NCBI GenBank assembly: GCA_025451045.1
Contig: JANWLD010000003.1
Coordinates: 133,690-197,689, forward strand
DNA from: Candidatus Saccharimonadales bacterium
GTDB lineage: Bacteria; Patescibacteriota; Saccharimonadia; Saccharimonadales; 2-12-FULL-41-12
DNA: 64,000 bases
Direction of reading: 5' to 3'
How positions within the stretch are numbered: the first letter of the stretch is position 1; each line of letters begins with the position of its first letter. Below, one piece after another: positions 1 to 64,000 of this stretch. The translations under genes were made by a program, and so were the position numbers. A model generated the notes under the pieces. The model ran no database searches and had not been told where the DNA came from. It saw nothing but the letters and a program-made list of their open reading frames with translations.

Positions 1-37
1 TTTCTTTTGGAATAGCGACATTAGTGCAAGTATACCT

Positions 38-1357
38 TTATTTGCGGTCGAAGAACCAGAACTTAACAGGAGTTCCTTCAAAGCCGAACTGCACGCGAAG
101 TTCTTTTTCCATGAAGCGCTTATAGCTCCAGTGCAGGAATTTGGTATCGCTGCCGTAGATCTTGAAAGTTGGGTCCGGGTTGTCTTCTTCCTGGACCATG
201 TAGTGCAGTTTTGGCGTGCGGTTTTTTAATCCCGCTGGCGGATGCTTGGCTGATATGGCCTGAAGCCATCTGTTCAGCTCAGTAGTCCGGATTTTAGTTT
301 GCCGCTTTTGGTCAATGTCCAGCAAAAGTTCGAATATCTTGGTCACGTTATGGCCACTGATACTGCTGGTAAAAATCAGCGGCGCCCAAGGCACAAAGGC
401 AAAGTCATGGGCAATACGAGGTGCCAGCACATCGCGGGTGAAAGCGTCTTTGCCTTCAGCAATGTCCCATTTGGAAACGACTAATACCAATCCCCGGCCG
501 GCTTCTTTGACCATGCCAGCGATTTTCTGGTCTAGCTGTACATTGAGTTCATTGACATCCATTAAAAGCAGGCAAACATCAGCCTCTTCGATAGCGGACA
601 AGCTTCTAATGACGCTGAATTGTTCCACGCCTTGCTTTATCTTGCCGCTGCGGCGGATACCGGCGGTATCGAGCAATTCAATCTCTCTATTTTCGTATTT
701 GACGACCACTCGGTTAACATCGCGGGTAGTACCAGCCCTGTCAGCGACTATTGCCTGCTGTTTTTTGGCCATGGCGTTAAATAGCGCCGATTTGCCGGCG
801 TTGGGCCGTCCCAGTATTGCCAACCTCAAGCGGTCTTTTGACACCTTGATACTGGCTTTAGGGATGGACTTAGCAACGTGGTCTAGGACTTCGCTCAAGC
901 CCCTGGACTGCGAAACGCTGGTCAGGAACACTTCTTTGATACCCAGTTTTTTGTATTGTTCCGGCTCAATCTTTTTTACCCGGTCAATCTTGTTGGCTAT
1001 CAAAGCGACTGGCTTTTTAGTCCTGAGCATTTGCTTTGCCAATCTTCGGTCTTCATCGTTGATGGCGGCTCCGGCATCAATCATCATTAAAATTACATCG
1101 GCGCTGTCGGCAGCCTGAGCTATTTGTTCCTGGATGGTAAATTCAAATTCGTCTTCGGCTTCTTTGACACCTGCAGTGTCCACCAACCAAAAATCCTTGC
1201 CGCCATAGCTGGCCTTGGCCATGATGCTGTCGCGGGTGGTGCCCGGCTCATTGGCGGTTACCGCTTCGCGTTTTTTTATCGCGGCATTAAAAAAACTGGA
1301 CTTACCAACATTAGCACGCCCGACTATCGCTACTATCCCGACTTTTGTTTTACTCAC
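38..1357 (-). CDS. der: GTPase Der/EngA (two tandem GTP-binding domains)
   Basis: 439-aa ORF with two P-loops (GRANVGKSS, GRPNAGKSA), two DTAG motifs, and NKID and SKWD G4 motifs. Confidence 0.93.
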   Translation of the reverse strand: MSKTKVGIVAIVGRANVGKSSFFNAAIKKREAVTANEPGTTRDSIMAKASYGGKDFWLVDTAGVKEAEDEFEFTIQEQIAQAADSADVILMMIDAGAAINDEDRRLAKQMLRTKKPVALIANKIDRVKKIEPEQYKKLGIKEVFLTSVSQSRGLSEVLDHVAKSIPKASIKVSKDRLRLAILGRPNAGKSALFNAMAKKQQAIVADRAGTTRDVNRVVVKYENREIELLDTAGIRRSGKIKQGVEQFSVIRSLSAIEEADVCLLLMDVNELNVQLDQKIAGMVKEAGRGLVLVVSKWDIAEGKDAFTRDVLAPRIAHDFAFVPWAPLIFTSSISGHNVTKIFELLLDIDQKRQTKIRTTELNRWLQAISAKHPPAGLKNRTPKLHYMVQEEDNPDPTFKIYGSDTKFLHWSYKRFMEKELRVQFGFEGTPVKFWFFDRK

Positions 1358-1377
1358 GCGGCTTATTATACCTGTTA

Positions 1378-2031
1378 TCAGGTTATTTCTTTATATTGGC
1401 CTTTATCGACATTTAAAATGTATTTGCCGAATTGGGTTCTATGCAGGCTTTCAACTTTGTAGCCGAGGGCATTGAGAGTACGGCGGATTTGGCGGTTTTT
1501 GCCCTCACTCAGCGTTACTTCATAAATATTGTTTGAACAATCAGATAATCGAATAAATTTACTCAAGCCGTCGCTTAAGACTACTCCTGTTAAAAGCTTG
1601 TTTTTGTCGGTAGCGCTTATGTTTTTGTTCAATCGGGCGCGGTAGACCTTTTCTTTTTGGTATCTGGGGTGTGTCAGCTCGTTGGCCAGCTCGCCATCAT
1701 CGCTAAGTAGGAGTAAGCCGGATGAATCCTTATCTAGTCTACCGACTGGCTTTAATTTGTGGTACTTTTTTGGCAGCAAGTCATATATTGTTTTACTGCC
1801 TTGGCCGTCTCTACTGACAACATAGCCGGCGGGTTTGTTGAGCATGATTGTCAGGGTCTTGACAGAAGGTGTAATAGCACCGTTGTCAAGGGTCAGGGTG
1901 TCGTTTTCTTTGACTTCATCGCCCAAGACCGCTATTTGGCCGTTGAGGTTTACCCGACCGGCTTTAATAGCGGCGTCAACCGAGCGTCGCGACATACCCG
2001 TAGCTCGGGCTAAATATTTGTTAATTCTCAC
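1378..2031 (-). CDS. 16S/23S rRNA pseudouridine synthase, RsuA/RluB family
   Basis: S4-like N-terminus (MRINKYLARATGMSRRSVD) and catalytic GRLDKDSSGLLLLS motif. Confidence 0.85.
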   Translation of the reverse strand: MRINKYLARATGMSRRSVDAAIKAGRVNLNGQIAVLGDEVKENDTLTLDNGAITPSVKTLTIMLNKPAGYVVSRDGQGSKTIYDLLPKKYHKLKPVGRLDKDSSGLLLLSDDGELANELTHPRYQKEKVYRARLNKNISATDKNKLLTGVVLSDGLSKFIRLSDCSNNIYEVTLSEGKNRQIRRTLNALGYKVESLHRTQFGKYILNVDKGQYKEIT

Positions 2032-2054
2032 CTAGAAATTATAACAGTTAAATC

Positions 2055-2090
2055 CCGCCAATTTTACGACGGCCGTCGAGATTTTGGCGG
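2055..2090 (-). terminator. Nested hairpin after the response-regulator gene (weak U-run)
   Basis: CCGCCAA (2055-2061) pairs with TTGGCGG (2084-2090); these enclose the perfect palindrome CGACGGCCGTCG (2067-2078); lies just downstream of the stop at 2108. Confidence 0.4.
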
Positions 2091-2107
2091 AAGATTCAAC
2101 AAGTTAT

Positions 2108-3172
2108 TTAAAGCGAGATTTTGCTGAAATCGTCCGGATGTTCAGGTGTTTGGTTCGGCTTTTCAACCCCGCCGGGCGGCGGCGGATTACCGCCTGTTTC
2201 TTTTGCTTCTTCCTTGGCAAGGAGTGCCTGAAGATCCGGGTCTTTGGTTGGATCATGAAGCGGTTGGATAACCTTTGTATTAGGATTTTCAGAATTTGAA
2301 ACCGGGGCTGACGGGGCGGGTGTTGGTGGAGCTGGCGCCGGGGTTTCTGTAGCAGGCGCCTCTTGTGGTTTTATTACGGTCGAAGGAAGCGTGCCGCTAG
2401 GTTCGCTGGCGGGCGGATGCTTGGCATCACCGGTTTGCACCAGTGTTTTCTCTTCTTCGGCTAAGGCTTCAGCCAGATTCGGACCGATTGAAGGTTCATC
2501 GGATTTGTCATCGGCTTTATCATCAGCCTTCGGCTTTTCTTCGCCCGCACTGTCAGGCAGGGTAACTTCTATTTTTTTAGCCTCCGATTTAGGCGGTTCA
2601 GGAACGGGAGTGCTGGGCGCAGGTGCTGGTGGTGTTGGAGACGCTGCAGCTGCCGGCGCAGATGGAGCGACTGGTGGCGAGTCAGGCGGTTGGGCTTCTT
2701 TAGTACCCTCTTCCTGAGCAGGCGCTGGACTAGGCGGGGTCGGTTCGGCCGGAGCCGGTGTTTCAACCGGTTTAGCTTCCTCAGCCGCCGGCGCGGCAGT
2801 CGTTTCATTGCCCATAATCTTTTTAACTGAAGCGACAACATCCTCCAGCGTAACCTGGCTTTTTACCAGATAAAGGTCGGCCCCAAGCTTGTCGGCGCGC
2901 TCTTTGTCTTCAGCTTGCGAAAGAGCGGTCATCATAATGACTTTAGTATCTTTGGTCTCAGGGGCGTTGCGTAGGATGTCGAGCATGTCAAAGCCGCTGA
3001 TTTTCGGCATCATGACATCGGTAATAATTAAAGCCGGCTTTTCTTTGACGGCGATAGCCAGCGCTTCTTCTCCGTCCGGCGCGGAGACTATTTCGTAGCC
3101 CTCCGCAGTCAGGCGCGCTTCATAGATTTCCCTTAAATTATTGTCGTCTTCTACAAGTAGAATTTTGGCCAT
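2108..3172 (-). CDS. Response regulator, receiver domain only, with a ~230-aa Pro/Ala/Glu/Lys-rich low-complexity tail
   Basis: N-terminal CheY-like REC (LLVEDD...DVMMPKISGF...KS); the remainder is PAPA/PTPP-type low complexity with no recognisable output domain. Confidence 0.8.
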   Translation of the reverse strand: MAKILLVEDDNNLREIYEARLTAEGYEIVSAPDGEEALAIAVKEKPALIITDVMMPKISGFDMLDILRNAPETKDTKVIMMTALSQAEDKERADKLGADLYLVKSQVTLEDVVASVKKIMGNETTAAPAAEEAKPVETPAPAEPTPPSPAPAQEEGTKEAQPPDSPPVAPSAPAAAASPTPPAPAPSTPVPEPPKSEAKKIEVTLPDSAGEEKPKADDKADDKSDEPSIGPNLAEALAEEEKTLVQTGDAKHPPASEPSGTLPSTVIKPQEAPATETPAPAPPTPAPSAPVSNSENPNTKVIQPLHDPTKDPDLQALLAKEEAKETGGNPPPPGGVEKPNQTPEHPDDFSKISL

Positions 3173-3194
3173 CAGAAGCTCCCTCCGGTCGCTT

Positions 3195-3270
3195 TAGGGG
3201 TTAGGTTATAGGGGCTAGGGGTTAGAAAGTTTATCTTGGCTATAACCTGTAACCTATAACCTGTAACCTG
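3195..3270. repeat. Two opposed blocks of tandem 7-nt units
   Basis: Left block 3195-3225: TAGGGGT TAGGTTA TAGGGGC TAGGGGT TAG. Right block 3240-3270: CTATAAC CTGTAAC CTATAAC CTGTAAC CTG. AGGTTATAGG (3203-3212) is complementary to CCTATAACCT (3253-3262). Confidence 0.6.
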
Positions 3271-3304
3271 ATGTGAAATAGAATGGAACATCAAAATAAT
3301 TGTA

Positions 3305-5059
3305 TCATGTTTGTGCTTGTGCCGGTTTAATTTGGGCTTGGCTTTTGAGCTGTTGGGCTCTTTGGGCGCTCAAGCGTGGAAAGTTGATATAAAAGGTACT
3401 GCCTTCGCCCAGTTTACTTTCAGCCCAGATGTTACCGTTATAAAGCTCGACGATCTTCTTGCAGATGAACAGGCCGAGGCCGGTACCTCCGATGGCGCGG
3501 GTAGAAGAATTATCAACCCGGTAGAATTTTTGAAACAGATGCGGCACATCTTCTTCCGGTATGCCCGGGCCAGTGTCGGAAATCTTTATCTGCACTACCT
3601 GATCGTTGCCGGTAATCCCGATTATCACCTGCCCTTCAGTCGTATATTTGACGGCGTTGTCAAAAACATTAGTAATCACTTCGCGGACGCGGTCCGGATC
3701 GATATTGGTGTAGTAAAGCGGTTGTATGGTCTTCATGCCGCCGCTGGTATCGATGACGCCGGAAGAATTGGCGTTGGAGTTGATGACCAGCTCCATTTTC
3801 AGGCCTTTCTTCTCGGCGCTGAAACGCAGATCCTCAGCCAGCTGGGTGACGAAACCGCCCATCTCTATGATGTCCGGATGGCTGGTTAACCGGCCATCTT
3901 CGGCCTTGGCGCTGGTCAGTAAGTCCTGAAATAGTTTGCCCAAATGTTGAGTGCTCAGATGGGCTTTGGCCAGAAATTCCCGCGCGTTGTTGTCAATCTT
4001 GCTGACCTTGTCATTTAAGGCCAAGGCCAGGTAGCCCTCAATGGCGGCAACCGGCGTGCGCATCTCGTGGCTGGCGGTACTGATGAAGTCGGCTCGCTGT
4101 TGTTCCTCGGCTTTCTCTTTACTGACATCGCGGAAAACGGCTACAGCGCCAACCAGCTGGTTGTTCTTGGGTAAAATAACCGGCGAAATTGCCAATGAAA
4201 TGAATATATTTTTGTTCTGGCGGTTTATAAGCTGTAATGTTTCTTTAACCTGTTGCTGGCGGGTAATGACTGAATTAAACGGATGTTCACTTTCGGGGAT
4301 AACCGCACCGGATTTGGTGTCTTGTACCAGCTTCAAAACCGGCCGGACATCAAGGCCTAGCGCTTCGGCCACCGGCCAGCCAGTCAGCTGGGAGGCGGCG
4401 TTGTTTATCAGGGTTATTTTGCCTTGAGTGTCCACGGCTATTATTCCATCGGTAATTGATTGGACCAGTATTTCAGACTGCTGCTCATTGCTTTTAAGCA
4501 TTCCGGAAAGTTTGTTGACCTGCCTGGATGATTCGGTGATAAATTTATTCCGCCAGAAGAAATAAGCAATAATTAAAACGACCACTGCGCTAATTAGCAG
4601 GATGGTGTAGTGGGAGGTCAGGTTGGCGATGTCGAACTGTATCTCCATCAGCAGATAAATAAAAGTCACTAAAAGCGTACCGATAAGAATCGGTATACCG
4701 TACATCCCCTCCAAAAAGCCCACGCCAAGCCATGTAACCAAGTAGATAAGCAAGCCGCTGTTGGTCTGGTCCATTACATCAAGCAGCGGCAACACAATCA
4801 TGAACGAAGCGGCAAAGGTGGCCAAGGTCAGGCTAACGCGGGCAACGAACCAATAAACTATCAGCAGGTAAAGCAAGTTGATACCAGCCAAAACCAGCAA
4901 CGCGTCATTAAGGCCATATTTGTCTGCCAACTGGGTGTTATCAGTAAAACGGGTGAACAAATACCCGCCCAAAAGCAACGCGTTTACGGCGGTAAGGACT
5001 ATATAATGCAACCGGTACCAAAACTTCGGAACGTGCTCTAGCAACTCATCGAGAATCAT
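3305..5059 (-). CDS. Membrane sensor histidine kinase (multi-TM N-terminus, PAS-like, HisKA, HATPase_c)
   Basis: H-box SHEMRTP, N-box DNAVKYT, G-boxes DTGPGIP and GGTGLGL; hydrophobic N-terminal ~170 aa. Confidence 0.88.
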   Translation of the reverse strand: MILDELLEHVPKFWYRLHYIVLTAVNALLLGGYLFTRFTDNTQLADKYGLNDALLVLAGINLLYLLIVYWFVARVSLTLATFAASFMIVLPLLDVMDQTNSGLLIYLVTWLGVGFLEGMYGIPILIGTLLVTFIYLLMEIQFDIANLTSHYTILLISAVVVLIIAYFFWRNKFITESSRQVNKLSGMLKSNEQQSEILVQSITDGIIAVDTQGKITLINNAASQLTGWPVAEALGLDVRPVLKLVQDTKSGAVIPESEHPFNSVITRQQQVKETLQLINRQNKNIFISLAISPVILPKNNQLVGAVAVFRDVSKEKAEEQQRADFISTASHEMRTPVAAIEGYLALALNDKVSKIDNNAREFLAKAHLSTQHLGKLFQDLLTSAKAEDGRLTSHPDIIEMGGFVTQLAEDLRFSAEKKGLKMELVINSNANSSGVIDTSGGMKTIQPLYYTNIDPDRVREVITNVFDNAVKYTTEGQVIIGITGNDQVVQIKISDTGPGIPEEDVPHLFQKFYRVDNSSTRAIGGTGLGLFICKKIVELYNGNIWAESKLGEGSTFYINFPRLSAQRAQQLKSQAQIKPAQAQT

Positions 5060-5132
5060 TAAGACAAATTATACTCCAAATGCTTATGCTTGAGCCAATC
5101 TGTTATACTAAAGTCCTAAAAATAGTAGTTGT

Positions 5133-5207
5133 GGTCGCATCGTCTAACGGCTAGGACACCAGGTTCTCATCCTGGCAATCGGGGTTCGATTCCCCGTGCG
5201 ATCACCA
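5133..5207 (+). tRNA. tRNA-Glu (anticodon CUC), CCA encoded
   Basis: Manual cloverleaf: acceptor GGTCGCA/TGCGATC, D-stem GTCT/GGAC, anticodon stem CCAGG/CCTGG with loop TTCTCAT, T-arm CGGGG-TTCGATT-CCCCG, discriminator A plus CCA. Confidence 0.9.
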
Positions 5208-5260
5208 CAAATCCAACGACGCTTCGCTCGTGACTACATAAATGTCCCCCGGACATTTAT

Positions 5261-5286
5261 GGGTTCGATTCCCCGTGCGATCACCA
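5261..5286 (+). repeat. 26-nt exact duplicate of the tRNA-Glu 3' end (T-arm half, acceptor, CCA)
   Basis: GGGTTCGATTCCCCGTGCGATCACCA occurs at 5182-5207 and again at 5261-5286; no matching 5' acceptor strand upstream of the second copy. Confidence 0.85.
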
Positions 5287-5294
5287 AGCTTGAC

Positions 5295-5828
5295 CTATAT
5301 TGGGTCTTTTTTGAGTTTGAGCCTGTAGCCTATGTAGCTTGATATTAAATGCATTAAGAACCAAACAATTATAATTAAAATGTATTGCTCAAGGCTTAAA
5401 ATTATAACGATAGAACTAAAAAGTAATCCGCCAACAATATAATCCAGCTGGTCAAACGGAAACCAGCTTTTACCCGAGTCCACATTAAGTTGCCTTTTGA
5501 CAAAGCTTTTGACCAAATCGCCGAATAACGCGCCAAAGCTTAGCAATACACCAAGCCAGATTGTCAGCTCGCTATAATCTAAGCCCCCTGCCGTTCCGCC
5601 GATTTGAGTCTGAAGATAAAATACCCAACTGCCCATCAATGTTCCTGCAACGATGCCGCGGATAGTTTTGTGCGGTCCGAGCAACGGCTTGCCCCGAAAT
5701 TTGCGGCCAAAGTCCAGCGGAGCGTTTAGCTCGCGTAAAACCGGTAGCTTAGCCGTGAAAATGGGCGTCATATTGGCGATACCGGCCGGTAAGAAAAACC
5801 ACAGACTGAACAAAAGGTCAGACATCAT
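5295..5828 (-). CDS. CarS-like (DUF46) CDP-archaeol synthase family membrane cytidylyltransferase
   Basis: 177-aa multi-TM protein; LPAGIANMTP...PLDFGRKF.GKPLLGPHKTIRG matches the family signature as I recall it; size fits; ATGA overlap with the upstream gene. Confidence 0.65.
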   Translation of the reverse strand: MMSDLLFSLWFFLPAGIANMTPIFTAKLPVLRELNAPLDFGRKFRGKPLLGPHKTIRGIVAGTLMGSWVFYLQTQIGGTAGGLDYSELTIWLGVLLSFGALFGDLVKSFVKRQLNVDSGKSWFPFDQLDYIVGGLLFSSIVIILSLEQYILIIIVWFLMHLISSYIGYRLKLKKDPI

Positions 5829-6448
5829 ACCCTATCCCCGATAAAACGGATGCGCTCGAAGATGGAAATGGTCCCAAGTATCGCTACTATGGCGGAGGCG
5901 AACAAGACTTGGCCTGCGAACATGCCGACGATGATTATTAGGATGCGGATTTCAAACGGCACCAGGCCCTCGTTGTACAAGCGGTTCACTTTATGGTGGT
6001 CGTCCGGCTTGTGGTTTATGGCGTAAGCTACCTCGCCCTTAGCTTTTATATAAGTGACGGTCAGGGTGCTGCCCAGTGCGAGCATCGGCACCCAGGCCCA
6101 GGAGTAATATGCGCCTTGGGATAGATAATACGCAACACCGCTGTAAATCAGAGTTTCCTTTACTCTGTCGGTCGAAGCGTCCAGCATCATGCCGCGCGGG
6201 CTGGCAATTTTTTTATACCGGGCCAGTTCCCCATCCAAGACGTCAAACAGTCCGAAAATTATCATAAGTATGCCAGCCAGCTCCAGTTTGCCATATGCTA
6301 TCAAAAGCGCTATCGGCAAATGAGCGGCTACGCTGACCCACGTCACCATATCCGGGGTAATGCGTCCACCGCTCGCTTTGTCCAGACTTTTGGCTAATTT
6401 CGCCATGTTACGCCGGATAATCCCCCGCAAGGCATCAAGCACTTTCAT
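5825..6448 (-). CDS. CDP-alcohol phosphatidyltransferase
   Basis: DVLDGELAR-x8-G-x3-D-x3-D motif (FDVLDGELARYKKIASPRGMMLDASTDRV); start moved to the internal Met (MKVLDAL); the track ORF extends to 6523. Confidence 0.85.
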   Translation of the reverse strand: MKVLDALRGIIRRNMAKLAKSLDKASGGRITPDMVTWVSVAAHLPIALLIAYGKLELAGILMIIFGLFDVLDGELARYKKIASPRGMMLDASTDRVKETLIYSGVAYYLSQGAYYSWAWVPMLALGSTLTVTYIKAKGEVAYAINHKPDDHHKVNRLYNEGLVPFEIRILIIIVGMFAGQVLFASAIVAILGTISIFERIRFIGDRV

Positions 6449-6656
6449 CTGACAATTGTAACACTGGCTTTTTAAAAGATGATACCCTTTGAGGCCTCTT
6501 TCAAAACATCCTCTACGCCCCAAAGCTGCCCTTCCTTGCTATAACTATCCAAAATTTTCTAACCATATCTAGAGATATGCTGATAAAATTGTTAAATGGT
6601 TACATCAAGAAATCATCAGCTTTGGAATCGAAGCAGAGTCTTGAAAGAGGCCTAGC

Positions 6657-7328
6657 ATGAAATATACCCTTCATACGGCCAAGATTGCCGATTGGGAGAA
6701 GTCCACGAAAGACCCGCATAATTTCTGGCAGAAAGTTGCCATCCGGTCGCATGGCGTTCTAACGCCCGCCAACATTGCCAGTGTAATAGGCGGCCTGCTG
6801 GCGCTTTACGGGCTTTGGATAATTTTAGACGGTGAAACAGTAAAAGGACTTGGTTTTATTGCTGCTGGCCGGATAGCTGATGTCGCCGACGGGATAATCG
6901 CCGAACGGACTAAGACCAAAAGTCCGCTTGGCGAAACAATTGATGCTACGGTGGATAAAATAGTCATAGGCGCAACGCTTTTGGTGCTGGGGGCGATGGA
7001 ATTGGTACCTTGGTTAATCATCGGTATAGTAGCGCTGCAAAACATTGCTAATGTGATTATCAGCGTTGTCGCTAAGCTCAGGGATAAGACCATTCATCCC
7101 TCGCGGCTCGGTAAAGTTTCGGCGGCTTTCAGCTGGGTGACGATTATCCTCTATCCGCTCGGCCAACATTTGCAGGAACAAGCCTATTACGGCATAGGTA
7201 GATTTCTGGTTGTGTTATCGCTGGCCAGCTTTGTCATTTATGTGGTTATGGGGCTTCAGGCCAGCTTGAGTTACGGATTGGTCATATACAAAGAGCCCGC
7301 CCGCCGGCTGTATAGATTATTTAGATAA
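6657..7328 (+). CDS. CDP-alcohol phosphatidyltransferase (second, divergent paralog)
   Basis: ADVADGIIAERTKTKSPLGETIDATVDK fits DxxDGxxAR...G...D...D; multi-TM. Confidence 0.8.
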   Translation: MKYTLHTAKIADWEKSTKDPHNFWQKVAIRSHGVLTPANIASVIGGLLALYGLWIILDGETVKGLGFIAAGRIADVADGIIAERTKTKSPLGETIDATVDKIVIGATLLVLGAMELVPWLIIGIVALQNIANVIISVVAKLRDKTIHPSRLGKVSAAFSWVTIILYPLGQHLQEQAYYGIGRFLVVLSLASFVIYVVMGLQASLSYGLVIYKEPARRLYRLFR

Positions 7329-7350
7329 AAACTCCTAGAATATAAGAATT

Positions 7351-8343
7351 ATGGCAGAGAGTTTGATTGCCGGGGATAACCTATTACTTAAGTTTGATAA
7401 ATTTGTCATTTTTTATAATCCGCTCAGTACTAATTCGCGCCGTTCACGCAAGCGGATTACCGAATTAAAAGAATTGTTCCCTTCCAAAGACGTCCAGATA
7501 ATTGAGACTTCGCCGGACGGATTGGCGGCCAACAAAAAATTAGTCGCCCGCGCAGCAAAAAAGTTTGATCAGCAAACGCTTGTCTGCATTGCCGCCGGCG
7601 ACGGGACGGTCAGCGCGGTACTGGACGCTCTTTTTGCGAATGATTCCACCGTATCAGACCAAGCCAAGAAGGTTCCTATCCTGCCGCTCTGGGGCGGTAA
7701 TGCCAATGACTTGGCCTATATGATAAACGGCCGGCCAAAAGGCCTTAGCCTGAAAAATATATTCGAAAAAGGCCAAATTGTGCCTATATATCCACTAACT
7801 ATAAAATTAAGCTCAAACGAAGGCACGGACAAAAGAATCGCCGCCTGTTATGTCAGCTTCGGCGCTTCGGCTTATGTCGCCAGCCAGCTGGACCTGCCTA
7901 GGCATCGGAGGATGACAACCCGTTTATTGCCCGGCGCCCGTTTAGTTGCCGAGTTTTTAATAACTACCCGCTCACTTATAAAAGCCCCGGCGTTTACTAT
8001 AAGCACCGGACATAGTCAGGAGCCGGTTTATGAGCGGATATTCATCAATGGGTCGCGTATTGCCAAGATTGACCGCTTGCCTTCGCGCCTTAACGAAAAA
8101 GCGTTTTATGAAGCTACGCTGGAACGCAAGCATCCGAAAAGCCTGATTTCCCTGCTTTCGGCGCTGAAAATATTGCGCAACCGGACTTACGGCGAAATTA
8201 CTGAAAAGGATCGTTCTTTCAGCCTGAACGATGACACTTGGGCCCAAGTAGACGGCGAAGTAATGAAACTGCCAAAAAATATGAAGGTAGAAATAAGCCT
8301 TAGCGAGACGCCTTTTTACGTTGTCAGCACAAAATTAGGATAA
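7351..8343 (+). CDS. Diacylglycerol kinase catalytic-domain lipid kinase (YegS/BmrU-like)
   Basis: AAGDGTVSAV nucleotide-binding motif and GGNANDLA motif. Confidence 0.75.
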   Translation: MAESLIAGDNLLLKFDKFVIFYNPLSTNSRRSRKRITELKELFPSKDVQIIETSPDGLAANKKLVARAAKKFDQQTLVCIAAGDGTVSAVLDALFANDSTVSDQAKKVPILPLWGGNANDLAYMINGRPKGLSLKNIFEKGQIVPIYPLTIKLSSNEGTDKRIAACYVSFGASAYVASQLDLPRHRRMTTRLLPGARLVAEFLITTRSLIKAPAFTISTGHSQEPVYERIFINGSRIAKIDRLPSRLNEKAFYEATLERKHPKSLISLLSALKILRNRTYGEITEKDRSFSLNDDTWAQVDGEVMKLPKNMKVEISLSETPFYVVSTKLG

Positions 8344-8403
8344 ATAGTTAGCGCCTTAAATATTTTGCTATACTGTTGCTATATGAAGGAGTTAAGAGGT
8401 GGT

Positions 8404-10410
8404 ATGAGCACGGACCAGCAAGCCGCCAATGTAATCCGAATCCTCTCGGCCGCTATGGTTGAGCGAGCAGGCAGCGGCCACCCCGGCGGCGCTATGGGCG
8501 CCGCCGATTTTATTCATGTCCTGTTTTCCGAATTCATGGTCGAAGACCCGGACAATCCGAAATGGCCTTGGCGTGATAGGTTTTTCCTCGATGCCGGGCA
8601 TATGTCGCCGATGATTTACAGTATCCTCACCCTGACTGGCCGGATGCCAATGGAGGAAATAAAAAACTTCCGGCAATGGGGCAGCAAAACTCCCGGTCAC
8701 CCGGAACGGGATTTGGACCTTGGGATAGAAAATACCAGCGGGCCACTCGGCCAAGGCCATGTCTTTGGTGTCGGTGCGGCCATCGCGGCCAAATTCCTAC
8801 AGGCTCGCTTTGGCGATTGGCAGGACCACACCATCTATTGCTTCATCAGCGACGGCGGTATCCAGGAAGAAATCAGCCAAGGCGCTGGGCGTATAGCGGG
8901 CAATCTGGGTTTGTCTAATTTGGTAATGTTCTATGACAGCAACCAAATTCAATTGTCGACCGAAACCAAAGCCGCGACTAGTGAAGATACTGCCAAAAAG
9001 TACGAAGCTTGGGGCTGGCGAACAATTACCATTGAGGGTAATAATCAGGACGAAATAAGAAAGGCGCTAAAAGCCGCCAAGGCTGAAAAATCCAAACCTA
9101 CATTGATTATTGGCAACACTGTCATGGGCAAATTCGCGCTGGACGAACATGGTAAGAAATTCGAACATCAAGTCAGCATGCACGGTATGCCGATTTCCGG
9201 CGCTGGCGGCTCGTATGAGAAAACTATTAAGAATCTTGGCGGCGACGTAGCTAATCCTTTTGTAATTCCCGATTCAGTTAAAGAGCTTTACGGGCAGTCG
9301 GCTGAGCGAAAAAAACAGGATGTTGCCGCTAGCAAAAAAGCGGAGTCGGAGTGGCGCAAAAATAATCTGGACAAAGCCAAGGATTTGGATTTTTACCTGT
9401 CCGGCCAACCGCCAAAGCTTGATTGGGGAAAAATTGCAAAAGAGCAAAAAGCAGATGCCGCAACCCGCGCAACCAGCAGCTATGTGTTGAGCCAGTTTGC
9501 TGAAAATATCGGAAATATGATTGTCATGAGCGCGGACCTAGCTAACAGCGATAAAACTGACGGCTTTTTAAAGAAATCTAAACCGTTTGTTCATGGTGAT
9601 TTTTCCGGCGCTTTTTTGCACTGCGGCGTCTCTGAGTTCACCATGGGCGCTCTGTCTATTGGTATGGCATTGCATGGCGGTGTGATTCCGGTTTGCGGTA
9701 CGTTCTTTGCCTTTTCTGATTATATGAAGCCAACGCTTCGTTTGGCGGCGCTGATGGAAGTTCCGGTCAAGTTTATGTGGACGCACGATGCTTTTCGCGT
9801 CGGCGAAGACGGCCCTACCCACCAGCCGGTTGAACAGGAAGCCCAATTGCGCCTGCTAGAGAAAGTTCATAACCATAGCGGCAAGCCCGGCTTCTTGGCG
9901 CTTCGTCCGGCAGATGGCGCTGAAACGACCGTTGCCTGGAAGATGGCTCTAGAAAATACTTCCACGCCAACGGGGCTTATCTTTACCCGCCAAAATATAG
10001 TTGATGTTACGGATTACAAACTGGCTCTAAACGCCGAGAAAGGCGCATACATTGCCCATGAGCCTAAAGGAAAGCCAGAGCTGGTAATTGTAGCTAACGG
10101 CAGCGAAGTCGGCTCGGCTTACGCCGCCATAAAGATGATTAAAGGAAAAAATATCCGTCTTGTGTCTGTTCCGAGCGAAGGCTTGTTCCGTGAACAACCC
10201 AAGGCTTACCAAGATTCAATCCTGCCAAGAGATGTCCCCCGATTCGGCGTGACAGCTGGCTTGGCTGTAAACCTGCTAGGACTTGTCGGTGATATAGATA
10301 GAATCCACAGTCTTGAGCATTTCGGCTTCAGCGCGCCTTATCAAAAGCTGGACGAAGAATTCGGCTTCACCCCAAAAGCCCTCGCTAAAGAAATCAAAGA
10401 GCTGGTTTAA
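8404..10410 (+). CDS. tkt: Transketolase
   Basis: GSGHPGGAMGAAD ThDP motif and full-length family features; start placed at MSTDQQ after SD AAGAGGTGG (track ORF starts at 8365). Confidence 0.93.
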   Translation: MSTDQQAANVIRILSAAMVERAGSGHPGGAMGAADFIHVLFSEFMVEDPDNPKWPWRDRFFLDAGHMSPMIYSILTLTGRMPMEEIKNFRQWGSKTPGHPERDLDLGIENTSGPLGQGHVFGVGAAIAAKFLQARFGDWQDHTIYCFISDGGIQEEISQGAGRIAGNLGLSNLVMFYDSNQIQLSTETKAATSEDTAKKYEAWGWRTITIEGNNQDEIRKALKAAKAEKSKPTLIIGNTVMGKFALDEHGKKFEHQVSMHGMPISGAGGSYEKTIKNLGGDVANPFVIPDSVKELYGQSAERKKQDVAASKKAESEWRKNNLDKAKDLDFYLSGQPPKLDWGKIAKEQKADAATRATSSYVLSQFAENIGNMIVMSADLANSDKTDGFLKKSKPFVHGDFSGAFLHCGVSEFTMGALSIGMALHGGVIPVCGTFFAFSDYMKPTLRLAALMEVPVKFMWTHDAFRVGEDGPTHQPVEQEAQLRLLEKVHNHSGKPGFLALRPADGAETTVAWKMALENTSTPTGLIFTRQNIVDVTDYKLALNAEKGAYIAHEPKGKPELVIVANGSEVGSAYAAIKMIKGKNIRLVSVPSEGLFREQPKAYQDSILPRDVPRFGVTAGLAVNLLGLVGDIDRIHSLEHFGFSAPYQKLDEEFGFTPKALAKEIKELV

Positions 10411-11054
10411 GCTCGGCCTAATCTCAGTTGTAGTTCATGGCGCTGTGTAGAAAGAGCGCTTGCTCCAAGTTCTACCATGCTGGATTCTACAGCTTCGGCT
10501 TGAGCTTCGCTGAATTCTTTATACGCTCCGACAAACTTTTCCAAGAAAGCTATGGATTTATCCCCTATACCTTCTACGCCCATAGTTCCATCTTTTAGCT
10601 TTTCTACCAACTCTGCTATTTTCTCAGCCTTAAAACCCGAAGTGTAAAAATGGATATATCCATTTTGAGGATAAGAATCTTTCTGTACATAGCTTTCATC
10701 TGTGTCATCCGGTAGATTCCGAGCTAGTGTATTAAACGTATAAGTAGCCATTTTTACCTGCATAGACTGGTTACTATCTGCAGCGTAAGCTTCGTATAGC
10801 GCAAAACTCTTTAAACAATCTTTCGTTACAAGCTCTACAATTCCATCTTCGGCTTCAAAAGCTTCAGTAAAAGTAGGCTCTGCTGGCGGTTTAGGTGTGT
10901 CATCTTCTAGGGGAACTACCGATATATTTGCCCGAGCTGCAAGATCCATATCCGCTATTTCAGCCACCAATGTCGAAGCGTCCTTTTCAGGCAATGCAAC
11001 GCGCACTTCGGTCATATTGAGGTCCGCTTCTGTCATAAGTTTAAATAATAACAC
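10407..11054 (-). CDS. Hypothetical acidic protein, last gene of the Y-family polymerase cassette
   Basis: 215-aa ORF co-oriented 33 nt downstream of the polymerase; no motif recognised. Confidence 0.5.
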   Translation of the reverse strand: MLLFKLMTEADLNMTEVRVALPEKDASTLVAEIADMDLAARANISVVPLEDDTPKPPAEPTFTEAFEAEDGIVELVTKDCLKSFALYEAYAADSNQSMQVKMATYTFNTLARNLPDDTDESYVQKDSYPQNGYIHFYTSGFKAEKIAELVEKLKDGTMGVEGIGDKSIAFLEKFVGAYKEFSEAQAEAVESSMVELGASALSTQRHELQLRLGRA

Positions 11055-11087
11055 AAAATAACCACATTGTCTAATTTATAGGCTTAT

Positions 11088-12377
11088 CTAACTGTCTTTG
11101 AAGAGGAGGTCGAGGTATTTGGTGCCGGTGAATGGTATCTTCTGTTTGACGATATGTTTGCCTTTGAGTGTGTTGAGCGAGTGGATGACGAAGTTGCCAT
11201 AGCGTTGGTTGAGTTCGTCTACCGCTTCGGTTAGCCATTCCTGCTTATTTACCTCTTCAAACAGGCTGGGTTGATTTCTGGTAGTCGGCGTCAGGTTGTA
11301 ACATGTTATCCCCATGATGGTCAGGTTGGTATGCCGCGGACGAGCTTGGAAAAGCTTTAGCGCCCGAGCGTAAATTTCTTTGTCGGTATAAAAACTTTCT
11401 TTGTAGGTACGCTTGGCGTGCCAGCGCTCGCCGGTTGCTAATCCGGCCCAGACTACTATGCTGCGGGCATCAGCGCCGTTGTATCGTAGTTTCTTGCCGG
11501 TAGTTTCGCATAGATAGTGAAAGCGTGGCAGAAGCTCCTCGTCCTTGTTGGTTCGCTTATCCAGCGCGAATTGTCGGCCCACCTGCCCTAACCGTGTCGG
11601 TTCATCATCTACTTCATAACCGCGCAGGCGCTGATACCATTCATCACCAACGATTCCATGAAAGACTAATCTGCGCAGAGTATCGGCGCTAGCGTTTAAA
11701 AAATCCAGGGGCGTGAAGATATCGACAGAATTCAACCGGGCTTTGTAATGTCTGGCTATTCCCGGCAAGTCGGTCAGCTCCAGCGAATCATAAATTTCCA
11801 TAAGATTTGTGTGGTCGATGGTGTCCAGCCCGTCCGGTTTGTGAAGGCTGGCTGCCGTTTTGGCCAAAAAGCGATTCTGGCCGATACCGATATTGACCTT
11901 TATCCAATGCCCCAGCTCGCTTTTAAGCCGGGCTTTTATCCCCAGGGCAATTTCATGAAGCGGACGCGGATTAACTATGTTTCGAGTGCCATGAAAATCA
12001 ATTAACCCCTCATCTATACTGCGCATTTTTACGTTCGGCGAATAGCTTTTCATAATATTTGCCAGCTTTTGGTGAACATAAAGATATTTGGGCGGGTCGG
12101 TTTCAAGCAGTACCAGCTCTGGTACGAGTTGTCTGGCTTCAATAAGTCCCATGCCGACTTTCACCCCGCGGTTCTTGGCTTCGTAGCTGGCGGCGATAAT
12201 GCAGCAATTTTTGGAAATGCGGTTGGTCATGCCAAGCGGTTTTCCCCGCAAGCTCGGCCTTGCCTGCTGTTCGGTCATAGCGAACGCGCTGTTGAGATCG
12301 ATATGCATGATTTGTGCCGGCTCTCTACTAATCGGCAGATGCCCCCATTTCAAGTCTTGCGAGCGCTGGGTTTTCAT
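11088..12377 (-). CDS. Y-family (DinB/ImpB-type) translesion DNA polymerase
   Basis: IMHIDLNSAFAMTEQ and SIDEGLIDF catalytic motifs; start set at MKTQRS, which restores an ATGA overlap with the upstream ORF once the inserted element is removed (track ORF extends to 12407). Confidence 0.85.
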   Translation of the reverse strand: MKTQRSQDLKWGHLPISREPAQIMHIDLNSAFAMTEQQARPSLRGKPLGMTNRISKNCCIIAASYEAKNRGVKVGMGLIEARQLVPELVLLETDPPKYLYVHQKLANIMKSYSPNVKMRSIDEGLIDFHGTRNIVNPRPLHEIALGIKARLKSELGHWIKVNIGIGQNRFLAKTAASLHKPDGLDTIDHTNLMEIYDSLELTDLPGIARHYKARLNSVDIFTPLDFLNASADTLRRLVFHGIVGDEWYQRLRGYEVDDEPTRLGQVGRQFALDKRTNKDEELLPRFHYLCETTGKKLRYNGADARSIVVWAGLATGERWHAKRTYKESFYTDKEIYARALKLFQARPRHTNLTIMGITCYNLTPTTRNQPSLFEEVNKQEWLTEAVDELNQRYGNFVIHSLNTLKGKHIVKQKIPFTGTKYLDLLFKDS

Positions 12378-12443
12378 CCCGTAGTGAGCCTCCAAGTTGC
12401 TACGCAAAAGTCCAACGAAAGTTCTTGGAGATCTACTACGGGA
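12378..12443 (-). mobile_element. Palindromic insertion element, copy C (MITE/PATE-like)
   Basis: Minus strand reads TCCCGTAGTAGATC...GGCTCACTACGGG, flanked by 5-bp direct repeat TTCAT (12373-12377, 12444-12448). Stem is 10 bp, then an AGAU/GCUC internal loop, then 7 bp (CTCCAAG/CTTGGAG). Confidence 0.55.
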
Positions 12444-12444
12444 T

Positions 12445-12720
12445 TCATGACTCGCCCTCGATTATTGTTACCAGCTTCCAAGTAAGCATCTCGGCGTCGA
12501 ATTCCAGCCGGTAATCATTTGCCCCGTCGCTCATGTCAAAAACATGTACCATTCGCTGTCCCTTAGTCGTCGGGTGGCGCAGACCAAGCTCGGTAAAGGC
12601 TATTTCCTTTTTGCCCCACCGCATCTTAACAGGCATTATCATATAAGCCGGATCCCCGTGGGATGCGAACCGGGTTATGACTTCTACCCTGTCGTTTATC
12701 TCTATAAAATTCATATACAA
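12445..12720 (-). CDS. Hypothetical 91-aa protein, first gene of the polymerase cassette
   Basis: ORF directly upstream of and co-oriented with the polymerase; originally overlapped its start (ATGA); no motif recognised. Confidence 0.55.
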   Translation of the reverse strand: MYMNFIEINDRVEVITRFASHGDPAYMIMPVKMRWGKKEIAFTELGLRHPTTKGQRMVHVFDMSDGANDYRLEFDAEMLTWKLVTIIEGES

Positions 12721-12884
12721 ACCTTCCGGATAAGTTACTTACAAGAACGGGTTTTAGAGTGTGGGTATCAAGGTTAGAGTAAGCTTACCGTTCAAAACTT
12801 TCTCGTTACCAAGAAACCGGTTTGTATATGAGGATTCGCAGGGACCGTAGTATGCGTTCCTGTTGTCTATTATAACAAAAAGCT

Positions 12885-13271
12885 TTAGGTGGTTTTGAGG
12901 CTGTTTAGGAACTGGACGAGTTGTTTTGGCGTGATTTCGGCTTTGATGAAATAGGCGTCGGCCTGCCGTTCTATGTCTTCGCGGGCTTCGTCGCTTTCCT
13001 GCAGGTTGGTGGTTATGACGATTTTGGCTTTGAGGTCTGGCATTTCGTGCCGCAGGGTTTTGAGTACGTCAACGCCAAGAATGTCAGGAATCATCAGGTC
13101 GAGCAGGATAATGTCATAGGTGTTGGTTTTAGCCTGGGCCAATCCCTCCACCCCGCTTTTAGCGATGCGTACCTCGTAGCCTTCTTTTTCCAGCGCGCGG
13201 GAATAAAGCTCGCTGATGAAGTCTTCATCTTCGATGCATAGAACTTTGATTGGTGTATCAGATATTTGCAT
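12885..13271 (-). CDS. Single-domain (CheY-like) response regulator
   Basis: 128 aa, receiver domain only (EDEDF...LLDLMIPD...TT...K). Confidence 0.88.
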   Translation of the reverse strand: MQISDTPIKVLCIEDEDFISELYSRALEKEGYEVRIAKSGVEGLAQAKTNTYDIILLDLMIPDILGVDVLKTLRHEMPDLKAKIVITTNLQESDEAREDIERQADAYFIKAEITPKQLVQFLNSLKTT

Positions 13272-13283
13272 ATTGTTATCTTG

Positions 13284-14819
13284 TTACTGCCTCGAAAGCG
13301 AATGGTTCTTTATCCAGCCATGAGCGCTCCTGGTTATGTCACTATTATCGCCTGACTTGTCTTTGTCCGCAAGGTTGGTATAAGGCAGAATGGTAAAGCC
13401 GAAGATGGTACCCTCGTTCTCTTTAGAGCGGACCCAGATATTACCGCCGTGCGCGGCAACCAGCGCCTTGCTCAGATATAAGCCCAACCCGGTACCTGCA
13501 ATATAGGAGCGGTTGCGGTGGTTGCGCGAATATTTTTCAAACAGATGCGGCATAACGGTTTCCGGTATGCCGACGCCGAAGTCCTCTATGGTAGTCTCAA
13601 CAAGATTATCCTTGGTCATGGCTACGTTGACCTTGATTAGGGTCTTGTCGTGCGGGCTGTATTTGATGGCGTTATCCAGCAAGTTGATTACTACTTCGGC
13701 GATGCTGACTTTATCAATACCGACTGGCGGCAGGCCTTCGGGTATGGTTAGCTGAATCACTTTGCCGTGGACCTTGGCGCGCATCTGCATGGTATTAACC
13801 ACGTTGGTTAGCGTATCTTTCCAGTTTTCTTCAGTTAGCTTCAGGCTAAGCTGGTTTTGTTCAATACGCGCCACGTTTAAGATATTACCGACAAAAGCCG
13901 TCAGGTTCTCGGCCGCGGCTTGCATTTTCTGCATGAAACTTTGCATTTCCGGATTCAGGCCGGGCCCGAGCTCTTCCTCAAAAACTTCGACATAACCCTT
14001 TAAAATCGTAAGCGGCGTACGTAGTTCATGGACGGCCAGCGCGATAAAGCTCAGTTCTTGCTCTTCGCCGCTATAAGCTTCGGTTTCGTCAAACGCTACC
14101 AAGACCACTTCGGCATTATTCTGCCCGACCTGCTTGGTGTAACTGGCCGCCAAATCACAATAGCGGGCCTCTTCGCCGTAAGATGTCATGCGGACACCGT
14201 GCCAAACCTTCTGCGCGGTGACGGCACTAGCGCGGCACTGCTTTATCCAATCTTCCAGAGTTATGTCGTGTTTGAACATGATGTCAAACTGGCTATAAAG
14301 GCTTTTCCCGGCTAAGGCTTCTTTCGTCTTGGCATACTCCTGGGCTTTAGGATTGGCAAAGACAATATTCGCGTCACTGCCGATGCCAATTACGCAGACC
14401 GGTAACTGTTGAATGCTCGTAGCGGCCGGTGTGGACTGGGTCTGCAAAGTAGGATCGGCTGAATGTGAAGCATACTCATAGACTTGATGCGTAAGGTTGG
14501 TAACCAGCTCTTTGGCAAGCCCGAGTTTTTCTACCTCAGGCGCTGGAATTGGCAGCGGCGACGGCGAAACGTGCATGATGGCCTGAGCCAGCGCGGTCAA
14601 CGGCTTGGTAACCTGTTTTGCTATGAAAGTACCAACAATAAGCGACACAAGTATCCATGTACCTGCCAAAAAGCCTAGGGTTACCAAAGGTTTTTCGTCC
14701 AGCCAAGTGATACTTGCCCACCATAAACCGAGCAAAATTACGCCGCTCAGCAGCAGCCAGCCTATCAGATATAACCTGATTGCTTTTTGAGCTTTCTCTA
14801 AATATCCCGGTCCACCCAT
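13284..14819 (-). CDS. Membrane sensor histidine kinase
   Basis: Two N-terminal TM segments, H-box VHELRTP, DNAIKYS, DFGVGIP, GTGLGLYLSK. Confidence 0.88.
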   Translation of the reverse strand: MGGPGYLEKAQKAIRLYLIGWLLLSGVILLGLWWASITWLDEKPLVTLGFLAGTWILVSLIVGTFIAKQVTKPLTALAQAIMHVSPSPLPIPAPEVEKLGLAKELVTNLTHQVYEYASHSADPTLQTQSTPAATSIQQLPVCVIGIGSDANIVFANPKAQEYAKTKEALAGKSLYSQFDIMFKHDITLEDWIKQCRASAVTAQKVWHGVRMTSYGEEARYCDLAASYTKQVGQNNAEVVLVAFDETEAYSGEEQELSFIALAVHELRTPLTILKGYVEVFEEELGPGLNPEMQSFMQKMQAAAENLTAFVGNILNVARIEQNQLSLKLTEENWKDTLTNVVNTMQMRAKVHGKVIQLTIPEGLPPVGIDKVSIAEVVINLLDNAIKYSPHDKTLIKVNVAMTKDNLVETTIEDFGVGIPETVMPHLFEKYSRNHRNRSYIAGTGLGLYLSKALVAAHGGNIWVRSKENEGTIFGFTILPYTNLADKDKSGDNSDITRSAHGWIKNHSLSRQ

Positions 14820-14826
14820 ATTTTGT

Positions 14827-16038
14827 TTAGCGGCCGTACTTTACATCACTCGGACTTTTTACTAGAGTTACCCAAGTCTGGCCGGGGTCAAGCGCAAGTT
14901 TGTTGCCGTCGGCATCATAGAAAGTAAACTGTTCGTTGCTTTTACCTTTTTTCCAAGTGCCTTTTTGAACCTGTCCGTCCTGGAATACAAACATTTTGCC
15001 CGGTCCCCTGGTTCCATATACTGAGTATATGCCGTTCTGCGAATATGGCATTACCAGCGCGATTACCACTTTGGGCGTTAGCTGTTTGTGGGATTTGTAG
15101 TCGTTATGCGGCCTGCCGCCTTCGCTTCGTTTATAAACATTTGACTTCGGCGCGTAATCATAATGGACGTTATAAAGCGGCCCGGAGAGAATGAAATCTA
15201 TTTTGGTTGCTTTAGGGGTTTTTCCGGATTCTTCCGGTTTTCTCAGCCAGCTGGTGAAATTGCTGGAAGTAAAGCCTCGTTTTTTGCTGGCCGCATCAAG
15301 CCCGTTCATTGAGGTGTAGAGATTATGCGGAGCAAAACGATTGCTCACTCTGTGGTAAGCGCTAAAATTCTTGAAATAATCAAGATCTTTTACATGCAGC
15401 CTGCCTAGTTTGGCTAAGCCTGCCCCGCTGCCGCCGGCGTGGGCGATTGCGGCATCAAATGGCAGGAATAAATCGATGTAATATGGCCTGACGGATCGGA
15501 CAGGGCCGATATAATCCGGACGGGATTCTAAAAATAGCGCGTTAAATCGGGTAATTCCCCCCTCTGCTATGGCTTCGAAGACTATTCCGGCGTCTTTTAG
15601 GCCCGATTGCGGCCGGGCGTCCGGACTGTTTTCTATCATTATTGCCGTTACCGCCCGTTTATTCAGTTTTTTGGATATTTCAACACCGGTCAGTCTTGAA
15701 GGTTCGGTATCTTTTTCTTCAAATTTACCGACAATTGCCGAATTGGGGTCGGAGCTTCTGCTCAAGGCCTTGGCAAGGGCATATATTCCAGTGCCGCCGG
15801 CTATGAGCAAAACTGCCATTATCAGGCCGCCGCCAAGTTTTTGGTTCTTACTGCTGGGCCAAAGGGCCATCCCTACGCTTAAGAACTTATGGGCATGGCG
15901 TTTGATTATGCCTTTTTGGCCGGACGGTCTTATGCTGCCCGAATCGTTGGCTACTAATGAGTCAACCTGATTTTGGGTGTTTTGGTTTAAAGCGTTTTTG
16001 TTTTTGTTCTCCCAAGGAGAACCCTCGTTTTCATTCAT
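14827..16038 (-). CDS. DUF3048 (YerB-like) membrane-anchored protein
   Basis: MIENSPDARPQSGL...GGITRFNALF core resembles DUF3048; single TM after a disordered N-terminus. Confidence 0.72.
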   Translation of the reverse strand: MNENEGSPWENKNKNALNQNTQNQVDSLVANDSGSIRPSGQKGIIKRHAHKFLSVGMALWPSSKNQKLGGGLIMAVLLIAGGTGIYALAKALSRSSDPNSAIVGKFEEKDTEPSRLTGVEISKKLNKRAVTAIMIENSPDARPQSGLKDAGIVFEAIAEGGITRFNALFLESRPDYIGPVRSVRPYYIDLFLPFDAAIAHAGGSGAGLAKLGRLHVKDLDYFKNFSAYHRVSNRFAPHNLYTSMNGLDAASKKRGFTSSNFTSWLRKPEESGKTPKATKIDFILSGPLYNVHYDYAPKSNVYKRSEGGRPHNDYKSHKQLTPKVVIALVMPYSQNGIYSVYGTRGPGKMFVFQDGQVQKGTWKKGKSNEQFTFYDADGNKLALDPGQTWVTLVKSPSDVKYGR

Positions 16039-16080
16039 AAGAAGAATATACCATATTTAACAGGTCTTTAACAGATGATT

Positions 16081-17490
16081 TTACAAGTCCTGCAACTGTT
16101 TTCCAAGCCGATTCAGGCAGGTCTTTTGGCCCAGTACTTCCATTGTCTCAGCCAACCCCGGGCTTGAGGCGGCTTGCGTAGTGGCGATGCGTATCAGGCT
16201 GAAGAGCACCGCCGGCTTTTCACCGGTGGTTTGAAGCAGCCCATTCAATGTTTCCTGAAGTTTATCGGCTTTAAACCCAGCTAGCTTTTCCAGCTCGGTT
16301 TTAGTAATTTCCAGCAGTTCTTTGAGCTGGCTTTTGTCGTATTTTTTTAGTTGCTTGTGTTCGCTTATCAGCTTTGGATTTACTGGCAAATCCTCAAAGA
16401 AAAAGCCCGTCAACTCTGGCAATTCGGCAAAAAATTTAAGCCGCTGCTGGACCAATGAAAGCACTTTATTTTTATATTCTTCATCATAATTTTCGGCAGT
16501 TTTGGGCCAAAAACCACTCACCTTTTTATAAAGTTCATCAAGTTTCATGTGCCGGATATGCGCGCCATTGAGCCAGCTCAATCGCCGTTCGTCGAAATGC
16601 GCGCCGCTTTTTTGAATTCGGTTCAGGCTGAATTTTTTAATCAGTTCGTCAATGGTAAATACTTCCTGCTCTGTGCCGTCGTTCCAGCCCAGTGCGGCTA
16701 AAAAGTTTATCATCGCTTCGGGCAGATAACCTTGCTCGCGATATTCTAAAATATCCTTGGCGCCGTCGCGCTTGGACAGCTTTTTGTTGCCCTGTTCGTT
16801 TAATATATGCGGCACAGTTACAAAAGTTGGAGGGTTTTCGCCTAGGGCCTCGTGCAGGTTGCGGTAATTCGGCAAGCTAGCTAAAAACTCCTGCCCGCGG
16901 ATAACGTGGCTTATCTTCATCTCCAGATCGTCGACCACATGGGCAAAATTATAGGTTGGAAAGCCATCGGATTTTATCAGGATAAAGTCATCAATTACTT
17001 CGGGACCGGTCTTAAGCTCCCCCATTACTTCGTCATGTGTGGTGTAATCTTTGGGCTCGGATTTGAACCTTAACGGCGTCTTGCCGTCCCAAGCGGGTGG
17101 GTTTTCCGGCCGGTGGTTCCGGTACAAAAACGGCTTTTTCTCGGCTTGGGCTTGCTCGCGGAATTTTTGAACTTCCTGTGGACTGTATGGGTCGCTGTAA
17201 GCTCTGCCGGCTTCAATCAGCCTGCCGGCGTATTGTCTGTACAGTTCCAGCCTCTCACTTTGAAAGAAAGGCCCTTCGTCAGGGTTTAGATTAAGCCACT
17301 CCAGGCAATCTCTGATGTGTTGCTCTGCTCCGTCGACTTTGCGCTTCTGGTCGGTATCTTCTATCCGCAAGATAAACTGGCCGCCGGCTTGTTTTGCGAC
17401 CAGCCACGCGAACAGAGCGGTGCGCATGCCGCCGGCGTGTAAAAAGCCCGTTGGGCTCGGCGCAAACCTCGTATGAACATTTTTTGACAT
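16081..17490 (-). CDS. gltX: Glutamate--tRNA ligase
   Basis: RFAPSPTGFLHAGG (HIGH-type) and KLSKRDG (KMSKS-type) motifs; start set at MSKNVHTRF (track ORF extends to 17520). Confidence 0.93.
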   Translation of the reverse strand: MSKNVHTRFAPSPTGFLHAGGMRTALFAWLVAKQAGGQFILRIEDTDQKRKVDGAEQHIRDCLEWLNLNPDEGPFFQSERLELYRQYAGRLIEAGRAYSDPYSPQEVQKFREQAQAEKKPFLYRNHRPENPPAWDGKTPLRFKSEPKDYTTHDEVMGELKTGPEVIDDFILIKSDGFPTYNFAHVVDDLEMKISHVIRGQEFLASLPNYRNLHEALGENPPTFVTVPHILNEQGNKKLSKRDGAKDILEYREQGYLPEAMINFLAALGWNDGTEQEVFTIDELIKKFSLNRIQKSGAHFDERRLSWLNGAHIRHMKLDELYKKVSGFWPKTAENYDEEYKNKVLSLVQQRLKFFAELPELTGFFFEDLPVNPKLISEHKQLKKYDKSQLKELLEITKTELEKLAGFKADKLQETLNGLLQTTGEKPAVLFSLIRIATTQAASSPGLAETMEVLGQKTCLNRLGKQLQDL

Positions 17491-17553
17491 TAAATGTATT
17501 TTAACAGTGTTCTTTATCAAAAGAACATAAGTTTGATGATATTCTAAAGAATT

Positions 17554-18645
17554 TTATAAACTGTTGGCTAGTTTGACGAGTTGGTCGTCGCTAAGACGGG
17601 CGTTGCCTTCGACTTTGTACCATTTGCCGCTGTCCACCCAAGTCGCATCGGCGTTATTGTATGTGTAGATAGTGTGCCCGGCGCCTTCGACGGTCTGGTA
17701 ATCTTTGTTTAATGAATCCAGGAAGTTAGCGACGAGCGCTTGGCTGTTCCAGCCGCTGGGCGATTGGATTAGTTCAAAACCTTTATCGTCAGTCCGGGAT
17801 TTGTAAGACAAAGTAACTTTGCCATAATCGGCCACAATCGGGTCGGCAAGGCCGAAACCTGCCGGACTGTAGGCTGGCAGATCAGCCGAGAAACCGGCTT
17901 TGTTGCTAGCCATCTTGACTTTGGCAACCGGCAAAAAATGGTAGACTCCATAACTTGCCAAAAGTAGGATTGATAAGCAGGCCACCGAGTAAGCCAGTTT
18001 GCGGCTTTTTTTGGATTTGGCGGTCTTTTCGACAAAAGTTTCGAGATGCGAAGAGGCTTCATGCATGGCCTTTTCAAACTGGTCGATAACCGGCCAATTA
18101 TTGACTGGCGGAACAGCCTTCGGCCGATGAATCTTAGCGGATTGTTCTTTGACCTCCAGTTTGGTAAGTTTCGGCGTAATGCCTGCTTGTTTCGCGGAAT
18201 GAACCGGATGAAACTTTTTGACCTTACTGCTTTTTGGCGTATGCTTTGCCCGCCACAACCGGTTTTTGTTGACCGGTTTGACTTGTGCCGCCGACGCTAT
18301 GTGTTTTTCGGCTTGGTTATTTTGGGCAGGCTTTTTAACCGCCGGGCGCATCAATGTGGCCGACTTTTCGGGCTTGCGGGCTATATCGGCGTGGGGTTCA
18401 GCGTGTATATGTTCTTTTTTAGTTTCCGGTTCATCCGTTTTGACTTCCACCCTAACCTTAATCGGTTTAGCTTTAGGCTCAGCTGGCCGAGGCCGGCCAA
18501 TCGGTAAATTATCAAGGGCCAATATATCATTTACCAACTGGGCCGGATCCATGCTGATGGCTCCTGCTTCGTCAGATAACAGATTGCCGGTGGCCGCGTT
18601 ATACTGGCGTCCGTTTATTTCGATTACTTTTTTTGCTGGGCTCAA
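17554..18645 (-). CDS. Hypothetical single-pass membrane protein (Lys/Pro-rich cytoplasmic part, folded extracytoplasmic C-terminus)
   Basis: 363-aa ORF with one TM (LAYSVACLSILLLASYGVYHFL); no catalytic motif. Confidence 0.6.
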   Translation of the reverse strand: MSPAKKVIEINGRQYNAATGNLLSDEAGAISMDPAQLVNDILALDNLPIGRPRPAEPKAKPIKVRVEVKTDEPETKKEHIHAEPHADIARKPEKSATLMRPAVKKPAQNNQAEKHIASAAQVKPVNKNRLWRAKHTPKSSKVKKFHPVHSAKQAGITPKLTKLEVKEQSAKIHRPKAVPPVNNWPVIDQFEKAMHEASSHLETFVEKTAKSKKSRKLAYSVACLSILLLASYGVYHFLPVAKVKMASNKAGFSADLPAYSPAGFGLADPIVADYGKVTLSYKSRTDDKGFELIQSPSGWNSQALVANFLDSLNKDYQTVEGAGHTIYTYNNADATWVDSGKWYKVEGNARLSDDQLVKLANSL

Positions 18646-18745
18646 AGTTCCGCCTTTTAAAGTATTTTTGCTTTCTTTGGGATAATCCTTATGTAATTAG
18701 TGTAAAACGATGCCCTCATGCGCGTCAATAAGATAAAATAGTGAC

Positions 18746-20236
18746 ATGGATTTTCTAGATCCGAGGAAAAAGCGCTCCCGTAATATAAGATTGACCATCG
18801 GCCACAGCCTGATGGTGGTTTTAGTGCTCATAGCTACTTATATATTAGTTTTCCGGGCTTATGGCTATGATTATGACCCGAAGACCGGCCAAGTCGTCCA
18901 AGACGGGCTGGTCTATATAGATAGTGCGCCGGACGGAGCGGCTATAAAGCTCAATGGCCAGGACTACAAATCCCAGACCAATACCCGGCTAGCCCTGCCG
19001 GAAGGCAGGTACGAGATGGAAATCAGCAAAAATGGTTATCAGACCTGGAAGCGAAGCTTCGATTTGGACGGCGGCGAAGTATTGCGTTTTGCCTATCCGC
19101 TACTATTTCCGGATAAGCTGGATACTGCCCATTTGCAGGATTTTAAAACCCCTGTTAGCTTTGCCAGCCAGAGTCCAGACCGGCGGTGGATTATTCTGGA
19201 GGAAAAAGACAAGCTTAACGCGATGACGCTGCTTGATCTGGAGAAACGCAGTAATGACAAACCGACCAAAAAGACACTCAATTTTCCAACCGGCCTGTTC
19301 CACGCTGCCTCTGGAAGGCACATTATAAAATTGGTGGAGTGGTCAACCGACAACCGCCATTTACTAGTGAAACATCAGTATAAAGGCGGCTTTGAGTTTT
19401 TGGTGATGGATATCCAGCAACCGACGCTGTCTTATAATGTTGAAAACACATTCAGCCGCGAAGCAGACAGAGTTACCCTGTTTGACAAAAAATTCGACAA
19501 GCTGTTTTTATACAATGCCAAGTCAAAGTCGCTGTTAAGGGCAGATGTCAAAGGCAAGGCGGTTCAGTCGTTTGCCAACGGTGTTATTAGCTATAAATCA
19601 CACGGTGATGACACTTTGCTTTATTCGCGGCCGAATACAACCGATAAGACCAAAGCCGACGTGGTGATGCGCCAAAACAATAAGGATTACGTGATTAAGA
19701 AAATACCGCGCTCTGACGACATACCGCTGGATATCGCCAGATATAGCGGGAGTTGGTATATCGTTGTCGGCGTGCAGAGCGAGCATCGCTCATATGTATA
19801 CCGCGACCCGGTGGATTTAGTACTTAACCGGGGCGAAAGTATTGAGTCGGTTCGGGCCATAGTGCTTAGAAACATCGGTAATATAGACGAAGTTTCCTTT
19901 TCCCAGAATGCGCGATTTATTCTTAGCCATAGCGGCCAGAACTTCAGTATCTATGATGCTGAACTGCAGCAACATTTCAGCTATACGCTTAGTCAGGAGC
20001 TGGACCTTTCCCAGGAGCCATTTTGGATGGACGGCCATCGGCTTATATCAAACAGCGGCGGCAAGATGTTAATATTCGATTATGATGGTATCAATCGGCG
20101 CAGTCTGATAAAAGCCGACGCGGCCTTGCCGGTAATGTTTGACCGCGATTATAAGGAAATGTACAGCCTGAATTCTTCAAAAAAGGGTAAATCCAGCTTG
20201 CTGCTCACCCAGCTTAGATTGCCTGCTGATAGATAA
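18746..20236 (+). CDS. PEGA domain-containing membrane-anchored protein
   Basis: N-terminal TM, then a PEGA-like segment (VYIDSAPDGAAIKLNGQ...LPEGRYEMEISKNGYQ). Confidence 0.7.
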   Translation: MDFLDPRKKRSRNIRLTIGHSLMVVLVLIATYILVFRAYGYDYDPKTGQVVQDGLVYIDSAPDGAAIKLNGQDYKSQTNTRLALPEGRYEMEISKNGYQTWKRSFDLDGGEVLRFAYPLLFPDKLDTAHLQDFKTPVSFASQSPDRRWIILEEKDKLNAMTLLDLEKRSNDKPTKKTLNFPTGLFHAASGRHIIKLVEWSTDNRHLLVKHQYKGGFEFLVMDIQQPTLSYNVENTFSREADRVTLFDKKFDKLFLYNAKSKSLLRADVKGKAVQSFANGVISYKSHGDDTLLYSRPNTTDKTKADVVMRQNNKDYVIKKIPRSDDIPLDIARYSGSWYIVVGVQSEHRSYVYRDPVDLVLNRGESIESVRAIVLRNIGNIDEVSFSQNARFILSHSGQNFSIYDAELQQHFSYTLSQELDLSQEPFWMDGHRLISNSGGKMLIFDYDGINRRSLIKADAALPVMFDRDYKEMYSLNSSKKGKSSLLLTQLRLPADR

Positions 20237-20331
20237 ATAGAGGGGGTTCTTTTTCAAAGAACCAATATGTTCTTGTGGCCAAGAACCAAACCATTCCATT
20301 TTTGAGTCAGCAAAAACGGAATCCAAAAACT

Positions 20332-20471
20332 GACAGCAGGTTGCGAAACGCTGTTGTCTCCAAGTACCAGACCGGCTTGTGAAGCAAAGGACTCCCTTTG
20401 GTCGCCCAGCCCCAGTTATCTAAAGGAGGGGGGCTGGGTTTAGTTTTGCTTCAATGATTCAAACCGGTCTG
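20332..20471. ncRNA. Candidate structured RNA in a 314-bp gap between convergent genes
   Basis: Nested helices: CAGACCGG 20368-20375 with CCGGTCTG 20464-20471; GAAGCAAA 20381-20388 with TTTGCTTC 20445-20452; CCCAGCCCC 20405-20413 with GGGGCTGGG 20430-20438. Also a hairpin at 20332-20358. Confidence 0.3.
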
Positions 20472-20550
20472 ACTGCACCCAACCGGTTTCACAAATGCTG
20501 AAAACCAGAACATTTCACAATGTCCGGACGAAATAATGATAAAAGTATTT

Positions 20551-21741
20551 TTATCTAAGCCAGTCGGTGAGGCGTTGCCAGAGGCTTGGTGAATTGCCGC
20601 CCAATTCAGCCGGTTTGGTTTGGTCATAAACGTCTACGCTGCTGGCTTTGTCTTTGGCCGGGTCCGGGTATATCTGCTCTCCCTGGATTATCATGCGGTT
20701 GACTGACAATCCCGGCGGATCACAGGTAATCAATGTGACGGTAGCTGTCCGGTCAGTCGGATTGAGTACGGATAAGTCCGTCGGGCTGGTGACGTATTTG
20801 TTGAAAACTTTATAAACGTAGCGTTTGCCATTTTTTTGGACGTAGAAAAGATCGCCATTATCCAAACTTTTCAGCAGTAAAAAGGCGAATTTATAACTGC
20901 CGCTGTTGAAAATATTACTGCTGGAATGACCGACAATTACCGCGTTGCCCTTCTCGCCCGGATTTGGCGTTATCGAGTAGTGCACTACGCCTCGTTCCAA
21001 ACCCTTTTGCACCGATTCTTCGCTTAGGGCATTCGCGTCATAAACCACCGGCGCTTCGACATTAATCTTCGGTATGATGATTTTTGACTGCTTGCCGACA
21101 TTGCCGGTGCTGGTCGGGTCGGTGATTATCGAAGTGGCGCTGACATTCTGGTTGGGCCGGATAAAGGGCGTGATGAACCGTTCGTTGAAAAAACTGAACA
21201 AGATGATGAAAAGAAATAACGTGCCCACGCCAAGGCCAAACAGCAACGCGTGGGCGTGGGATTTTTTCTGGTTTTTACGGGCTTGCTCGGCTACATGTTG
21301 CAAAAGCTCCTGCTTTTTCGAAGAGACAGACCTGCCGGCTTTGTTCTCTTCTTCGCGGGCTTTTCTTTCTTTTTCTACTTTCTCAGTCTGGGCGCTTATA
21401 TCATGTTGGTGCGTGGGGCGGCGCTTCTTCGCGTTCTTTTCGTAAAACTCTTGCCAGACGGCATGCTTTTCGCCGTCAGGCAGTTTCTGGTAATAATCGT
21501 GCCAGGCGGTCTGGATTTCGGCCAAACTGCGTCCGGACTTTTCCAGCTCTTCCATGTACTGCTGGTGTTTGGACAGAGCAGACTGATTATTTTTGAGTTT
21601 TTTAATCTCGGATAGTTCTTCGGACGCGTTCGGTTCGCTTTTGTAAAGCGACTGAAGCTTGGCACGCGCTATATTAGCGGCAGCTTCTTTTTGCTGCTTG
21701 ATTTTATCTGAGTCTGATTTCCTTTTTTCGGCTGGATCCAT
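20551..21741 (-). CDS. Sortase-family transpeptidase with a long Lys/Glu-rich N-terminal region
   Basis: TM segment, then VGHSSSN (His), TLITCDPPG (TLxTC Cys) and a downstream Arg (NRMII). Confidence 0.8.
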   Translation of the reverse strand: MDPAEKRKSDSDKIKQQKEAAANIARAKLQSLYKSEPNASEELSEIKKLKNNQSALSKHQQYMEELEKSGRSLAEIQTAWHDYYQKLPDGEKHAVWQEFYEKNAKKRRPTHQHDISAQTEKVEKERKAREEENKAGRSVSSKKQELLQHVAEQARKNQKKSHAHALLFGLGVGTLFLFIILFSFFNERFITPFIRPNQNVSATSIITDPTSTGNVGKQSKIIIPKINVEAPVVYDANALSEESVQKGLERGVVHYSITPNPGEKGNAVIVGHSSSNIFNSGSYKFAFLLLKSLDNGDLFYVQKNGKRYVYKVFNKYVTSPTDLSVLNPTDRTATVTLITCDPPGLSVNRMIIQGEQIYPDPAKDKASSVDVYDQTKPAELGGNSPSLWQRLTDWLR

Positions 21742-21824
21742 AAAGCTACATGCTTAAGTATACACCTTAAGAACACGAATTTTCTCCTTTAGCTATGTTA
21801 CAATTATCTGGTTAATGTTCCTTT

Positions 21825-21911
21825 GGGCGAGTGGCGGAACTGGCAGACGCGCCGGACTCAAAATCCTGTGTCCTTTTGGACGTGTGGGTTCGACTCCCAC
21901 CTCGCCCACCA
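21825..21911 (+). tRNA. tRNA-Leu (anticodon CAA), long variable arm, CCA encoded
   Basis: Acceptor GGGCGAG/CTCGCCC, anticodon loop CTCAAAA, variable arm TGTCCTTTTGGACGT, T-arm GTGGG-TTCGACT-CCCAC. Confidence 0.9.
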
Positions 21912-21975
21912 CGTCAGACCTAATATCAACCCTGCTAGATTTTGCGGGGACCCCGATTTGTTATTATTTAAGTAA

Positions 21976-22227
21976 GTGATTGTAGATATTATTGGTTGGG
22001 TTGGGACTTTGTTGGTAGTTTTGGCTTATTTCTTAGTAAGTACGGAGAAGTTAAAGCCTGTTGAAGCGGCTTATAATTTAATGAATTTTTTCGGTGCAAT
22101 ATTTATTGGAATAAACGTATACCATAATCATGCGTGGCCGGCATTTGGGCTCCAAATTGTATGGGGAGGGGTCGCGATTATAAGCTTGCTTAAGGCAAGG
22201 AAGTTGAAAACTCAAAGCAGGCGGTAG
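21976..22227 (+). CDS. Small 3-TM membrane protein (GTG start)
   Basis: 83 aa with three hydrophobic helices; no function assigned. Confidence 0.55.
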   Translation: MIVDIIGWVGTLLVVLAYFLVSTEKLKPVEAAYNLMNFFGAIFIGINVYHNHAWPAFGLQIVWGGVAIISLLKARKLKTQSRR

Positions 22228-23005
22228 CGAGGGCCTCGAGGGGCTTGGACGAGTTCTGCATCAGCCAGACGGCAGAGGCTGCGGATAATTTAGTATTATC
22301 GATAGTTTTTGCGCGAGTGCTTACCACATTGCCCGCCACTGCTACCCAAATTTGCCCCTCATCTTGGATAACCAAATTTGCCTTGTTCCCTACTGATATT
22401 TGATGGATTATTTCTGCTAGACGAGCCGATGGCGTGGTGGATTTTATCGGTACGCTAAGCCCCAGCGCGATGCCTATTTTTTGCAGCAAAGCACGGTCGA
22501 TTACCAGAGTTAAAGGCATTTTTACCAGTTGCTCGAGATTGATACCAACGCTTAAGATAGCTTCGAGGTTGAGCGTAACTGGCCGCACGGCGCGCAACAA
22601 AAAACCATCGATAATAGTCGTGGTTTCACTGTTTTTGCCAAAATCTCCGGCCAAAAGCACATGTTCTGCCCATTCGCTGCCATTGAACCACTCAGCTAAC
22701 GCTGTGCGGGCAAAACTGCCGCTTTTGTTGCTTGGCGCAAATTCTACCTCTGGGATTATCTGGGCAAGTTTACGCAGGCTTTCCGGCAAAAGTACCCGAA
22801 TATGTCCGGCACCGGCCTTATCTGCCGCCTCGAAAGCACTGGCAACATGGGCGAACTCGCCGCTTTGCCCGCCGATTATCAGTAGCTTGCCGGCATATTT
22901 TTTATTCTCCGGCTTGCTCCAAATCAAATCCTCAAATAACGGTTTTTCACTTTGTTTCTGCCAAAATTCCATAACTGCCCTATAAGCATAGGCGATTATA
23001 GACAA
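22190..23005 (-). CDS. YjeF C-terminal-type carbohydrate kinase fold protein (NAD(P)HX dehydratase-like)
   Basis: LLIIGGQSGEFAHVASAFEAADKAGAGHIRVL resembles the YjeF_C signature; true start may be the internal Met (MEFWQ). Confidence 0.65.
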   Translation of the reverse strand: MSIIAYAYRAVMEFWQKQSEKPLFEDLIWSKPENKKYAGKLLIIGGQSGEFAHVASAFEAADKAGAGHIRVLLPESLRKLAQIIPEVEFAPSNKSGSFARTALAEWFNGSEWAEHVLLAGDFGKNSETTTIIDGFLLRAVRPVTLNLEAILSVGINLEQLVKMPLTLVIDRALLQKIGIALGLSVPIKSTTPSARLAEIIHQISVGNKANLVIQDEGQIWVAVAGNVVSTRAKTIDNTKLSAASAVWLMQNSSKPLEALATACFEFSTSLP

Positions 23006-23036
23006 AAATAGAAATTCATGCTATAATATACCCTTT

Positions 23037-24200
23037 ATGGCCTCAGAACCTAATTCACCGGAGCTTATGCACCCAGGCGAGGACTTTTCTCGTTTTGGGC
23101 ATGCTGTTATTGGCGATCATAAAAATGCTTCAGAGCCTTCCTATAGCTTTCCTCAAGAAGGGCCGGACGACGGTATATTCCCCTGGCCTGAAGGGGGCTC
23201 TGGTACTACTGCAATTCGCTACATCTTTTGGAGACATATAGAGGAAAACGGGGAGGAGCTTGCCAAAGCCATTCAAGGAGCGGATGTGGTGGCTCTTGAA
23301 GCGGTAGCAACAGCCGACCCGAATGACCCGGATTTATCTAACAAAAAAGTCGAAATTCGTACAGATAGAATAATTACAAACCATTTATTGGGAGCGGAAT
23401 TAACTCCTGATGAGGAGCATGTAATAAAAAGAGCGACTAAAAGCGGCCAAGTGCCACCAGAGGAAGAGCGCAAAGCATGGTTTGAAGATTTTGGCCACAT
23501 TGGCCCAGCATATATTAGCTTAATCGGCTCGGGGGTAAGGTGTGAATGGCTGAATGTCGAATATAGGCATTCTTCTAAGATTAGCCGGTTAGAGCAGGAG
23601 GAAGAATCTACACGGCACAAATTCTCGGATCATGTTGTTAACAGCGGTGCAAGTTTTAATAGGTTGATGAATATATCATTTGACGGTATACGGGCACAGT
23701 TTGCTCCACTGGCTTTTCGTGAAAAAATAACAGAAAAACAACTTGAAAAAATAACCCAAAGGTACGCGGGAGCTAATATCGCTGTGGTTTACGGAGCCGC
23801 TCATACTCTTATGAGCCGCATGATAACTATGCCCAATGTGCATATGCAAAGATTATTCCTGCCTGATCATGAAAAACCCAGCCCATATGAATCAATATAT
23901 AAAAATACCCATGCAATTCGTGACATAGTACGTGTTACCGATGTGGCTCCCGAAATCCCGCTTCGCTATCACGTACTCGATAGAATCGTCCTTTATGAGT
24001 TCTCTGGGCGCAGGAAACGTGCAAAAAAGGAAAAATATATCGAGCGTTATAATCGGCTAACCCCTGAAGATAAAGAGAATCTTTTAGAACAAGTCATGCA
24101 GTTATGGCAGGATGAGATTCCTGAAAATAAGCCGGGGTATTATCTAAAAATTCTCAAAAGACACAAGGCTACCAAGAAAATAATAAAAGCTACAATTTGA
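23037..24200 (+). CDS. Hypothetical protein
   Basis: 387-aa ORF; weak resemblance of ADVVALEAV and VVYGAAHTL to TraB/GumN-type motifs, which is not enough for a call. Confidence 0.55.
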   Translation: MASEPNSPELMHPGEDFSRFGHAVIGDHKNASEPSYSFPQEGPDDGIFPWPEGGSGTTAIRYIFWRHIEENGEELAKAIQGADVVALEAVATADPNDPDLSNKKVEIRTDRIITNHLLGAELTPDEEHVIKRATKSGQVPPEEERKAWFEDFGHIGPAYISLIGSGVRCEWLNVEYRHSSKISRLEQEEESTRHKFSDHVVNSGASFNRLMNISFDGIRAQFAPLAFREKITEKQLEKITQRYAGANIAVVYGAAHTLMSRMITMPNVHMQRLFLPDHEKPSPYESIYKNTHAIRDIVRVTDVAPEIPLRYHVLDRIVLYEFSGRRKRAKKEKYIERYNRLTPEDKENLLEQVMQLWQDEIPENKPGYYLKILKRHKATKKIIKATI

Positions 24201-24204
24201 TTTC

Positions 24205-25074
24205 TTAAATAAGCTGGGAAAGTAGGGCGCGGAGGGTGTCGTAGTTACCGCGGTCAGAGGTGGAATGGCCGGCGACGGTCCAGAATATCTCGCTATCCGG
24301 AAGCTTCTGGTGCAAGTCGTAAGCGGCTTTCGGCGGAGTGACAAAATCATAACGTCCTTGAACAATTTTGACTGGAACATTAATCTTGGAAGCGTTATCT
24401 AAGATGTAATTTTCCGGCAAAAACACGTCGTGCTTGAAATATTCGAATTCAATCTTAAGCGGCGTGTCATCGTATTTTTCGCGGTCTAGCGGATAATATC
24501 TGTCGTCCAGCCGATAAAACTGGATAAAAGCCGAGCTGTAAGCAAAGAAATCAATCTTGTCTTTTTTCTGTTTAAGCTGGTTGTATCTTTCCCACGCATC
24601 CGGGTAGAACATACGGTACTTTCCTTCGGTCAGCCATTCAATCTCTTCTTTACTGCACAGCCAAATACCGCCAATGACCATCGATTTGATTTGTGCAGAG
24701 TGCTTAATAGCGTAGCACAGCGCCAAAGTTGAACCCCACGAAGTACCGTGCACATGCCACTTGTCGATTTTGAGCTTGCCGCGGACAAGCTCGATATCTT
24801 CAACCAGCTTCGGCGTAGTATTTTCTTTAAGCGAGCCATATGGCGTGCTGTTGCCCGACCCGCGTTGGTCTAAGAATATTACACGGTGCTTTTTTGGGTT
24901 AAAAAAGCTTTTGAACTTATCCCTGCAGCCAACGCCCGGACCGCCGTGCAGGAATAATATGGGTATTCCATCCGGGCTGCCCCACTCCTGGACATATAGC
25001 TTGTGCAAGCCATCAGCGGTCTTTATATGATGCTCGGCAATAGTAAATTCGTCTTTACTCAGGACCTCGGCCAT
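24205..25074 (-). CDS. pip: Proline iminopeptidase (alpha/beta hydrolase)
   Basis: FLHGGPGVG, DQRGSGNS and nucleophile elbow GTSWGS; start moved to MAEVLSK, which removes the overlap with the upstream gene. Confidence 0.85.
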   Translation of the reverse strand: MAEVLSKDEFTIAEHHIKTADGLHKLYVQEWGSPDGIPILFLHGGPGVGCRDKFKSFFNPKKHRVIFLDQRGSGNSTPYGSLKENTTPKLVEDIELVRGKLKIDKWHVHGTSWGSTLALCYAIKHSAQIKSMVIGGIWLCSKEEIEWLTEGKYRMFYPDAWERYNQLKQKKDKIDFFAYSSAFIQFYRLDDRYYPLDREKYDDTPLKIEFEYFKHDVFLPENYILDNASKINVPVKIVQGRYDFVTPPKAAYDLHQKLPDSEIFWTVAGHSTSDRGNYDTLRALLSQLI

Positions 25075-25081
25075 ATGTTTA

Positions 25082-26260
25082 TTATAAAGCAATACGGGTC
25101 TTGGCGGCTTGCGCCAAAGTTTCCAGCATCCGCGCGGTGGTATCCAGCCCGACACATCCGTCGGTGACGGATTGGCCATAGACTAGTTTCTTGCCGGGTT
25201 CAAGTTTTTGAGCTCCTTCTACAAGATTGCTCTCTATCATTACGCCGCAGATATCAGGACTACCTTCGCTTACCTGACGGGCGACATTTTCAAGGACGGC
25301 TTCCTGATTACGGTAATCTTTGTTGCTGTTAGCATGCGAACAATCAATCATTATCGAAGTATTAAGGCCATTAGCGCGAAGTTTGTCCGTGGTCTCTTTG
25401 ACATGGCTTTTGTCATAATTCGCTCCTTTGCTGCTGCCACGCAGGACAATATGGCAATACGGGTTGCCTTTGGTCTTGATAGAGGCTGATTTACCCTTGA
25501 GATCTATACCTGGGAAAACATGCGATTCTTTGGAGGCGGCAATAGCATCAATGGCTATCTGTACACTGCCGCCGGTGCCGTTTTTGTATCCGACAGGGAA
25601 TGATACCCCGGAAACAAGTTCGCGGTGCAACTGGCTCTCAGTGGTACGGGCACCGATTGCGCCCCATGATACCAAATCGGAGACGTATTGCGGCGTACGG
25701 GTGCTTAACAGTTCGTAAGATACCGGCAAGCCAAGTTCGGTTATGTCGGCCAGAAGTTTTCGCGAAACCCTAAACCCCTTGTTGACATGGTAACTGCCGT
25801 CAAGGTCAGGGTCGTTAATAATTCCTTTCCAGCCGACCGTAGTACGTGGTTTTTCCAGGTATGTACGCATGACGATTTCTAACGTATCAGCGTATTTATC
25901 GCGCTGGCCTTTTAAGAAACGGGCGTATTCCATAGCCGCATCAGCGTCATGGATAGAACATGGGCCAACCACTACCAATAGCCTGCTATCTTTCCGTTCC
26001 GGTCCGACTATTTTTTCTATCGCCCGGCGGCTATTTATCACTGTTTCAGCTGATTTTTCGGATTGCGGGAATTCGCCGATGACTTGCTCAGGGCTGTCCA
26101 GCGGCAATATTTGTTCAATCCTACTATCTGTAAGTATCTGCTCTCTCATACTTTTTCTCTTAATAGATTGTACCTCATCCTCACGGATATCGTAGGGGCG
26201 ATCGGCAACCAATTCCGTTTTTGGTGCTTCTCGCGGCTTGTCTTCGGTTAAAGTTTCCAT
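25082..26260 (-). CDS. aroG: 3-deoxy-7-phosphoheptulonate (DAHP) synthase, class I
   Basis: VVVGPCSIHD, KPRTTVGWKG and IDCSHANS motifs; cannot distinguish the F/G/H isozyme type. Confidence 0.9.
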   Translation of the reverse strand: METLTEDKPREAPKTELVADRPYDIREDEVQSIKRKSMREQILTDSRIEQILPLDSPEQVIGEFPQSEKSAETVINSRRAIEKIVGPERKDSRLLVVVGPCSIHDADAAMEYARFLKGQRDKYADTLEIVMRTYLEKPRTTVGWKGIINDPDLDGSYHVNKGFRVSRKLLADITELGLPVSYELLSTRTPQYVSDLVSWGAIGARTTESQLHRELVSGVSFPVGYKNGTGGSVQIAIDAIAASKESHVFPGIDLKGKSASIKTKGNPYCHIVLRGSSKGANYDKSHVKETTDKLRANGLNTSIMIDCSHANSNKDYRNQEAVLENVARQVSEGSPDICGVMIESNLVEGAQKLEPGKKLVYGQSVTDGCVGLDTTARMLETLAQAAKTRIAL

Positions 26261-26273
26261 AAATTTCTCCTTA

Positions 26274-26306
26274 TAAAATAAAAATCGCCCGCTCTTCAGC
26301 GGACGA
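26274..26306 (-). terminator. Attenuator terminator upstream of DAHP synthase
   Basis: Minus strand: UCGUCCGCU-GAAG-AGCGGGCGA (9 bp, one G.U), then AUUUUUAUUUU; SD AAGGAG and ATG follow within ~25 nt. Confidence 0.7.
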
Positions 26307-26329
26307 GGTGCTTTTTCTTAGTAGTTTAT

Positions 26330-26410
26330 TTAAAACGCAAATTGAGCACTGTCCGCGCTAAGCGGCATAAAGTAAGTGCTAAACCAATACTGTTTTAAAT
26401 ATGTTTTCAC
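26330..26410 (-). CDS. Aromatic-rich leader peptide (V/M)KTYLKQYWFSTYFMPLSADSAQFAF
   Basis: 27-codon ORF from GTG; 8 of 26 residues are Tyr/Trp/Phe; sits between a promoter-like element and the terminator in front of DAHP synthase. Confidence 0.55.
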   Translation of the reverse strand: MKTYLKQYWFSTYFMPLSADSAQFAF

Positions 26411-26417
26411 GATTACT

Positions 26418-26447
26418 ACTATACTACATTTATTTTGCTAATGCAAA
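26418..26447 (-). promoter_or_regulatory. Putative promoter of the aromatic leader
   Basis: TTTGCA (26442-26447), 18-nt spacer, TATAGT (26418-26423), 7 nt, GTG. Confidence 0.4.
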
Positions 26448-26448
26448 C

Positions 26449-26700
26449 CTATCTTTTGAATTTGCGCTTGCCCGACCCGCGAAGTCTTCTCGCGGCTCTA
26501 GTGATCATATCCAGCTCAGGACCCTGTCTTGCCGGCGGCGTTTTCTTATCTTCTTTACGCCGTCCTTTTGGTTCTTCTGAGGCTTCCGAGGCGTCAGGTT
26601 CGGTCGAATCCTTGGCAACTATATCTTCGGCTTCGCCCGTGCTGCCTCTGACTTCAATATCATCATTCCCCAGCATTTCCATATCTATATTATAGCGCAC
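26449..26700 (-). CDS. Hypothetical disordered 83-aa protein (acidic N-terminal half, basic C-terminus)
   Basis: ORF co-oriented with the M20 peptidase gene and overlapping its end by 16 nt; low complexity, so uncertain. Confidence 0.35.
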   Translation of the reverse strand: MRYNIDMEMLGNDDIEVRGSTGEAEDIVAKDSTEPDASEASEEPKGRRKEDKKTPPARQGPELDMITRAARRLRGSGKRKFKR

Positions 26701-27767
26701 TGCTCGAGATATTTACGGAGTATAGTGGTTAGCTGAATAACTCCTTCGGCGTCCACCCACTCGCTGTCAGCATGCCGCCCGCCGCCGTTAGGCTGGATAA
26801 CGACACAAGGTATATTATGGGCACAAAAATACCGCGCGTCGGTTGAGCCGACAGAATGGCTCTTGGGGATTTTCCGGCCCAGCACTGTTTCGGCAGTCCG
26901 GATAAAGTCGATTATTTCCGGTTTTTCGGTATCTACGTTTATGCACGAGAAAAGTTCGATGTTTTTACTGTCCACGCCATGTTTTAGGCATATCTTCTCC
27001 ACTTGAGCCTTGAGACTTTCATATATTTCACTGGTTTTGAACCGGATGTCTAAAACAGCTTCGGCGTGGTCGGGAATCTGGTTCATGGCTTTGCCGGAGC
27101 TGATTTTCGTAAGCGACAGTGTCAATTCTTCGTCAGAGTAGTCTTCGCGGAGTTTGTGAAGTTCGTGTATCGTTCGGGTCAAGATTTCCGCGGCGTTTAT
27201 TCCTTTGTGAGGGACAGAGCCATGGGCGTTCTTGCCGGTTTTTGAAAGTTTGACGAACCAGGCGCCGTTGCCGGTCGACTCCAAGTGCCAGTCTTTGCCG
27301 GAATCCGGCAGAATACAAACATTGGCGCCGTAGCCTTGGTTGAGCAAGGCTTCAACGCCGTTGTGGCCGCCGATTTCTTCGTCAAAACTGAGCATAATAC
27401 CAAAATCGTATTTGGAGGTGTCTTTTCCAAGGTCATTAATTAGCTTCATATAGCTAGCGCAAGCGAATTTCATATCGAAAGTACCCCGGCCTTTCAGCTT
27501 ACCGTCTTCTCTTTTCATTTTAAAAAGCTTGTCACCCGCTGGTACGACATCCATATGGCATTGAAGCATTACTTTCGGTTTTTTGGTCTTTTGAGCGGTA
27601 GCAACGACATTAGGATAACCGTCGGACTCTATTAGCTTGGTATGCAGGCCGTGAGATTTGAAAAATTCAGCGCAATGCTCAGCGCAGGCTTTTGAGGCCT
27701 TTTTATCGGCTGTAACCGAAGCAAAGGCCACCAGTTCTTCCAGATAGTCAGCTTCACTCTTCATGCC
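26685..27767 (-). CDS. M20-family metallopeptidase/deacylase (ArgE/DapE-like)
   Basis: LQCHMDVVPAGD, GRGTFDMK and SFDEEIGG metal-ligand motifs; start placed at the internal MGMKSE (track ORF extends to 27833). Confidence 0.8.
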   Translation of the reverse strand, partial: GMKSEADYLEELVAFASVTADKKASKACAEHCAEFFKSHGLHTKLIESDGYPNVVATAQKTKKPKVMLQCHMDVVPAGDKLFKMKREDGKLKGRGTFDMKFACASYMKLINDLGKDTSKYDFGIMLSFDEEIGGHNGVEALLNQGYGANVCILPDSGKDWHLESTGNGAWFVKLSKTGKNAHGSVPHKGINAAEILTRTIHELHKLREDYSDEELTLSLTKISSGKAMNQIPDHAEAVLDIRFKTSEIYESLKAQVEKICLKHGVDSKNIELFSCINVDTEKPEIIDFIRTAETVLGRKIPKSHSVGSTDARYFCAHNIPCVVIQPNGGGRHADSEWVDAEGVIQLTTILRKYLEQCAII

Positions 27768-27801
27768 CATATTATAGGCTAAATCCGGGTAAATCGCTTC
27801 C

Positions 27802-28215
27802 TTAGGCCGCTTGCTGTATTTCGACCGGCTCAACTGTTTGAGCGGTTGATGCTCTGCCCAAGTCCTTCTCTACGTCAAGTTCGGACAGCCGATCATGCAG
27901 ATTGTGCGGAAGCTCATGGACAAGCTGGACATAATTAGTAATGGGCATGCGGATAATTGGTTTGCCTTCGGCTACCTTTATCCATGCCGCGGGCTTGCCG
28001 CGTTCCTGTTTTGCTTTGGCAAAAGTGTCGTTACGCTTGGTAAGTACCGTGCTATTCGGGTCGAAAGTGCCATCTTCGTATACATAGCGTTCAACGCCGT
28101 TTTGCATGGTCGTAACCCTCATCCTTGGCCCTTCGTATGATTCCGGATAACCCAGTAATTTCTTGCCGTCAGGATAAATTTTTCTTTGCGGCGGTTTGTA
28201 CATCTTTTTGTTCAT
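27802..28215 (-). CDS. Hypothetical 137-aa protein, first gene after the Leu/Ile/Val leader
   Basis: ORF with SD AGGAG; no recognisable motif. Confidence 0.55.
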   Translation of the reverse strand: MNKKMYKPPQRKIYPDGKKLLGYPESYEGPRMRVTTMQNGVERYVYEDGTFDPNSTVLTKRNDTFAKAKQERGKPAAWIKVAEGKPIIRMPITNYVQLVHELPHNLHDRLSELDVEKDLGRASTAQTVEPVEIQQAA

Positions 28216-28235
28216 TTCTCACTCCTCTCTAAATT

Positions 28236-28264
28236 AAAAACTCCCGCTTGGTTAGCGGGAGCTC
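28236..28264 (-). terminator. Attenuator terminator (Leu/Ile/Val leader)
   Basis: Minus strand: AGCUCCCGCU-AACCA-AGCGGGAGUU, then UUUAAUUU; the structural-gene SD lies ~15 nt downstream. Confidence 0.75.
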
Positions 28265-28287
28265 ATTTTCTTAGGTTAATTACAAGC

Positions 28288-28347
28288 TTACCCGCTGGTC
28301 TCCGGGGCCACTACTACTGCGATTGCGAGTATTAATGATTTGCTCAT
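28288..28347 (-). CDS. Leader peptide MSKSLILAIAVVVAPETSG
   Basis: 20-codon ORF; 7 of 19 residues are Leu/Ile/Val, plus 4 Ala; AGCGGG-UA-AGCU around the stop codon is complementary to the terminator 5' arm. Confidence 0.65.
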   Translation of the reverse strand: MSKSLILAIAVVVAPETSG

Positions 28348-28353
28348 AATTCC

Positions 28354-28382
28354 ACCTTACGCCTCTCTGTTAATGTTGTCAA
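28354..28382 (-). promoter_or_regulatory. Putative promoter of the Leu/Ile/Val leader, with its -35 overlapping the upstream stop codon
   Basis: TTGACA (28377-28382, contains the TGA stop of the 528-aa gene), 17-nt spacer, TAAGGT (28354-28359), 6 nt, ATG. Confidence 0.4.
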
Positions 28383-29965
28383 GCAGCTTTCTTAGCTTCA
28401 GCTTTTTGGACTCGTTCTTCGGCACGGTCAATTACATTGACAGCATGCATCAAAGCCTCAACTCCAGCTCTTTCTGAAACTTTTGATTTGGCGTGGGTGT
28501 CTATTTCGTATCCGTTATGTTTGACGGTCGCGAATATTCTGACCGCAGCATCTGAACCTTCTTCCAGATCATCAACGTGCCAGCCGCCAATATCAAACTC
28601 AAAACCTACGATAAACTGCATCACCTGCTTTGCGGCATCTACTACGCCGCCTTCTGATTTGACAGTCTTTTTCTGTCCGTTGATGGTGAGGGTTGCCTCG
28701 CAAATCCCCTCTGTGTCTCCGCTGAAAGAGAAAGTCTCAAGATTGAACTTGTCTTCCATCTTCTCCCCGGTCACTCCGCTAGCAAGTTTTTCGAGGTCAT
28801 TGTGGCCGAGATTTCTGTCTTCATTTGTTGAGAGGTCTTTAACAGCTTCCGTTACCCTCAATAGTTCATCGTCACCCACATTTACATTTAGTCTGGAAAG
28901 TTCGTATCGGACCCCGGCTTTGCCGCTTTGGTCATTTATCTTGAACTCAAAAGGCTTATCAAAACCGAATGTCGAAGAAGGAAAGTTCTTAAAGGTTCCC
29001 TCGTCTTTGATTACGCCGTCCTGATGCATGCCGGAACCGTGCACATAGCTTTTGCGGCCAATGAACGGTTGAGTTTCTGCAACACGTACGCCAAGTGCCC
29101 GCGGCGCTACGCTATGGGTCAGATTACGCAATTTCAACGGGTCGACATTTGTCCTAAGACCCAGTTCTGGCTGGACGGCTATATTACCGACCACCAGTTC
29201 TAAAGGAGTGTTGCCATTGCGCTCACCGACTCCGCCGATTGTTACCTCAACCTGTTCGGCACCGCCGAAACGCAAGGCATCCACGCTATTCATTACCGAT
29301 TGCCCCAAGTCATTGTGGCAATGGGCTGCGATGACTACATCTTTAAAGCCCTGGCTGTCCAGTTCTTCACGTACTGCCAATAGTCTTTCGGAGTATTCTC
29401 TTGGCAACATAGCCCCTACGGTATCAGGAAGCATCATAGTTGTTGCACCAGTGTTGGCTACGGCAAGAACCGTTTTTTTCAAAAACTCCAAGTCAGCCCT
29501 TGTTGAATCTTCAAACGAGAATTCTACGTCATGCGTATGTTCCTTCGCCTGTTTGGTTGATTTAACTGCGAGTTCAAGCAGGCTTTTTCTGCCCATGCCG
29601 AGACGTTCTTTTATGTGCAAATCACTGACCGGCGCGCAAACGTTAATCCGAGCCCTATCACCGGCCGGTTCCAACGCCCGGCCGGCTTGTTCTATATCTT
29701 CAGGCAGTGTTCGAGCAAAAGCGGCTATGATAGGACCGTTTACTTTATCTGCGATATTTCGAACGGTTGCAAAATTGCCGCGGCTGGATCCGGGAAAACC
29801 GGCTTCAATCACATCCGTACCGGCTTCCGCCAAGCTTTCGGCAATGTATAAGGCGTTTTCCTTATTGGCGCTTGCATCGGGTGATTGGACTCCGTCGCGA
29901 AGCGTGGTATCAAAAATTATCACATTGGTTGGTTCTTTAAGTTGTTCTCCGCCTTGCTCTCTCAT
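28379..29965 (-). CDS. LeuA/CimA-family 2-alkylmalate synthase, 528 aa (citramalate synthase inferred from its Ile leader)
   Basis: FDTTLRDGVQS, HCHNDLG, and a C-terminal LeuA-dimer-type regulatory domain. Confidence 0.88.
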   Translation of the reverse strand: MREQGGEQLKEPTNVIIFDTTLRDGVQSPDASANKENALYIAESLAEAGTDVIEAGFPGSSRGNFATVRNIADKVNGPIIAAFARTLPEDIEQAGRALEPAGDRARINVCAPVSDLHIKERLGMGRKSLLELAVKSTKQAKEHTHDVEFSFEDSTRADLEFLKKTVLAVANTGATTMMLPDTVGAMLPREYSERLLAVREELDSQGFKDVVIAAHCHNDLGQSVMNSVDALRFGGAEQVEVTIGGVGERNGNTPLELVVGNIAVQPELGLRTNVDPLKLRNLTHSVAPRALGVRVAETQPFIGRKSYVHGSGMHQDGVIKDEGTFKNFPSSTFGFDKPFEFKINDQSGKAGVRYELSRLNVNVGDDELLRVTEAVKDLSTNEDRNLGHNDLEKLASGVTGEKMEDKFNLETFSFSGDTEGICEATLTINGQKKTVKSEGGVVDAAKQVMQFIVGFEFDIGGWHVDDLEEGSDAAVRIFATVKHNGYEIDTHAKSKVSERAGVEALMHAVNVIDRAEERVQKAEAKKAA

Positions 29966-29982
29966 TCTTCTCCTTATAAATT

Positions 29983-30007
29983 AAAAACTCCCGCTTTCGC
30001 GGGAGCT
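29983..30007 (-). terminator. Attenuator terminator (Ile leader)
   Basis: Minus strand: AAGCUCCCGC-GAAA-GCGGGAGUUU, then UUAAUUU; SD AAGGAGA and ATG follow directly. Confidence 0.78.
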
Positions 30008-30032
30008 TAGCTTTCAAAAACAAAAAGTAAAC

Positions 30033-30086
30033 TTACCCGCGTGCCTCCGGGATAATAATTATTGTGTCAATAATCTGTTTACTCAT
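30033..30086 (-). CDS. Ile-rich leader peptide MSKQIIDTIIIIPEARG
   Basis: 18-codon ORF; 6 of 17 residues are Ile, including a run of four; CGCGGG-UA-AGUU around the stop codon is complementary to the terminator 5' arm. Confidence 0.7.
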   Translation of the reverse strand: MSKQIIDTIIIIPEARG

Positions 30087-30094
30087 CGTCTGAG

Positions 30095-30123
30095 ATTGTA
30101 TAACCTTGAGAATTAGTTGTCAA
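30095..30123 (-). promoter_or_regulatory. Putative promoter of the Ile leader
   Basis: TTGACA (30118-30123), 17-nt spacer, TACAAT (30095-30100), 8 nt, ATG. Confidence 0.55.
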
Positions 30124-30130
30124 CTTTTGG

Positions 30131-31981
30131 TTATTTATAATATGAACTTTGGAACATCTTTGTCATGGATCTTTTATGTATTTCTCTTTGGTGGCGCCAT
30201 TCAGCCCTTTTTATAAGGTTAACTGCTTTGATATAGGCGTGGATGGTGGCGTTGTTCAGGCTGGTGCCTTCGCTGTATGCAGTTACGGTCACGCCTTTAT
30301 AAGCCACCTTGACTATAGCTCCTGCTTCAGAATCGGAGCCGCTATGAAGGGCAAAAGGTTTCGCATCTTCAATATCCCCGCTAAAGTCAAGTATCTTACC
30401 GATGGCGATTCTGGCGGCATCTACTTCCCCCTTGTTGCTCGTGGCTTTTTCTGTTCGTCTCTTGCCGTCTATATTTAAAGTTATTTTGGCATAGTCATCA
30501 TTTTCCTTCCCGTGGGATTTTGCGTGCAGTTCACTATCTGTCATTTTTATAGCGTCGTCCTGCCCGTGGAATAACTGTTCAAGCGCGAAGGCCTCGATTT
30601 CTAGATCGGTTATGGGCTGTTTCCTTGTTTTTGAAACGGTGTTGGAGTTGATAACTATTTGTTCTATATCAAGCTTAGCTACATCAAAGGCTAGATCGGT
30701 TAATCTTTTCACGGTTTCTTCCGAATTAATTACCAATTCTGACTTGTAGATGTCCGTACCGCCAAGATTGGCCCGACCAGCTTTACCTTGGTACTTCCCA
30801 TCTTCCAATATAGCCGCGACGGGATGTCCGAAGCCTCGGTTGTCTACAGCGGCGTAGGTCGCGGCCCCTCCTTTATTAATAGCATCCGAATGAACGCCCG
30901 AGCGGTGAACTATAGTATGGAAACCGGTGACGGGGGTATCGGGGTCAAGCTCCAATCCGGCGGCGTCTAATAGGCCTTCTGCTACGGCTTTCAACTTGGT
31001 TGTATCCACCGTAATTACTACGGGCGCGGCAAACTCATCCCGATCGGTCAGAACGTTGCGTACATAAGGCGCTAAATACATATTGCCGTTGCGTTCGCCT
31101 TTGCCGGGAGCGCTGACTGACTCCACTTGAAAGTCCGGTATAGCTGAACTTCTTGCTAACGCGGCGTTTATTACCGCATGCATTGAAGATATGGTGTTTT
31201 GAACGGCTCTCTGGCCATCATCGTGGTTGTGGCTCGATATCGTAATCTCTTCCACCCTGCCTTCGTCAATCATCCAGTTTGTCGCGGCGTCGAATATTTT
31301 GGCCATGCGGATAGGACTGGCAGCTCCTAGAGTGTCGGGCAGGTTAATTACATTTATATCTTCCTGCAGTGCGGTTCTGACTGCTCTTTCTAAGAAGACC
31401 ATATCAGTTGTAGAAGCTGCTTCGCAGGAAAACTCTACCGTACCATCAGGTCCTATTGCATCTCGGGCTCTGCGTATACTGTCCACGCCCATTTCAAGTA
31501 CTTCTTCCCTGGTCATGGCAGGGTGTTTTGCGCGCATGTGTTCTTCGGCGGTGGCGATAAATACATGTATTCCGGGTCTGTCAGCTTCTTCTACGGCTCT
31601 GGCTGCTTGCTCAATTCCTGCCGGATTAGCCAGAGTAAGTCCGGTAATGACAGGCGTCCAGATTTTTGGCGGCAAGTCTACCCAGTTACCATTTTCAATA
31701 GACTTCGGTAATATCTGGTACTGGGTTTGCCCGACTGTTCTGGCTACTTCAGCTATTTCTTCTTCATCGCCCATACTGGCTGGAAAGCCAGCTTCGATTA
31801 CGTCTACTCCCTGGCTTACTATCAACTCCGCCAGCTCGACTTTTGAGCCTTCAGGGAATTGATTCTCCTGAGGCAAAGACTGCGCCCCGTCGCGTAGCGT
31901 AGTGTCGAATATCTCTATTTTCATTGCCGCCGGATCAAATTCCGGTTTAGAAGGCAGTGTTTCTACTTGGCTTTGTATCAT
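30131..31981 (-). CDS. LeuA-family 2-isopropylmalate synthase-like enzyme, 616 aa
   Basis: FDTTLRDGAQS, SSHNHDDG (HxH) and a C-terminal LeuA-dimer-type domain; preceded by a Leu-rich leader. Confidence 0.85.
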   Translation of the reverse strand: MIQSQVETLPSKPEFDPAAMKIEIFDTTLRDGAQSLPQENQFPEGSKVELAELIVSQGVDVIEAGFPASMGDEEEIAEVARTVGQTQYQILPKSIENGNWVDLPPKIWTPVITGLTLANPAGIEQAARAVEEADRPGIHVFIATAEEHMRAKHPAMTREEVLEMGVDSIRRARDAIGPDGTVEFSCEAASTTDMVFLERAVRTALQEDINVINLPDTLGAASPIRMAKIFDAATNWMIDEGRVEEITISSHNHDDGQRAVQNTISSMHAVINAALARSSAIPDFQVESVSAPGKGERNGNMYLAPYVRNVLTDRDEFAAPVVITVDTTKLKAVAEGLLDAAGLELDPDTPVTGFHTIVHRSGVHSDAINKGGAATYAAVDNRGFGHPVAAILEDGKYQGKAGRANLGGTDIYKSELVINSEETVKRLTDLAFDVAKLDIEQIVINSNTVSKTRKQPITDLEIEAFALEQLFHGQDDAIKMTDSELHAKSHGKENDDYAKITLNIDGKRRTEKATSNKGEVDAARIAIGKILDFSGDIEDAKPFALHSGSDSEAGAIVKVAYKGVTVTAYSEGTSLNNATIHAYIKAVNLIKRAEWRHQREIHKRSMTKMFQSSYYK

Positions 31982-31993
31982 TTTTTCTCCATT

Positions 31994-32024
31994 AAATTAA
32001 AAATAGGCTTCTTGGTTGAAGCCT
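31994..32024 (-). terminator. Attenuator terminator (Leu leader)
   Basis: Minus strand: AGGCUUC-AACCAA-GAAGCCU, then AUUUUUAAUUU; SD GGAGA lies ~15 nt downstream. Confidence 0.7.
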
Positions 32025-32063
32025 GATGCTTTGGGCTGTACTGTGGCTCCGATACCCTCGGAA

Positions 32064-32141
32064 CTAGGCTTCAACCATGCTGAAGCACAGCCCTTTAAGG
32101 CTGAGTAGGAGGTCCAAGTGCTTCGCTATGTATGAAACCAT
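32064..32141 (-). CDS. Leu-rich leader peptide MVSYIAKHLDLLLSLKGLCFSMVEA
   Basis: 26-codon ORF; 6 Leu, clustered as LDLLLSLKGL; its last codons GGUUGAAGCCU(AG) are an 11-nt perfect complement of the terminator 5' arm plus loop. Confidence 0.72.
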   Translation of the reverse strand: MVSYIAKHLDLLLSLKGLCFSMVEA

Positions 32142-32150
32142 ATCAAAATA

Positions 32151-32179
32151 ACGATAACCCGCTTTAGGTCTTTTGTCAA
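32151..32179 (-). promoter_or_regulatory. Putative promoter of the Leu leader
   Basis: TTGACA (32174-32179), 17-nt spacer, TATCGT (32151-32156), 9 nt, ATG. Confidence 0.5.
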
Positions 32180-32180
32180 A

Positions 32181-32273
32181 CCCCGTAGTGAGCTTTCGTG
32201 ACTCTCTCGGCCAAGTGGCCGGGAAACTTTAGCCGCCCCTTTGGGCGGCTAAACTCGAAAGTCTACTACAGGG
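32181..32273 (-). mobile_element. Palindromic insertion element, copy A
   Basis: Minus strand reads CCCTGTAGTAGAC...GCTCACTACGGGG, flanked by 5-bp direct repeat TCAAA (32176-32180, 32274-32278). Inner stem TTTCG/CGAAA; the interior carries the hairpin TTTAGCCGCCC-AAAG-GGGCGGCTAAA (32228-32253). Confidence 0.55.
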
Positions 32274-32987
32274 TCAAACCAGTTTGTATTCACCGTCTGA
32301 TTCTTCAAGATGATAAACTTGGCTTTTGCGCTCAATGATTATCGGCCACTTTTTGGCTTTTGCATGTTCAAGCAGGGTTTTGTTAGGGTTGAAGGCTATG
32401 GGTTTCTCAACCAGTTCCAACATTGGTATATCACCCTCGGTATCGCCGACTCCTATGCTTCCTTCCAGCGACAAACCTTTCGCGTCAATAATTTTTTGCA
32501 AGGTCTTGCCCTTCGCCCCTGCCGGGAAGCTGGCATAGCCGCCGAATTTATCGCCAGACTTTTTGTATTTGGTACCGGTCCATTCGTCAAAACCGTAATA
32601 TTTGGAAACTTTTTCAACTATTTCGTACTGCGAGCCGGAAATCGCTATCAGATAGTATCCTTTGTCTTTCAGCTCAGCTACCAAGTCGCGCGTGTAGGTA
32701 TAGACTTGGTCTTTATATTTTGCGAATACTTTGTCGACTGCTTTAGAAAATACGGATATATTCAGCTGGCTTACGTGCTTGTCGAATATCTCAATCGATT
32801 TATTCGCGTAGTTCTCGTAGGCTTTTTCCGAGCTGCGGGCTTTCCAGGAATCAAACAGGTTATGTACTTCCCGGTAATCTTCATTATCTATCAGTCCTTC
32901 GATTGCCAGTTCATAGAAAACGGCCATGAAAAGCTGCCAGCGGATAAGCGTTCCGTCAAAATCAAACACCGCAAACCTTTTGCTCAT
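32274..32987 (-). CDS. HAD-IB family hydrolase (phosphoserine phosphatase-like)
   Basis: FDFDGTL motif I, S/T motif II region, and GVGDTEGDIPML motif IV. Confidence 0.78.
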   Translation of the reverse strand: MSKRFAVFDFDGTLIRWQLFMAVFYELAIEGLIDNEDYREVHNLFDSWKARSSEKAYENYANKSIEIFDKHVSQLNISVFSKAVDKVFAKYKDQVYTYTRDLVAELKDKGYYLIAISGSQYEIVEKVSKYYGFDEWTGTKYKKSGDKFGGYASFPAGAKGKTLQKIIDAKGLSLEGSIGVGDTEGDIPMLELVEKPIAFNPNKTLLEHAKAKKWPIIIERKSQVYHLEESDGEYKLV

Positions 32988-33781
32988 AGGACTAACTCTA
33001 TGCTTACCGGGCAGTGGTCGGAGCCCATGACGTCGGCGTGGATTTCAGCCAATTTGACCTTGTCTTTTAACGAGTCGGAAACCAGGAAATAATCAATCCG
33101 CCAGCCGACGTTGCGTGCTCGGGCATTAGCCCAATGCGTCCACCAGGTGTAATGGCCGTTGCCACTAGTAAACATTCTAAAAGTATCAACAAAACCGGCG
33201 TCTAAAAAGTTCTGGAAGCCTTCGCGCTCCTCGTCGGTAAAGCCCTTTTTGCCGATGTTCGGTTTTGGCCGTGCCAGGTCTTCCTCTGTATGTGCAACAT
33301 TTAGATCCCCACAAAAAATAACCGGTTTTTTCTGTTCCAACTCTTTGCAATAGGCCAAAAAGGCCGGATCCCACTGCTTGTGGCGCAGAGGTACGCGGGA
33401 TAAATCATCCTTGGCGTTCGGAGTATAGACAGTAACGACATAGAATTTATCGAATTCGGCGGCGATTACCCTGCCTTCTTTGCTCGGGTCGCCGTAATTG
33501 TCGGCTACCAAGCCGTATTTATTGGCGATATGTACGGGTAATCCGTTGATAACGGCTTTGGGCTTTATCTTAGTAAAAATCGCAGTGCCGGAGTAGCCCT
33601 TTTTTTCGGCAGAGTTCCAGTATTCTTCATAGTCTGGCAAATCTACTTCCGATTGTCCCTGTTGGGCCTTGGTTTCCTGCAGACACAGAATATCCGGTTT
33701 ATGTTTTTCGGCAAACGGCATAAATAACTTCTTATTATGGACGGCTCTTATACCATTCACATTCCAGCTATATATTTTCAT
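32984..33781 (-). CDS. xth: Exodeoxyribonuclease III
   Basis: MKIYSWNVNGIRA, LQETK, and SDHCPV at the C-terminus. Confidence 0.92.
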   Translation of the reverse strand: MKIYSWNVNGIRAVHNKKLFMPFAEKHKPDILCLQETKAQQGQSEVDLPDYEEYWNSAEKKGYSGTAIFTKIKPKAVINGLPVHIANKYGLVADNYGDPSKEGRVIAAEFDKFYVVTVYTPNAKDDLSRVPLRHKQWDPAFLAYCKELEQKKPVIFCGDLNVAHTEEDLARPKPNIGKKGFTDEEREGFQNFLDAGFVDTFRMFTSGNGHYTWWTHWANARARNVGWRIDYFLVSDSLKDKVKLAEIHADVMGSDHCPVSIELVL

Positions 33782-33789
33782 AAACTCAC

Positions 33790-34050
33790 TTAGGCGGGTT
33801 TAGCTTCGAGCCGGTTGATTCGTTTTTCGTGATTTTGAACTTGATGATTTGTATCGGTAACTGCTGCTTTGACAGTTTTCATATCCGTTTTAAGTTCCGA
33901 TATATCATCAGCCACTGGAGCCAGTTTTTTATCAATCAACACACCATTGTTTTCTAAAAAGATTGCAAACTTGCGGTCTAGTTCTTCTAATATTAACGCA
34001 GTTTTGTCCTCAAAAGCCCGCAATATTGCCTGTTTATCGTCTTCACTCAT
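33790..34050 (-). CDS. Hypothetical coiled-coil protein
   Basis: 86-aa ORF co-oriented immediately upstream of xth. Confidence 0.45.
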   Translation of the reverse strand: MSEDDKQAILRAFEDKTALILEELDRKFAIFLENNGVLIDKKLAPVADDISELKTDMKTVKAAVTDTNHQVQNHEKRINRLEAKPA

Positions 34051-34087
34051 AGCTTTTAGTTTAGCATTTTTGATATACTAGGCGTCA

Positions 34088-34795
34088 ATGGCTTACAAAA
34101 GAGTATTACTCAAAATCTCAGGTGAACAGCTGGCCGGCAAATATGACAGTGGTTTTGATACCGAACATGCCGAATGGCTGGCTCGTGAAGTCAAAAAAGT
34201 AGTAGAAAAAGGACAGCAAGTCGCCATTATGGTGGGCGGCGGCAATATTGTCCGCGGCGCGCAGATTGCCGGACACGGTATACACCGAGTCACGGCTGAC
34301 CATATGGGGATGCTCGCGACCATGATAAACGCTCTTGCTCTGACAGATGTTTTTGAGAACGAGGGACTCAAAACCCGCTGTCTGAGCAATATCTTTTCCG
34401 ACCAGGTAGCTGAAAAATTCATCCACCGGCTGGCTAACAAGCACTTCCAAAAAGACCGTGTAGTTATCTTGGCCGGCGGTACTGGGCGGCCATATGTGAC
34501 GACAGATACTGCCGCAGTCAATCTGGCGTTGGAGCTGGACTGCGATATTGTGCTCAAAGCAACCAAGGTAGACGGTGTTTATGATGCCGACCCGGCTAAA
34601 AATTCCGGCGCAAAGAAATTCGAAAGCCTTACCTTCCAGCAAGCTGTTGAGAATCCATCAATAAAAGTTATGGACAAGGCCGCGTTGGCTCTGGCAATGG
34701 AGCATGGCATACCGATACTTATCTTTGATGCATTAAAGCAAGGCAATATCGAAGCCGCCATCAAAGGCGAGTCTGTTGGTACGAAAATAAGTTAA
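34088..34795 (+). CDS. pyrH: UMP kinase
   Basis: YKRVLLKISGEQL, GGGNIVRG and TKVDGVYDADP motifs. Confidence 0.93.
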   Translation: MAYKRVLLKISGEQLAGKYDSGFDTEHAEWLAREVKKVVEKGQQVAIMVGGGNIVRGAQIAGHGIHRVTADHMGMLATMINALALTDVFENEGLKTRCLSNIFSDQVAEKFIHRLANKHFQKDRVVILAGGTGRPYVTTDTAAVNLALELDCDIVLKATKVDGVYDADPAKNSGAKKFESLTFQQAVENPSIKVMDKAALALAMEHGIPILIFDALKQGNIEAAIKGESVGTKIS

Positions 34796-34805
34796 GGAGC
34801 TACTT

Positions 34806-35531
34806 ATGGCCAAAGAATATGACTTTACGGGGCTCAAAGCCCTTTTTATAAACTGCACGCTTAAAAAATCGCCGGAAAAAAGCCATACCCAACTTCTTGT
34901 AGATATCAGCCAAAAAATTATGGAAAAGCACGGGGTTAAAACTGATGTTATCAGGGCGCTTGACCACGATATTGCCATTGGTGTCTATCCTGATATGCGC
35001 GAGCACGGCTGGAAAAAAGATGAATGGCCGGTTTTGTTTAAAAAAGTCGCAGAGGCTGACATCCTGGTTATTGCGGGCCCGATTTGGCTGGGCGATAACA
35101 GCTCGGTAACCAAAATGATTATCGAACGATTATATGCTCATTCCGGCGATTTTAACGACAAAGGCCAATATGTTTATTACGGCAAAGCCGGCGGCGCGCT
35201 GATAACCGGCAATGAGGACGGCATTAAACACTGCGCGATGAATATTCTCTATTCTCTCCAGCACATTGGTTATTCTATCCCGCCAGCAGCCGATGCTGGA
35301 TGGATTGGCGAAGCCGGTCCCGGACCGAGCTATGGCGACAAGCTCGATGATGGCACCATTGTTGGCAAAGACAATGATTTTACCAATCGAAACACAACCT
35401 TTATGACCTGGAACTTGATGCACTTGGCTAAGATGCTAAAAGATAACGGCGGCTTTCCAGCTTATGGGAATTTACGCAAAGAATGGGACGCCGGTACGCA
35501 CTTCGACTTCGAAAACCCGGAATACAGGTAG
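34806..35531 (+). CDS. Flavodoxin-like fold NAD(P)H-dependent FMN reductase family protein
   Basis: Family-typical LFINCTLKKSPEKSHT and ADILVIAGPIWLG segments. Confidence 0.7.
   Translation: MAKEYDFTGLKALFINCTLKKSPEKSHTQLLVDISQKIMEKHGVKTDVIRALDHDIAIGVYPDMREHGWKKDEWPVLFKKVAEADILVIAGPIWLGDNSSVTKMIIERLYAHSGDFNDKGQYVYYGKAGGALITGNEDGIKHCAMNILYSLQHIGYSIPPAADAGWIGEAGPGPSYGDKLDDGTIVGKDNDFTNRNTTFMTWNLMHLAKMLKDNGGFPAYGNLRKEWDAGTHFDFENPEYR
35512..35531 (+). repeat. Left copy of a 20-bp direct repeat (3' end of the reductase gene)
   Basis: AAAACCCGGAATACAGGTAG; the second copy at 36632-36651 differs at one position (C/T). Confidence 0.85.
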
Positions 35532-35545
35532 GATAATAAATTACT

Positions 35546-36517
35546 ATGACATTGATTATTTCAAAAGACGGGAAAGATGCTCGACGCCTAAATCCAACCC
35601 AGATAGACAAAGAAGATTATCTTCAACAATATATTTATGACAACCCTGATGCGGTGCCAGTCTATGAAATTGATGAGGACATCCGTTTACTTATTCTGGC
35701 CCGGGAATTTGGCACGGCCAGCGGGCCGATTGATGCACTTGGTATAGACCAGCATGGCGATATTTACTTGATTGAAACAAAGCTATACAAGAATCCTGAT
35801 AAACGCACTGTCGTTGCTCAAGTACTTGATTACGGAGCCTCGCTTTGGCGGAGTTCTATAGATTTTAATGACTTCACGTTGCAACTGGATAAGCATGTTG
35901 CAAAACAGTTTAACGCAAGCCTGATTGAAAAACTTCAAGAATTTTTCGACCTTGATGATAATGCTACTGATTCACTGCTGGACAATATGAAATCAAATCT
36001 TGCTGGTGGCACCTTCAAGTTTGTGGTGTTGATGGATAACCTGGAGCGTCGGCTCAAAGACCTGATCCTGTTTGTTAATCGCAATAGCCAGTTTGATGTC
36101 TACGCGGTTGAACTTGAATATTATAAACATCAGGATTTTGAAATTATTATTCCGAAGCTGTACGGAGCTGAGATTAAAAAAGAGGTGACCGGGACTAGGA
36201 TTTCTCAGCGGACGCTAACTGTGGAAGAATTCTGGGGTGGGCTGGCTGGTAATGTTCCTGCAGAGCAATTCGATGCATTAAAATCGCTGATAGAAAATCT
36301 CATCTCAAAAGCAGATGAGGTAAGGACGGGCACTAAAAGCATTGGATTGGTTTTTAATAAGTTTACTGATAACAAACCTCTGTTCGGTTTTTACACTGCC
36401 GGAAGTGTATCGCTAAATTTTGGACATATAATCCAACAGGAAAAGAAAGAGTTGCTTCAATCACTGCTTAAAAAGTACCTGCCTGAGGTCTGGAAAATAC
36501 CGAAGTTTCAAAGATAA
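35546..36517 (+). CDS. PD-(D/E)xK (NucS/DUF91-like) nuclease-fold protein with an uncharacterised C-terminal domain
   Basis: N-terminal pattern E..L...I.....REF....GPIDALGID..GDIYLIETK gives D...E.K catalytic-type spacing; no match recognised for the C-terminal 220 aa. Confidence 0.55.
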   Translation: MTLIISKDGKDARRLNPTQIDKEDYLQQYIYDNPDAVPVYEIDEDIRLLILAREFGTASGPIDALGIDQHGDIYLIETKLYKNPDKRTVVAQVLDYGASLWRSSIDFNDFTLQLDKHVAKQFNASLIEKLQEFFDLDDNATDSLLDNMKSNLAGGTFKFVVLMDNLERRLKDLILFVNRNSQFDVYAVELEYYKHQDFEIIIPKLYGAEIKKEVTGTRISQRTLTVEEFWGGLAGNVPAEQFDALKSLIENLISKADEVRTGTKSIGLVFNKFTDNKPLFGFYTAGSVSLNFGHIIQQEKKELLQSLLKKYLPEVWKIPKFQR

Positions 36518-36631
36518 GACTTATTTAAAACGTTTCCAGGGCTTTCAGCAAACGAAAATGTTGAAGGATTACAAAAAGTATTCGATGAATTATTAAAATG
36601 AGCCAATCTCAAATAATAAATATTAACCACA

Positions 36632-36651
36632 AAAACCCGGAATATAGGTAG
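36632..36651 (+). repeat. Right copy of the 20-bp direct repeat, abutting the TauE start codon
   Basis: AAAACCCGGAATATAGGTAG followed directly by ATG at 36652. Confidence 0.85.
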
Positions 36652-37389
36652 ATGCTCGAAGTTATCGGTGCGGTTATTGCCGGATTTTGCGGAGGCTTGA
36701 TCGGTACGATAAGCGGCGGAGGCGGTCTGATAACCATACCCTATTTACTCTTTACTGGTCTGCCTATTGATGTTGCGATAGCTACTTCGCGATTATCGGC
36801 GTTTGGAATTGGCGCCGGCTCATTCCGAAATTTTTATGTTAATAAAAAGATAAAATGGAAATTTGTACCCTATTTTGTAGTTGTTGCTATCATTGGAGCA
36901 ATCATAGGCGCGCTACTGGTGGTACATCTTGACAATGAGATTTTAGAGAAAATTGCCGGCGCGGTATTACTGCTGCTGTTACCGACACTGTTTGTAAATA
37001 AAGACTTCGGGCTAAAAGAGCTAAAAACCGGCAGGATTAAAAAAGTCTCGGGAATGTTCGTTTATCTCGCAGCGATGATTTATGGCGGGTTTTTTGGTCC
37101 CGGTGCCGGAGTATTTTTAGTGTATATTTTGGCTTATTTTTTTGGATTAACTTTTATCCGTGCAATGGCAACTAATTTAGTAGCTTGGATGGCTTTGACC
37201 GTCGTAGCTTTTACCATCTTTGCTGTCCATGGCCTAATAGATTACCGTTTGGGACTAGCTATGTTAGTAGGGGTTACATTGGGTGGCTATGTAGGCTCAA
37301 AATTGGCCATTGAAAAAGGCGAAGGGTTTGTAAAGTTGGTACTTACCATAGTTATTTTAGCTACCAGTGCCAAACTGCTCTTGTTTTAA
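36652..37389 (+). CDS. TauE/SafE family sulfite/anion exporter-like membrane protein
   Basis: 245 aa, ~8 TM, Gly-rich N-terminal helix (GFCGGLIGTISGGGGLITIP) typical of the family. Confidence 0.82.
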   Translation: MLEVIGAVIAGFCGGLIGTISGGGGLITIPYLLFTGLPIDVAIATSRLSAFGIGAGSFRNFYVNKKIKWKFVPYFVVVAIIGAIIGALLVVHLDNEILEKIAGAVLLLLLPTLFVNKDFGLKELKTGRIKKVSGMFVYLAAMIYGGFFGPGAGVFLVYILAYFFGLTFIRAMATNLVAWMALTVVAFTIFAVHGLIDYRLGLAMLVGVTLGGYVGSKLAIEKGEGFVKLVLTIVILATSAKLLLF

Positions 37390-37748
37390 TTACCAGGCAA
37401 ACGTTCGACTGGTATATCAAAACCCGCAGTGTCGCACTGTACTACGACTAAGTCGCTGCTTATGTAGGGGATGCTCTTGGTCGGCACAAGGTCTTCGCCA
37501 AGCTTGATTACCACCTTCCCGCAAGATACAGCATTGACATCTTCCGGTGGCACTTGAAAGGCCTTTAAGCTGGCGGCTTTGTCGCTGGCTTCACGGGCGG
37601 TGGCCGGGATTTTGATAGGCTCTACCTCGTCTACAGCGCCTATCTGAGCATTTATGCCAACGAGAGCACCGCCTCCAAGCAGAACAAGTAGTGCTGCCGC
37701 TGCCTTTCCTTTAAGGCCTATTTTTTCACCAAAGGTTTCATTACCCAT
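37386..37748 (-). CDS. Hypothetical secreted/anchored protein
   Basis: 120 aa with an N-terminal signal-anchor (AAAALLVLLGGGALVG). Confidence 0.5.
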   Translation of the reverse strand: MGNETFGEKIGLKGKAAAALLVLLGGGALVGINAQIGAVDEVEPIKIPATAREASDKAASLKAFQVPPEDVNAVSCGKVVIKLGEDLVPTKSIPYISSDLVVVQCDTAGFDIPVERLPGN

Positions 37749-37793
37749 TCAACAGATGATAACAGAGATAATCTGACTAACCACGAGCATTTA

Positions 37794-38255
37794 TTAAAAA
37801 TCCTGGCTTTTGCGGCCACCCTTTAGGTAGTCCTGCCGGAATTTTTTGACCATTTCTATGTAGTCGGTTAAATAATTTTCCCCGAAACCGTCACGGTCCC
37901 ATTCCTCAGTCGTCGTAAATTTTAGGTTTTCTTCGGGAACAATGTAAACAAGAGCCTGTATTTTGTTGCCATTTTCTAACTTGATTTCAGTTTTAAATTT
38001 TTTATAAAAATCATCTTCAAAAGTGTCCAAAAGTTCTAATTCTTCAGGTGTAATATCTGTGTGGACCATGCCGGATACGGACGATTCGCTGTTAGTAACG
38101 ACAAGACCCGGGTAGCGTTTATCTTTAATTCTTATTCTTTTGAAGCCGGTTATCGTACCTGAAATACCCTCAAGAGGTCGGCCAAGTAATGCAGATACTA
38201 TCTCGCCAAAACTAAGTGTGCCATAAACAAAAATTGTGCTGAGTGATGTATTCAT
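37794..38255 (-). CDS. Gamma-glutamylcyclotransferase-like (AIG2/GGACT fold) protein
   Basis: IFVYGTLSFGEIV N-terminal signature; start moved to MNTSL because the longer track ORF runs into the tRNA-Ser gene. Confidence 0.68.
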   Translation of the reverse strand: MNTSLSTIFVYGTLSFGEIVSALLGRPLEGISGTITGFKRIRIKDKRYPGLVVTNSESSVSGMVHTDITPEELELLDTFEDDFYKKFKTEIKLENGNKIQALVYIVPEENLKFTTTEEWDRDGFGENYLTDYIEMVKKFRQDYLKGGRKSQDF

Positions 38256-38266
38256 AATTCTGAATC

Positions 38267-38356
38267 TGGCGGAGAGAACAGGATTTGAACCTGCGAGAGA
38301 CTTGCGCCTCAACACGCTTTCCAAGCGTGCGCCTTAAACCACTCGGCCACCTCTCC
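38267..38356 (-). tRNA. tRNA-Ser (anticodon GGA), long variable arm, CCA encoded
   Basis: Reverse complement: GGAGAGG...CACGC-TTGGAAA-GCGTG...GCAGG-TTCAAAT-CCTGT-TCTCTCC-G-CCA. Confidence 0.9.
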
Positions 38357-38414
38357 TTAGTGTGAATGTCAGATAAATAAATTATAGCGAAAAAAGGTGT
38401 AAAAAACACCTTGC

Positions 38415-38486
38415 CCCGTAGTAGACTTTTCATTGGTCAAACCGGTAATTTTGAGGCCAAAATTATATGAAAAGCTCACTACGGGG
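38415..38486 (+). mobile_element. Palindromic insertion element, copy B
   Basis: Plus strand reads CCCGTAGTAGAC...GCTCACTACGGGG, flanked by 5-bp direct repeat CTTGC (38410-38414, 38487-38491). Inner stem TTTTCAT/ATGAAAA. Confidence 0.55.
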
Positions 38487-38603
38487 CTTGCAAGCAGTAG
38501 ACAGAACAACGTAAAATATTATTTAACTGGCCTCACCCTCTCGCGCTTTAACGCTTGCGTTTGCCGTCGGGCTGGTTTTAGACAACCTTAATAAACAAAA
38601 CCC

Positions 38604-39476
38604 ATGTCACTAATAAAGCTCAAAGACGTTAGCAAACTCTATGGCCTTGGAGAAGCTACTACGGTAGCCCTCGAAGACGTTGAGTTAGTTATCGAAAAGG
38701 GCGAATTCGTCGCTATTATGGGCCCGAGCGGTTCGGGGAAAACGACACTGCTCAATGTTATCGGGTTACTTGACCGCCCCAGCCATGGCCTATATCAACT
38801 CGATACTCGCTCTGTCGAACGGCTTAAGCCTAATGCCCGAGCCAAAGTCCGCAGGGATAAAATCGGTTTCGTCTTCCAATCATCCAACCTATTGCCGCGT
38901 ATGACGGTGCTGGATAACGTTGCCCTGCCCTTGGTTTACAAAGGCCGGTTGGCCACCCGGCGGGTTAAGATAGCCGAGAAAATGCTGGATCGGGTCGGTT
39001 TGACCGACCGGCAGTACTTTTATCCGCATCAACTTAGCGGCGGCCAGATCCAGCGGGTGGCAATTGCCCGCGCCCTTATAAATGACCCGGCCATTATCAT
39101 CGCGGATGAGCCGACGGGCAACCTTGACAGCATAGCTTCACGGGTAGTTATGGAGCTGCTAAGGGATATTAACAAGCTGGGCAATACCGTACTGATGGTT
39201 ACCCATAATCCGGAGCTGACCAGATACGCCAGCCGGGTGCTTTATATGCATGACGGGGCTATTCGCCATGACGTGCAAAAAGAGGTCGGTGTGGCCGCGA
39301 CTACCCGGGAAACCAAACTATTCGCGCCGGAAGGCTCGGTTGAGGATGATCTTCAGAGCGTGTCTGCCAAGATGGCGCTGGAAGAAGAAAAGGAGTCCAA
39401 GAAACCAGCCAAGAAGCAAAAGAGCCGCAAACCGAAACTAAAAACCAAGCCGAGGAAGAAAAATGCTAAGCGATAA
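38604..39476 (+). CDS. ABC transporter ATP-binding protein (MacB/LolD type) with a Lys-rich C-terminal tail
   Basis: Walker A GPSGSGKTT, signature LSGGQIQR, Walker B IIIADEPT; tail KKPAKKQKSRKPKLKTKPRKKNAKR. Confidence 0.9.
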   Translation: MSLIKLKDVSKLYGLGEATTVALEDVELVIEKGEFVAIMGPSGSGKTTLLNVIGLLDRPSHGLYQLDTRSVERLKPNARAKVRRDKIGFVFQSSNLLPRMTVLDNVALPLVYKGRLATRRVKIAEKMLDRVGLTDRQYFYPHQLSGGQIQRVAIARALINDPAIIIADEPTGNLDSIASRVVMELLRDINKLGNTVLMVTHNPELTRYASRVLYMHDGAIRHDVQKEVGVAATTRETKLFAPEGSVEDDLQSVSAKMALEEEKESKKPAKKQKSRKPKLKTKPRKKNAKR

Positions 39477-40695
39477 CTTGCGCATGGCCATCACCTCGAT
39501 ACGCTCCAATCGCCTAAGGAGCTTCCTGACTTCGCTGGGCATCATTATCGGTGTATTTTGCGTAGTGACCAGCATAAGTCTGGCCGACGGCGTGAAAAAC
39601 CAAGTCATCAGTGAGACTAGCAAGCTGGGCAACGATGTTCTGACTATCCGACCGGGGAAGCCTCTTCATAGCGGTGAAAAAGGAATTATTTCTGAAGTTA
39701 ATATCTTAGGTACGGCCTCTACCGGCGCGGTGTTAAGCGAAAAAGATTTGGTAATCGTACGTGATAATAGTGAGCTCAGGGAGATTGCGCCGCTTAACCT
39801 TGTCTCAGCCGAACCGGTATTTAGTAACAAAACCTTAAAAGAAGCAGTCATTATCGGTACTACTCCGGAACTGCCGGACATATTTAGTCAGGAAATAGAG
39901 TTTGGCTCGTTCTTCGGGGCCGCTGATAAAGACAGGAATGTAGCTGTTGTAGGAGCCGGCGTAGCCGAAAAACTGTTTGGTGAAAATGTACCGATAGGCC
40001 AGCACTTCACTATCCGCGGCCAGACTTTCGCCGTACAAGGTGTTTTTGAACGGTATAAGACCGCTTCTGTTTCCCAGGGGATTGATTTCAATAACGCAAT
40101 TTTCGTCCCTTATCATCCGGCAAAAGCAGTAAACGGCGACTCAGCCAATTCTTATGAAATACTGGCTAAAGTTAATGACGTAAACCGGATTGATGAGGCC
40201 GAAACCTCAATCAAAAACGACCTATTGCAGGCTCACGGCGGCTTGGAAGATTTTACAATATTTCAGTCCGGCGATACCCAGTCGGTTACCGGCAGTGTGC
40301 TCGATCTTATTACTACCATGGTACTGGGCATAGCAATTATCGCGATACTGGTTGGCGGTATAGGCATCATGGATATTATGCTGGTTTCGGTGTCTGAGCG
40401 GACCCGCGAAATCGGCATCCGAAAAGCCGTCGGCGCGACTAATCACCAGATAAGAAAACAGTTCCTCCTGGAAGCGATAGTCTTGAGCGCTTGGGGTGCT
40501 ATAATCGGCGTAATAATATCAATAATCTTTAACGTCGTTATTCGAGTTACAACCAATCTGCAGCCGTCTATCCCGTGGCCGGTAGTACTTTTTTCGGTAG
40601 TAGCTTCAATCATCTTTGGGGTAATATTCGGTACCGCGCCAGCTGTCAAGGCATCACAAAAAGACCCGATAGACGCTCTGCGCAGCGGCTTTTAG
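39463..40695 (+). CDS. ABC transporter permease (MacB/FtsX family)
   Basis: N-terminal TM, large periplasmic domain, C-terminal FtsX-type 3-TM bundle; overlaps the ATPase gene by 14 nt. Confidence 0.88.
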   Translation: MLSDNLRMAITSIRSNRLRSFLTSLGIIIGVFCVVTSISLADGVKNQVISETSKLGNDVLTIRPGKPLHSGEKGIISEVNILGTASTGAVLSEKDLVIVRDNSELREIAPLNLVSAEPVFSNKTLKEAVIIGTTPELPDIFSQEIEFGSFFGAADKDRNVAVVGAGVAEKLFGENVPIGQHFTIRGQTFAVQGVFERYKTASVSQGIDFNNAIFVPYHPAKAVNGDSANSYEILAKVNDVNRIDEAETSIKNDLLQAHGGLEDFTIFQSGDTQSVTGSVLDLITTMVLGIAIIAILVGGIGIMDIMLVSVSERTREIGIRKAVGATNHQIRKQFLLEAIVLSAWGAIIGVIISIIFNVVIRVTTNLQPSIPWPVVLFSVVASIIFGVIFGTAPAVKASQKDPIDALRSGF

Positions 40696-40696
40696 C

Positions 40697-41464
40697 CTAA
40701 AGTTCTTGTCCTATAGCGCTTACCAACTGGTCCATTGTCGGTCGGTTCTGTGGATGGGGGTTAAGGGCTGACTGGATGACAATCCGCATACCTGTTGGCG
40801 TAAAACTGGGAAAATCTCCTGTTAGCTCGGGCGGTGCCGCGGGGTCTAGTCGACCCATAAATTCCTCGTATTCAACTGTTGGTCCCAAGTCCGTTCCGCG
40901 CAGCGCATACAGCAAAGTACGGGCAGCCTCGTAAACGTCGCTTTTGCTGTTGGGACTGGAGCCATTTATTACTTCCGGCGCAGTGAAAGCCGGTTCAACG
41001 TGAGGTCTATGGGCCTCTCCAGCCTGCGCTCCGATTAAAACAGCTTTCAGGCTTGGTATGGCAAGGGCTTTTTCGTCAATTACCGTGTTATAAAAACCGG
41101 AAACCGCGCCGGTTTCATGAGTTCTGTCGATAAATATCGTTTTCGGGTTAATATCGCCATGGGCCTCTATTTCCTTGTCCTCATGCATTTCGCTGACCAG
41201 TCTCAATGCGTCCAGAGTTACTTGGGTAGCCTCTATCCAATCTATTGCTCCGGCTTCTATAGCCTTTTCAAGCGAGCCGTCGGTTAGCTCTGTATTTACC
41301 CTATAAATAGCCAGTCCGGATTGGGTTATAGTGATTTCGTCTACCGGTACTATGCCGTGGCGCTCCAGTCCGGCGTCTATTATTTCCAACCCATTATCGA
41401 ACTCCCCAGTGGCTTCGGGGCTTTCGGATACTTTTAATTGTGGTTGTGTGAGGTCAGTTTTCAT
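40697..41464 (-). CDS. Degenerate Ser/Thr protein kinase-like protein (C-lobe motifs only)
   Basis: HGDINPKTIF (HRD-type loop variant), FTAPEV (APE), SDVYEAARTLLYAL and RPT near the end; no glycine-rich loop, VAIK Lys or DFG recognisable. Confidence 0.5.
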   Translation of the reverse strand: MKTDLTQPQLKVSESPEATGEFDNGLEIIDAGLERHGIVPVDEITITQSGLAIYRVNTELTDGSLEKAIEAGAIDWIEATQVTLDALRLVSEMHEDKEIEAHGDINPKTIFIDRTHETGAVSGFYNTVIDEKALAIPSLKAVLIGAQAGEAHRPHVEPAFTAPEVINGSSPNSKSDVYEAARTLLYALRGTDLGPTVEYEEFMGRLDPAAPPELTGDFPSFTPTGMRIVIQSALNPHPQNRPTMDQLVSAIGQEL

Positions 41465-41616
41465 CGTTAAATTGTTAAATACTTACATCTACACCGTAAC
41501 ACCTTAAATTTGTGTTTTTTGCTAATTTACAGTTTTAGTCATATGAATTTTTGAAAATATGTCAAATATATCATATGTGATAACTTTATGCTTATGTTTA
41601 GCTGAAAATCGTTGTA

Positions 41617-44316
41617 CTATTTACGCCTGATTTTTCGGTAAACTTTGCGGCTGGTCAAACGCAGGTACTCTCCGCCGAGGTAATAGTATGGAAAGACGGT
41701 AACTACAAGGAAGGTGCTGGACAGCAGGCCAAAGATAAGTACCACGGTCAAGCCTTCCCAGAACGGGCTGGTTATGGCTAGCGGAATCAGCGAGACTACG
41801 GCAGTCAGGCTGGTGGCTATCAGCGGGCGGAACCGTTCGGCTAACGCCTCATGGATAGCATCTACCGGCCGGCTACCCCGCCGCCGCGCTTGGTTGGCAT
41901 AATCCGTCAGTAGAATCGTATTTTTCAGGCTCAGGCCGATTAACGCGAAGAAGCCGAGCATCGCGAAGAAGCTAAAGGCGTTATCGGTGATGTAAAGTCC
42001 AAGAGTGATGCCAAAAAGACTGAATGGTATCGCCATAAAGATGAGAAGCGGCTGAAGCAGGCTTTTGAACTGCACGGCCAACAATATGTAGATTGCCAGC
42101 AGCACTAGCGGAAATGCGATGGCCAGGGTTTTGAAGCTGTCCTGGTTTTCGTCTTCTTGGCCAAAGTTAAAGCTCAGGCTGTTGCTAGCCAGGCCATAGG
42201 AAGCGACTTTCGACGGCGGGAATTCTTTTTCGACGGCATCTTTAGCCAGCGTAACCAGCGTAGTAGTGTCGTTGTCGACAAAATCGGCTGAGACCTCGAC
42301 GTATTGTTTGTTATCCTCACGGTTATAAATGTCGCTGTTACTGCCAAGTACTGACTTTATCTTGGCCGTGCTACCGTCTATTCGTTTGAGCTCGGCGTGT
42401 TCTAGGTAAGTTTTGATGTCATCGCGCAGTTTCAGCGCGGCTTCGCGGTTCTTGCTGGAATCAACCCGGGCCGCAAAGGCCGAAGCCGGCGGTCCAGCAT
42501 CAACCTGGGCTACATTCACTTGGGCGTCATTAAAACCGACAAACTTTTGATTCAGCTGATCTACCAGTTCAGGCGCTTTTACTTCCCTGTTTTTATAGTC
42601 GGTTATGTCTAAGCTAAGCATGGCTGTTTTTATGTCAGCCGCTCCATAGTAAGACGCTTTTTCAAAATTTTGGCCAATCGTGCCGCCGATAATTTTGTCG
42701 GCATTATCGGCTACGGCTTCCGCTTTTGTAATGTTGGTTCCCGGAGGGAAATTGAGCGTTACGCCCAGCTGGTTGGAATCTTTGCTAGGCGGGAAGATGT
42801 TAAAGGTTACCTTTTGGAAAAGAAAGCCGCTAGCACCGATAAAAAGAAAGCCGATGAGCACCGCTATCAACCCTACGCCGAAGAGCTTCTTTTTAGAATT
42901 TTTAGCAAGCAACATCGGTTTGGCCACAAGTTCGGCCAGTTTGTGCTCAAAGTTAAAGGCTCCGGATGCCGATTTTTTACCAAGCTGGTTTTTGCCTAGT
43001 AGCAGGAACCGGGCAAAAAGCGGAATAAAAACGAAAGCGATAATCAGGCTTACCATCAGCGCCGAGATGATGGTTATAGGAATTGCGCGAATAAACTTAC
43101 CGAGAATTCCGCCGACAAAAATAAGCGGCGAGAAGCTTAATGCCGCCGTCAGCGTCGCGGCTACCATTGCCCGGCTGACTTTGCCAACGGCCACTTCCAC
43201 GGCTTTGGACGCGGATTTCACCCGCCGGCGCTGGGCATCAAGCGCTTCGACCATGATTATCGTATCGTCAATAATCAATGACAAAGCAAGAATCAAAGAA
43301 AACAGAGTGATGGTATTGAGCGTGTAGCCTATCAAATACAGCAGCCCGTTGACGATTGCCAGCACCGTAATCATTGAAATAACGGTTAAAAGTGAAGCCC
43401 GGATGGCAATAACAATCGAGCCGATAACCAGTACTGCCAACAGCCCTTCCAGAAGTACATGCTGCAATTCGTTTATCTGGGCTTTTATCTGCGGGGCATA
43501 ACTGCCGCTGATTTTGGCCTGATAACCAGAGAACTCTGCGTTGTGGTTCAGGTCGTTGACCGCCGATTGTATCTGCGCGTCCAGTTCAAGGCTGTCCACG
43601 TCTTTATTGGCCTTAAACCCTATAATTACGGAGTTATAAAAATTATTCTCGCTATCTTCGCGCTGGCCAAAGCGGTCAAAAAGTTGTTGGGTCGGCTCAG
43701 ACTTGCCGGTTTGGGTGTTGGTGGCGGCTTTGTAAGGGTCAATTATTGAAACGCTGTTTACCAGCGAAAGGTTTTTCGACTTAAAGTACTCGGCCGCGCC
43801 TTTGGCTTTGGCGGTCAGCTCGGCAGTCGGAACTGCTTTGGCCGAATAAAAAGATACTACGAGGTCATCACCGCGGGAAGTAAAACCAAATTTATAAGGG
43901 TCAAATTGCAGCGATGCTTGGCTAGGCAGCAGTTTTTTCGAATCGATATCGGTTTTTAATTTGGCAGATTCGCTGTCGGCATTAACGCCGTCATTGTAGG
44001 AAACTATAACTGAATAAAAATTATCCTGGGACTGGGATTGGATGGTTTTGACTTCCGGTTGCTTGAGGAGGTATTCGCTTAGCGGCGCGGCTATTTGCTT
44101 ATCAACTTTAGCCGGGTTGTTTACCAGGTATGTTCCCTGCGCTACGGCAAACGGCGTTTCAATCGCCGGGAAACCTTCGCGGTTGAGTAAAGTGGTGTAG
44201 CAGGTAGCGCCGAACAGCGTTAGAACCAGCCAAAGCAACGCTGTTTTTCGCGGATGGCTAAAGAACAGCATTGTCAATTTCTGCAACGGTTTAAGCGAAT
44301 TTGTTTTCTTTTTCAA
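41617..44316 (-). CDS. RND-superfamily efflux transporter permease (short AcrB-like)
   Basis: 899 aa, two 6-TM bundles and two large loops, LSLIIDDTIIMVEA motif. Confidence 0.85.
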   Translation of the reverse strand: MKKKTNSLKPLQKLTMLFFSHPRKTALLWLVLTLFGATCYTTLLNREGFPAIETPFAVAQGTYLVNNPAKVDKQIAAPLSEYLLKQPEVKTIQSQSQDNFYSVIVSYNDGVNADSESAKLKTDIDSKKLLPSQASLQFDPYKFGFTSRGDDLVVSFYSAKAVPTAELTAKAKGAAEYFKSKNLSLVNSVSIIDPYKAATNTQTGKSEPTQQLFDRFGQREDSENNFYNSVIIGFKANKDVDSLELDAQIQSAVNDLNHNAEFSGYQAKISGSYAPQIKAQINELQHVLLEGLLAVLVIGSIVIAIRASLLTVISMITVLAIVNGLLYLIGYTLNTITLFSLILALSLIIDDTIIMVEALDAQRRRVKSASKAVEVAVGKVSRAMVAATLTAALSFSPLIFVGGILGKFIRAIPITIISALMVSLIIAFVFIPLFARFLLLGKNQLGKKSASGAFNFEHKLAELVAKPMLLAKNSKKKLFGVGLIAVLIGFLFIGASGFLFQKVTFNIFPPSKDSNQLGVTLNFPPGTNITKAEAVADNADKIIGGTIGQNFEKASYYGAADIKTAMLSLDITDYKNREVKAPELVDQLNQKFVGFNDAQVNVAQVDAGPPASAFAARVDSSKNREAALKLRDDIKTYLEHAELKRIDGSTAKIKSVLGSNSDIYNREDNKQYVEVSADFVDNDTTTLVTLAKDAVEKEFPPSKVASYGLASNSLSFNFGQEDENQDSFKTLAIAFPLVLLAIYILLAVQFKSLLQPLLIFMAIPFSLFGITLGLYITDNAFSFFAMLGFFALIGLSLKNTILLTDYANQARRRGSRPVDAIHEALAERFRPLIATSLTAVVSLIPLAITSPFWEGLTVVLIFGLLSSTFLVVTVFPYYYLGGEYLRLTSRKVYRKIRRK

Positions 44317-44439
44317 CTGTATTTTCCCCCTAGTTTGTTTTTATTAGTTTAACGGCATTTTTGTCGCGGGTAAAATAAAAACCCTTAACAACCGATAGGA
44401 ATTTAACCGCTTAAGAGGTATAATACTCTTTTAATAAAG

Positions 44440-45468
44440 ATGACTGACAAGACTTCCGACTACAAAATTGCGACTCTTGGGAGCCATTCCGCGCTTCAGA
44501 TACTAAAAGGCGCGCGCGACGAAGGCTTTAAAACAATGATAATCGCCCTCAAGGGACGGACTCAGCCGTATGAGTCTTTCAAAGTTGCCGATGAGATAAT
44601 TGAGCTGGAATCATTCAAGGACCTCCCCGGTTTGGAACAGCGGCTGATTGATGAGAATGTGATTTTAGTACCGCACGGCTCATTTTTTAGCGCCTATACC
44701 GATTTGGAGGCATTAAACCAATCCGACGCGCTTTACTTCGGTAATAAAAAGATTTTGCCATGGGAACAAAGCCGGACTAAACAGCGTGAATGGCTGAAAA
44801 AAGCCGGACTGACCCTGCCGAAGATTTATGATAAGCCCGAAGATATCGACGGCCCTTGCATCATCAAGTTTTATGGTGCTGGCGGCGGCAAAGGATACTT
44901 TTTGGCCAAGACCGCCGAAGAGTTTTATGAAAAAATCAAACCTCATAAAGACAAGAGATACATAATCCAGCAATACATCGTCGGAGCGCCGCTGTATGTA
45001 CATTACTTCTACTCGCCGCTAACAGGCGAGCTCGAAGTGATGAGCATGGACAAGCGTTACGAGACCAACGTCGATTCCATCGGGCGTATAAGCGCCAAAG
45101 ACCAACTGGATTTGAATATCGAAAGCTCTTACAACATCATGGGCAACCTGCCGGTGGTAGTACGCGAATCGATGTTGCCGCAGATATTTTCTATGGGTGA
45201 AGAGGTCGTTAAGGTTTCCAAGAAACTGGAGCCGGGCGGACTCACCGGACCGTTTTGCCTGGAAACAATAGTCACGCCGGAACTGGAATTTTATGTATTT
45301 GAAATTTCCGCCCGCATCGTCGCGGGGACTAATCCGTACATCAACGGCTCGCCCTATACTGATCTTCGTTACAAAGAACCAATGAGTACCGGTCGCCGCG
45401 TAGCACGAGAGATAAAGCTAGCATTAGAAAGTGATGAAATAGAAAAGGTTTTGATAAATGGCAATTGA
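44440..45468 (+). CDS. purP: Archaeal-type 5-formaminoimidazole-4-carboxamide ribonucleotide (FAICAR) synthetase, PurP family
   Basis: IATLGSHSALQILKGARDEGFKT N-terminal signature, then an ATP-grasp region. Confidence 0.78.
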   Translation: MTDKTSDYKIATLGSHSALQILKGARDEGFKTMIIALKGRTQPYESFKVADEIIELESFKDLPGLEQRLIDENVILVPHGSFFSAYTDLEALNQSDALYFGNKKILPWEQSRTKQREWLKKAGLTLPKIYDKPEDIDGPCIIKFYGAGGGKGYFLAKTAEEFYEKIKPHKDKRYIIQQYIVGAPLYVHYFYSPLTGELEVMSMDKRYETNVDSIGRISAKDQLDLNIESSYNIMGNLPVVVRESMLPQIFSMGEEVVKVSKKLEPGGLTGPFCLETIVTPELEFYVFEISARIVAGTNPYINGSPYTDLRYKEPMSTGRRVAREIKLALESDEIEKVLINGN

Positions 45469-46579
45469 CAGCAGCAAACTACTAGACGGTTATGACTTGA
45501 ATAACATTCGCATTGCTACGCTCGGCGGACATAGCGCGCTGGACGTATGCCGCGGCGCGAAGAGCGAAGGGTTCGAAACGGTCGTTGTAGCCCAAAAAGA
45601 CCGCGCCAAGACTTTTACCGATTATTACAAAACCCGCGGTAACAAAGGCTGTGTCGACCATGTCATCTTGGTAGATGATTTCGCGGACGTAGCCAAGCCG
45701 GAAATCCAGAAACAACTACGCGAATTAAACGCGGTATTCGTACATAGCCGTTACTTTTGGGTTTACTGCGATATCAACCAGATTGAAAATGATTTTAACG
45801 TGCCGATTATCGGCAACCGGGTGCTGGTGCGCAAAGAAGAGCGCGACGAAGAAAAAAACCAGTACTTCCTACTCAAAGAAGCCGGTATAAATATCCCGAA
45901 ACAGTTTGCTGATCCAAAAGACATTGACCGTCAGGTTATCGTCAAGGCTGCCGAAGCGAACCGTAAGTATGAGCGGGCCTTTTTCTTGGTGCATAGCTAT
46001 GAAGACTATCTGGCCGAGTCCAAGAAACGTTTGGACAGCGGCGCTATAGATAAGCAGTCTTTAGACAATGCGATTATCGAAGAATTTGTTCTTGGTCCGC
46101 AATTGAACTTGAATTTCTTTTATTCGCCAGTTACGGATGAGCTGGAGCTACTGGGAACTGACACTCGCCGCCAGACTAATATAGATGGTCTCTTGCGCCT
46201 GACCGCAACTGAGCAGACTGAAGTATTGAAGCACGTCCGGCCGCAATATATCGAGAACGGACATATAGCCGTCACTATAAAAGAATCTTTGCTGGAAAAG
46301 GCATATGAAGCCGGCGAGAAGTTTGTTGAGTCGGTTGCCAAGCATTATCCGCCCGGTATGATTGGCCCGTTTGCCCTCCAAGGCGCGATTACCCCCGGCC
46401 CGCCAAAAGAAAAATTGTTTGTTTTTGACGTGAGCATGCGCATTCCCGGCAGTCCCGGTACAATGTTTACGCCCTACTCCGGCTATATGTACGGTGAAAA
46501 TATGAGCGTTGGCAAGCGCCTGGCCATGGAAGTCAAACAAGCCATAGCCGAAAATAAATTAGATCTATTAATTACTTAA
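45458..46579 (+). CDS. PurP-family paralog (second ATP-grasp formate-dependent ligase-like gene)
   Basis: IATLGGHSALDVCRGAKSEGFET; overlaps the first purP by 11 nt. Confidence 0.72.
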   Translation: MAIDSSKLLDGYDLNNIRIATLGGHSALDVCRGAKSEGFETVVVAQKDRAKTFTDYYKTRGNKGCVDHVILVDDFADVAKPEIQKQLRELNAVFVHSRYFWVYCDINQIENDFNVPIIGNRVLVRKEERDEEKNQYFLLKEAGINIPKQFADPKDIDRQVIVKAAEANRKYERAFFLVHSYEDYLAESKKRLDSGAIDKQSLDNAIIEEFVLGPQLNLNFFYSPVTDELELLGTDTRRQTNIDGLLRLTATEQTEVLKHVRPQYIENGHIAVTIKESLLEKAYEAGEKFVESVAKHYPPGMIGPFALQGAITPGPPKEKLFVFDVSMRIPGSPGTMFTPYSGYMYGENMSVGKRLAMEVKQAIAENKLDLLIT

Positions 46580-47028
46580 CTAATAAATGTAGCAGCTTCA
46601 CCGGGCTCCAGGCTCTGTATGGTGTCAGCTAGTTTACTGGCCTGCTCGCTTCTTTCCCCGCGATGATACTCCCTTGCAAATAGATCATGATCCAATGGCT
46701 GTGTTCTAAGCTGTTCGCAAACATCTTCAAGTTCGTCTTCTCTTATTACTAGCAGTGGTATGCGGTGAGCGCCTCTTACAAAGCGTCCAATTCTTTCTTC
46801 TAGAGACAAGGCTTTAATTGCCGACAAATCTTCTGCGTTTGGCAGTGCTCCGGCATCTATCATTGCCTTGGCTTGTTTGTTAGCATCGGGCTGTCTCTTC
46901 CCAGCGTTAGGGGGATCTATAAAGCTGCCTGAAGCTTTATCAAGAGCGGAATTAATTAAATACACACTCCCAGGGTCACCTAGAGTCTTATTGTCAAAAA
47001 TTAAGTTCCCAAACCTGTCTTTTTCCAT
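46576..47028 (-). CDS. Hypothetical protein, paralog of the adjacent 175-aa ORF
   Basis: Shares DAGALPNAEDLSAIKALSLEERI and PLLVIREDELEDVCEQL blocks with the neighbour. Confidence 0.55.
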   Translation of the reverse strand: MEKDRFGNLIFDNKTLGDPGSVYLINSALDKASGSFIDPPNAGKRQPDANKQAKAMIDAGALPNAEDLSAIKALSLEERIGRFVRGAHRIPLLVIREDELEDVCEQLRTQPLDHDLFAREYHRGERSEQASKLADTIQSLEPGEAATFIS

Positions 47029-47030
47029 AA

Positions 47031-47558
47031 TTATTCTACCGGTACTACTTCTGCCTGAAGAGCGTTTATTTCGCCTAAAAGTTCTGTGAATCGCGTAGGA
47101 CGAGCTTCAGGTACAAATCTTTCATCGCTTTTTTCAAGCGCCTTTTTAACTTCTTCCAGTTCGTCAGGCCTTATTGCGACAACAGGATCTAATTCTCCTG
47201 AGGAAGGTACCATATAAGCGCGGTTAAACTCTGAGTAATGACCTTCTTTATCATGGTACAGATTCATTGATTTTAGTCTATTTGTATAGTCATGAAGCCT
47301 ATCACGAAGAGGGATAGCTCTTATTTCACCTATATCGATTTGACGGATGTCAGCACCAGCAACACCAGCTTCTAATAATGCGGCGGCGGCAAGCAAGGCT
47401 TGGCGATTATCCCTCGTATCCTCTGCGGTATGTTCAAAAGCACCTGGCTCAACTTCAAAAAGTTGAGGTGAATCCTCATATTCTATGGACAAATCTATAA
47501 CCTCGACTTTTTCATGGTCGCTTTGATCCAAAATTAAATACTCGCCTTGTAAATGCAT
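47031..47558 (-). CDS. Hypothetical protein, paralog of the adjacent 150-aa ORF
   Basis: Shares EAGVAGADIRQIDIGEIRAIPLRDRL and PVVAIRPDELEEVKKAL blocks with the neighbour; 2-nt gap to it. Confidence 0.55.
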   Translation of the reverse strand: MHLQGEYLILDQSDHEKVEVIDLSIEYEDSPQLFEVEPGAFEHTAEDTRDNRQALLAAAALLEAGVAGADIRQIDIGEIRAIPLRDRLHDYTNRLKSMNLYHDKEGHYSEFNRAYMVPSSGELDPVVAIRPDELEEVKKALEKSDERFVPEARPTRFTELLGEINALQAEVVPVE

Positions 47559-47603
47559 AACTACCTATAATACCATACTTTGTATTTTATTGCAAAGATT
47601 TTA

Positions 47604-48371
47604 TTAACGGTATTGGTTGATTTGGGTTTTTAGGTCTTCAGCGGCTTGAGCCGGATTTTCGGCGTAAATTATGCCGCGGGAAGAATTAATAATCAGGCCT
47701 TTGCTCTCAGAAGTTAGTCCGGCTTTAAGCATTGGCTCAAGTTCGCCGCCCTGAGCGCCGATGCCAGGCACTAGTATGGGTGTATCATCCCCGGCTATTT
47801 CCCGGATTCTTTTCAACTCTTCAGGGTATGTAGCCCCGACAATAAACATTACGTTCCCTATTTTAAGCGCGGTTTCAGCGACAATCTCATAAAGCGGCTT
47901 TCCATCTACTTTCAGGTTTTGAAATTCCTCGGAGCCTTTGTTTGAGCCTTTTACCCAAATAAAAATACCTTTGTCTTTATATTCAAAATATGGCTCAAGC
48001 TCTTGGATGCCTTGATAAGGCTGAAGCGTAACTGCATCAGCACCTAAATATTCAAAGGCGAACTCGGCGTATTTATTGTTCGTATTGCCTATGTCGCCCC
48101 GCTTGAAGTCCAAGATTATTGGAATATCCGGGCAGGTTGATTTGATATAATCACAAGTCTCTTTAAGCTGAGCGATGCCATCCGCGCCCAACGCTTCATA
48201 AAAAGCCGAATTGGGCTTGTAAGCACAAACCAGATTATGTGTTGAATCAATTATCGATTTATTAAACTCAAACAATGTCTTGCTGGATTTATCCGTATCC
48301 GGATCCAGCCCAACGCAGACAAGCGAATTATTTTTGGCTGCTGCTATGTTTAATTTCTCGGTAAAACTCAT
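47604..48371 (-). CDS. pyrF: Orotidine 5'-phosphate decarboxylase
   Basis: LVCVGLDPD and ILDFKRGDIGNT motifs. Confidence 0.88.
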   Translation of the reverse strand: MSFTEKLNIAAAKNNSLVCVGLDPDTDKSSKTLFEFNKSIIDSTHNLVCAYKPNSAFYEALGADGIAQLKETCDYIKSTCPDIPIILDFKRGDIGNTNNKYAEFAFEYLGADAVTLQPYQGIQELEPYFEYKDKGIFIWVKGSNKGSEEFQNLKVDGKPLYEIVAETALKIGNVMFIVGATYPEELKRIREIAGDDTPILVPGIGAQGGELEPMLKAGLTSESKGLIINSSRGIIYAENPAQAAEDLKTQINQYR

Positions 48372-49564
48372 TTTATTATCAAATCCTCACGATTAGGGCC
48401 AATACCAATCATTGTAACGGGTATGTTTAAATAGTTTTCGATGAATTTCAGATAATTTTCGGCTTCAGCTGAGCTGTCGTCCTGCCAAGTGGGTAATTCT
48501 TTATATACCGGTTCGCATTGTACTAGCTCCTCGGCAGAACTGGGCGGACTGGATATTTCTTGCCCGCTTAATTTATAAGCCACAGCTAGTTTAGTAGTTT
48601 CGCCGTGGCGGTTGATACAGTCAAATTTAGTTAAAGCTATTTCATCTATGCCATTGACTTCGACCGCGCGTTTTAAAGCGACCAAATCCAGATAGCCGAC
48701 TTCACGTTCACGCCCGGTAGTCGCTCCGAATTCGCTGTCGACCTTGCCTTTTTCGCCGCGCGTTTGGGCGGCGATTTGCTCATCTGTAATTTTGCTTACA
48801 AATGGTCCGCCGCCGACTTTTGACGGTGTAGCCTTGGCAACTCCTATTACTCTGCCGACTTGTTTGTAGTTGATGCCGCTGCCGCTCATTAGGCCGGCAA
48901 CAGTGGTGTCGGAAGATGTTACAAACGGATATTTGCCATGGTTGATATCCAGCCCAAAAGCTTGAGCGCCTTCAACCAATACGTTTTTACCCGAACTTAT
49001 AGACTCTTGGATTAATGCGACGCTATCGCACAGATAGTCCTTTAGCTGGGCAGAGGCTTCAGTAAACTGTTTATCGCCGATTTTGGCAAGCTCATCTTGG
49101 TTTTCGATTATTTCCGCCCTTACCCCCTCGCGCAAAGCTTTATCGGCGGCGGTAAAAGCAATGCCTGCTTTGGTGCTGCCCTGCCCTTTATTACCGCTCT
49201 CGCGCTGTTCGTCTTTTTGTTTATGAATCGGCAATACTAGATGGACTGTTTTACTGATAAATAAATTCTTTGGAGATATTTCTACGCCTTTGGACTTGGC
49301 ATTTTCAATTTCTTCAACTAGTTTCACCGGGTCCAGAAAACAGCCGTTGCCGATTATGTTCACAATATTTTTATAAGTTATGCCGGAGGGTATCTGGTGC
49401 AGGGCTAAAGTTTCACCGTTTTGGAGTACTATCGTATGTCCGGCATTGGCGCCGCCGTTACCGCGGATGACAACATCGGACTTTTCGGCAAGATAATCGA
49501 CAATCTTTCCCTTGCCTTCGTCGCCGTATTGCAGGCCGACCACGAAAGTAGCTTTAGTTTGCAT
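48368..49564 (-). CDS. purA: Adenylosuccinate synthase
   Basis: GLQYGDEGKGKIVDYL, GNGGANAGHT and GTTGREREVG motifs. Confidence 0.93.
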   Translation of the reverse strand: MQTKATFVVGLQYGDEGKGKIVDYLAEKSDVVIRGNGGANAGHTIVLQNGETLALHQIPSGITYKNIVNIIGNGCFLDPVKLVEEIENAKSKGVEISPKNLFISKTVHLVLPIHKQKDEQRESGNKGQGSTKAGIAFTAADKALREGVRAEIIENQDELAKIGDKQFTEASAQLKDYLCDSVALIQESISSGKNVLVEGAQAFGLDINHGKYPFVTSSDTTVAGLMSGSGINYKQVGRVIGVAKATPSKVGGGPFVSKITDEQIAAQTRGEKGKVDSEFGATTGREREVGYLDLVALKRAVEVNGIDEIALTKFDCINRHGETTKLAVAYKLSGQEISSPPSSAEELVQCEPVYKELPTWQDDSSAEAENYLKFIENYLNIPVTMIGIGPNREDLIIK

Positions 49565-49614
49565 TTCTACCTTAAGCTTACGCTAACAGGGGCAAAATCG
49601 CAAACTTAAACCTT

Positions 49615-49962
49615 TTAAACGACGAATTCTATTTCGACAACACGTACTTGCTCGAGAAATTCAGGGAATGCATCCGGAGGTCCAGCTACACGGAACGGGG
49701 TTTTGCCATCCACGCGAGCTTTCAAGGCGTCACTATATAGCTTTTTTCTGTATCCTCGAGCCGCATGGCTATTAGAGGATAATCCTATACTTTCGGCTTT
49801 CGTCCCTCCGGCGCCCATGCTCCATTGGCTATCTTCTCTTTTCCCAAATACCTTAAGGTTTAATCTAGCCGAAGCCGCCGGTTCTTCCAGTTGCCCGGCT
49901 TGCTCTTGGTCAACAAAACCGTAACGTATTAAAGTTTTTATTTCTGGTGAATCTGGCATCAT
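49615..49962 (-). CDS. Hypothetical protein
   Basis: 115-aa ORF between guaA and purA, co-oriented. Confidence 0.45.
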   Translation of the reverse strand: MMPDSPEIKTLIRYGFVDQEQAGQLEEPAASARLNLKVFGKREDSQWSMGAGGTKAESIGLSSNSHAARGYRKKLYSDALKARVDGKTPFRVAGPPDAFPEFLEQVRVVEIEFVV

Positions 49963-49971
49963 AATTTTCCT

Positions 49972-50274
49972 TTAAAGCTCTATACGGCTGAAACGCATAA
50001 GATTAGCGAAGTCATGCATCTCGTCTATAAGTTTTCCTGTTTCCGAAAAAGTCGATGCTGCGAGTGCTATTGCTGGCAATACAACAATTTTTTTATCAGG
50101 ATTTTCAAATAATTTCTTAGACGCTAACGCTGTTCCAGCAGCCAGTCCGCCTATTAGCGCGGCTTTACCGGTTAGTTCGGCTAGGGTTGGCTGAGATGGG
50201 TCGGAGCTTCGATTATAGCCCCAGACAACAGCTCTGTGGACTTCGCGCAAATCACTTCTTAATCCATTTAACAT
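49972..50274 (-). CDS. Hypothetical protein with two short hydrophobic segments
   Basis: 100-aa ORF between guaA and purA, co-oriented. Confidence 0.45.
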   Translation of the reverse strand: MLNGLRSDLREVHRAVVWGYNRSSDPSQPTLAELTGKAALIGGLAAGTALASKKLFENPDKKIVVLPAIALAASTFSETGKLIDEMHDFANLMRFSRIEL

Positions 50275-50313
50275 AGCTAAAAATATTAACCTAAATTGTA
50301 TATTTTGTCAAAA

Positions 50314-51840
50314 TCATTCCCATTCGATGGTGCCGGGCGGTTTGGACGTAATGTCATAAACCACTCGGTTGACGCCGCGGACTTCGCTGACTATCCGGCT
50401 GCTGATCTTGTCCAGTAGCTCATAGGGCAGTTTTGCCCAATCGGCAGTCATACCGTCGGTAGACTCAACGGCACGAATAGCTATGACTTGTTCGTGTGTC
50501 CGGCCATCGCCCATTACTCCGACGGTCTTTACGGGCAGTAGCACCGCAAAATACTGCCACAGAGGATTATTGGCCTTAGCATTTATGACTTCTTCACGGA
50601 CTATGGCGTCGGCTTCCTGCAAGACACCGATTGCTTCAGGGGTAATTTTGTCTATTATCCGCACGGCCAGTCCCGGTCCGGGGAACGGCTGCCTTTGGGT
50701 AACTTTATCTGGCAGACCCAACTTGGCGCCTATTTCGCGGACTTCATCCTTGAACAGTTCCCTTAAAGGTTCTATCAGCTTGAGGTTCATTTTCTCCGGC
50801 AGGCCGCCAACGTTATGGTGTGATTTGATGGTTACTGAAGGGCCGTTGACCGAAACGGATTCAATTACATCGGGGTAAAGCGTACCTTGCACCAGATACT
50901 CGACATTTGCTATCTTTGAAGCTTCTTCCTCGAATATTGCAATAAATTCATTGCCGATTATCTTGCGTTTTTCTTCAGGGTCGCTGATGTCTTTCAGCTT
51001 TGAAAAGAATCTTTCGCCTGCCTGAATAGGAACTATGTTTAGCCCTTGGCCTTTGTATATATCCAGCACTTCCTCATATTCATCTTTTCGAAGCAGGCCG
51101 GTGTCTACGAATATACAAGTCTGCTTGTCGCCGACGGCTTTGTTCACTAGCGTTGCCGCTACGGATGAATCCACTCCGCCAGACAGCGCGCAGATGACGT
51201 TAGTATCACCAACTGCCTCTTTGATTTTTTGGACTTGTTCGTCGATTATCGAGCTGGCCGACCAATCTTTTGAAAAATCGCAAATGCTCACAAATGCTTC
51301 CAGTATTTCGCGGCCGTGCTCGCTATGCGCGACTTCCGGGTGGAACTGCAAGCCGTATATTTTCTTTTCTGAATTCTCAATTTCGGCTATGGTATCGCCG
51401 CTCGTCGCAGTGACGCTAAAGCCCTTCGGCGGTTTGCTGACATGGGTGCCGTGGCTCATCCAGACCGTACTTTTATCAAATGTTTTGTCAATTAGTTCGC
51501 TGTTAGATTTGAGCGTAATAGTAGCTTTACCATATTCGCGGGTTTTGGATTCTTCCACTTCACCGCCGAATTTCTGGGCTATCAACTGCATACCGTAGCA
51601 AACACCTAGAACTGGTATGTCTTGCTCCAAAATACCTTCTGTCAATGCCGGCGCGCCTTTGTCGAATACAGAATTTGGGCCGCCGGAAAGGACTATGCCT
51701 TTTGGATTGTATTTTTTTATATCATCTAAACTAGCGCTAAACGGCAGGATAATACTGTAAACGCCCAGTTCGCGTCCTCTGCGGGCAATTAACTGAGTAT
51801 ATTGAGAACCATAGTCCAAAATCACAAGAGCTTCATGCAT
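50314..51840 (-). CDS. guaA: GMP synthase (glutamine-hydrolysing)
   Basis: GATase CYGMQL, PP-loop SGGVDSSV, C-terminal GTIEWE. Confidence 0.95.
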   Translation of the reverse strand: MHEALVILDYGSQYTQLIARRGRELGVYSIILPFSASLDDIKKYNPKGIVLSGGPNSVFDKGAPALTEGILEQDIPVLGVCYGMQLIAQKFGGEVEESKTREYGKATITLKSNSELIDKTFDKSTVWMSHGTHVSKPPKGFSVTATSGDTIAEIENSEKKIYGLQFHPEVAHSEHGREILEAFVSICDFSKDWSASSIIDEQVQKIKEAVGDTNVICALSGGVDSSVAATLVNKAVGDKQTCIFVDTGLLRKDEYEEVLDIYKGQGLNIVPIQAGERFFSKLKDISDPEEKRKIIGNEFIAIFEEEASKIANVEYLVQGTLYPDVIESVSVNGPSVTIKSHHNVGGLPEKMNLKLIEPLRELFKDEVREIGAKLGLPDKVTQRQPFPGPGLAVRIIDKITPEAIGVLQEADAIVREEVINAKANNPLWQYFAVLLPVKTVGVMGDGRTHEQVIAIRAVESTDGMTADWAKLPYELLDKISSRIVSEVRGVNRVVYDITSKPPGTIEWE

Positions 51841-51873
51841 TTACATATATTTTAACAGAGCGGTAGGAGGTTT

Positions 51874-52347
51874 ATGAAATATAGGAGTACTATGTTCTTG
51901 ACATTGAGTAAATTTAAAAGTAAATTAATCAAACATATGTTTTACGGATTAGCCGAAAAAAGTATAGAGCTACGCGAAGGAGAAAAACTTTTTAGCACTA
52001 GGATGCAAAAAGCTTTTTTTGATAATCTCGGCCATCGCCCGTTCAGAGGAAGTCAGCACATAAATGGCGCCGGGTATCTGCTTGAGCCGGATACTGGTTG
52101 CGTTCGTATTGTCGTTGATGTGGCTACGACATACGGAAGCGGCAAAACCATCAATAAATCTATTGGAACAGCTCGTGCGGCCGACATTAATGATGCCGAA
52201 AAACTTGTCGAGGCGATGAATGAGCCGCCGACACTTCAAAGGGCCAATCGTGCCATAGAGGCTGTCCATCCGGTGGCGGCTAATGCTGGCAATATTGCCG
52301 TCTATGCCACTGCGGCGGGATGTGCCCTGGCTGCAGTGATAATGTAG
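51874..52347 (+). CDS. Hypothetical protein with a hydrophobic C-terminus
   Basis: 157-aa ORF; no motif recognised. Confidence 0.4.
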   Translation: MKYRSTMFLTLSKFKSKLIKHMFYGLAEKSIELREGEKLFSTRMQKAFFDNLGHRPFRGSQHINGAGYLLEPDTGCVRIVVDVATTYGSGKTINKSIGTARAADINDAEKLVEAMNEPPTLQRANRAIEAVHPVAANAGNIAVYATAAGCALAAVIM

Positions 52348-53706
52348 TTATTTAGCGGTGAAAGCGAAGCGTTCGGTAAAGATGTGTTCTTTCGGTACGC
52401 CGAGCTCTATCAGCGCCTGCTCGACAGCGCTCATCATTCCCGGCGGGCCGCAGAGCGCAACTTTGCGTTTTTTTACGTCCTTGACTAATTTCGCCACTAA
52501 CTGCTTGTCAATAATACCTTTATAGCCGCTTTTAGGCGCGTTTTCGCTGAAGATATAGTGTATTTTGGCGCCTGTCCGCTTCGATATTTCCTCCAGTTCG
52601 CTTGATAATGCCAAATCCCCAGGGCTTCTGACGCTATATAAGACAATGGCGTCTTTTGCTTTATCTCCCAGCCCTTCCAGCATGGCCCGGATAGGCGTGA
52701 TGCCGATGCCGCCGGCTATAAATAACGGCTTGGCGCCTTCCAGCCGCTCAGTCGTAAAAACACCGTGCGGCCCGTCAAAGAACAGTTTCGTCCCCGGTTT
52801 TATCTTTTGCAGATCCGTCGTGTAATCCCCCACCGCTTTTGGCGTAAGCCTCAAACCATTCTTCGGACTGCCGGTCGAAATGGTGAAAGGATGCGTCTGC
52901 CACCAGAGTTTCTTGGCAAAAAACCGCCAAATGCCAAACTGCCCCGGTATGAAAAAATCATCCGGCAATGGTTTTTTGGACGAGATATAGATAGAAACTA
53001 CGCCTCCGGCGGCTTTTTCGACCTTTGATACAGTGAAATCATAGATGAAATAGCGCATGACCAACCGTCCGAACCGGTACCAACCGATAGTTCCCAAAAC
53101 TACTATATAAAGCGCGTACCAGTAGGCTCTGAACACATCATTGCTAAGCAGGTCCAAGCCGTTATTTATCTGGTGCCAGAACGCTGAAAGAACTGCGATA
53201 TAAACCGACAAATGGATAAGATACCAATATTCATAGCGCAGTTTAGAACGAACCATGGTTATCGACATCGCTATCACACCGATAAGTATTACTGCGGCAA
53301 TGTAGGCCAGCCAGACCCATGGGTAATGCTCGAACTGGCTAACGGTCTGGTCGATGAAGTTGAGATTGTGCAGATGCTGGTGCCCGAAAGTCACGAAAAA
53401 GATATGCGCCAGCAGTAGATAAAAGATTAAATATCCATTAAGTCGATGCAATCTTTGTTGTAATACCGTACCAACATAACGCTCCATGACTGGCAGGCGG
53501 CTTTGCAGGACGAACTGGTGCAGTACGGACAAGGCTAGAAACAGACCAAGCAAATCGCCGATAGAAACCAGCCTTAAGTCCGCTGGCGCATTCTGCCAAT
53601 TGTTAGTGAGCCAGAACAAGAATATCCCAAAGGCGTTAAGAAAAATGACAGAGAAAAATAATGTCCGAATAGTTTCCTGTTTTTTATCCGCCCATGTTTT
53701 AGCCAT
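52348..53706 (-). CDS. Ferric reductase/NOX-family membrane flavocytochrome (6-TM domain plus FNR-like FAD/NAD(P)H domain)
   Basis: N-terminal TM domain with paired His residues, HPFTIS FAD-binding motif, GGIGITP NAD(P)H motif, C-terminal CGPPGM. Confidence 0.8.
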   Translation of the reverse strand: MAKTWADKKQETIRTLFFSVIFLNAFGIFLFWLTNNWQNAPADLRLVSIGDLLGLFLALSVLHQFVLQSRLPVMERYVGTVLQQRLHRLNGYLIFYLLLAHIFFVTFGHQHLHNLNFIDQTVSQFEHYPWVWLAYIAAVILIGVIAMSITMVRSKLRYEYWYLIHLSVYIAVLSAFWHQINNGLDLLSNDVFRAYWYALYIVVLGTIGWYRFGRLVMRYFIYDFTVSKVEKAAGGVVSIYISSKKPLPDDFFIPGQFGIWRFFAKKLWWQTHPFTISTGSPKNGLRLTPKAVGDYTTDLQKIKPGTKLFFDGPHGVFTTERLEGAKPLFIAGGIGITPIRAMLEGLGDKAKDAIVLYSVRSPGDLALSSELEEISKRTGAKIHYIFSENAPKSGYKGIIDKQLVAKLVKDVKKRKVALCGPPGMMSAVEQALIELGVPKEHIFTERFAFTAK

Positions 53707-53765
53707 TAAGAAAATTATATCTTAATAAACGAATAGTATAATCCGATAAATTAATTAAAAACGCA

Positions 53766-54482
53766 TTGAAAGAAAAAAGACGCCGAACCATAGCAGTGAT
53801 TCTCTTAGCTGTTTTATCAGCGGTGTTTATTTTTAATATTAATTCTGCGCAAGCGCCCCCGGTAGCATACAAGCAAACCGTAGAACAACCCCAATCAGGC
53901 GCGATAAACGTACTTGCGGCGCTGGAGCGCGTTGAAGTCAAAGGCCGGGCGCCCAAGACTGGATATACCCGCGCCCAGTTTTTGAGCGATTGGGGCGAGG
54001 CCGGCGGCTGTGACCTGCGAAACCTGATTTTGCAGAGGGATTTGTCGGATACTTTTGTTGACCCTGTCGGCAAATGCGTGGTTATCAGAGGCAGGTTGGA
54101 TGATCCGTACACCGGCAAAGTCATTGAATTCAAACGAGGCCAAGGCACGTCAGATGCTGTTCAGATAGACCATGTGGTCGCGTTGTCCGATGCTTGGCAA
54201 AAAGGCGCGCAACAGCTTGGTTTTGACGTGCGAAACCGGTTCGGCAACGATCCGCTTAATCTGCTGGCAGTCGACGGGCCGGCTAACCAAAACAAAAGCG
54301 ACGCTGACGCGGCTACCTGGTTGCCAGCGAACAAAGGCTATCGCTGCCGTTACGTTGCACGGCAAACCGCTGTTAAGCTTAAATATCATCTCTGGATGAC
54401 AGCCGCGGAAAAAGACGCGATCAAACTTCAGTTGCGCCGCTGCCCTGACCAAGTACTGCCAATAGAAGGCGGCAAACCGTGA
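53766..54482 (+). CDS. Secreted DUF1524/His-Me-finger (HNH-like) nuclease, TTG start
   Basis: Signal-anchor (TIAVILLAVLSAVFIF); QIDHVVALSDAW...NLLAVDGPANQNKSDADAATWLP motif block. Confidence 0.7.
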   Translation: MKEKRRRTIAVILLAVLSAVFIFNINSAQAPPVAYKQTVEQPQSGAINVLAALERVEVKGRAPKTGYTRAQFLSDWGEAGGCDLRNLILQRDLSDTFVDPVGKCVVIRGRLDDPYTGKVIEFKRGQGTSDAVQIDHVVALSDAWQKGAQQLGFDVRNRFGNDPLNLLAVDGPANQNKSDADAATWLPANKGYRCRYVARQTAVKLKYHLWMTAAEKDAIKLQLRRCPDQVLPIEGGKP

Positions 54483-55918
54483 AGAAAAAATTCCACGTTT
54501 CATGGCTGGTGGCTTGGGCCAGTCTGGGGGTTTTGTGCGGTGTGCTGCTGTCTTTCTCCACCAAGGACTATTTCATCGGCTCGACATGGCTGCTTACAGG
54601 CTTGAGCCTGCTTTTCATTTCATTGCTGAATCGCAAGCCGGCTATGATACTTCTGGCCGTTTGCGCTGGTCTTTTGGTAGGGCTATGGCGCGGCAGCCAG
54701 ATTTATCCTTCGCAAGTTGTTTACTCTCAATTCATAAGCAAACAAGTCGCTATATCCGGAACGGTCAGCGAGGATATAGCTTATGCTCAAGACGGCGCTA
54801 TGCAAATCAAACTCAAAAACATAAGACTTTATGACCAGCCTATAGCCGGACAAATCTGGCTGAGTTCACAGCAAAACCTGCCGATAAAACGTAGCGACAG
54901 GCTTGCGATAAGTGGTAAATTGAGCAAGGGTTTCGGTAACTTTTCAGCCGCTATTTATCGGGCAGGAATTGTCAAGGCCGGTCGTATCAAGCATGGCGAC
55001 GTAGCGCTGGAAGCGCGAGATTGGTTTTCTGATTCGATCCGACGGGCCATTAAAGAGCCGGAGGCCAGTTTGGGCATCGGCTTTTTGACCGGACAGCATT
55101 CTACTTTGCCAGAGAGCTTGGTTAATAACCTGCGGCTGTTGGGACTGACTCATATCATTGTTGCCAGCGGCTATAATTTGACCATACTTGTCCGATTTGC
55201 CCGGCGCGGGCTGGCCGGTATATCGAAATACTCTGCCATGCTCGGCTCGTCGCTGCTGATAATCGGTTTTATTATGGTGACTGGTGCCAGTCCGTCGATG
55301 GTCCGGGCTGGTTTGATAACCGGGCTTAGTTTGGCGGCTTGGTACTGGGGCCGGAAAATCCATCCATTGGTGTTGATTTTATTTTCGGCGGCAGTGACAG
55401 TGCTTTTTAACCCGTCATATCTGCATGGTGATTTGGGCTGGTATCTATCGTTCGCGGCTTTTTGCGGAGTTATCATCCTTTCGCCATTGCTACTTAATTA
55501 TTTTTGGGGTAAGAATGAACCGAATGCCTTGCTTCGAGTAGTGGTTGAGACTTTGTCCGCCCAGATTCTGACCGCACCGATAATCGCTTTTTCTTTTGGC
55601 CAGTATGCACCGTTGGCGCTTATTGCCAACGTATTGATACTGCCGTTGATACCTCTGGCGATGGTGTTTACTTTCACTGCCGGTATCGGTGGATTTTTAT
55701 CCGCCATCCTTGTCGGCATACTTGCTTTTCCGGGCCAGCTAATTTTAAGCTATATGACATTTACCGTAACAAGGCTTGCCGGTTTGCCGATGGCTCACGG
55801 CGAGATCAAATTCCCTGCTGCTTACCTGGCAATTTCTTATATGCTTATCCTAGTTTTGTGCCTGTGGTTGTGGCGGCGGACCGGACATGATTTTGCCGAA
55901 GATTCGATAATTGAATAG
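54479..55918 (+). CDS. comEC: ComEC/Rec2-family DNA internalisation channel (no metallo-beta-lactamase domain)
   Basis: Multi-TM; competence-domain motif LLGLTHIIVASGYNLTIL; GTGA overlap with the nuclease gene. Confidence 0.85.
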   Translation: MKKKFHVSWLVAWASLGVLCGVLLSFSTKDYFIGSTWLLTGLSLLFISLLNRKPAMILLAVCAGLLVGLWRGSQIYPSQVVYSQFISKQVAISGTVSEDIAYAQDGAMQIKLKNIRLYDQPIAGQIWLSSQQNLPIKRSDRLAISGKLSKGFGNFSAAIYRAGIVKAGRIKHGDVALEARDWFSDSIRRAIKEPEASLGIGFLTGQHSTLPESLVNNLRLLGLTHIIVASGYNLTILVRFARRGLAGISKYSAMLGSSLLIIGFIMVTGASPSMVRAGLITGLSLAAWYWGRKIHPLVLILFSAAVTVLFNPSYLHGDLGWYLSFAAFCGVIILSPLLLNYFWGKNEPNALLRVVVETLSAQILTAPIIAFSFGQYAPLALIANVLILPLIPLAMVFTFTAGIGGFLSAILVGILAFPGQLILSYMTFTVTRLAGLPMAHGEIKFPAAYLAISYMLILVLCLWLWRRTGHDFAEDSIIE

Positions 55919-55951
55919 TGCGTTATACTGGTCTTATAAAACGAGGTTATT

Positions 55952-56905
55952 TTGAAAACTTTACCCCATTATTTATTAGCGCATCTGGAGGGCAATGAGC
56001 GCCAGATTGAGCTGAACTTGATAATCGCCGATATTGCTGACGCTGGAAAGAAGATAGCGCATGAAGTCCAGCGCTCAGGATTGCTTGATTTACACGGTGC
56101 GGCCGGCGGCCAAAATGTCCATGACGATGAAGTGCAAAAACTGGATGAACACAGCAATAGCATTATGAAGGACATCTTATCGGCGAATGAACATATAATT
56201 GGCTTAGCAAGTGAAGAGGAAGAAGACGTCGTGGATGTTTCAAACGGCAAAGACCACGGCTATCTGGTAGCTTTTGACCCGCTGGATGGTTCCAGCAATA
56301 TAGATATCAACATGCCCGTAGGAACTATTTTTTCTGTCTTGCCTTCCGCGGGCGATATTAAAGAGGATTTTCTCCAGCCAGCCGGTAAGCAAGTGGCGGC
56401 CGGGTATGTTCTCTATGGTTCAAGCACGGTAATGGTGTTTAGTCTCGGCAACGGTGTCCATGAGTTTACTCTTGACCCGGATAACGGCGAATTCGTCCTG
56501 ACCACCGAGAATATAAAAATGCTGGAAAACACCGGCTACATTGCCTATAACCCCTATGTCTTGCCAAATATGGATCCGAAAAAAGCCGAGGCTTATCGAC
56601 AACTATGCGACCAGACAGCTCGCTCGATGCGTTGGATAGGCGCGATGGTCGCCGATGTGCACCGCACATTGTTTAAGGGCGGCTTTTTTGCCTACCCGTC
56701 AGTCGGAAAAGGTGGAAATTATAAAGGCAAGCTACGGATGCAGTACGAGGCCAAGCCGCTTGGATGGCTGGTTGAACAAGCTGGCGGCAAAGCAATCTTA
56801 GATGACAAGCCCATCAATGATTTGACATCAAGTGACCTACACCAAAAAGTATCAGTCGAGCTCGGCGACGCCGGCACAATGAGGTTGTTTGAAAGCTTCC
56901 TATGA
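55952..56905 (+). CDS. fbp: Fructose-1,6-bisphosphatase class I (TTG start)
   Basis: FDPLDGSSNID metal-binding motif and GKLRMQYEAKPL region. Confidence 0.9.
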   Translation: MKTLPHYLLAHLEGNERQIELNLIIADIADAGKKIAHEVQRSGLLDLHGAAGGQNVHDDEVQKLDEHSNSIMKDILSANEHIIGLASEEEEDVVDVSNGKDHGYLVAFDPLDGSSNIDINMPVGTIFSVLPSAGDIKEDFLQPAGKQVAAGYVLYGSSTVMVFSLGNGVHEFTLDPDNGEFVLTTENIKMLENTGYIAYNPYVLPNMDPKKAEAYRQLCDQTARSMRWIGAMVADVHRTLFKGGFFAYPSVGKGGNYKGKLRMQYEAKPLGWLVEQAGGKAILDDKPINDLTSSDLHQKVSVELGDAGTMRLFESFL

Positions 56906-56920
56906 GATTAACTTTGATAC

Positions 56921-57116
56921 GGCTTTAGTTTTTTGTCTCGGGAAGAGCTCTCTACAGGTTTCGCTCTGCTCAAGCCTGTGGCGTTTGCGACTCTCCCGAT
57001 ACAAGCTAAAGCCAGACAGGTTGTCTTGCCAGGTGAGTCTGTGAAGGCCAAGTGCAGCACGTGATATGATTTTTTATCACGTGCGAAACGCTCACCTGGA
57101 AGATAATTTGTCTGGC
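56921..57116. ncRNA. Candidate structured RNA between convergent fbp and fda
   Basis: Helices: GGCTTTAG 56921-56928 with CTAAAGCC 57006-57013; GCCAGACA 57011-57018 with TGTCTGGC 57109-57116; CCAGGTGAG 57029-57037 with CTCACCTGG 57091-57099; GCACGTGATA 57057-57066 with TATCACGTGC 57075-57084. Confidence 0.3.
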
Positions 57117-57118
57117 TC

Positions 57119-58006
57119 TTACTTAACGGAGGCGTCGCAGATACTTTGGATTGAAGTATCTAAAGTTTGGTTGAACTGCTCATCGCTTTGCTGTGCGCTT
57201 AAACCTTCAGTCAGAGCGCGCGAGAAACTGGCGATAACCCCGGGGTTCTTGGCCAGCTCGGCATTTGCCTTTTCTCGGCTATAACCTCCGGAAAGCGCGA
57301 CTACTCGGACTACTTTTGGATTATCAACGAATTCCTGATAAAAACCGGGTACGTCCGGCAAAGTCAGCTTCAGCATTATCAGCTGGTCGTCGCTTAAGCT
57401 ATTTATTTGAGATAACATTTCGGCCTTAACCAATTCTTCGGCTTGGGCTTTCTCGGGACTGTTAATATCGACTTCCGGCTCGATAATCGGTACTAGGCCT
57501 TTGGCTATAATCTGCTTGGAAGTTTCAAACTGCTGGGCTACAACTGCTTTTATACCTTCGGGGTTAGCCAACTTGATGACGCTGCGCATCTTGGTGCCGA
57601 AGATACCGGCGGCTTTGGCTTTATCCAGAAACTCGTCCAAGCCCGGATTTGGCTTCATAACTTGCACGCCGTTTTCTTCGTCTGCTAGCCCTTTGTCTAT
57701 TTTAAGAAATGGCACTATTTGTTTCTTTTCCCAGAGATACTGAGCAGTCGGCATATCTTCTACCTGCCGGTCCATGGTCATCTCAAATAAGATTGCCCCC
57801 AAAATCCGTTCGCCGGTAAAAACCGGACTGGCGATAATCCTACTGCGCATGGTGTGGACTAAGTCAAACATCTCAGCTTCACTGCTATAAACGTTTTCTT
57901 CAATGCCATACAGTTTCAAAGCTTTCGGCGTAGAGCCGCCGCTTTGGTCCAGGGCCGCTACGAAACCGTTGCCACTTTTCATTTTTGCTAACTGATCTGT
58001 GTCCAT
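57119..58006 (-). CDS. fda: Fructose-bisphosphate aldolase class I
   Basis: Near full-length similarity, as I recall it, to staphylococcal Fda ([46 protein letters not shown]). Confidence 0.92.
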
Positions 58007-58150
58007 AAACCCTCCAAATTATGGGTAGAATTGTAGACAAAATCGAATAATGTCGCAAGCTTTGATTAACAGATTATTAAAAACTGAACTAGATTGATTT
58101 GACCAAGAGTCGTTGCTTGGGCTAATTTGGAGTAGTTACCCAAAATATAA

Positions 58151-59716
58151 ATGCTAAAACTACAAAGAATACTGCTGCTAATACTCAGCGCGACTTTATT
58201 TTTACCTATTTTTCAGCTTAGCGTTGGTGCTGTTGCGCCATCGGCCAAAGTAATAATTACTGAGGTTAAGCTGGGCGGCGGCGATGACGTGATTTTTGCT
58301 GACAGTAGCAAGGCCAAGGATTTCGTTACGCTTTATAATCAAAGCTCCGAACCCGTTTCTCTTGATGGCTGGTCGCTTCAATACGCAAAAGCCGGCGCAG
58401 GTTTCGCGGATTGTAATGCCCAGTTTGCCGCTGGCAATATCACTCAGCTGAGCGGTACGTTGCTACCGGGCACTATTAGTCTGCCGATTAAACGTTCTAT
58501 GAACGACGCGACTGATGGCGCTCTTCGGCTGATTGACACTGGCGGCGTGATTAACGACTTAATTGGCTGGGGCGTAACGACAAAATGCTATGATGGTTCG
58601 CCCAGCTCTACTCCTGCCAATGGTAAAAGCTTGCAAAGATATCTAGATTGCGATACGAACCTACCGGTGGATACTGACAATAATTCAGCCGATTTTGCCC
58701 TTAGCGATATACCAAGCCCGGGAGTTTTGGCTGGCCCGCTGACGGCTGATTGCGCGCCTCCACCACCTCCAGAAGATCCGGGCGATGATGATAATCCTGG
58801 CTCAGAAGATACTACCAGCGGGCAAGGAACGGGTCCAGCCTCAAGCTGCGGAGGAGTAATAATCAGCGAACTTTTGCCAAATCCGGCCGGATCTGACGCA
58901 GGACATGAGCTTATTGAACTTTTCAATCCGACTGGTCATGACATTTCCCTTGCCGGTTGCAAACTGCAAACCACGGCCAATTCCAAGCTATTTGCCTTTA
59001 CGGATGAAGAAATGGCGGCCGGCCAATACAAAGCTTTTTATAATGATACAACTGGATTGACACTGGCAAATTCCGGCGGCGGCTCGGTCTTTTTGATAGA
59101 TACGGACAATAGTGAAATTGACCAGGCGGATTACGCGGCAGATTTGGATGACGATGTGTCGTGGTCACTGATTAACGGCGATTGGCGGCAAACTTTCACT
59201 ATTACCCCGGAGACAGCCAATGAACTGTTAGAGCTAAAGCCTTGTCCTGCGGGGCAAATGCGCAACCCTGACACTAACAGGTGTATAAATATTGTTACCG
59301 CGGCTGTTGGATTGGGTCCATGCGCCCCGGGTAAAGAACGCAATCCTGATACTCATCGCTGTCGTAACATCGCTTCGCTGGCCTCAGTACTTAAAGCCTG
59401 CGCTGCTGACCAGTTCCGCAATCCGGCAACAAACCGCTGTAAAAAAGTTTCAAGCAGCTCTTTAGCACCCTGCAAGGCGGGTCAGGAGAGGAATCCGGCT
59501 ACCAACCGCTGCAAGAAAACTCTTGCAGGTTCATCTTATGCTGACGGTAATATAAATGACGTTAAAGATGTATTGTCATCTTCATCGCCGGTCGATAGAT
59601 CCAGCTGGGCTATGGCCGGTATCAGCGTGTTGGGCGCTATGCTATATGCCGCTTGGGAGTGGCGCAGTGAAATAACCCAGCAACTGGGTATTTTAAGGAG
59701 TAAATTTTCTGTCTGA
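58151..59716 (+). CDS. Surface protein with two lamin-tail (LTD) domains, four Cys-pair repeats and a C-terminal TM anchor
   Basis: Signal peptide; VIITEVKLGG... and VIISELLPNPAGSDAGHELIELFNP LTD signatures; PPPPPEDPGDDD linker; C-terminal hydrophobic WAMAGISVLGAMLYAAW. Confidence 0.75.
   Translation: MLKLQRILLLILSATLFLPIFQLSVGAVAPSAKVIITEVKLGGGDDVIFADSSKAKDFVTLYNQSSEPVSLDGWSLQYAKAGAGFADCNAQFAAGNITQLSGTLLPGTISLPIKRSMNDATDGALRLIDTGGVINDLIGWGVTTKCYDGSPSSTPANGKSLQRYLDCDTNLPVDTDNNSADFALSDIPSPGVLAGPLTADCAPPPPPEDPGDDDNPGSEDTTSGQGTGPASSCGGVIISELLPNPAGSDAGHELIELFNPTGHDISLAGCKLQTTANSKLFAFTDEEMAAGQYKAFYNDTTGLTLANSGGGSVFLIDTDNSEIDQADYAADLDDDVSWSLINGDWRQTFTITPETANELLELKPCPAGQMRNPDTNRCINIVTAAVGLGPCAPGKERNPDTHRCRNIASLASVLKACAADQFRNPATNRCKKVSSSSLAPCKAGQERNPATNRCKKTLAGSSYADGNINDVKDVLSSSSPVDRSSWAMAGISVLGAMLYAAWEWRSEITQQLGILRSKFSV
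59243..59512 (+). repeat. Four tandem coding repeats C-x2-[GD]-[QK]-x-RNP-[DA]-T-[NH]-RC
   Basis: CPAGQMRNPDTNRC, CAPGKERNPDTHRC, CAADQFRNPATNRC, CKAGQERNPATNRC, spaced ~23-25 aa apart. Confidence 0.85.
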
Positions 59717-59721
59717 AAAGC

Positions 59722-59747
59722 GAAAACAGGTCCGCAGACCTGTTTTC
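59722..59747. terminator. Bidirectional intrinsic terminator
   Basis: GAAAACAGGTC-CGCA-GACCTGTTTTC, with A-run/T-run arms, 6 nt after the LTD gene stop. Confidence 0.7.
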
Positions 59748-59898
59748 TGAGAAAAGCATTTTGGATTGACCTCACACTTTTCCTGTACATAAATTTACTC
59801 TCATACAATGAGCGTGTCAACAATAATTTTCTTTTGTGTGGACAACATGTTCACAAACCTGTGGATATAAGAGGAGTATGTAGTCAGAGCAAGTAAAT

Positions 59899-60591
59899 TT
59901 ACCTGCTTGAAGTAGCGTTGTTTTGTGGCGATCTAAGATCTGTCACTAACTCCCCTGCTTCTTCTATCATAAGTCCGGCTCGGGCAAGAAGGTATCTAGC
60001 CTGCTTGACTCTAACATCCGGAAAGTCAAATACCCTTGTTTCGTATGCCCGGCGCACCAAATGAGGACGATTGTTGGCCTCAAGCTTATCTTTAGCAGTC
60101 TCTACATGGTTGGTTACAGTGTTCTTATGAACTTTGAGTCTCTTTGATATCTTTTGGTTTGTTATCCCCTGCGCAATTAAGGATAGGATTTTAAAAGTTC
60201 TTGGCTTTATATGGGGGACCGGTTCTTCCTGGCCTATTAACTTTATCGGCAGAATGCCCTCGACTATGACTATGTTGACAGCATGCGACATGGATTTAGC
60301 ACCTAATTTATCAAGTATGTCCGAACGATGCCTTACAACTGTCATGTGATGGCGGTTAGTATCGGCGGCTTGTACTTTTGCCAGCTTGCCAAGAGAAGCC
60401 TTTTCCAGCTCCTGGAACTGTACAGGTGTTAAATCTGGAATTTCTAATCTTGGCCGGTCTAAGACAGCTTCCACATCGCTGGCTGCTTTTTCCATATCTT
60501 TATGGGCATCATAAATCTCCTGACCAGCTTGCACAGATAGAATTTCTGCACCGGACTCAATTGATGTGGTTGGCGGGGTTGTTTTATCCAT
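59899..60591 (-). CDS. LuxR/GerE-type HTH transcription regulator with an uncharacterised N-terminal domain
   Basis: C-terminal ILSLIAQGITNQKISKRLKVHKNTVTNHV helix-turn-helix. Confidence 0.75.
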   Translation of the reverse strand: MDKTTPPTTSIESGAEILSVQAGQEIYDAHKDMEKAASDVEAVLDRPRLEIPDLTPVQFQELEKASLGKLAKVQAADTNRHHMTVVRHRSDILDKLGAKSMSHAVNIVIVEGILPIKLIGQEEPVPHIKPRTFKILSLIAQGITNQKISKRLKVHKNTVTNHVETAKDKLEANNRPHLVRRAYETRVFDFPDVRVKQARYLLARAGLMIEEAGELVTDLRSPQNNATSSR

Positions 60592-60701
60592 TTATTTACC
60601 TATAATACTATAAAAATGCAAATATGTCTAGTTTTTGAGACCTGACCGATTTAATCTATAATCTAACTAACCTTATAAAAATAAGAGGAAATAACCGGTA
60701 A

Positions 60702-61925
60702 ATGGCCAGGATTAATGAGAATTATAAGAAGCTTCAGGAAGGGTACCTTTTTCCCGAGATATATAAGCGTACGGTCGCGTTCCAAAAGAATAACCCCGGC
60801 GTTGAGCTGATTAAACTTGGTATTGGCGATACGACCCGGCCGCTAACGATGGCAGTGGTCAAGCATTTGCACGAAGTAGCTGATGAAATGGCCGACGAAA
60901 GTACTTATCGGGGGTATGATGCCGAACAAGGCATTATGGAACTGAGAGAAGCCCTGGCAAAACATTACAAAAAATACGGTGTAAATCTAAAAGCAGACGA
61001 AGTGTTTATAAATGACGGGGCGAAGCCTGATCTTGCCAACCTGCAGTCAATCTTCGCAGGCAATAGCGTAGTAGCAGTACAGGACCCGGTCTATCCGGCA
61101 TATGTAGACAGTACGGTTATCAGCGGTAAGACCACCGGCTATAAGGATGGAAAATATGAGGGCATAGTTTATATGGATTGCACCGAGGAGAACGGCTTTT
61201 TCCCTGACTTGCCTAAACAAAACGTAGACTTGATATATCTTTGCAGCCCGAACAACCCGACCGGCGCGGTGGCAACACACGAGCAGTTGAAAAAATTCGT
61301 CGACTACGCCCAAGAAAAAAAGGCGGTTATTATCTTTGACGCGGCTTATAGCGCATTTATATCCGACGTGGGCCTGCCTCGTTCGATTTATGAAGTCGAT
61401 GGCGCGAAAACCTGCGCGATTGAGGTAAACAGTTTCTCCAAGCTCGCCGGCTTTACCGGTGTGCGTCTGGGGTGGACAGTTGTACCGCATGAACTCTGCG
61501 CAGAAGGTACAAAGCCCGGTGAAGTCCAAGCGCTCTGGGACCGGCGCCAAACAACGATGTTTAACGGCGCGTCCAATATAGCCCAGCTGGCCGGAATTGC
61601 CGTGCTTTCAGAAGAGGGCCAGGAGGAAGTCCGCGAAGTAATTGATTACTATATGCACAACGCCAAGATTATCCGTGACGGATTAGCTGAAGTTGGCCTT
61701 GAAGTTTCGGGCGGCACGAACGCGCCGTATATCTGGGCGAAGACGCCAAATGGCCTTGATTCTTGGGAATTTTTTGACAAAGCTTTGAATGAAGCCCATG
61801 TGGTGGTAACGCCCGGCGCCGGTTTTGGACAGCGCGGCGAAGGCCATTTCCGTCTCAGTGCTTTCGGCAAACGGGAAAATATTGAAAAAGCGGTAGATAA
61901 TATAAAAAAGAATTTGAAGATATGA
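60702..61925 (+). CDS. dapL: LL-diaminopimelate aminotransferase
   Basis: INENYKKLQEGYLFPEI N-terminal signature; SFSKLAGFTGVRLG PLP-lysine region. Confidence 0.86.
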   Translation: MARINENYKKLQEGYLFPEIYKRTVAFQKNNPGVELIKLGIGDTTRPLTMAVVKHLHEVADEMADESTYRGYDAEQGIMELREALAKHYKKYGVNLKADEVFINDGAKPDLANLQSIFAGNSVVAVQDPVYPAYVDSTVISGKTTGYKDGKYEGIVYMDCTEENGFFPDLPKQNVDLIYLCSPNNPTGAVATHEQLKKFVDYAQEKKAVIIFDAAYSAFISDVGLPRSIYEVDGAKTCAIEVNSFSKLAGFTGVRLGWTVVPHELCAEGTKPGEVQALWDRRQTTMFNGASNIAQLAGIAVLSEEGQEEVREVIDYYMHNAKIIRDGLAEVGLEVSGGTNAPYIWAKTPNGLDSWEFFDKALNEAHVVVTPGAGFGQRGEGHFRLSAFGKRENIEKAVDNIKKNLKI

Positions 61926-63193
61926 GCAAAAACCTGCCCTTTGACGAGAAAAAACTACGGGAAATCGCCGGTAAATACCCTACACCGTTCCATATTTATG
62001 ACGAGGCCGGTATCAGGAAGACCGCGAAAGCCCTGAATGCCTGTTTTGATTGGTCGGAAAACTATATTAATTATTTCGCGGTCAAGGCTACGCCGAACCC
62101 ATATATTATGTCTATTCTTAAAGAAGAAGGTATGGGTGCCGACGCCAGCTCCCTGCCCGAACTGCTTTTATCCGAAGCCGCGGGCCTTTCCGGCGAGCAG
62201 ATTATGTTCACTTCCAATAACACCCCGCCTGAGGAGTACAAGAAGGCTTATGAACTCGGCGCGGTCATCAATCTGGATGATATCAGCCAGATAGAAGTGC
62301 TTCACCAAACTCTCGGTGGTAAATTCCCTGAGCTCATTAGTTTTCGCTACAATCCCGGGCCGGATAGGGTGACGGATAAAGGCAATGTCATAGGTAATCC
62401 GCAGGATGCCAAATACGGGGTGACGACCGAACAGCTGCCGGAAGCTTATGCCAAAGCGCGCAGTCTTGGCGCTAAACGCTTTGGTTTGCACACAATGGTA
62501 ATTTCCAATGAGCGCAAAGAAGAGGGCCATATCCAAACCGCTGAGATGTTATTTGAAATGGCTGTGAAATTAAAGCAGGAAAAAGATATACGGATAGAAA
62601 CGGTAAATTTTGGCGGAGGACTAGGTATTCCCTACAAGCCGGATGAACAGCCGATTGACCTTGATAAGCTCAAAGAAGGCATAAAAAACAAATACGAAGA
62701 AATCGTAGTAAAAAACGGCCTAGAGCCTATACGGATAGTTACTGAAAATGGCCGGTTCGTGACCGGACCGAACGGCTATCTGGTAACGACCGTCAGAAGC
62801 TTGAAGCATACCTACCATGATTTCGCGGGGGTTGATGCGACGATGGCCGATCTTATGCGGCCGGGTATGTACAGCGCCTACCATCATCTAACGGTTCCCG
62901 GAAAAGAAGGTACCCCTACCAAGCCGCAGCGGGTTACCGGCAGTTTGTGTGAAAATAACGATATCTTTACCGGTCCGAGCGACCGGCTGCTACCGGAGCT
63001 TGCCGTCGGTGATTTGGTTGTGATTCACGACACCGGAGCGCACGGCCATGCCATGGGTTTTAACTACAATGGCAAACTAAGGCACTCGGAACTTCTGCTC
63101 AAAGAAGACGGTTCTATCCAGCAGATCCGCCGTAGCGAGACTGTCGCTGATTACTTCAAAACGTTAGATTTTCCCGGCTTGAATTCCGCTTAA
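61922..63193 (+). CDS. lysA: Diaminopimelate decarboxylase (group IV PLP decarboxylase)
   Basis: Alanine-racemase-fold decarboxylase features (YFAVKATPNP, GGGLGIPY, GSLCENNDIF); ATGA overlap with dapL supports the lysA assignment. Confidence 0.82.
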   Translation: MSKNLPFDEKKLREIAGKYPTPFHIYDEAGIRKTAKALNACFDWSENYINYFAVKATPNPYIMSILKEEGMGADASSLPELLLSEAAGLSGEQIMFTSNNTPPEEYKKAYELGAVINLDDISQIEVLHQTLGGKFPELISFRYNPGPDRVTDKGNVIGNPQDAKYGVTTEQLPEAYAKARSLGAKRFGLHTMVISNERKEEGHIQTAEMLFEMAVKLKQEKDIRIETVNFGGGLGIPYKPDEQPIDLDKLKEGIKNKYEEIVVKNGLEPIRIVTENGRFVTGPNGYLVTTVRSLKHTYHDFAGVDATMADLMRPGMYSAYHHLTVPGKEGTPTKPQRVTGSLCENNDIFTGPSDRLLPELAVGDLVVIHDTGAHGHAMGFNYNGKLRHSELLLKEDGSIQQIRRSETVADYFKTLDFPGLNSA

Positions 63194-63262
63194 ATTTAAC
63201 AACAGATTCGCGCAAAGTTAGTTGTTATACTGCAATTGTAACGTTGGGAAAACAAGACAAAT

Positions 63263-64000
63263 ATGAGGGTATATAACTTCAGCGCCGGTCCGGCAATGCT
63301 TGCGGAAGAGGTACTCCAGCAAGCGGCCGATGAGATATTGGACTTTGAAGGCCATGGCATGAGCGTAATGGAGATGAGCCATCGCAGCACTGAATTTATC
63401 CGTATTGCTGAGGAAACCGAAGCGGACCTGCGCGAGCTGATGAAGATACCAAAAAATTATAAAGTGCTGTTTTTACAGGGCGGCGCGACCGGACAATTCG
63501 CGGCGATTCCGATGAACCTATCAAAAAAGACTGACACGGCAGATTACATCCTTACCGGACTTTGGGGCAAAAAGGCCATCAAGGAAGCCGAGAAATACTT
63601 AAGCGTCAACATAGCGGCTAAAACTGAACCGTTCACGACTATACCGGAATTAACGGCATGGAATCTCTCAAAAAATGCGGCTTATGTGCATATAACCCAG
63701 AACGAGACGATAAACGGCGTGGCTTTTAACTACACGCCAAAAACCGATGCGCCGCTGGTGGCCGACATTAGCTCAATGATTTTGTCCGAACCTATTGATG
63801 TATCTAAATACGGCGTGCTTTATGCCGGCGCGCAGAAGAATATCGGGCCGGCTGGCCTGACAATTGTTATTGTTCGCGATGATCTTATGGGCAAAGCCCG
63901 GTCGTACACGCCGATGGTCTGGAACTGGTCGGAAAAATCAGTTTCCGGCTCAATGCTTAACACCCCGCCAACCTACAGCTGGTACCTGGCCGGGTTGGTC
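63263..64000 (+). CDS. serC: Phosphoserine aminotransferase (5' part; runs off the window)
   Basis: Manual translation MRVYNFSAGPAMLAEEVL...MEMSHRSTEF...FLQGGAT; open to the window end; absent from the ORF track because it has no stop in the window. Confidence 0.9.
   Translation, partial: MRVYNFSAGPAMLAEEVLQQAADEILDFEGHGMSVMEMSHRSTEFIRIAEETEADLRELMKIPKNYKVLFLQGGATGQFAAIPMNLSKKTDTADYILTGLWGKKAIKEAEKYLSVNIAAKTEPFTTIPELTAWNLSKNAAYVHITQNETINGVAFNYTPKTDAPLVADISSMILSEPIDVSKYGVLYAGAQKNIGPAGLTIVIVRDDLMGKARSYTPMVWNWSEKSVSGSMLNTPPTYSWYLAGLV

Follow-up and report, generated by a model that had tools for sequence, protein, structure and literature searches.

The stretch analysed here is a 64-kb window from a contig of at least 265 kb, which belongs to a Saccharimonadales bacterium (Patescibacteria/CPR), an environmental, soil-type Saccharibacterium. 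Between positions 5295 and 8343 it holds four ORFs forming two divergently transcribed gene pairs, TrA-CarS on the minus strand and TrB-kinase on the plus strand (Table 1). The original prediction had placed four adjacent genes in this interval, a CarS-family protein, two CDP-alcohol phosphatidyltransferases (CAPTs) and a DAG-kinase-fold kinase; all four ORFs are present there, and their Pfam scores lie well above the cut-offs of the corresponding families (PF01864, PF01066 twice and PF00781). The same prediction had one transferase coupled to the CarS-like gene through an ATGA, and direct reading of the sequence bears this out: the TGA of TrA overlaps the ATG of CarS, coupling translation of CarS to that of TrA, and overlapping junctions are also present in homologous operons. 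The TrA gene most likely begins at the ATG rather than at the TTG of the mechanical ORF, because its homologs, 207-210 aa long, start at the equivalent of this ATG (MKVLDALRG). A consensus promoter scan of the gap between TrA and TrB gave nothing above chance; the same divergent layout around this gap occurs in L001-L005 and L081/L082.

Table 1. Features of the lipid head-group locus, numbered from the first nucleotide of the window
Feature	Position	Strand	Basis
CarS-family CTP:lipid-phosphate cytidylyltransferase, 177 aa, proposed CDP-diacylglycerol synthase	5295..5828	-	PF01864, fold, residues
ATGA: TrA stop TGA over CarS start ATG	5825..5828	-	direct sequence reading, ggtATGAtgtct
TrA, PIP/AIP-synthase-like CDP-alcohol phosphatidyltransferase, 207 aa from ATG 6448	5825..6448	-	PF01066
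TrA mechanical ORF	5825-6523	-	TTG start at 6523
Divergent TrA/TrB intergenic region, 208 bp, presumed site of both promoters	6449..6656	.	position only
TrB, PgsA-like CDP-alcohol phosphotransferase, distinct subfamily, 223 aa, motif Arg absent (E83)	6657..7328	+	PF01066
DAGK_cat-fold lipid kinase, 330 aa, 22 bp downstream of TrB	7351..8343	+	PF00781

The CarS-like protein shares both family and size with archaeal CarS (A. pernix 5GUF; A. fulgidus AF1740). It matches PF01864 at 113.1 bits against a cut-off of 22, over profile positions 4-172 of 175, and reaches 138.1 bits on the NCBIfam equivalog NF003114 (CDP-2,3-bis-(O-geranylgeranyl)-sn-glycerol synthase), a near miss of its cut-off of 148. 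Although identity to ApCarS is only 29%, the protein matches 5GUF by sequence (E 1.6e-13), and every family-invariant polar residue is kept: D39, K54, D104, S108, K111, R112, D126, Q127 and D129 are identical, in order, to D41, K57, D100, S104, K107, R108, D122, Q123 and D125 of ApCarS. These nine residues are invariant among 79 archaeal and bacterial sequences, and we take them to form the CTP/Mg2+/K+ site. The AF2 model (pLDDT 94.4) predicts the helical membrane fold of archaeal CarS, and Foldseek aligns it to 5GUF with an E-value of 5.5e-7, TM scores of 0.74/0.83 (0.83 on the target) and an rmsd of 1.7 A over 160 columns. The proposed reaction, phosphatidate plus CTP to CDP-DAG, is that of CdsA (T. 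maritima 4Q2E/4Q2G), with which a catalytic core is held in common: PF01148 aligns at 34.6 bits, pairing residues 40-120 with profile positions 157-235 of 264, and comparison of the model with TmCdsA (4Q2G) gives a TM score of 0.44 at a Foldseek probability of 0.99. However, CdsA has about 260-290 aa and nine helices, and its N-terminal half is missing from the window protein. Identification of the latter as a CdsA was rejected on its partial PF01148 match, its TM score and a length too short for the nine-helix architecture.

The description of this protein as archaeal-type holds as a family label. The gene itself appears, with weak support, to fall within a large clade of Patescibacterial sequences, and nothing obvious marks it as a recent acquisition from archaea. 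Close homologs are found in DPANN archaea (37-47% identity), and in archaeal loci, as here, CarS lies directly downstream of a CAPT gene. An E. coli cdsA mutant is not complemented by A. fulgidus CarS, which as a purified enzyme prefers DGGGP over phosphatidate (PMC9385802), and we found no experimental precedent in the literature for a CarS-family enzyme acting on diacyl phosphatidate. Because the characterised archaeal enzyme discriminates against phosphatidate (PMC9385802), we infer activity of the window protein on this substrate from family membership and genomic context; the same holds for every other substrate assignment made below, for a role in salvage and for the proposed substitution of CdsA. 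The partners seen with CarS here and in relatives, a DAGK-fold kinase, a PHP phosphoesterase and MIPS (inositol-1-phosphate synthase), suggest a diacyl substrate, the class that characterised CarS rejects.

TrA scores 47.6 bits on PF01066 and carries the complete CAPT motif D-x2-DG-x2-AR-x8-G-x3-D-x3-D (DVLDGELARYKKIASPRGMMLDASTD). Its best solved relatives are the mycobacterial PIP synthases 6WM5 and 6H53, and the MtPis residues of the CDP pocket and the I1P-phosphate site that can be placed are kept or conservatively replaced: D31, T34, R94, Y133 and K135 are identical, and T82, S132 and R137 become S, T and K. MtPis R155 probably corresponds to the 'FEIR' segment of TrA in a C-terminal region where the alignment is weak and where equivalents of R152, strictly conserved, and of R195 could not be located. 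The NCBIfam models on which TrA scores best are archaetidylinositol-P (AIP) synthase (82.9 bits, cut-off 180) and PIP synthase (77.3 bits, cut-off 170), and it stays far below both cut-offs. The locus resembles the actinobacterial phosphatidylinositol (PI) route, made up of MIPS/Ino1, the PIP synthase PgsA1, a PIP phosphatase and an Rv2252-type DAG kinase, in that a DAGK_cat kinase is tied to the module, a dephosphorylation step is implied in both, and MIPS genes (487 bits to TIGR03450) directly adjoin the module in relatives from two phyla, at L084 (Saccharibacteria-like, on a 1.1-Mb contig) and L016 (Levyibacteriota). It differs in that a CarS-family enzyme stands where CdsA acts, that relatives carry a linked gene for a PHP-family candidate phosphatase, while the PIP phosphatase of Actinobacteria has long been missing, and that neither MIPS nor PHP is encoded in the 64-kb window.

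The substrate preference of characterised CarS (PMC9385802), the DPANN homologs and the marginally higher score of TrA on the AIP model bring up the possibility that the CarS-like enzyme has kept the archaeal substrate class, activating isoprenoid or ether-type lipid phosphates that would be taken from archaeal partners or self-made, with TrA as an archaetidylinositol-phosphate synthase. Some Patescibacteria are reported to parasitise methanogens (PMC12281837; PMC10936435). We nevertheless regard this as very unlikely for a bacterial host with no ether-lipid genes in view: GGGPS, DGGGPS/UbiA, G1P dehydrogenase and polyprenyl synthase are absent from the window and from the conserved neighbourhoods, and the L084 transferase scores 88 bits on the PIP synthase and the AIP synthase model alike. 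The partner kinases are of the DgkB/YegS type, and actinobacterial PI, with its PIP synthase and Rv2252-type kinase, offers a closer analogy; Actinobacteria are also the hosts of cultivated Saccharibacteria (PMC10633639).

The kinase belongs to PF00781 (43.1 bits, cut-off 23.6), and its motifs GDGT, GxNxND and DGE are invariant among 54 homologs. The top Foldseek matches of its AF2 model (pLDDT 89.8) are all lipid kinases, with DgkB 2QVL (E 2.4e-15) first and SphK1 (TM 0.70), AGK, YegS and BmrU among them. Fold and all three signature motifs are thus those of DgkB, YegS, BmrU and sphingosine kinase. In contrast to the solved DAGK_cat kinases, to which it is 14-18% identical, the window kinase has a C-terminal domain that no Pfam model recognises, and some members of its type are fused to an integral-membrane CAPT. 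Its score on TIGR00147, the model of the YegS/Rv2252/BmrU subfamily, is 20.5 bits, short of the cut-off of 118.65.

The fusion partner is TrB, which scores 62.9 bits on PF01066 and remains far below the NCBIfam cut-offs for PgsA (TIGR00560, 40.7 bits against 109.1) and for ClsA (38.2 bits). A search of solved structures with the TrB family profile gave S. aureus PgsA 7DRJ as the best match (45 bits, E 4e-11, 147 positions). The four aspartates and the glycines of the CAPT motif are kept in TrB, but Glu occupies the Arg position (DVADGIIAERTKTKSPLGETIDATVD), and the exchange is typical of the subfamily, which counts 364 representatives at E<=1e-30: 146 of 149 family representatives have D, E, H, Q, A or similar at this site, with Arg in the other three. 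The missing Arg is the one that binds the CDP-DAG alpha-phosphate in MtPis, and the reaction of TrB, whose subfamily lacks this canonical CDP-binding residue, is accordingly uncertain. Two conserved segments, T-x-T-K-S-P-L-G-E and an N-terminal LH..K.ADW...N.WQ, further set TrB apart from PgsA. Natural PF01066+PF00781 fusions of 524-550 aa join TrB and kinase in 9 of 150 representatives, and in many more loci the two genes are adjacent. CAPT reactions are reversible in principle, and PG-kinase activity has been reported for YegS. The altered alpha-phosphate position, this reversibility and kinase activity, and the union of the two genes could be accommodated by a head-group stripping device for scavenged phospholipids, in which TrB would run in reverse (phospholipid + CMP -> CDP-compound + DAG, or PGP + CMP -> CDP-DAG + G3P), the kinase would trap or prepare the lipid, and CarS and TrA would rebuild PI. 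Such a scheme is purely speculative and in our estimate extremely improbable; membrane tethering of a soluble kinase to its pathway partner explains the fusions equally well.

Comparison with related loci places the four genes in a recurrent setting. The block of kinase and TrB diverging from TrA and CarS is kept in L001-L005, the clade of the window (kinase <- TrB, TrA -> CarS); it is reduced to a kinase and TrA-CarS, with TrB missing, in L006, and more than 45 other loci carry variants of the module, so chance does not explain why these genes lie together. The partners linked to CarS are a TrA-type transferase (~45 loci), a PHP phosphoesterase (~40 loci) and a lipid kinase, the last in two architectures independent of each other. 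A TrA-type gene lies upstream of CarS in ~37 loci. Most Saccharibacteria have a TrA-type CAPT followed by PHP and then CarS, and 9-10 loci of Levyibacteria/Microgenomates type have the order CAPT | PHP -> YegS-type kinase -> CarS. L081/L082 combine the layout of the window with a fused TrB-kinase and a retained PHP gene. In a DPANN archaeon that is lipid-dependent, an operon of Woesearchaeota (YegS-family kinase -> PAP2-like -> PSD -> CAPT -> CarS) is built on the same logic. At one locus (L083) a CAPT-kinase pair lies next to BacA, an undecaprenyl-diphosphatase, and in at least 12 Saccharibacterial loci CarS is followed by PIG-L and phosphosugar isomerase genes.

The last two associations can be read together with the non-canonical CDP site of TrB as signs of a role outside bulk phospholipid. 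In that case the CarS-like protein would use CTP to phosphorylate a lipid or prenol, or else would activate a polyprenyl phosphate, and the products of the CAPTs would be a phospho-linked envelope polymer or a glycolipid anchor. The CTP_transf_1 superfamily does include CTP-dependent dolichol and phytol kinases. However, the protein resembles CarS over its full length, keeps all the invariants and superposes closely on 5GUF; a second kinase would be redundant, because the locus already encodes an ATP-type lipid kinase of its own; and MIPS adjacency, together with the PIP-synthase-like residues of TrA, points to an inositol phospholipid. We consider an envelope-polymer function highly unlikely.

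Taken together, these data make it probable, if well short of certain, that the cluster serves as a phospholipid head-group activation and attachment module. The DAGK-fold kinase would convert a neutral glycerolipid, most likely scavenged or recycled diacylglycerol, to phosphatidate, and the CarS-family enzyme would use CTP to turn this lipid phosphate into a CDP-activated lipid, most likely CDP-diacylglycerol. TrA would then transfer the phosphatidyl group to inositol-1-phosphate, giving phosphatidylinositol phosphate, from which a phosphatase would release PI; the candidate in most relatives is the PHP-family phosphoesterase encoded between TrA and CarS. TrB, functionally tied to the kinase, would make a second product, guessed by default to be a lipid of the PGP or cardiolipin type, its altered CDP site leaving room for another donor and acceptor. 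PI plus a second lipid is the likely output given the linkage of TrA, PHP and kinase, the TrB::kinase fusions and the MIPS genes beside the module. The order of kinase, cytidylyltransferase and transferase in the original prediction is supported by synteny across Patescibacteria, by the fusions and by the MIPS neighbours. Its description of the route as self-contained is not: a TrA-type product is phosphorylated, and with neither MIPS nor a PHP phosphatase encoded in the window, the organism would need genes outside the view to make PI. Specific functions cannot be transferred by homology alone, because the CarS-like protein lies just below its equivalog cut-off and TrA, TrB and the kinase lie far below theirs.

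Pfam annotation of the ~57 ORFs of the window agrees with the prediction that it encodes no canonical CdsA, fatty-acid or acyltransferase gene: CdsA, PlsX/Y/C, Fab/ACP, GGGPS/UbiA and MIPS are all absent from these 64 kb. Genes of the PF01148, PF01553 and PF02660 types are likewise missing from the ~20-kb neighbourhoods examined. The window does encode more biosynthesis than oral TM7, with two LeuA-like genes, DAHP synthase, PurP, GMP synthase and adenylosuccinate synthetase. This richer repertoire, the small fraction of the contig in view and the established role of DgkB-type kinases in DAG recycling in Gram-positive bacteria would fit the same enzymology with no salvage and no replacement of CdsA. 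De novo phosphatidate synthesis (PlsX/Y/C, FAS), perhaps with CdsA, would then be encoded elsewhere in the genome, and the cluster would be an ordinary inositol-lipid head-group branch whose kinase merely recycles DAG. We consider this unlikely, though it carries some weight. Saccharibacteria generally lack fatty-acid synthesis (PMC10633639; PMC11665869; PMC6031116), reconstructions that include a soil representative report none (PMC6031116; PMC10633639), and the closed genome of S. epibionticum ML1, from another lineage, has no PF01148, PF01553 or PF02660. ML1 also has no CdsA, CarS or kinase and a single, dispensable CAPT; since this cultivated organism lives without these genes, the module is lineage-specific rather than a general CPR solution.

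The salvage concept itself is not new. Starr et al. 2018 drew a similar PA -> CDP-DAG -> PGP/CL/PI scheme for a soil Saccharibacterium lacking fatty-acid synthesis (PMC6031116), and the genes already bear names in PGAP and IMG annotation. A broader reading, which we hold tentatively and think somewhat more likely to fail than to stand, is that CarS-family enzymes are the working CDP-diacylglycerol synthases in much of Patescibacteria, acting on ester-linked phosphatidate within a dedicated salvage module. It would be just as tentative to add that the PHP phosphoesterase is a candidate PIP phosphatase and that the Arg-less CAPT may act as a unit with the DAG-kinase-fold kinase. If this is true, an enzyme family seen as upholding the archaeal half of the lipid divide would have a bacterial branch in which the substrate class has switched; this branch would be akin to the CarS of DPANN archaea that scavenge lipids, and exchange between the two would be possible. 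The PHP phosphoesterase and the Arg-less CAPT subfamily would be two undescribed parts of the module.

From its sequence relatives and gene order, the four-gene cluster is most readily understood as this lineage's version of a head-group module conserved in Patescibacteria, in which a lipid kinase would supply a CarS-type cytidylyltransferase (CarS-like) and the resulting CDP-lipid would be consumed by a PIP-synthase-like CDP-alcohol phosphatidyltransferase (CAPT), TrA, and by a second, non-canonical CAPT, TrB. The four open reading frames lie exactly where the original prediction of a lipid head-group activation cluster placed them. TrA and CarS-like are joined by an ATGA overlap in which the stop codon of the former is shared with the start codon of the latter, and the ATG at 6448, giving a 207-aa TrA that matches its homologs, is most likely the true start. 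TrB and the kinase are separated by 22 bp, and the two divergent pairs lie 208 bp apart. The cluster is flanked by a transketolase on one side and by tRNA-Glu and a histidine kinase/response regulator pair on the other; the PAS histidine kinase adjoins a response regulator with a low-complexity tail, and the same pair flanks the cluster in comparison loci L001 and L004. Rfam and tRNA scans returned three tRNAs only, leaving the cluster without an RNA element, and a promoter/terminator consensus scan of 5000-8600 was uninformative, with counts at or below shuffled expectation.

Features of the window and of the comparison loci (L numbers; most carry a CarS homolog); P numbers are individual homologous proteins
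Feature	Position or locus	Strand	Description
CarS-like	window 5295-5828	-	177 aa; Pfam PF01864, 113 bits
TrA	window 5825-6523	-	CDP-OH_P_transf, 47.6 bits
TrB	window 6657-7328	+	CDP-OH_P_transf, 62.9 bits
Kinase	window 7351-8343	+	DAGK_cat, 43.1 bits
Response regulator	window 2108-3172	-	receiver domain, then ~240-aa tail rich in Pro, Ala, Thr, Glu
PAS histidine kinase	window 3305-5059		
HAD phosphatase and Exo_endo_phos (EEP)	window 32274-32987 and 32984-33781	-	coupled pair
RND-type transporter	window 41617-44316	-	899 aa; ACR_tran 278 bits, MMPL 50 bits
PurP-like genes	window 44440-45468 and 45458-46579	+	tandem, overlapping; DUF1246 and DUF1297, 240 and 214 bits
PHP phosphoesterase	L012:9336-9989	+	217 aa; equivalents e.g. 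L084:3533-4186, L081:6679-7332
MIPS	L084:1893-3083 and L016:6723-7841	+	TIGR03450, 487 bits
TrB-kinase fusions	L081:8001-9653		fusion proteins also P0171, P0188, P0193, P0198, P0207, P0212, P0219, P0233, P0234, P0237
Kinase-CAPT pair	L083:3567-6023		1.25-Mb contig
Woesearchaeota operon	L062:7391-10525	+	
EEP beside CarS	L036:10554-11327; L066; L068		DPANN loci
PIG-L/isomerase	L009, L012, L015, L017, L026, L033, L034, L037-L039, L042, L050		

Pfam annotation of about 57 ORFs agrees with the further observation that no other pathway genes occur in the window: CdsA, PlsX/Y/C and Fab/ACP are absent among them, as are ether-lipid (GGGPS/UbiA), polyprenyl synthase and inositol-phosphate synthase genes. 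Elsewhere the window carries a PurP-like pair of the archaeal-type FAICAR synthetase family, another 'archaeal-type' enzyme in this bacterium, and a coupled HAD phosphatase and EEP pair. Because MMPL-type transporters move lipids in actinobacteria, the RND-type transporter is by analogy a possible candidate for lipid import or export.

Over its full length the CarS-like protein matches A. pernix CarS (structure 5GUF; E 1.6e-13), and it has D39, K54, D104, S108, K111, R112, D126, Q127 and D129, every polar residue invariant over 79 archaeal and bacterial homologs, with residue roles drawn from conservation and a review (PMC9385802). Overlaid on 5GUF, its AlphaFold model (pLDDT 94.4) fits to 1.7 A with TM 0.74/0.83; the next structural match, T. 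maritima CdsA, is far weaker (TM 0.44). These matches identify the protein as a genuine CarS-family cytidylyltransferase, apparently competent for catalysis; its score falls narrowly below the NCBI equivalog cut-off (138 versus 148 bits). A dolichol-kinase-like role was considered and ranked low. Purified A. fulgidus CarS favours DGGGP over phosphatidate, and E. coli cdsA is not complemented (PMC9385802); we infer from context, not from homology, that the window enzyme may act on diacyl phosphatidate. Its closest relatives are all from 'Candidatus Saccharimonadales' MAGs, and a neighbor-joining tree places it in a 48-member Patescibacterial clade with no archaeal sequences, beside a mixed DPANN/Patescibacteria clade. 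That clade stays archaea-free in just 55 of 100 bootstrap replicates; we make no strong claim on the direction of horizontal transfer.

The kinase has no significant match in a sequence search of the PDB, so that structure prediction was needed. The best structural matches to the predicted model (pLDDT 89.8) are DgkB, sphingosine kinase 1, AGK, YegS and BmrU, with NAD kinases ranking lower, and the GDGT, GxNxND and DGE motifs are invariant across the family. With only 20.5 bits to TIGR00147 (cut-off 118.65), the protein can be called a lipid kinase of the DAGK fold but not placed in any subfamily. A kinase in L083 is divergent from a 195-aa CAPT with the motif DGLAAK, which has Lys at the motif Arg position, and is also paired with BacA (undecaprenyl-diphosphatase); with no CarS within 5 kb, the kinase-CAPT pair can evidently occur separately from CarS.

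The two transferases differ in their relation to the canonical CAPT motif. In TrA it is complete. Among solved structures TrA is closest to mycobacterial PIP synthases, and NCBIfam places archaetidylinositol-P synthase first (83 bits), with PIP synthase next (77 bits); both scores are under cut-off. The CDP pocket of the M. tuberculosis enzyme MtPis is kept (D31, T34, T82 replaced by S, G72, A75, R76, G85), as are the four motif Asp residues, R94 and the acceptor-phosphate segment (S132 replaced by T, Y133, K135, R137 replaced by K). Equivalents of MtPis R152 and R195 were not placed because the C-terminal half aligns unreliably with solved PIP synthases. A subset of TrA-type proteins (L013, L020, L026, L033, L037, L043 and L050) has 'N-A-W-G-E' in place of 'K-A-K-G-E' at the segment of MtPis K135/R137, a hint that these lineages use another acceptor.

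TrB defines a sizeable subfamily of 364 cluster representatives (E<=1e-30), and the family profile has S. aureus PgsA as its top match, at 45 bits. A Kennedy-type (CPT/EPT) identity, prompted by an 'SPLGE' segment, was rejected as the main reading on the same profile, with CPT1 scoring 17.5 bits against 45 for PgsA. TrB of the window has Glu at the motif Arg position, where the Arg of MtPis coordinates the alpha-phosphate of CDP-DAG. Of the 150 TrB representatives examined, 149 have a recognisable motif, and 146 of these carry D, E, H, Q or A at this position; among TrA-type sequences, by contrast, Arg is kept in 39 of 41. The kinase search also recovered natural fusions of 524-550 aa that join an N-terminal TrB-type CDP-alcohol phosphotransferase to a C-terminal DAGK-fold kinase; nine of the 150 TrB representatives are fused in this way.

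The strongest evidence for the module comes from comparative context, examined in 80 loci each with a CarS homolog. The commonest Saccharibacterial order is a TrA-type CAPT, a PHP-domain phosphoesterase (PHP) and CarS, with overlapping junctions, and 9-10 Levyibacteria/Microgenomates-type loci carry a CAPT beside a run of PHP, a YegS-type lipid kinase and CarS, in that order. In the clade of the window (L001-L005) the kinase-TrB and TrA-CarS pairs diverge and there is no PHP gene; L006 has the kinase and TrA-CarS without TrB. L081 and L082 reproduce the window layout, but with TrB and kinase fused and PHP present. Archaeal loci, mostly DPANN, have CAPT followed by CarS. In L084, a Saccharibacteria-like 1.1-Mb contig, inositol-1-phosphate synthase (MIPS) lies directly beside a TrA-PHP-CarS operon, with the kinase divergent from TrA, a TrB-type CAPT close by and an inositol-monophosphatase-family gene about 5 kb away. 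In L016 (Levyibacteriota) MIPS lies about 2 kb from a CAPT-PHP-(kinase)-CarS module; the two MIPS proteins share 80% identity, high across phyla. Taken together, the conserved linkage, the fusions and the MIPS adjacency indicate that kinase, cytidylyltransferase, CAPT and phosphatase are functionally linked, and point to an inositol phospholipid as one probable product.

The PHP gene is present in about 40 of 80 loci from Saccharibacteria, Levyibacteria, Roizmanbacteria and others, either flanked by the TrA-type transferase and CarS or ahead of kinase and CarS. The protein fits no specific family, the CehA/McbA-type model reaching 47.9 bits, under cut-off, and has no close solved structure. 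A 2022 review lists the PIP phosphatase of bacteria and archaea as still to be identified (PMC9385802), and the PHP protein is a candidate PIP or PGP phosphatase.

An operon in Candidatus Woesearchaeota (L062) encodes, in order, a YegS/Rv2252/BmrU-family kinase (168 bits, over cut-off), a DUF212/PAP2-like protein, phosphatidylserine decarboxylase, a CAPT and CarS, an arrangement that may be the archaeal equivalent, for archaeol salvage, of the bacterial module. The EEP family includes phospholipase-C-like and inositol-phosphatase members. EEP genes lie immediately beside CarS in three DPANN loci, and such enzymes may thus be part of the archaeal version.

Several further neighbourhoods were observed. 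On the strand opposite CarS, and 3' of it, at least 12 Saccharibacterial loci encode a PIG-L deacetylase (GlcNAc-PI de-N-acetylase/MshB family, 107 bits) together with a bifunctional phosphoglucose/phosphomannose isomerase (bact-PGI_C, 155 bits); glycosylated inositol lipids would fit this arrangement. In a separate set of small-genome bacteria (L060, L061, L067, L073, L075, L077) CarS has gyrB on one side and the nusG-rplK-rplA ribosomal cluster on the other, and the only lipid partner gene is a CAPT, in L061. Several of the MAGs bear the label Gammaproteobacteria or Bdellovibrionales, and CarS of L073 groups with archaeal sequences in the tree. L025, L026, L027, L030 and L045 are labelled Gammaproteobacteria, Limnocylindria, Lysobacterales or Ktedonobacteraceae, yet carry the Patescibacterial CAPT-PHP-(kinase)-CarS operon; L022, which also bears one of these labels, is a 4-kb contig on which CarS alone is visible, and its CarS falls with theirs in the tree. 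For these six MAGs, either taxon labels or binning look unreliable.

In the cultivated oral-type Saccharibacterium S. epibionticum ML1, the closed genome lacks PF01864, PF01148, PF00781, PF01553 and PF02660, and it encodes no protein with a CarS, CdsA, DAGK_cat, PlsC or PlsY domain (PMC10633639 Tables S1/S2); its sole CAPT, SEML1_0297, is non-essential in Tn-seq (PMC10633639). CdsA can therefore be missing within the phylum, and the CarS module is lineage-specific, not universal; the whole module appears to have been lost in mammal-associated lineages.

PGAP and IMG already name these proteins 'CDP-archaeol synthase', 'diacylglycerol kinase family' and 'CDP-alcohol phosphatidyltransferase/PGP synthase'. 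Starr et al. 2018 (PMC6031116) proposed interconversion of PA through CDP-DAG to PGP/cardiolipin/PI in a soil Saccharibacterium unable to make fatty acids, and Coleman et al. 2019 treated neither CarS nor CdsA. Our literature search found no relevant paper tying CDP-archaeol synthase/CarS to Saccharibacteria, Patescibacteria or CPR, and no description of the CarS-family nature of the cytidylyltransferase and its operon partners, of the TrB-kinase fusions or of the Arg-less CAPT subfamily. The reading given in the original prediction is supported in part. The gene identities hold, and the comparative loci uphold the kinase/CarS/CAPT linkage; a CarS-like enzyme may stand in for CdsA in lipid salvage, but its use of phosphatidate is argued from context against the DGGGP preference of the A. 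fulgidus enzyme. A tblastn search of the window gave no match for either PHP or MIPS.

A 2024 perspective notes that mechanisms of lipid uptake and processing in Patescibacteria have not been identified (PMC11665869). The module offers a concrete, widely conserved gene set for the question of how ultrasmall CPR bacteria, which lack fatty acid synthesis, assemble and tailor their membranes. The significance of the module would be greater if the CarS-family enzyme were shown to act on phosphatidate, in which case the CarS/CdsA split would not be a strict archaeal/bacterial substrate divide. The same logic of kinase, CarS and CAPT also occurs in a Woesearchaeota operon, which suggests a common solution across both great radiations of microbes that depend on hosts.

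Follow-up and report, generated by a model that had tools for sequence, protein, structure and literature searches.

A probable miniature inverted-repeat transposon of Patescibacteria inserted in the stop/start overlap of a gene pair that includes a Y-family DNA polymerase

Palindromic MITE-like repeats that act as RNA hairpins are known from several bacterial groups and include ERIC/IRU of enterobacteria, Correia/NEMIS of Neisseria, and RUP and BOX of pneumococci. The bodies of these repeats, 100-160 bp in length, can be aligned throughout, their hosts are Proteobacteria or Firmicutes, and ERIC, Correia, and RUP duplicate TA. The family described here is like them in being composed of small, non-coding, imperfect palindromes that are intergenic, often within operons and in either orientation, that would form stable co-transcribed hairpins, and that show cross-species conservation with structure-preserving changes. 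It differs in its 4-bp YNNR duplication, in the conservation of only 12-13 nucleotides per end, in sizes that go down to 34-38 bp, and in its occurrence in Patescibacteria. The REP and REPIN sequences associated with RAYT share with the family a GTAG motif beside the palindrome, hairpin doublets in tandem or inverted arrangements, and a cognate enzyme encoded elsewhere or not nearby. However, target duplication is the rule in the family and was verified by empty sites, while none is reported for REPINs, and no RAYT was found among about 55 ORFs of the window. The attC sites of integrons also have a conserved outer stem, an unpaired spacer, an inner stem conserved in structure, and a variable apex, but the family lacks their core sites and cassette arrays, the window proteins scanned include no integrase, and insertion leaves a 4-bp duplication.

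The termini and the duplications of the family match those of another group. IS1380 and piggyBac elements have 5'-CC..GG-3' termini and generate 4-bp duplications, or 4-5 bp in the case of IS1380 (PMC10045372). IS1380/ISEcp1, piggyBac, and their derived MITEs thus resemble the family in CC...GG termini and short target duplications, and IS1380/ISEcp1 has short imperfect terminal inverted repeats that differ by transitions (CCTAGATTCTACGT versus CCTAAATTCCACGT), as do those of the family (CCCCGTAGTAGAC versus CCCCGTAGTGAGC). On the other hand, the terminal sequence of ISEcp1 beyond CC, with the ends read as CCTAGATTCTACGT...ACGTGGAATTTAGG, is not alignable to the family ends, and piggyBac uses a TTAA target, which is never the duplicated tetranucleotide in the family (0 of 45). 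The family further differs from both in its length, 34 to 156 bp and most often 85 bp, which is too short to code for a transposase, and in pairing conserved well beyond a protein-sized terminal repeat; neither a full-length parent nor a transposase gene with the same ends was found among about 44 left-end matches in metagenomes or in 608 kb of loci.

The 64-kb window (the whole stretch of DNA that was analysed) includes three copies, named A, B, and C (Table 1). With a probability of about 0.7, copy C is a non-autonomous terminal-inverted-repeat transposon (MITE) that is mobilised in trans by a candidate enzyme of the IS1380/piggyBac type and that has created a translational relay at its site. 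The family is previously undescribed and of a known class, the MITEs, and as far as sampled it is confined to Patescibacteria. A literature search, weak because subscription journals were outside its coverage, did not turn up an account of repeats of this kind in either Saccharibacteria or Patescibacteria.

Table 1. Coordinates in the window of copy C, its surrounding genes, and the two other copies of the family.
Feature	Coordinates	Strand	Basis or remarks
Y-family DNA polymerase, 429 aa, intact	11088..12377	-	PF00817 and PF11799
Upstream 89/91-aa ORF	12445..12720	-	Conserved beside the polymerase; 678 homologues
Copy C, 67-bp imperfect palindrome TCCCGTAGTAGAT...GCTCACTACGGGA	12377..12443	-	Sequence, fold, covariance model
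Copy C, upstream copy of the target duplication, TGAA	12444..12447	-	Includes the TGA stop of the 89/91-aa ORF
Copy C, downstream copy of the target duplication, TGAA	12373..12376	-	Gives the TG of the polymerase ATG
Copy C, left end: stem-1 arm of 9 nt, TCCCGTAGT, followed by the AGA loop and a T	12431..12443	-	Family consensus CCCCGTAGTAGAC
Copy C, interior, copy-specific: stem 2 and 27-nt loop	12390..12430	-	Fold
Copy C, right end: G, loop CTC, then 9-nt stem-1 arm ACTACGGGA	12377..12389	-	Family consensus GCTCACTACGGGG
Putative bridging ORF MNPVVDLQELSLDFCVATWRLTTG followed by stop, 24 codons and TGA	12374..12448	-	Translation of the filled allele
Copy A, 93 bp	32181..32273	-	Flanks TTTGA at 32176-32180 and 32274-32278
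Copy B, 73 bp	38414..38486	+	Flanks CTTG at 38410-38413 and 38487-38490

The gene upstream of copy C ends at a TGA located at nucleotides 12447-12445; its relatives start at the ATG at 12714, which defines a product of 89 rather than 91 amino acids, and this product had no match in Pfam, NCBIfam, or PDB. The polymerase, whose ATG is at 12377-12375, is full length and aligns without gaps to its L032 orthologue, at 82% identity. An earlier note on this DNA had proposed that an insertion with target duplication split a gene pair with an ATGA overlap. Removal in silico of copy C and one repeat yields GAGTCATGAAAACC, and the predicted junction was found without any difference in five related Saccharimonadales contigs (L032-L036), where the orthologous site is empty, reads TCATGAAAAC, and the two genes overlap by 4 nucleotides (ATGA). 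The palindrome does sit between the TGA and the polymerase ATG as claimed, although its length is 67 bp and not 66, with the junctions GAGTCATGAA/TCCCGTAGTAGATCTCCAAG...CTTGGAGGCTCACTACGGGA/TGAAAACC on the minus strand. As for the 5-bp repeat TTCAT of the same note, a flanking repeat is present but its length is 4 bp, TGAA, or ATGAA when the terminal A is counted, and 4 bp is also the usual length of the duplication across the family. This A at 12377, the start of the polymerase ATG, could be the last base of copy C or a fifth duplicated base; most simply it is the terminal A of the element itself, pairing with its first T, and a T..A terminal pair is also present in L009, L016, and L019.

The transcript of copy C is predicted to fold into a hairpin of -30.9 kcal/mol, in which the second stem pairs CTCCAAG (12430-12424) with CTTGGAG (12396-12390), and of the covariance-model matches in the window that of copy C scores highest, at 29.4 bits. 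Taken on its own, the interior of 25 nt that remains outside the arms is unstructured (z +0.7). The internal loop, first described as 4x4, becomes in the register common to the family an invariant 3x3 loop, AGA over CUC (A.C, G.U, A.C), after which comes either a C-G or a U.G pair. In the predicted fold the 3' strand buries an SD-like GGAGG (12393-12389), 11 nucleotides from the polymerase ATG, together with the A of the start codon, as had been anticipated. The GGAGG was considered as a site-specific adaptation and this was rejected: it is the usual second-stem sequence of the subfamily of copy C, is also found in L009, and has close variants, AGAGG and GAAGG, in L016 and L023.

The earlier note expected ribosomes finishing the upstream gene to open this hairpin but missed a more specific route, the bridging ORF. 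The element landed in the TGAA of the overlapping stop/start, and because the insertion duplicated the ATGA, base 12448 and the upstream TGAA together preserve the old coupled ATG (12448-12446), 6 nucleotides downstream of the native SD, GAGGG (12459-12455). The bridging ORF opens at this ATG, spans the whole hairpin, and ends in a TGA that overlaps the polymerase ATG, again as ATGA. According to the predicted folds, opening the region from -20 to +13 around the polymerase AUG costs 24.5 kcal/mol, compared with 10.9-12.1 in empty or in-silico-excised alleles, so that independent initiation at the buried start would be disfavoured by about 13 kcal/mol. The bridging ORF probably relays translational coupling across the hairpin: polymerase synthesis would likely depend on a relay of two successive rounds of termination and reinitiation, with the hairpin melted on the way, and would no longer start directly from the stop of the upstream ORF. 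The chance of an open frame in the right phase is about 1 in 8, and the bridging ORF could be fortuitous. Copy C is in this respect a natural experiment on translational coupling, in which one 4-nucleotide stop/start overlap has become two, separated by a mini-ORF encoding a hairpin, upstream of the gene for an error-prone polymerase, a kind of enzyme whose dosage matters.

Paired ends of the form GTAGTAGAY...GCTCACTAC occur three times in the window, exactly at the three places given by the earlier note, versus 0 in 100 shuffles, and all three copies fold much better than shuffled sequences (z -3.5 to -8). A two-arm covariance model recovered copies C and B, missed copy A because of its long interior, and added no further copies. 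Copy A carries in its duplication the TGA stop of a HAD-hydrolase gene, and its empty sites were found as CATTTGACAAAAG in L094 and GTTTGACAAAAA in L095; copy B sits between tRNA-Ser and an ABC-transporter gene, with an empty site, ACACCTTGCAAGCC, in L095. The exact empty junctions of the three sites are TCATGAAAAC, GGTTTGACAAAAG, and ACACCTTGCAAGC. There are three copies in the 64-kb window versus none in about 75 kb from relatives, which points to recent activity, and since all three are missing from close relatives, none is needed at its site. The interiors, which had been called unrelated, are not simply so: a second hairpin of copy A, TTCCCGGCCACTTGGCCGAGA, and its two-hairpin layout recur in many metagenomic copies.

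When the search was extended beyond the window, as the earlier note had advised, the copies with the ends CCCCGTAGTAGA...CTCACTACGGGG came to about 80 distinct ones, distributed over Saccharibacteria, Lloydbacteria, and further groups of Patescibacteria. Genome loci contributed 32 matches in 31 loci, versus 0 in shuffled loci, and metagenomes about 44 true copies; viral contigs contained none. One match, L020, from a 'Chloroflexi' MAG, was discarded as a chance match, being located inside an ORF and having neither a second stem nor a duplication. Copies are present on 2-3 contigs in MHLP01, MHLS01, JACPKF01, and JBBTWK01, with up to 3 within 2.2 kb (L001). They are solitary, in conserved housekeeping synteny, and not part of cassette arrays. 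The terminal inverted repeats consist of a perfect 9-bp portion, three mismatched bases, and 8 bp more of inverted repeat, with the conserved ends 5'-(N)CCCGTAGT-AGA...CTC-ACTACGGG(N)-3'; termini (N)CCC...GGG(N) are present in all copies, most of this being demanded by the pattern of the genome scan. Only the ends and stem 2 are universal. The claim of shared ends and a covarying second stem held up: in 7 of the 8 pairs of stem 2 both partners vary, and pairing is retained in 93% of the cells. Stem 1 shows compensatory changes too (GTAGC/GCTAC in L001, GTGGT/ACCAC in L025), and the AGA/CTC asymmetry is kept in every sampled copy except L001 2425-2540 (AGG). The 12-nucleotide end modules may be stacked directly (L056) or arranged around an inverted copy (L013, L014, L027, and L063).

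The family inserts at many sites in either orientation. When flanking repeats were tabulated and empty sites sought, as the earlier note had advised, an exact repeat of at least 4 bp at one fixed boundary was found in 45 of 77 distinct non-nested copies, against about 0.3 copies expected by chance, and empty alleles were found for copies A, B, and C. The duplication is 4 bp in 40 copies and 5 bp in 5; 25 of the 77 have no flanking repeat, and 7 more have one of only 1-3 bp. The duplicated 4-mers are of at least 19 kinds and follow a palindromic preference, YNNR: Y occupies the first position in 44 of 45 copies and R the last position in all 45, with G enriched at -1 and C at +1, so that the site often reads G-YNNR-C.

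These properties suggest an enzyme that acts in trans and cuts double-stranded DNA with a 4-bp stagger. Among the candidates a DDE transposase of the IS1380/piggyBac type would fit best, because the CC..GG termini and the 4-bp duplications match. As the length of the element is well below what looping of DNA allows, we propose that its two ends meet through the palindrome, in the form of a cruciform or a snap-back hairpin; this would also account for arm pairing being kept despite sequence drift. Searches with Pfam and NCBIfam identified no HUH enzyme, DDE enzyme, or recombinase in about 55 of the 62 window ORFs of at least 70 amino acids, and Pfam analysis of the genes surrounding the element clusters in L001 and L030 identified no transposase. 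No tblastn match to an ISEcp1-like transposase was found in the 608 kb of loci (E<=10), and the matches of the left-end 18-mer in metagenomes were limited to short elements and decayed copies, apart from about 8 fortuitous ones in GC-rich coding DNA.

A DDE enzyme acting on double-stranded ends does not by itself explain the compensation in stem 1, the AGA/CTC asymmetry, or the stacked and inverted modules. One alternative is a structure-dependent mobile hairpin that does not derive from an insertion sequence, in which 12-nucleotide caps, NCCCGTAGTAGA and CTCACTACGGGN, surround almost any cargo and an unrecognised enzyme of Patescibacteria reads the cruciform or the folded strand and makes the 4-bp staggered cut. 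We consider this unlikely. If true, it would amount to a novel type of transposition, in genomes where mobile DNA is believed to be nearly absent, and excision might be seamless and reversible, so that operon coupling could be turned on and off.

It is likewise unlikely that the repeats are primarily structured RNAs selected by the host, such as cis-regulatory hairpins, mRNA stabilisers or processing sites like those of REP, ERIC, or Correia, or small RNAs, with mobility only spreading them and the hairpin at the polymerase start being a selected translational control. The strong covariation in stem 2 and in the internal hairpins is consistent with it, as are the compensatory changes between orthologous copies that separate species have kept (L008 versus L017, L012 versus L025), the hairpin loop CCACTTGG conserved in the subfamily of copy A, and several insertions located exactly on start or stop codons. 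However, arm-to-arm template switching in palindromes could imitate covariation without selection, quasipalindrome mutagenesis being an established process. The orientation between co-directional genes is not biased with respect to transcription (9 sense to 6 antisense), and the interiors, strongly structured in Saccharibacteria-type copies (median z -4.1), are unstructured in the Lloydbacteria copies and in copy C. The absence of all three window copies from close relatives also argues against a selected RNA, and so does the lack of an Rfam family at the elements: none reached the gathering threshold, and matches at E<=10 were noise of the microRNA-hairpin type. The only Rfam matches in the window at the gathering threshold were three tRNAs. 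Hammerhead and twister cores, kink-turns, bulge-helix-bulge motifs, and Y-RNAs were compared by eye and set aside, as the junction and loop nucleotides of the elements fit none of them.

The earlier note suggested an IS200/IS605-type TnpA or a RAYT as the source. A single-strand (HUH) element of this kind, either a REP/REPIN moved by RAYT or a palindrome derived from IS200/IS605, would be recognised in its folded, hairpin form, and the AGA/CTC mismatch would identify the active strand. The GTAG motif adjoins the palindrome as in REPs, where it was reportedly noticed by Nunvar in 2010 and Messing in 2012; structure is kept while the sequence drifts, with compensation even in stem 1, and the near-invariant asymmetric loop would tell top- from bottom-strand hairpins. 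A comparison of wobble pairs between the strands, as an indicator of the strand that folds, favoured neither: the GTAGTAGA strand has U.G at position 4 and at position 13, but at position 4 C.A, which would be a wobble on the other strand, is about equally frequent. An HUH element is improbable: IS200/IS605 and REP/RAYT systems do not duplicate it and have a fixed flanking tetra- or pentanucleotide, while here the variety of duplicated 4-mers with their symmetric YNNR and G..C preference is typical of a double-strand staggered cut, and the empty sites reveal a true duplication. In addition, the arms are terminal inverted repeats and not subterminal hairpins, and the window ORFs scanned include no Y1/HUH protein.

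A folded site for a tyrosine recombinase (integron or Xer), with stem 1 as R box, AGA/CTC as spacer, stem 2 as L box, and the interior as variable terminal structure, has a parallel architecture, an apex from 4 nucleotides to branched hairpins, and an inner stem conserved in structure only, but is very improbable given that the ends, CCCCGTAGT/ACTACGGGG, have no RYYYAAC/GTTRRRY core sites, that copies are solitary in housekeeping spacers, that 4-bp duplications and simple empty sites are unlike attC x attI products, and that an integrase is absent from the window proteins scanned.

Taken as a MITE, copy C belongs to an ordinary class, and what is unusual is how informative its position is. Patescibacteria have streamlined genomes of about 1 Mb that are generally regarded as poor in transposable elements. 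The lineage analysed here has acquired at least three insertions in 64 kb since it separated from relatives in which they are absent, with identities of 82% between the polymerase orthologues and 77% for the HAD protein, and the same 12-nucleotide ends are common to Saccharibacteria and Lloydbacteria, which together would imply an active, horizontally shared mobilising enzyme. With the family as a simple sequence tag, recent mobility and differences between strains can also be followed in uncultured Patescibacteria. At several other sites the 4-bp duplication restores stop or start codons, a hint at how they can persist where hardly any of the genome is intergenic. Within a single contig, L070, a filled and an empty version of a paralogous site are both found.

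In related Saccharimonadales contigs, whose 89-aa protein is 87-90% identical to that of the window, the order histidine kinase, response regulator, 89-aa ORF, Y-family polymerase and transketolase is common to all, and the 89-aa ORF and the polymerase gene overlap by 4 nt. Their junction, ...ATCGAGGCCGAATCATGAAAACT..., is the window sequence without copy C and one TGAA; the minus strand of the copy C region reads GAGTCATGAA, TCCCGTAGTAGATCTCCAAGAACTTTCGTTGGACTTTTGCGTAGCAACTTGGAGGCTCACTACGGGA and TGAAAACC in succession. Copy A is located 3' of a HAD-hydrolase gene, where relatives have CATTTGACAAAAG and GTTTGACAAAAA and the window has GGTTTGA, the element and TTTGACAAAAG. Copy B is located 5' of an ABC-transporter gene, where a relative has ACACCTTGCAAGCC and the window has ACACCTTG, the element and CTTGCAAGC. 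These empty sites prove that all three copies are insertions with target duplication, as the earlier note had proposed for copy C. No copy was found in ~75 kb fetched from the empty-site relatives versus three in the 64-kb window, so the window lineage gained its copies recently. The 194-kb contig L070 includes two paralogous sequences, one filled with TTTA duplicated and the other the matching empty site. The paired motif GTAGTAGAY...GCTCACTAC is found three times in the window and in none of 100 shuffles, all three copies fold far more stably than shuffled sequence, and the motif, positions and folding agree with the previous description of copy C and its two sister copies. A hairpin, AAGGTGT-AAAAA-ACACCTT, ends inside CTTG, the target of copy B; on the minus strand it is terminator-like (stem, then T-run) and lies between the ABC-transporter promoter region and a tRNA-Ser gene.

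Coordinates of the elements and neighboring features (window positions unless a fetched locus, L, is named; z, folding compared to shuffled sequence; rc, reverse complement)
Feature	Position	Strand	Remarks
Upstream ORF	12445-12720	-	TGA stop at 12447-12445; 89 aa counted from relatives' ATG
89-aa ORF	12445-12714	-	L032 5991-6260; L034 6494-6763
Y-family polymerase	ATG at 12377	-	PF00817, PF11799; downstream of copy C
Copy C	12377-12443	-	paired motif; z -3.5
Copy A	32181-32273	-	paired motif; z -8.0
Copy B	38414-38486	+	paired motif; z -6.7
Hairpin beside copy B	38386-38412		
tRNA-Ser	38267-38356		
LeuA-type synthase genes	28382-29965; 30131-31981	-	
25-codon ORF	32064-32141	-	hairpin and T-run down to ~31995; in relatives L094 6345-6545, L095 10720-10930
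323-aa protein	35546-36514	+	
DUF1246/DUF1297 genes	44440-46576	+	
Filled paralogue	L070 1063-1132	-	empty paralogue ~2801 of rc
AGG copy	L001 2425-2540		
Copy pair	L043 11824, 13171	-	
Two-hairpin interiors	L049 3927; L084 834	-	
Direct stack	L056 153-261		CCCCGTAGTAGA CCCAGTAGTAGA ... CTCACTACGAGG CTCACTACGAGG
Stacks around inverted inner copy	L013 5828-5934; L014 1186-1292; L027 30-138		
Stack around inverted inner copy	L063 ~80-190 of rc	-	
34-nt copy nested inside element	L022 1441-1474		

Scanning a single genome for each species gave 32 matches at 31 loci, the hosts being nearly all Saccharibacteria, Lloydbacteria (Parcubacteria) and unclassified Patescibacteria MAGs; a match in a 'Chloroflexi' genome was a chance match. 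The left end alone revealed ~44 further true copies in metagenomes, mostly from groundwater and soil, and none was present in the viral contigs scanned. The pooled set consists of 82 distinct copies, 77 of them non-nested, in which the apparent invariance of the ends is inflated because the genome scan demanded both ends exactly, a bias only partly offset by the unbiased extra copies. An exact repeat of at least 4 bp (4 bp in 40 copies, 5 bp in 5) directly flanks N-CCCGTAGT...ACTACGGG-N in 45 of the 77, compared to ~0.3 copies expected by chance, and moving either boundary abolishes the signal; the multi-copy family that had been proposed is supported. The duplicated 4-mers are of 19 kinds with the consensus YNNR (Y first in 44/45, R last in 45/45), with G enriched before and C after. 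Such a palindromic target would fit a dimeric enzyme that cuts both strands with a 4-bp stagger. Two copies 1.35 kb apart in L043, with identical flanks of at least 40 nt, are probably a segmental duplication including an element rather than two insertions.

The elements are 34-156 bp long with a sharp mode at 85 bp. In the common register stem 1 is 9 bp in every copy, followed by a 3x3 mismatch of AGA opposite CTC (A.C, G.T, A.C), one C-G or T.G pair, and a stem 2 of 7-9 bp that varies in sequence and keeps its pairing. All sampled copies but one, an L001 copy with AGG/CTC, have this mismatch. The covariation claimed for stem 2 was borne out, as both bases vary in 7 of the 8 pairs, pairing holds in 93% of the cells and none of 500 shuffles scores as high as the real alignment. 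Compensatory changes are also found in stem 1 (GTAGC/GCTAC in L001, GTGGT/ACCAC in L025) among additional copies found without the exact-end requirement, all but one of which keep AGA/CTC. Saccharibacteria copies commonly form a three-way junction that carries two internal hairpins, and modules such as TATCCGC..GCGGATA and TTCCCGGCCACTTGGCCGAGA, the latter as in copy A, recur from copy to copy. The asymmetric ends enclose the same two-hairpin interior one way round in L049 and the other way round in L084, so the interior behaves as a module separable from the ends. Interiors are strongly structured in Saccharibacteria-type copies (median z -4.1) and unstructured in seven Lloydbacteria copies (z ~0) and copy C (z +0.7), which leaves the ends and the inverted repeat next to them as the sole universal parts. 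End modules of 12 nt also stack exactly end to end, directly in L056 and around an inverted inner copy elsewhere, with the target duplicated at the outer shell only; they could have arisen by symmetric duplication combined with inversion between the arms. A single CTTG serves both a full element and an isolated right end in L004.

The short terminal inverted repeats, fixed 4-bp duplication, palindromic target and many dispersed non-coding copies classify the family as a new one of a known kind, the MITEs, unusual for its 34-156 bp size range, its modular stackable ends with 12-13 conserved nt each, and its sharing across Patescibacteria classes. Rfam has no family for the elements at gathering score or E<=10. 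Orientation between co-directional genes (9 sense, 6 antisense) does not indicate a strand-specific RNA role. The IS200/IS605 TnpA or RAYT attribution suggested in the earlier note is not supported: IS200/IS605-type and REP/RAYT elements have a fixed flanking oligonucleotide and are not known to duplicate their target, and here targets are duplicated and the flanking 4-mers diverse. No HUH protein, transposase or recombinase was detectable among ~55 of the 62 window ORFs of at least 70 aa, or in genes adjacent to the clustered elements of L001 and L030. Integron attC sites are very unlikely, as the elements have neither attC core sites nor an arrangement in cassette arrays. Full-text searches gave no account of such repeats in Saccharibacteria/Patescibacteria, which is weak evidence as subscription journals are outside their coverage.

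The best lead for the mobilizer, by resemblance only, is an IS1380/piggyBac-type enzyme. Prokaryotic IS1380 and eukaryotic piggyBac have in common 5'-CC...GG-3' termini and 4-bp duplications (PMC10045372). The elements described here likewise have both, and they share with ISEcp1, whose ends on plasmid pC15-1a are CCTAGATTCTACGT...ACGTGGAATTTAGG, an imperfect repeat with arms differing by transitions. A tblastn search with the ISEcp1 transposase found no match in 608 kb of fetched Patescibacteria DNA, and no long element bearing the family's ends turned up in the metagenome left-end scan. Simple end binding leaves the pairing beyond the terminal 12-13 nt unexplained, and two non-exclusive accounts can be considered. 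As an 85-bp duplex is unable to loop and join its own ends, these may synapse while the element is extruded as a cruciform or present as a folded strand, and the AGA/CTC mismatch would then label strand or end identity. Arm-to-arm template switching, well known at quasipalindromes, would maintain complementarity without selection, and recombination between arms would account for inverted interiors and inverted nested copies.

The target TGAA of copy C was inside the overlapping stop/start TCATGAAAAC, and the duplication left ATGA at both junctions; the A of the second ATG can be taken either as the terminal base of copy C or as a fifth base of the duplication. The native SD GAGGG (12459-12455) remains 6 nt upstream of the first ATG (12448), which now starts a 24-codon ORF, MNPVVDLQELSLDFCVATWRLTTG, that spans the entire hairpin and whose TGA (12376-12374) overlaps the polymerase ATG. 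As anticipated, the hairpin reaches the polymerase start codon: the predicted fold of -30.9 kcal/mol pairs the A of the ATG and an SD-like GGAGG 11 nt from it. The computed cost of opening -20 to +13 is 24.5 kcal/mol in the filled allele, 10.9 in the empty allele (L032) and 12.1 after in-silico excision. Direct initiation would thus be disfavored, and ribosomes leaving the 89-aa ORF or loading at the native SD would open the hairpin as they read the mini-ORF and then begin again at the polymerase ATG. This relay is the most likely working state but only a plausible one, because an open frame in the right phase is expected by chance ~1 in 8 times. About 1 in 7 duplication-bearing insertions hit a start or stop codon and restore it through the duplication, which may explain why genomes with very short spacers tolerate the elements. 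The polymerase gene remains intact, its 429-aa product aligning to an orthologue without gaps at 82% identity. The ATGA overlap of the 89-aa ORF with the polymerase gene is conserved across Saccharimonadales; 678 homologues of the 89-aa protein were retrieved, Pfam, NCBIfam and PDB gave no relative, and the protein could act as an accessory subunit in the manner of UmuD or YolD.

Other features of the window were observed. Between copy A and a leuA-like gene there is a 25-codon ORF, MVSYIAKHLDLLLSLKGLCFSMVEA, with a leucine run; on its 3' side come a GGTTGAAGCC...GGCTTCAACC hairpin and then a T-run, and relatives conserve all three. This spacer resembles a leader-peptide attenuator for leucine in Saccharibacteria, for which Rfam gave no match. 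A 323-aa protein with only a faint N-terminal match, NucS-like (PD-(D/E)XK nuclease), had no visible counterpart at the equivalent place in relative L094 and for this reason may be an accessory nuclease. The window also has a pair of neighboring HMGL-like/LeuA-type synthase genes and a tandem pair of DUF1246/DUF1297 genes, the latter two domains being characteristic of PurP enzymes of archaeal-type purine synthesis. Neither pair would be expected among the biosynthetic genes of Saccharibacteria.

What the first reader, a model, noticed from the sequence alone, without database searches (positions are those of the whole stretch)
26274..32179. Four leader-peptide transcription attenuators with one shared, apparently leaderless architecture
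None of these short minus-strand ORFs is in the ORF track. Each one precedes a transcription unit and is enriched in the end-product amino acid of the enzyme that follows.
- (V/M)KTYLKQYWFSTYFMPLSADSAQFAF (8/26 Tyr/Trp/Phe) precedes DAHP synthase.
- MSKSLILAIAVVVAPETSG (7/19 Leu/Ile/Val) precedes a 137-aa unknown gene plus an M20 peptidase.
- MSKQIIDTIIIIPEARG (6/17 Ile) precedes the 528-aa LeuA/CimA-family synthase.
- MVSYIAKHLDLLLSLKGLCFSMVEA (6/25 Leu) precedes the 616-aa LeuA-family synthase.
All four share one layout. The -35 box is TTGACA three times and TTTGCA once, followed by a 17-18 nt spacer and a -10 box. The start codon follows only 6-9 nt later, so the leader mRNAs should be leaderless or nearly so. 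The 3' end of the leader ORF, with or next to its stop codon, is complementary to the 5' arm of a GC-rich hairpin. That hairpin carries a U-run and sits about 10-20 nt before the SD of the structural gene. This is the logic of the trp/leu/ilv/pheA attenuators, known mainly from Proteobacteria and some Actinobacteria. Here it is built on leaderless leader ORFs, repeated four times in 6 kb, in what looks like a reduced-genome lineage. Two of the -35 boxes are built over the stop codon of the preceding gene.
Basis: partly seen in the sequence, partly recalled or inferred. Interest (0 to 1): 0.88.

Follow-up and report, generated by a model that had tools for sequence, protein, structure and literature searches.

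The report
Four amino-acid-sensing leader-peptide attenuators
A small-genome Saccharimonadales (candidate phyla radiation) bacterium appears to control four neighbouring amino-acid-related transcription units with classic ribosome-stalling "leader peptide" terminator switches, a well-known mechanism that has not been described in this lineage.

Summary
Four short minus-strand ORFs each sit between a sigma-70-like promoter and an intrinsic terminator that ends 21-25 nt before the next start codon. They are the only intergenic 5'-side terminators in the 64 kb window.

All four leaders recur, with the same codon runs, in up to 13 related Saccharimonadales contigs:
- a Leu run before a LeuA homologue;
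- an Ile run before a second LeuA homologue, or before a threonine-dehydratase homologue in other genomes;
- a Val run before an unknown gene plus an M20 deacylase;
- a Trp-Phe-Tyr run before DAHP synthase.

In folding with a simulated ribosome, a stall on the run lets an antiterminator sequester the terminator's 5' arm. A ribosome at the stop codon leaves that arm free.

Promoter geometry puts the -10 box 5-12 nt from the start codon in 37 leaders, mostly without a Shine-Dalgarno sequence. This predicts leaderless or nearly leaderless leader mRNAs.

The logic is classical. Leaderless leader ORFs, a leuA leader and an aroF leader are already known in Corynebacterium and mycobacteria. I therefore file this as a new member of a known kind. 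What is new is the lineage, the sequence families (no Rfam match) and apparently stand-alone committed-step enzymes. Nothing was tested experimentally.

The parts
32151..32179 (-). Leader A promoter: -35 TTGACA (32179-32174), 17-nt spacer, -10 TATCGT (32156-32151), then 9 nt to the ATG.
   Evidence: The same layout occurs in 8 orthologues.
32064..32141 (-). Leader ORF A, MVSYIAKHLDLLLSLKGLCFSMVEA*. Leu cluster L11-L13 and L15 lies at 32111-32097; L18 lies at 32090-32088. It holds segment 1 GAAGCA (32124-32119), segment 2 TGCTTCAGC (32087-32079) and segment 3, the antiterminator 5' strand TGGTTGAAGCCT (32077-32066).
   Evidence: There are 8 orthologous ORFs with LLLSLKGLCF. RNAalifold and pair counts.
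31999..32024 (-). Leader A segment 4 (AGGCTTCAACCA, 32024-32013), terminator hairpin (32024-32005) and U-run (32004-31999). The hairpin ends 24 nt before the start codon of the LeuA-like gene.
30131..31981 (-). LeuA-family synthase, 616 aa (HMGL-like plus LeuA_dimer domains). Scores are below all NCBIfam equivalog cut-offs. Inferred to be 2-isopropylmalate synthase from the Leu leader.
30095..30123 (-). Leader B promoter: TTGACA, 17-nt spacer, TACAAT, then 8 nt to the ATG.
30033..30086 (-). Leader ORF B, MSKQIIDTIIIIPEARG* (6 Ile). The 5' helix arm AGTAAAC (30083-30077) pairs with GTTTACT just after the stop (30032-30026). Segment 1 is CCCGG (30051-30047). Segment 2 is CGCGGGTAAGTTTA (30041-30028) and spans the stop codon.
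   Evidence: There are 10 orthologues with Ile runs encoded by ATT, ATC and ATA.
29980..30009 (-). Leader B segment 3 (TAAGCTCCCGCG, 30009-29998), terminator (30007-29986) and U-run. The hairpin ends 21 nt before the start codon.
28379..29965 (-). Second LeuA-family synthase, 528 aa. Inferred to be citramalate synthase, the Ile branch.
   Evidence: It is replaced by a threonine ammonia-lyase homologue behind the same Ile leader in L059 and L062.
28354..28382 (-). Leader C promoter: TTGACA (28382-28377) built over the TGA stop of the 528-aa gene, 17-nt spacer, TAAGGT, then 6 nt to the ATG.
28288..28347 (-). Leader ORF C, MSKSLILAIAVVVAPETSG* (VVV run plus Leu and Ile). Segment 2, AGCGGGTAAGCTTGT, lies at 28296-28282.
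   Evidence: The Val run is conserved in the 14 C-type or related leaders found.
28233..28266 (-). Leader C segment 3 (28266-28254), terminator (28264-28238) and U-run. The hairpin ends 24 nt before the start codon.
26449..28215 (-). Unit controlled by leader C: a 137-aa protein of unknown function (28215-27802), an M20 ArgE/DapE-type deacylase (27833-26685) and an 83-aa ORF (26700-26449).
26418..26447 (-). Leader D promoter: TTTGCA, 18-nt spacer, TATAGT, then 7 nt to the GTG.
26330..26410 (-). Leader ORF D, VKTYLKQYWFSTYFMPLSADSAQFAF*. The aromatic run YWFSTYF lies at 26389-26369. Segment 2, GCGGACAGTGCT, lies at 26356-26345.
   Evidence: All 5 orthologues keep W-F followed by further Tyr, Phe or His codons.
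26280..26312 (-). Leader D segment 3 (AGCACCTCGTCCGC, 26312-26299), terminator (26306-26285) and U-run. The hairpin ends 25 nt before the start codon.
24205..26260 (-). Unit controlled by leader D: type I DAHP synthase (26260-25082, above the TIGR00034 cut-off) and an alpha/beta hydrolase resembling prolyl aminopeptidase (25179-24205).

Best explanation
These are four ribosome-mediated (leader-peptide) transcription attenuators. Each unit runs: own promoter, short ORF, intrinsic terminator, Shine-Dalgarno sequence, gene.

**Termination when the amino acid is plentiful.** Transcription starts at or within a few nucleotides of the leader start codon. A 70S ribosome loads on the 5'-terminal AUG or GUG and follows the polymerase. 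If the cognate charged tRNAs are plentiful, the ribosome reaches the stop codon. There it covers the RNA segment that would otherwise pair with the terminator's 5' arm. The terminator then forms and the transcript ends about 20 nt before the gene.

**Read-through when the amino acid is scarce.** If the ribosome stalls on the codon run, that segment is free. It pairs with the terminator's 5' arm as an antiterminator, and the polymerase reads into the gene. The runs are Leu in A, Ile in B, Val (with Leu and Ile) in C, and Trp-Phe-Tyr in D.

**No translation.** An extra helix favours termination by default. In B and C the start-codon region pairs with the segment just after the stop. In D the aromatic-codon segment pairs with segment 2.

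**Inferred insulation.** Read-through transcripts from the upstream gene carry the leader AUG internally and without a Shine-Dalgarno sequence. They should therefore end at the attenuator terminator. Each terminator would then also insulate its unit from the one upstream.

**What is shown and what is inferred.**
- Shown by sequence and comparison: the ORFs, the runs, their conservation, the terminators, the alternative pairings and the promoter geometry.
- Inferred: transcription start sites, translation of the ORFs, the actual regulation, and the enzymatic roles. I infer LeuA-1 to be isopropylmalate synthase and LeuA-2 to be citramalate synthase.
For: - **Anatomy and position.** There is no room for a promoter between terminator and gene.
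- **Window-wide specificity.** Only these four of 644 short ORFs combine a run with a terminator.
- **Conservation in related Saccharimonadales contigs**:
  - A in 8 loci: ..LLLSLKGLCF.[MV]VEA.
  - B in 10 loci: MSKQIII..IIIIP..RG.
  - C in 14 leaders (13 C-type plus the L055 variant): MSKSL.LS.VVV.P..SG.
  - D in 5 loci: ..WF[YST].[YHP]F..
  - The ORFs stay open, indels come in multiples of three, and run codons vary synonymously (CTC/CTA/CTT; ATT/ATC/ATA; GTA/GTG/GTC).
- **Same scaffold, different run.** B and C share one RNA scaffold (alignment A1, 69% mean column identity). They carry different runs and precede different genes.
- **Gene swap.** The Ile leader precedes a threonine ammonia-lyase homologue instead of LeuA-2 in L059 and L062.
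- **Nascent-RNA folding.** With a ribosome on the run, the nascent RNA folds at -12 to -30 kcal/mol and the terminator's 5' arm is sequestered. With a ribosome at the stop it folds at 0 to -7 kcal/mol. In B, C and D the arm is then mostly free. In A it remains about as paired as in the stalled state (0.86 in the window's own leader). This was run on 34 leaders.
- **Equilibrium terminator probability.** In D it drops from 1.0 to about 0.2 only while the A site is on Q7-T12 (the YWF run). In A the terminator is forced from codon 19-20 onward in all 8 orthologues.
- **Covariation.** The A antiterminator is 96.8% paired, and 3 of its 12 pairs change on both sides; 3-4 of 500 shuffles reach the observed values. 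The D consensus has 6 compensatory pairs.
- **Promoter geometry.** In 37 leaders the -35 box is TTGACA in 31 of 32 A-C leaders. The -10 box lies 5-12 nt from the start codon (modes 7 and 9). Thirty-three have no SD-like tetramer, whereas the structural genes carry AAGGAG-type sites.
- **Weak Rfam matches.** Sub-threshold Trp_leader and Phe_leader matches fall on the C, D and B leaders.
Against: - There are no transcript or ribosome data, so start sites, premature 3' ends and regulation are all untested.
- **B and C covariation.** The paired segments are almost invariant, so covariation does not exceed the shuffles. Structure there rests on conservation and energetics.
- **Weak shuffle control.** A GC-rich 5' arm finds some partner in 1-35% of mononucleotide shuffles.
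- **Equilibrium folds.** In C, and in D of L062 and L063, the terminator always wins at equilibrium. Kinetic control must be assumed there.
- **Leader A.** It has five alternating segments. The simple model favours the antiterminator for A-site codons 14-18 (L15, L18). For a stall on L11-L13 it gives mixed results across orthologues. In the nascent-RNA folds its terminator arm is about as paired with the ribosome at the stop as with a stalled one, so for A the discrimination rests on folding energy and the equilibrium model.
- **Start codons.** D here, D in L064 and B in L051 start with GTG.
- **Leader C target.** The genes downstream of C have no recognisable link to valine.
- **Missing pathway genes.** No other leu, ilv or aro genes lie in the 64 kb window.
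Confidence: 0.85

Rival explanations
1. The leaders are structured regulatory RNAs that sense something without translation. Candidates are a riboswitch, a T-box-like tRNA sensor, or a protein-binding terminator/antiterminator switch. On this reading the ORFs are incidental.
For: - Leader A is conserved at the nucleotide level, including third codon positions (CTCAGCCTTAAAGGGCTGTGCTTCA is almost invariant). It is more elaborately structured than a minimal attenuator.
- In B and C the conserved parts are the RNA helices, not the peptide as a whole.
- Equilibrium folding of A does not place the L11-L13 run in the ideal stall position.
Against: - No Rfam family reaches threshold. No T-box or riboswitch match appears even at E up to 10.
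- Every leader keeps an open frame of similar length in all orthologues.
- The only strongly conserved coding feature outside the helices is the codon run, and it varies synonymously.
- Four different runs match four different downstream functions. The same B/C scaffold carries Ile or Val runs according to the gene behind it.
Confidence: 0.06
2. The hairpins are ordinary, partly leaky intrinsic terminators or insulators between adjacent genes. The short ORFs and their runs have no sensing role, and expression is constitutive read-through.
For: - The promoters abut or overlap the preceding stop codons, so each terminator is also the first terminator met by upstream transcripts.
- The default fold without a ribosome is the terminator in B, C and D.
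Against: - A terminator placed after a conserved promoter and 21-25 nt before the gene it precedes would only waste transcription unless it were conditional.
- Conserved complementary antiterminator strands overlap the stop codon.
- The codon runs are conserved in orthologues at 53-85% protein identity.
Confidence: 0.05
3. The short ORFs encode small peptides with a function of their own in trans. This could be instead of, or in addition to, attenuation.
For: - The peptide ends are conserved: MSK...P(E)xSG in B and C, and LKGLCF.MVEA in A.
- A precedent exists for a trans-acting leader peptide, peTrpL of Sinorhizobium (PMC7298713).
Against: The conserved peptide ends coincide with the RNA helices. 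In B and C these are the start-region helix, CCCGG/GCGGG and the antiterminator. In A they are segments 2 and 3. Their conservation is therefore explained at the RNA level.
Confidence: 0.04

Closest known systems
Leaderless leader-peptide attenuators of Actinobacteria: Corynebacterium glutamicum ilvBNC, leuA, trpE and aroF leaders, and mycobacterial polycysteine leaderless ORFs
   Same: - The leader ORF is translated without a ribosome binding site or from a leaderless mRNA.
- A Leu run precedes leuA, and an aromatic run (Phe-Tyr-Phe) precedes the DAHP synthase gene aroF.
- The C. glutamicum ilvBNC model has three hairpins. Its first hairpin blocks leaderless initiation and permits the terminator, acting as an anti-antiterminator. 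This matches the start-region helix of leaders B and C.
- Sources: PMC4046766, PMC3890552, PMC11857589, the Morbach 2000 reference cited there, and bioRxiv 10.1101/834739.
   Different: - There is no sequence relationship, and no Rfam match.
- The lineage is different (Saccharimonadales, candidate phyla radiation).
- Four units lie in tandem within 6 kb, and two of them are paralogous cassettes with swapped codon runs.
- The controlled genes are single committed-step enzymes, not whole operons.
- Transcription start sites are not mapped here.
Classical enterobacterial attenuators (trpL, leuL, pheL, ilvL, hisL, thrL; Rfam RF00513, RF00512, RF01859 and others)
   Same: - The logic uses four (or more) segments: a pause or anti-antiterminator helix, an antiterminator and a terminator.
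- Regulatory codons lie in or just before segment 1.
- The stop codon lies next to the antiterminator's 5' strand.
- D is a canonical case, with the aromatic codons inside segment 1.
   Different: - Those leader ORFs have a Shine-Dalgarno sequence and a 5' UTR, whereas these do not.
- Rfam scores reach only 20-21 bits against cut-offs of 41-55.
- A uses five alternating segments.
T-box leaders and amino-acid riboswitches
   Same: They are also 5' terminator/antiterminator switches that report amino-acid supply upstream of amino-acid genes.
   Different: They need no ORF, and they have conserved specifier or T-box motifs or ligand pockets. None of these was detected here. Here the conserved variable element is a translated codon run.

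Membership tests
Ribosome-mediated (leader-peptide) transcription attenuator | A short ORF in the 5' leader carries clustered codons for the regulating amino acid. | tested here: met
   Runs: LLLSL..L (A), II..IIII (B), VVV (C), YWF..YF (D). They are conserved in orthologues.
Ribosome-mediated (leader-peptide) transcription attenuator | An intrinsic terminator lies between the leader ORF and the structural gene, with no promoter after it. | tested here: met
   The hairpins fold at -9.8 to -17.7 kcal/mol, carry a U-run and end 21-25 nt before the start codon.
Ribosome-mediated (leader-peptide) transcription attenuator | An antiterminator excludes the terminator, and its 5' strand is masked by a ribosome at the stop codon. 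| tested here: met
   (34 leaders). In A the arm stays largely paired even with the ribosome at the stop. Conservation. Covariation is significant only for A (weakly) and is present in D. It is not above the shuffles in B and C.
Ribosome-mediated (leader-peptide) transcription attenuator | A ribosome stalled on the regulatory codons leaves the antiterminator strand free. | tested here: inconclusive
   Met in the model for B, C and D and for L15/L18 of A. For L11-L13 of A the equilibrium model gives terminator in 5 orthologues and antiterminator in 3.
Ribosome-mediated (leader-peptide) transcription attenuator | The controlled gene belongs to the metabolism of the sensed amino acid. | tested here: inconclusive
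   D: DAHP synthase scores above the equivalog cut-off. A and B: LeuA-family proteins score below the equivalog cut-offs, so substrate is not assignable from sequence. The Ile leader also precedes a threonine ammonia-lyase homologue. C: an unknown protein plus an M20 deacylase, with no demonstrable link to Val.
Ribosome-mediated (leader-peptide) transcription attenuator | Premature termination is relieved by starvation for the amino acid. | not testable with these tools
   This needs Term-seq or Northern blots, or reporters with and without starvation.
Leaderless attenuator subtype (Corynebacterium and Mycobacterium) | The transcription start lies at, or within about 3 nt of, the leader start codon, with no Shine-Dalgarno sequence. 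| tested here: inconclusive
   In 37 leaders the -10 box lies 5-12 nt from the start codon and 33 have no SD-like tetramer. This predicts a 0-5 nt 5' UTR. The start sites themselves are not testable here.
Rfam leader families (Leu_leader, Trp_leader RF00513, Phe_leader RF01859, Thr/His leaders, leu-phe leader) | The covariance-model score reaches the family's gathering threshold. | tested here: not met
   No match at gathering threshold. The best scores are 20-21 bits against thresholds of 41 and 55, with E of 1.3-9.3.
T-box leader or amino-acid riboswitch | Conserved sequence and structure motifs recognised by Rfam models. | tested here: not met
   No T-box or riboswitch hit appears even at E up to 10 in 26000-32400.

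The most novel reading that the evidence does not exclude
This reduced-genome, probably host-dependent Saccharimonadales clade may keep only the first committed, normally feedback-controlled enzymes of the Leu, Ile and aromatic pathways. Those are isopropylmalate synthase, citramalate synthase or threonine dehydratase, and DAHP synthase, kept together with a deacylase. It would switch each one on when its own ribosomes starve for the matching amino acid. The intermediates would then be completed by, or used to drive, a partner organism's pathways. That would be starvation-triggered metabolic hand-off or host manipulation rather than autonomous biosynthesis.

A more modest second reading, supported by the data, is that the B/C cassette is a portable attenuator scaffold. 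Its specificity would have been reprogrammed by swapping the codon run after duplication.
Probability: 0.12. Interest if true: 0.85.

Novelty: new member of a known kind. Interest (0 to 1): 0.6.

Why it matters
- **Regulation in this lineage.** As far as the searchable literature shows, leader-peptide attenuation has not been reported in Saccharibacteria or the candidate phyla radiation. Their gene regulation is almost unknown, and they are usually described as unable to make amino acids.
- **Independent functional labels.** The four leaders annotate divergent or unknown genes. The first LeuA homologue is tied to Leu. The second LeuA homologue and a truncated threonine dehydratase are tied to Ile. 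An unknown protein plus an M20 deacylase is tied to Val or branched-chain supply. DAHP synthase is tied to all three aromatic amino acids.
- **Transcription and translation.** The design implies that transcription-translation coupling and leaderless initiation operate in this lineage.
- **A testable question.** Either a soil or environmental Saccharimonadales clade does make branched-chain and aromatic amino acids, or it runs only the committed steps.
- **Evolution of specificity.** The paralogous B and C cassettes are a clean natural example of attenuator specificity evolving by replacement of the codon run.

Tried and rejected
- **Rfam.** The gathering-threshold search of the whole window found only three tRNAs. 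The permissive search of the region found only chance-level hits.
- **Genome scan.** Scanning genome contigs with the 528-aa protein gave one close relative, L001. The other 46 loci are ordinary distant LeuA homologues and were not used.
- **Metagenome scan.** An exact-pattern scan for the B/C scaffold returned only six contigs, so the family is rare in that collection.
- **Equilibrium folding.** It cannot decide C, or D in L062 and L063, and it gives mixed results for a stall on L11-L13 in A. I used nascent-transcript folds instead.
- **Shuffle control.** The control for "5' arm paired" is weak, with 1-35% of shuffles passing.
- **Covariation tests.** On the B/C helices they do not exceed the shuffles, because those segments are nearly invariant.
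- **Solved structures.** A sequence search of solved structures cannot separate isopropylmalate synthase from citramalate synthase for either LeuA homologue.
- **Small proteins after leader C.** They have no Pfam or NCBIfam match and are barely alignable with each other. I did not pursue structure prediction.
- **Extending the window.** Exact look-ups of the window's end ORFs failed. Pathway completeness therefore could not be checked. No other leu, ilv or aro genes occur in the 64 kb.
- **Transfer from Actinobacteria.** I considered it, but the nearest homologues outside Saccharimonadales are taxonomically mixed. I did not run a phylogeny.

Full report
**What is there**

On the minus strand between 32179 and 26280 there are four units with one layout: promoter-like boxes, a short ORF, a GC-rich hairpin with a U-run, a strong Shine-Dalgarno sequence, then a gene.
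- Leader A (ORF 32141-32064, MVSYIAKHLDLLLSLKGLCFSMVEA) precedes a 616-aa LeuA-family protein.
- Leader B (30086-30033, MSKQIIDTIIIIPEARG) precedes a 528-aa LeuA-family protein.
- Leader C (28347-28288, MSKSLILAIAVVVAPETSG) precedes a 137-aa unknown protein, an M20 ArgE/DapE-type deacylase and an 83-aa ORF.
- Leader D (26410-26330, VKTYLKQYWFSTYFMPLSADSAQFAF) precedes a type I DAHP synthase and an alpha/beta hydrolase.

Both LeuA homologues score far below the NCBIfam equivalog cut-offs. The DAHP synthase scores above its cut-off.

**Is it more than chance?**

- The terminators of B, C and D are the three best terminator-like sites in 22-36 kb.
- In my scan of the whole 64 kb, only six terminator hairpin hits lie outside ORFs. 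Four are these, each 21-25 nt upstream of the next start codon on the same strand and 116-250 nt after the previous gene. The other two are the two strands of one hairpin near 59726-59743.
- Among 644 short ORFs (10-40 codons, six frames), few meet the run criteria: 4 Leu in 5 codons, 6 Ile in 8, VVV, or 5 aromatic in 7. The only ones also followed by a terminator are the four leaders.
- Whole-peptide composition alone is significant only for B and D (P about 7e-4 and 9e-4). It is not significant for A (0.03) or C (0.13).

**Relatives**

The 528-aa protein has only about eight close homologues among 5.8 billion clustered proteins. It has one close hit among GTDB species representatives, a Candidatus Saccharimonadales MAG (L001, 67% identity). 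The DAHP synthase is commoner in Saccharimonadales.

I fetched contigs through these proteins and through one exact-pattern metagenome scan. They show a conserved cluster: HAD phosphatase, LeuA-1, LeuA-2 or (unknown plus PALP enzyme), unknown plus M20, small ORF, DAHP synthase, hydrolase.

All intergenic leaders recur.
- A in 8 loci, for example MVSIIKKQSDLLLSLKGLCFNMVGA and MVLVKKQLDLLLLSLNGLCFNIAEA.
- B in 10 loci, for example MSKQIIIAEIIIIPGGRG and MSKQMIIISIIISPTSG.
- C in 14 leaders (13 C-type plus the L055 variant), for example MSKSLVLSMVVVIPETSG and MSKSLVLIVVVVPEERG.
- D in 5 loci: MKTHNGQIWFYNYFT..., MLIRSIQHWFYNHFFT..., MRNKAQNWFYAYFT... and VKKHMSQYWFTPFI...

The frames stay open and length changes come in whole codons. 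The run codons vary synonymously (CTC/CTA/CTT, ATT/ATC/ATA, GTA/GTG/GTC), while residues outside the runs and helices drift.

B and C are paralogues of one cassette. They share the MSK start, the CCCGG...GCGGG-TAA-GCTTGT motif, the CTCCCGC/GCGGGAG terminator and the TTTTTAATTT tail (alignment A1). They carry different runs before different genes.

In L059 and L062 the Ile leader precedes a roughly 340-350-aa threonine ammonia-lyase homologue, directly in L059 and after a small unknown ORF in L062, instead of LeuA-2. Both enzymes feed 2-oxobutyrate into isoleucine synthesis. From this I infer that LeuA-2 is a citramalate synthase and LeuA-1, behind the Leu leader, is isopropylmalate synthase. 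Sequence comparison with solved structures cannot decide this.

**Structures**

*Leader D* is a canonical four-segment attenuator.
- The aromatic codons (CAG TAT TGG) lie in segment 1.
- Segment 1 pairs with segment 2. Segment 2 (GCGGACAGTGCT) alternatively pairs with AGCAC...GTCCGC, which is the terminator's 5' arm.
- The five-sequence consensus shows six compensatory pairs.
- With a simulated ribosome masking up to 12 nt beyond the A-site codon, the terminator probability changes sharply. It is 1.0 without a ribosome, about 0.2 for A-site codons 7-12, and 1.0 from codon 13 on.

*Leaders B and C* work as follows.
- The strand GCGGG-UAA-AGCU(U), which spans the stop codon, pairs with (A)AGCU-CCCGC, the terminator's 5' arm and its flank.
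- A small CCCG/CGGG hairpin can hold that strand.
- The start-codon region (AUGAGC or AGUAAAC) pairs with the segment just after the stop (GCUUGU or GUUUACU).
- This last helix matches the function proposed for hairpin H1 of the leaderless C. glutamicum ilvBNC attenuator. There H1 blocks initiation and permits termination (PMC11857589).
- Pairing is well kept: terminator 98.7%, antiterminator core 93%, start helix 76.5%. These segments are almost invariant, so covariation does not exceed the shuffles.

*Leader A* has five alternating complementary segments: GAAGCA, UGCUUCAAC, GGUUGAAGCCU, AGGCUUCAACC and the terminator's 3' arm.
- RNAalifold returns the 1:2 helix plus the 12-bp antiterminator as the consensus.
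- The antiterminator has 3 pairs changed on both sides and 96.8% of cells paired; 3-4 of 500 shuffles reach the observed values.
- The terminator uses a different register in the window (AGGCUUC/GAAGCCU) than in most relatives (AUCAGGC/GCCUGAU). The antiterminator strand is kept in both.

**Ribosome-position logic**

I ran nascent-transcript folds on RNA from the ribosome's leading edge to the terminator loop, that is, before the 3' arm exists. I did this for 34 leaders.
- With a stall on the run, the fold is -12 to -30 kcal/mol and the terminator's 5' arm is sequestered.
- With the ribosome at the stop codon, the fold is 0 to -7 kcal/mol. In B, C and D the arm is then mostly free. In A it stays about as paired as in the stalled state (0.86 in the window's own leader), so for A the contrast rests on the energy difference and on the equilibrium model.
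- The terminators themselves fold at -7 to -20 kcal/mol.
- The antiterminators are thus comparable in stability to the terminators. From my own memory of the E. coli trp attenuator, not checked here, the same relation holds there and the decision is kinetic.

Three caveats apply.
- At equilibrium the terminator always wins in C and in two D orthologues.
- In A the model favours antitermination for A-site codons 14-18 (L15, L18) in all eight orthologues and forces termination from codon 19-20 on. A stall on L11-L13 gives mixed outcomes.
- A mononucleotide-shuffle control for arm pairing is weak.

**Leaderless design**

In 37 leaders from 14 contigs the -35 box is TTGACA in 31 of 32 A-C cases, with spacers of 16-18 nt. 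The -10 box ends 5-12 nt (modes 7 and 9) before the start codon. Thirty-three have no SD-like tetramer; the few GGTG or GGAG matches overlap the -10 box. The structural genes have AAGGAG-type sites. This predicts 5' UTRs of 0-5 nt, but it remains a prediction.

The promoters touch the preceding genes. The stop codon lies inside TTGACA for C here. It also lies inside TTGACA for A in the orthologues L001, L048, L056 and L062.

From this I infer a consequence. Transcripts arriving from upstream carry the leader AUG internally and untranslatable, and they should end at the attenuator terminator. Each terminator would therefore also insulate its unit.

**Comparison with what is known**

The logic is that of classical attenuation. 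The closest precedents are actinobacterial.
- C. glutamicum has leader peptides before trpE, leuA (four Leu), ilvB and aroF (Phe-Tyr-Phe before a DAHP synthase) (PMC4046766, PMC3890552).
- Its ilvB leader is translated without a ribosome binding site (Morbach 2000, cited in PMC4046766 and PMC11857589).
- Mycobacteria use leaderless polycysteine ORFs as attenuators, with AUG or GUG 5' ends (bioRxiv 10.1101/834739).

None of the Rfam leader families matches. Full-text searches found no paper linking Saccharibacteria, Patescibacteria or the candidate phyla radiation with leader peptides or attenuation. They also found none on these enzymes in that lineage.

I therefore file the finding as a new member of a known kind. 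It comprises new sequence families in a new lineage, with a known mechanism and a known leaderless subtype.

**Open question**

No other leu, ilv or aro gene lies in the 64 kb window. None lies in the 20 kb around the cluster in L048 either.

Either the rest of the pathways is elsewhere in these roughly 0.9-Mb genomes, or only the committed steps are kept.

The second possibility is the most novel reading that the evidence does not exclude.

Noticed in passing
window 32183-32272 (-) and 38414-38487 (+): A roughly 90-nt insertion lies between the HAD gene's stop codon and leader A's -35 box. It is flanked by an 8-nt direct repeat GGTTTGAC. Its terminal inverted repeats are CCCTGTAGTAGACTTT...GAAAGCTCACTACGGGG, and it folds at -58.4 kcal/mol. 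Orthologues lack it; there the HAD stop codon sits inside the TTGACA box. A second element with the same termini but a different interior lies at 38414-38487. Together they look like a small MITE-like repeat family.
   Followed up: partly
window 33782-34087; L048 4348-5406: L048 has an aspartate-semialdehyde-dehydrogenase-type gene (Semialdhyde_dh) between the AA_kinase and exonuclease genes. The window has no tblastn match to it. It has a 306-nt gap with an 86-aa ORF there instead. The neighbouring AA_kinase is 91% identical between the two genomes.
   Followed up: partly
L059 2569-3618; L062 3883-4905; L057 1-363: Some relatives carry a roughly 340-350-aa threonine ammonia-lyase homologue where this window has LeuA-2. 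The L059 protein's matches end before the C-terminal part of the longer IlvA profiles. It sits behind the same Ile leader in L059 and L062. In L062 and L064 an extra unknown ORF of about 145 aa follows the Ile leader.
   Followed up: partly
L055 666-780; L058 576-690 (-): A third version of the B/C scaffold encodes MCKQNIIKVVILSLSSG (mixed Ile, Val and Leu). It precedes a 68-aa ORF of unknown function, in a different genomic context near a ribosomal protein L10-like gene.
   Followed up: no
window 27802-28215 (-) and orthologues: The first gene behind leader C (137-171 aa) is always present but evolves very fast. Only two short motifs are shared: G..RYVY.DGT.D and LYGLHGQDLDEFLA. It has no Pfam or NCBIfam match.
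   Followed up: partly
window 44440-46579 (+): Two tandem genes carry DUF1246 plus DUF1297 domains, which I recall (not checked here) as the archaeal PurP-type purine-synthesis enzyme family. They lie next to OMP decarboxylase, adenylosuccinate synthetase and GMP synthase genes (47604-51840). This is more nucleotide biosynthesis than I would expect for Saccharibacteria.
   Followed up: no
window 30131-31981 (-): LeuA-1 is 616 aa here but 530-596 aa in the relatives. Its HMGL-like domain match spans 314 residues for a 260-position profile, which suggests lineage-specific insertions.
   Followed up: no
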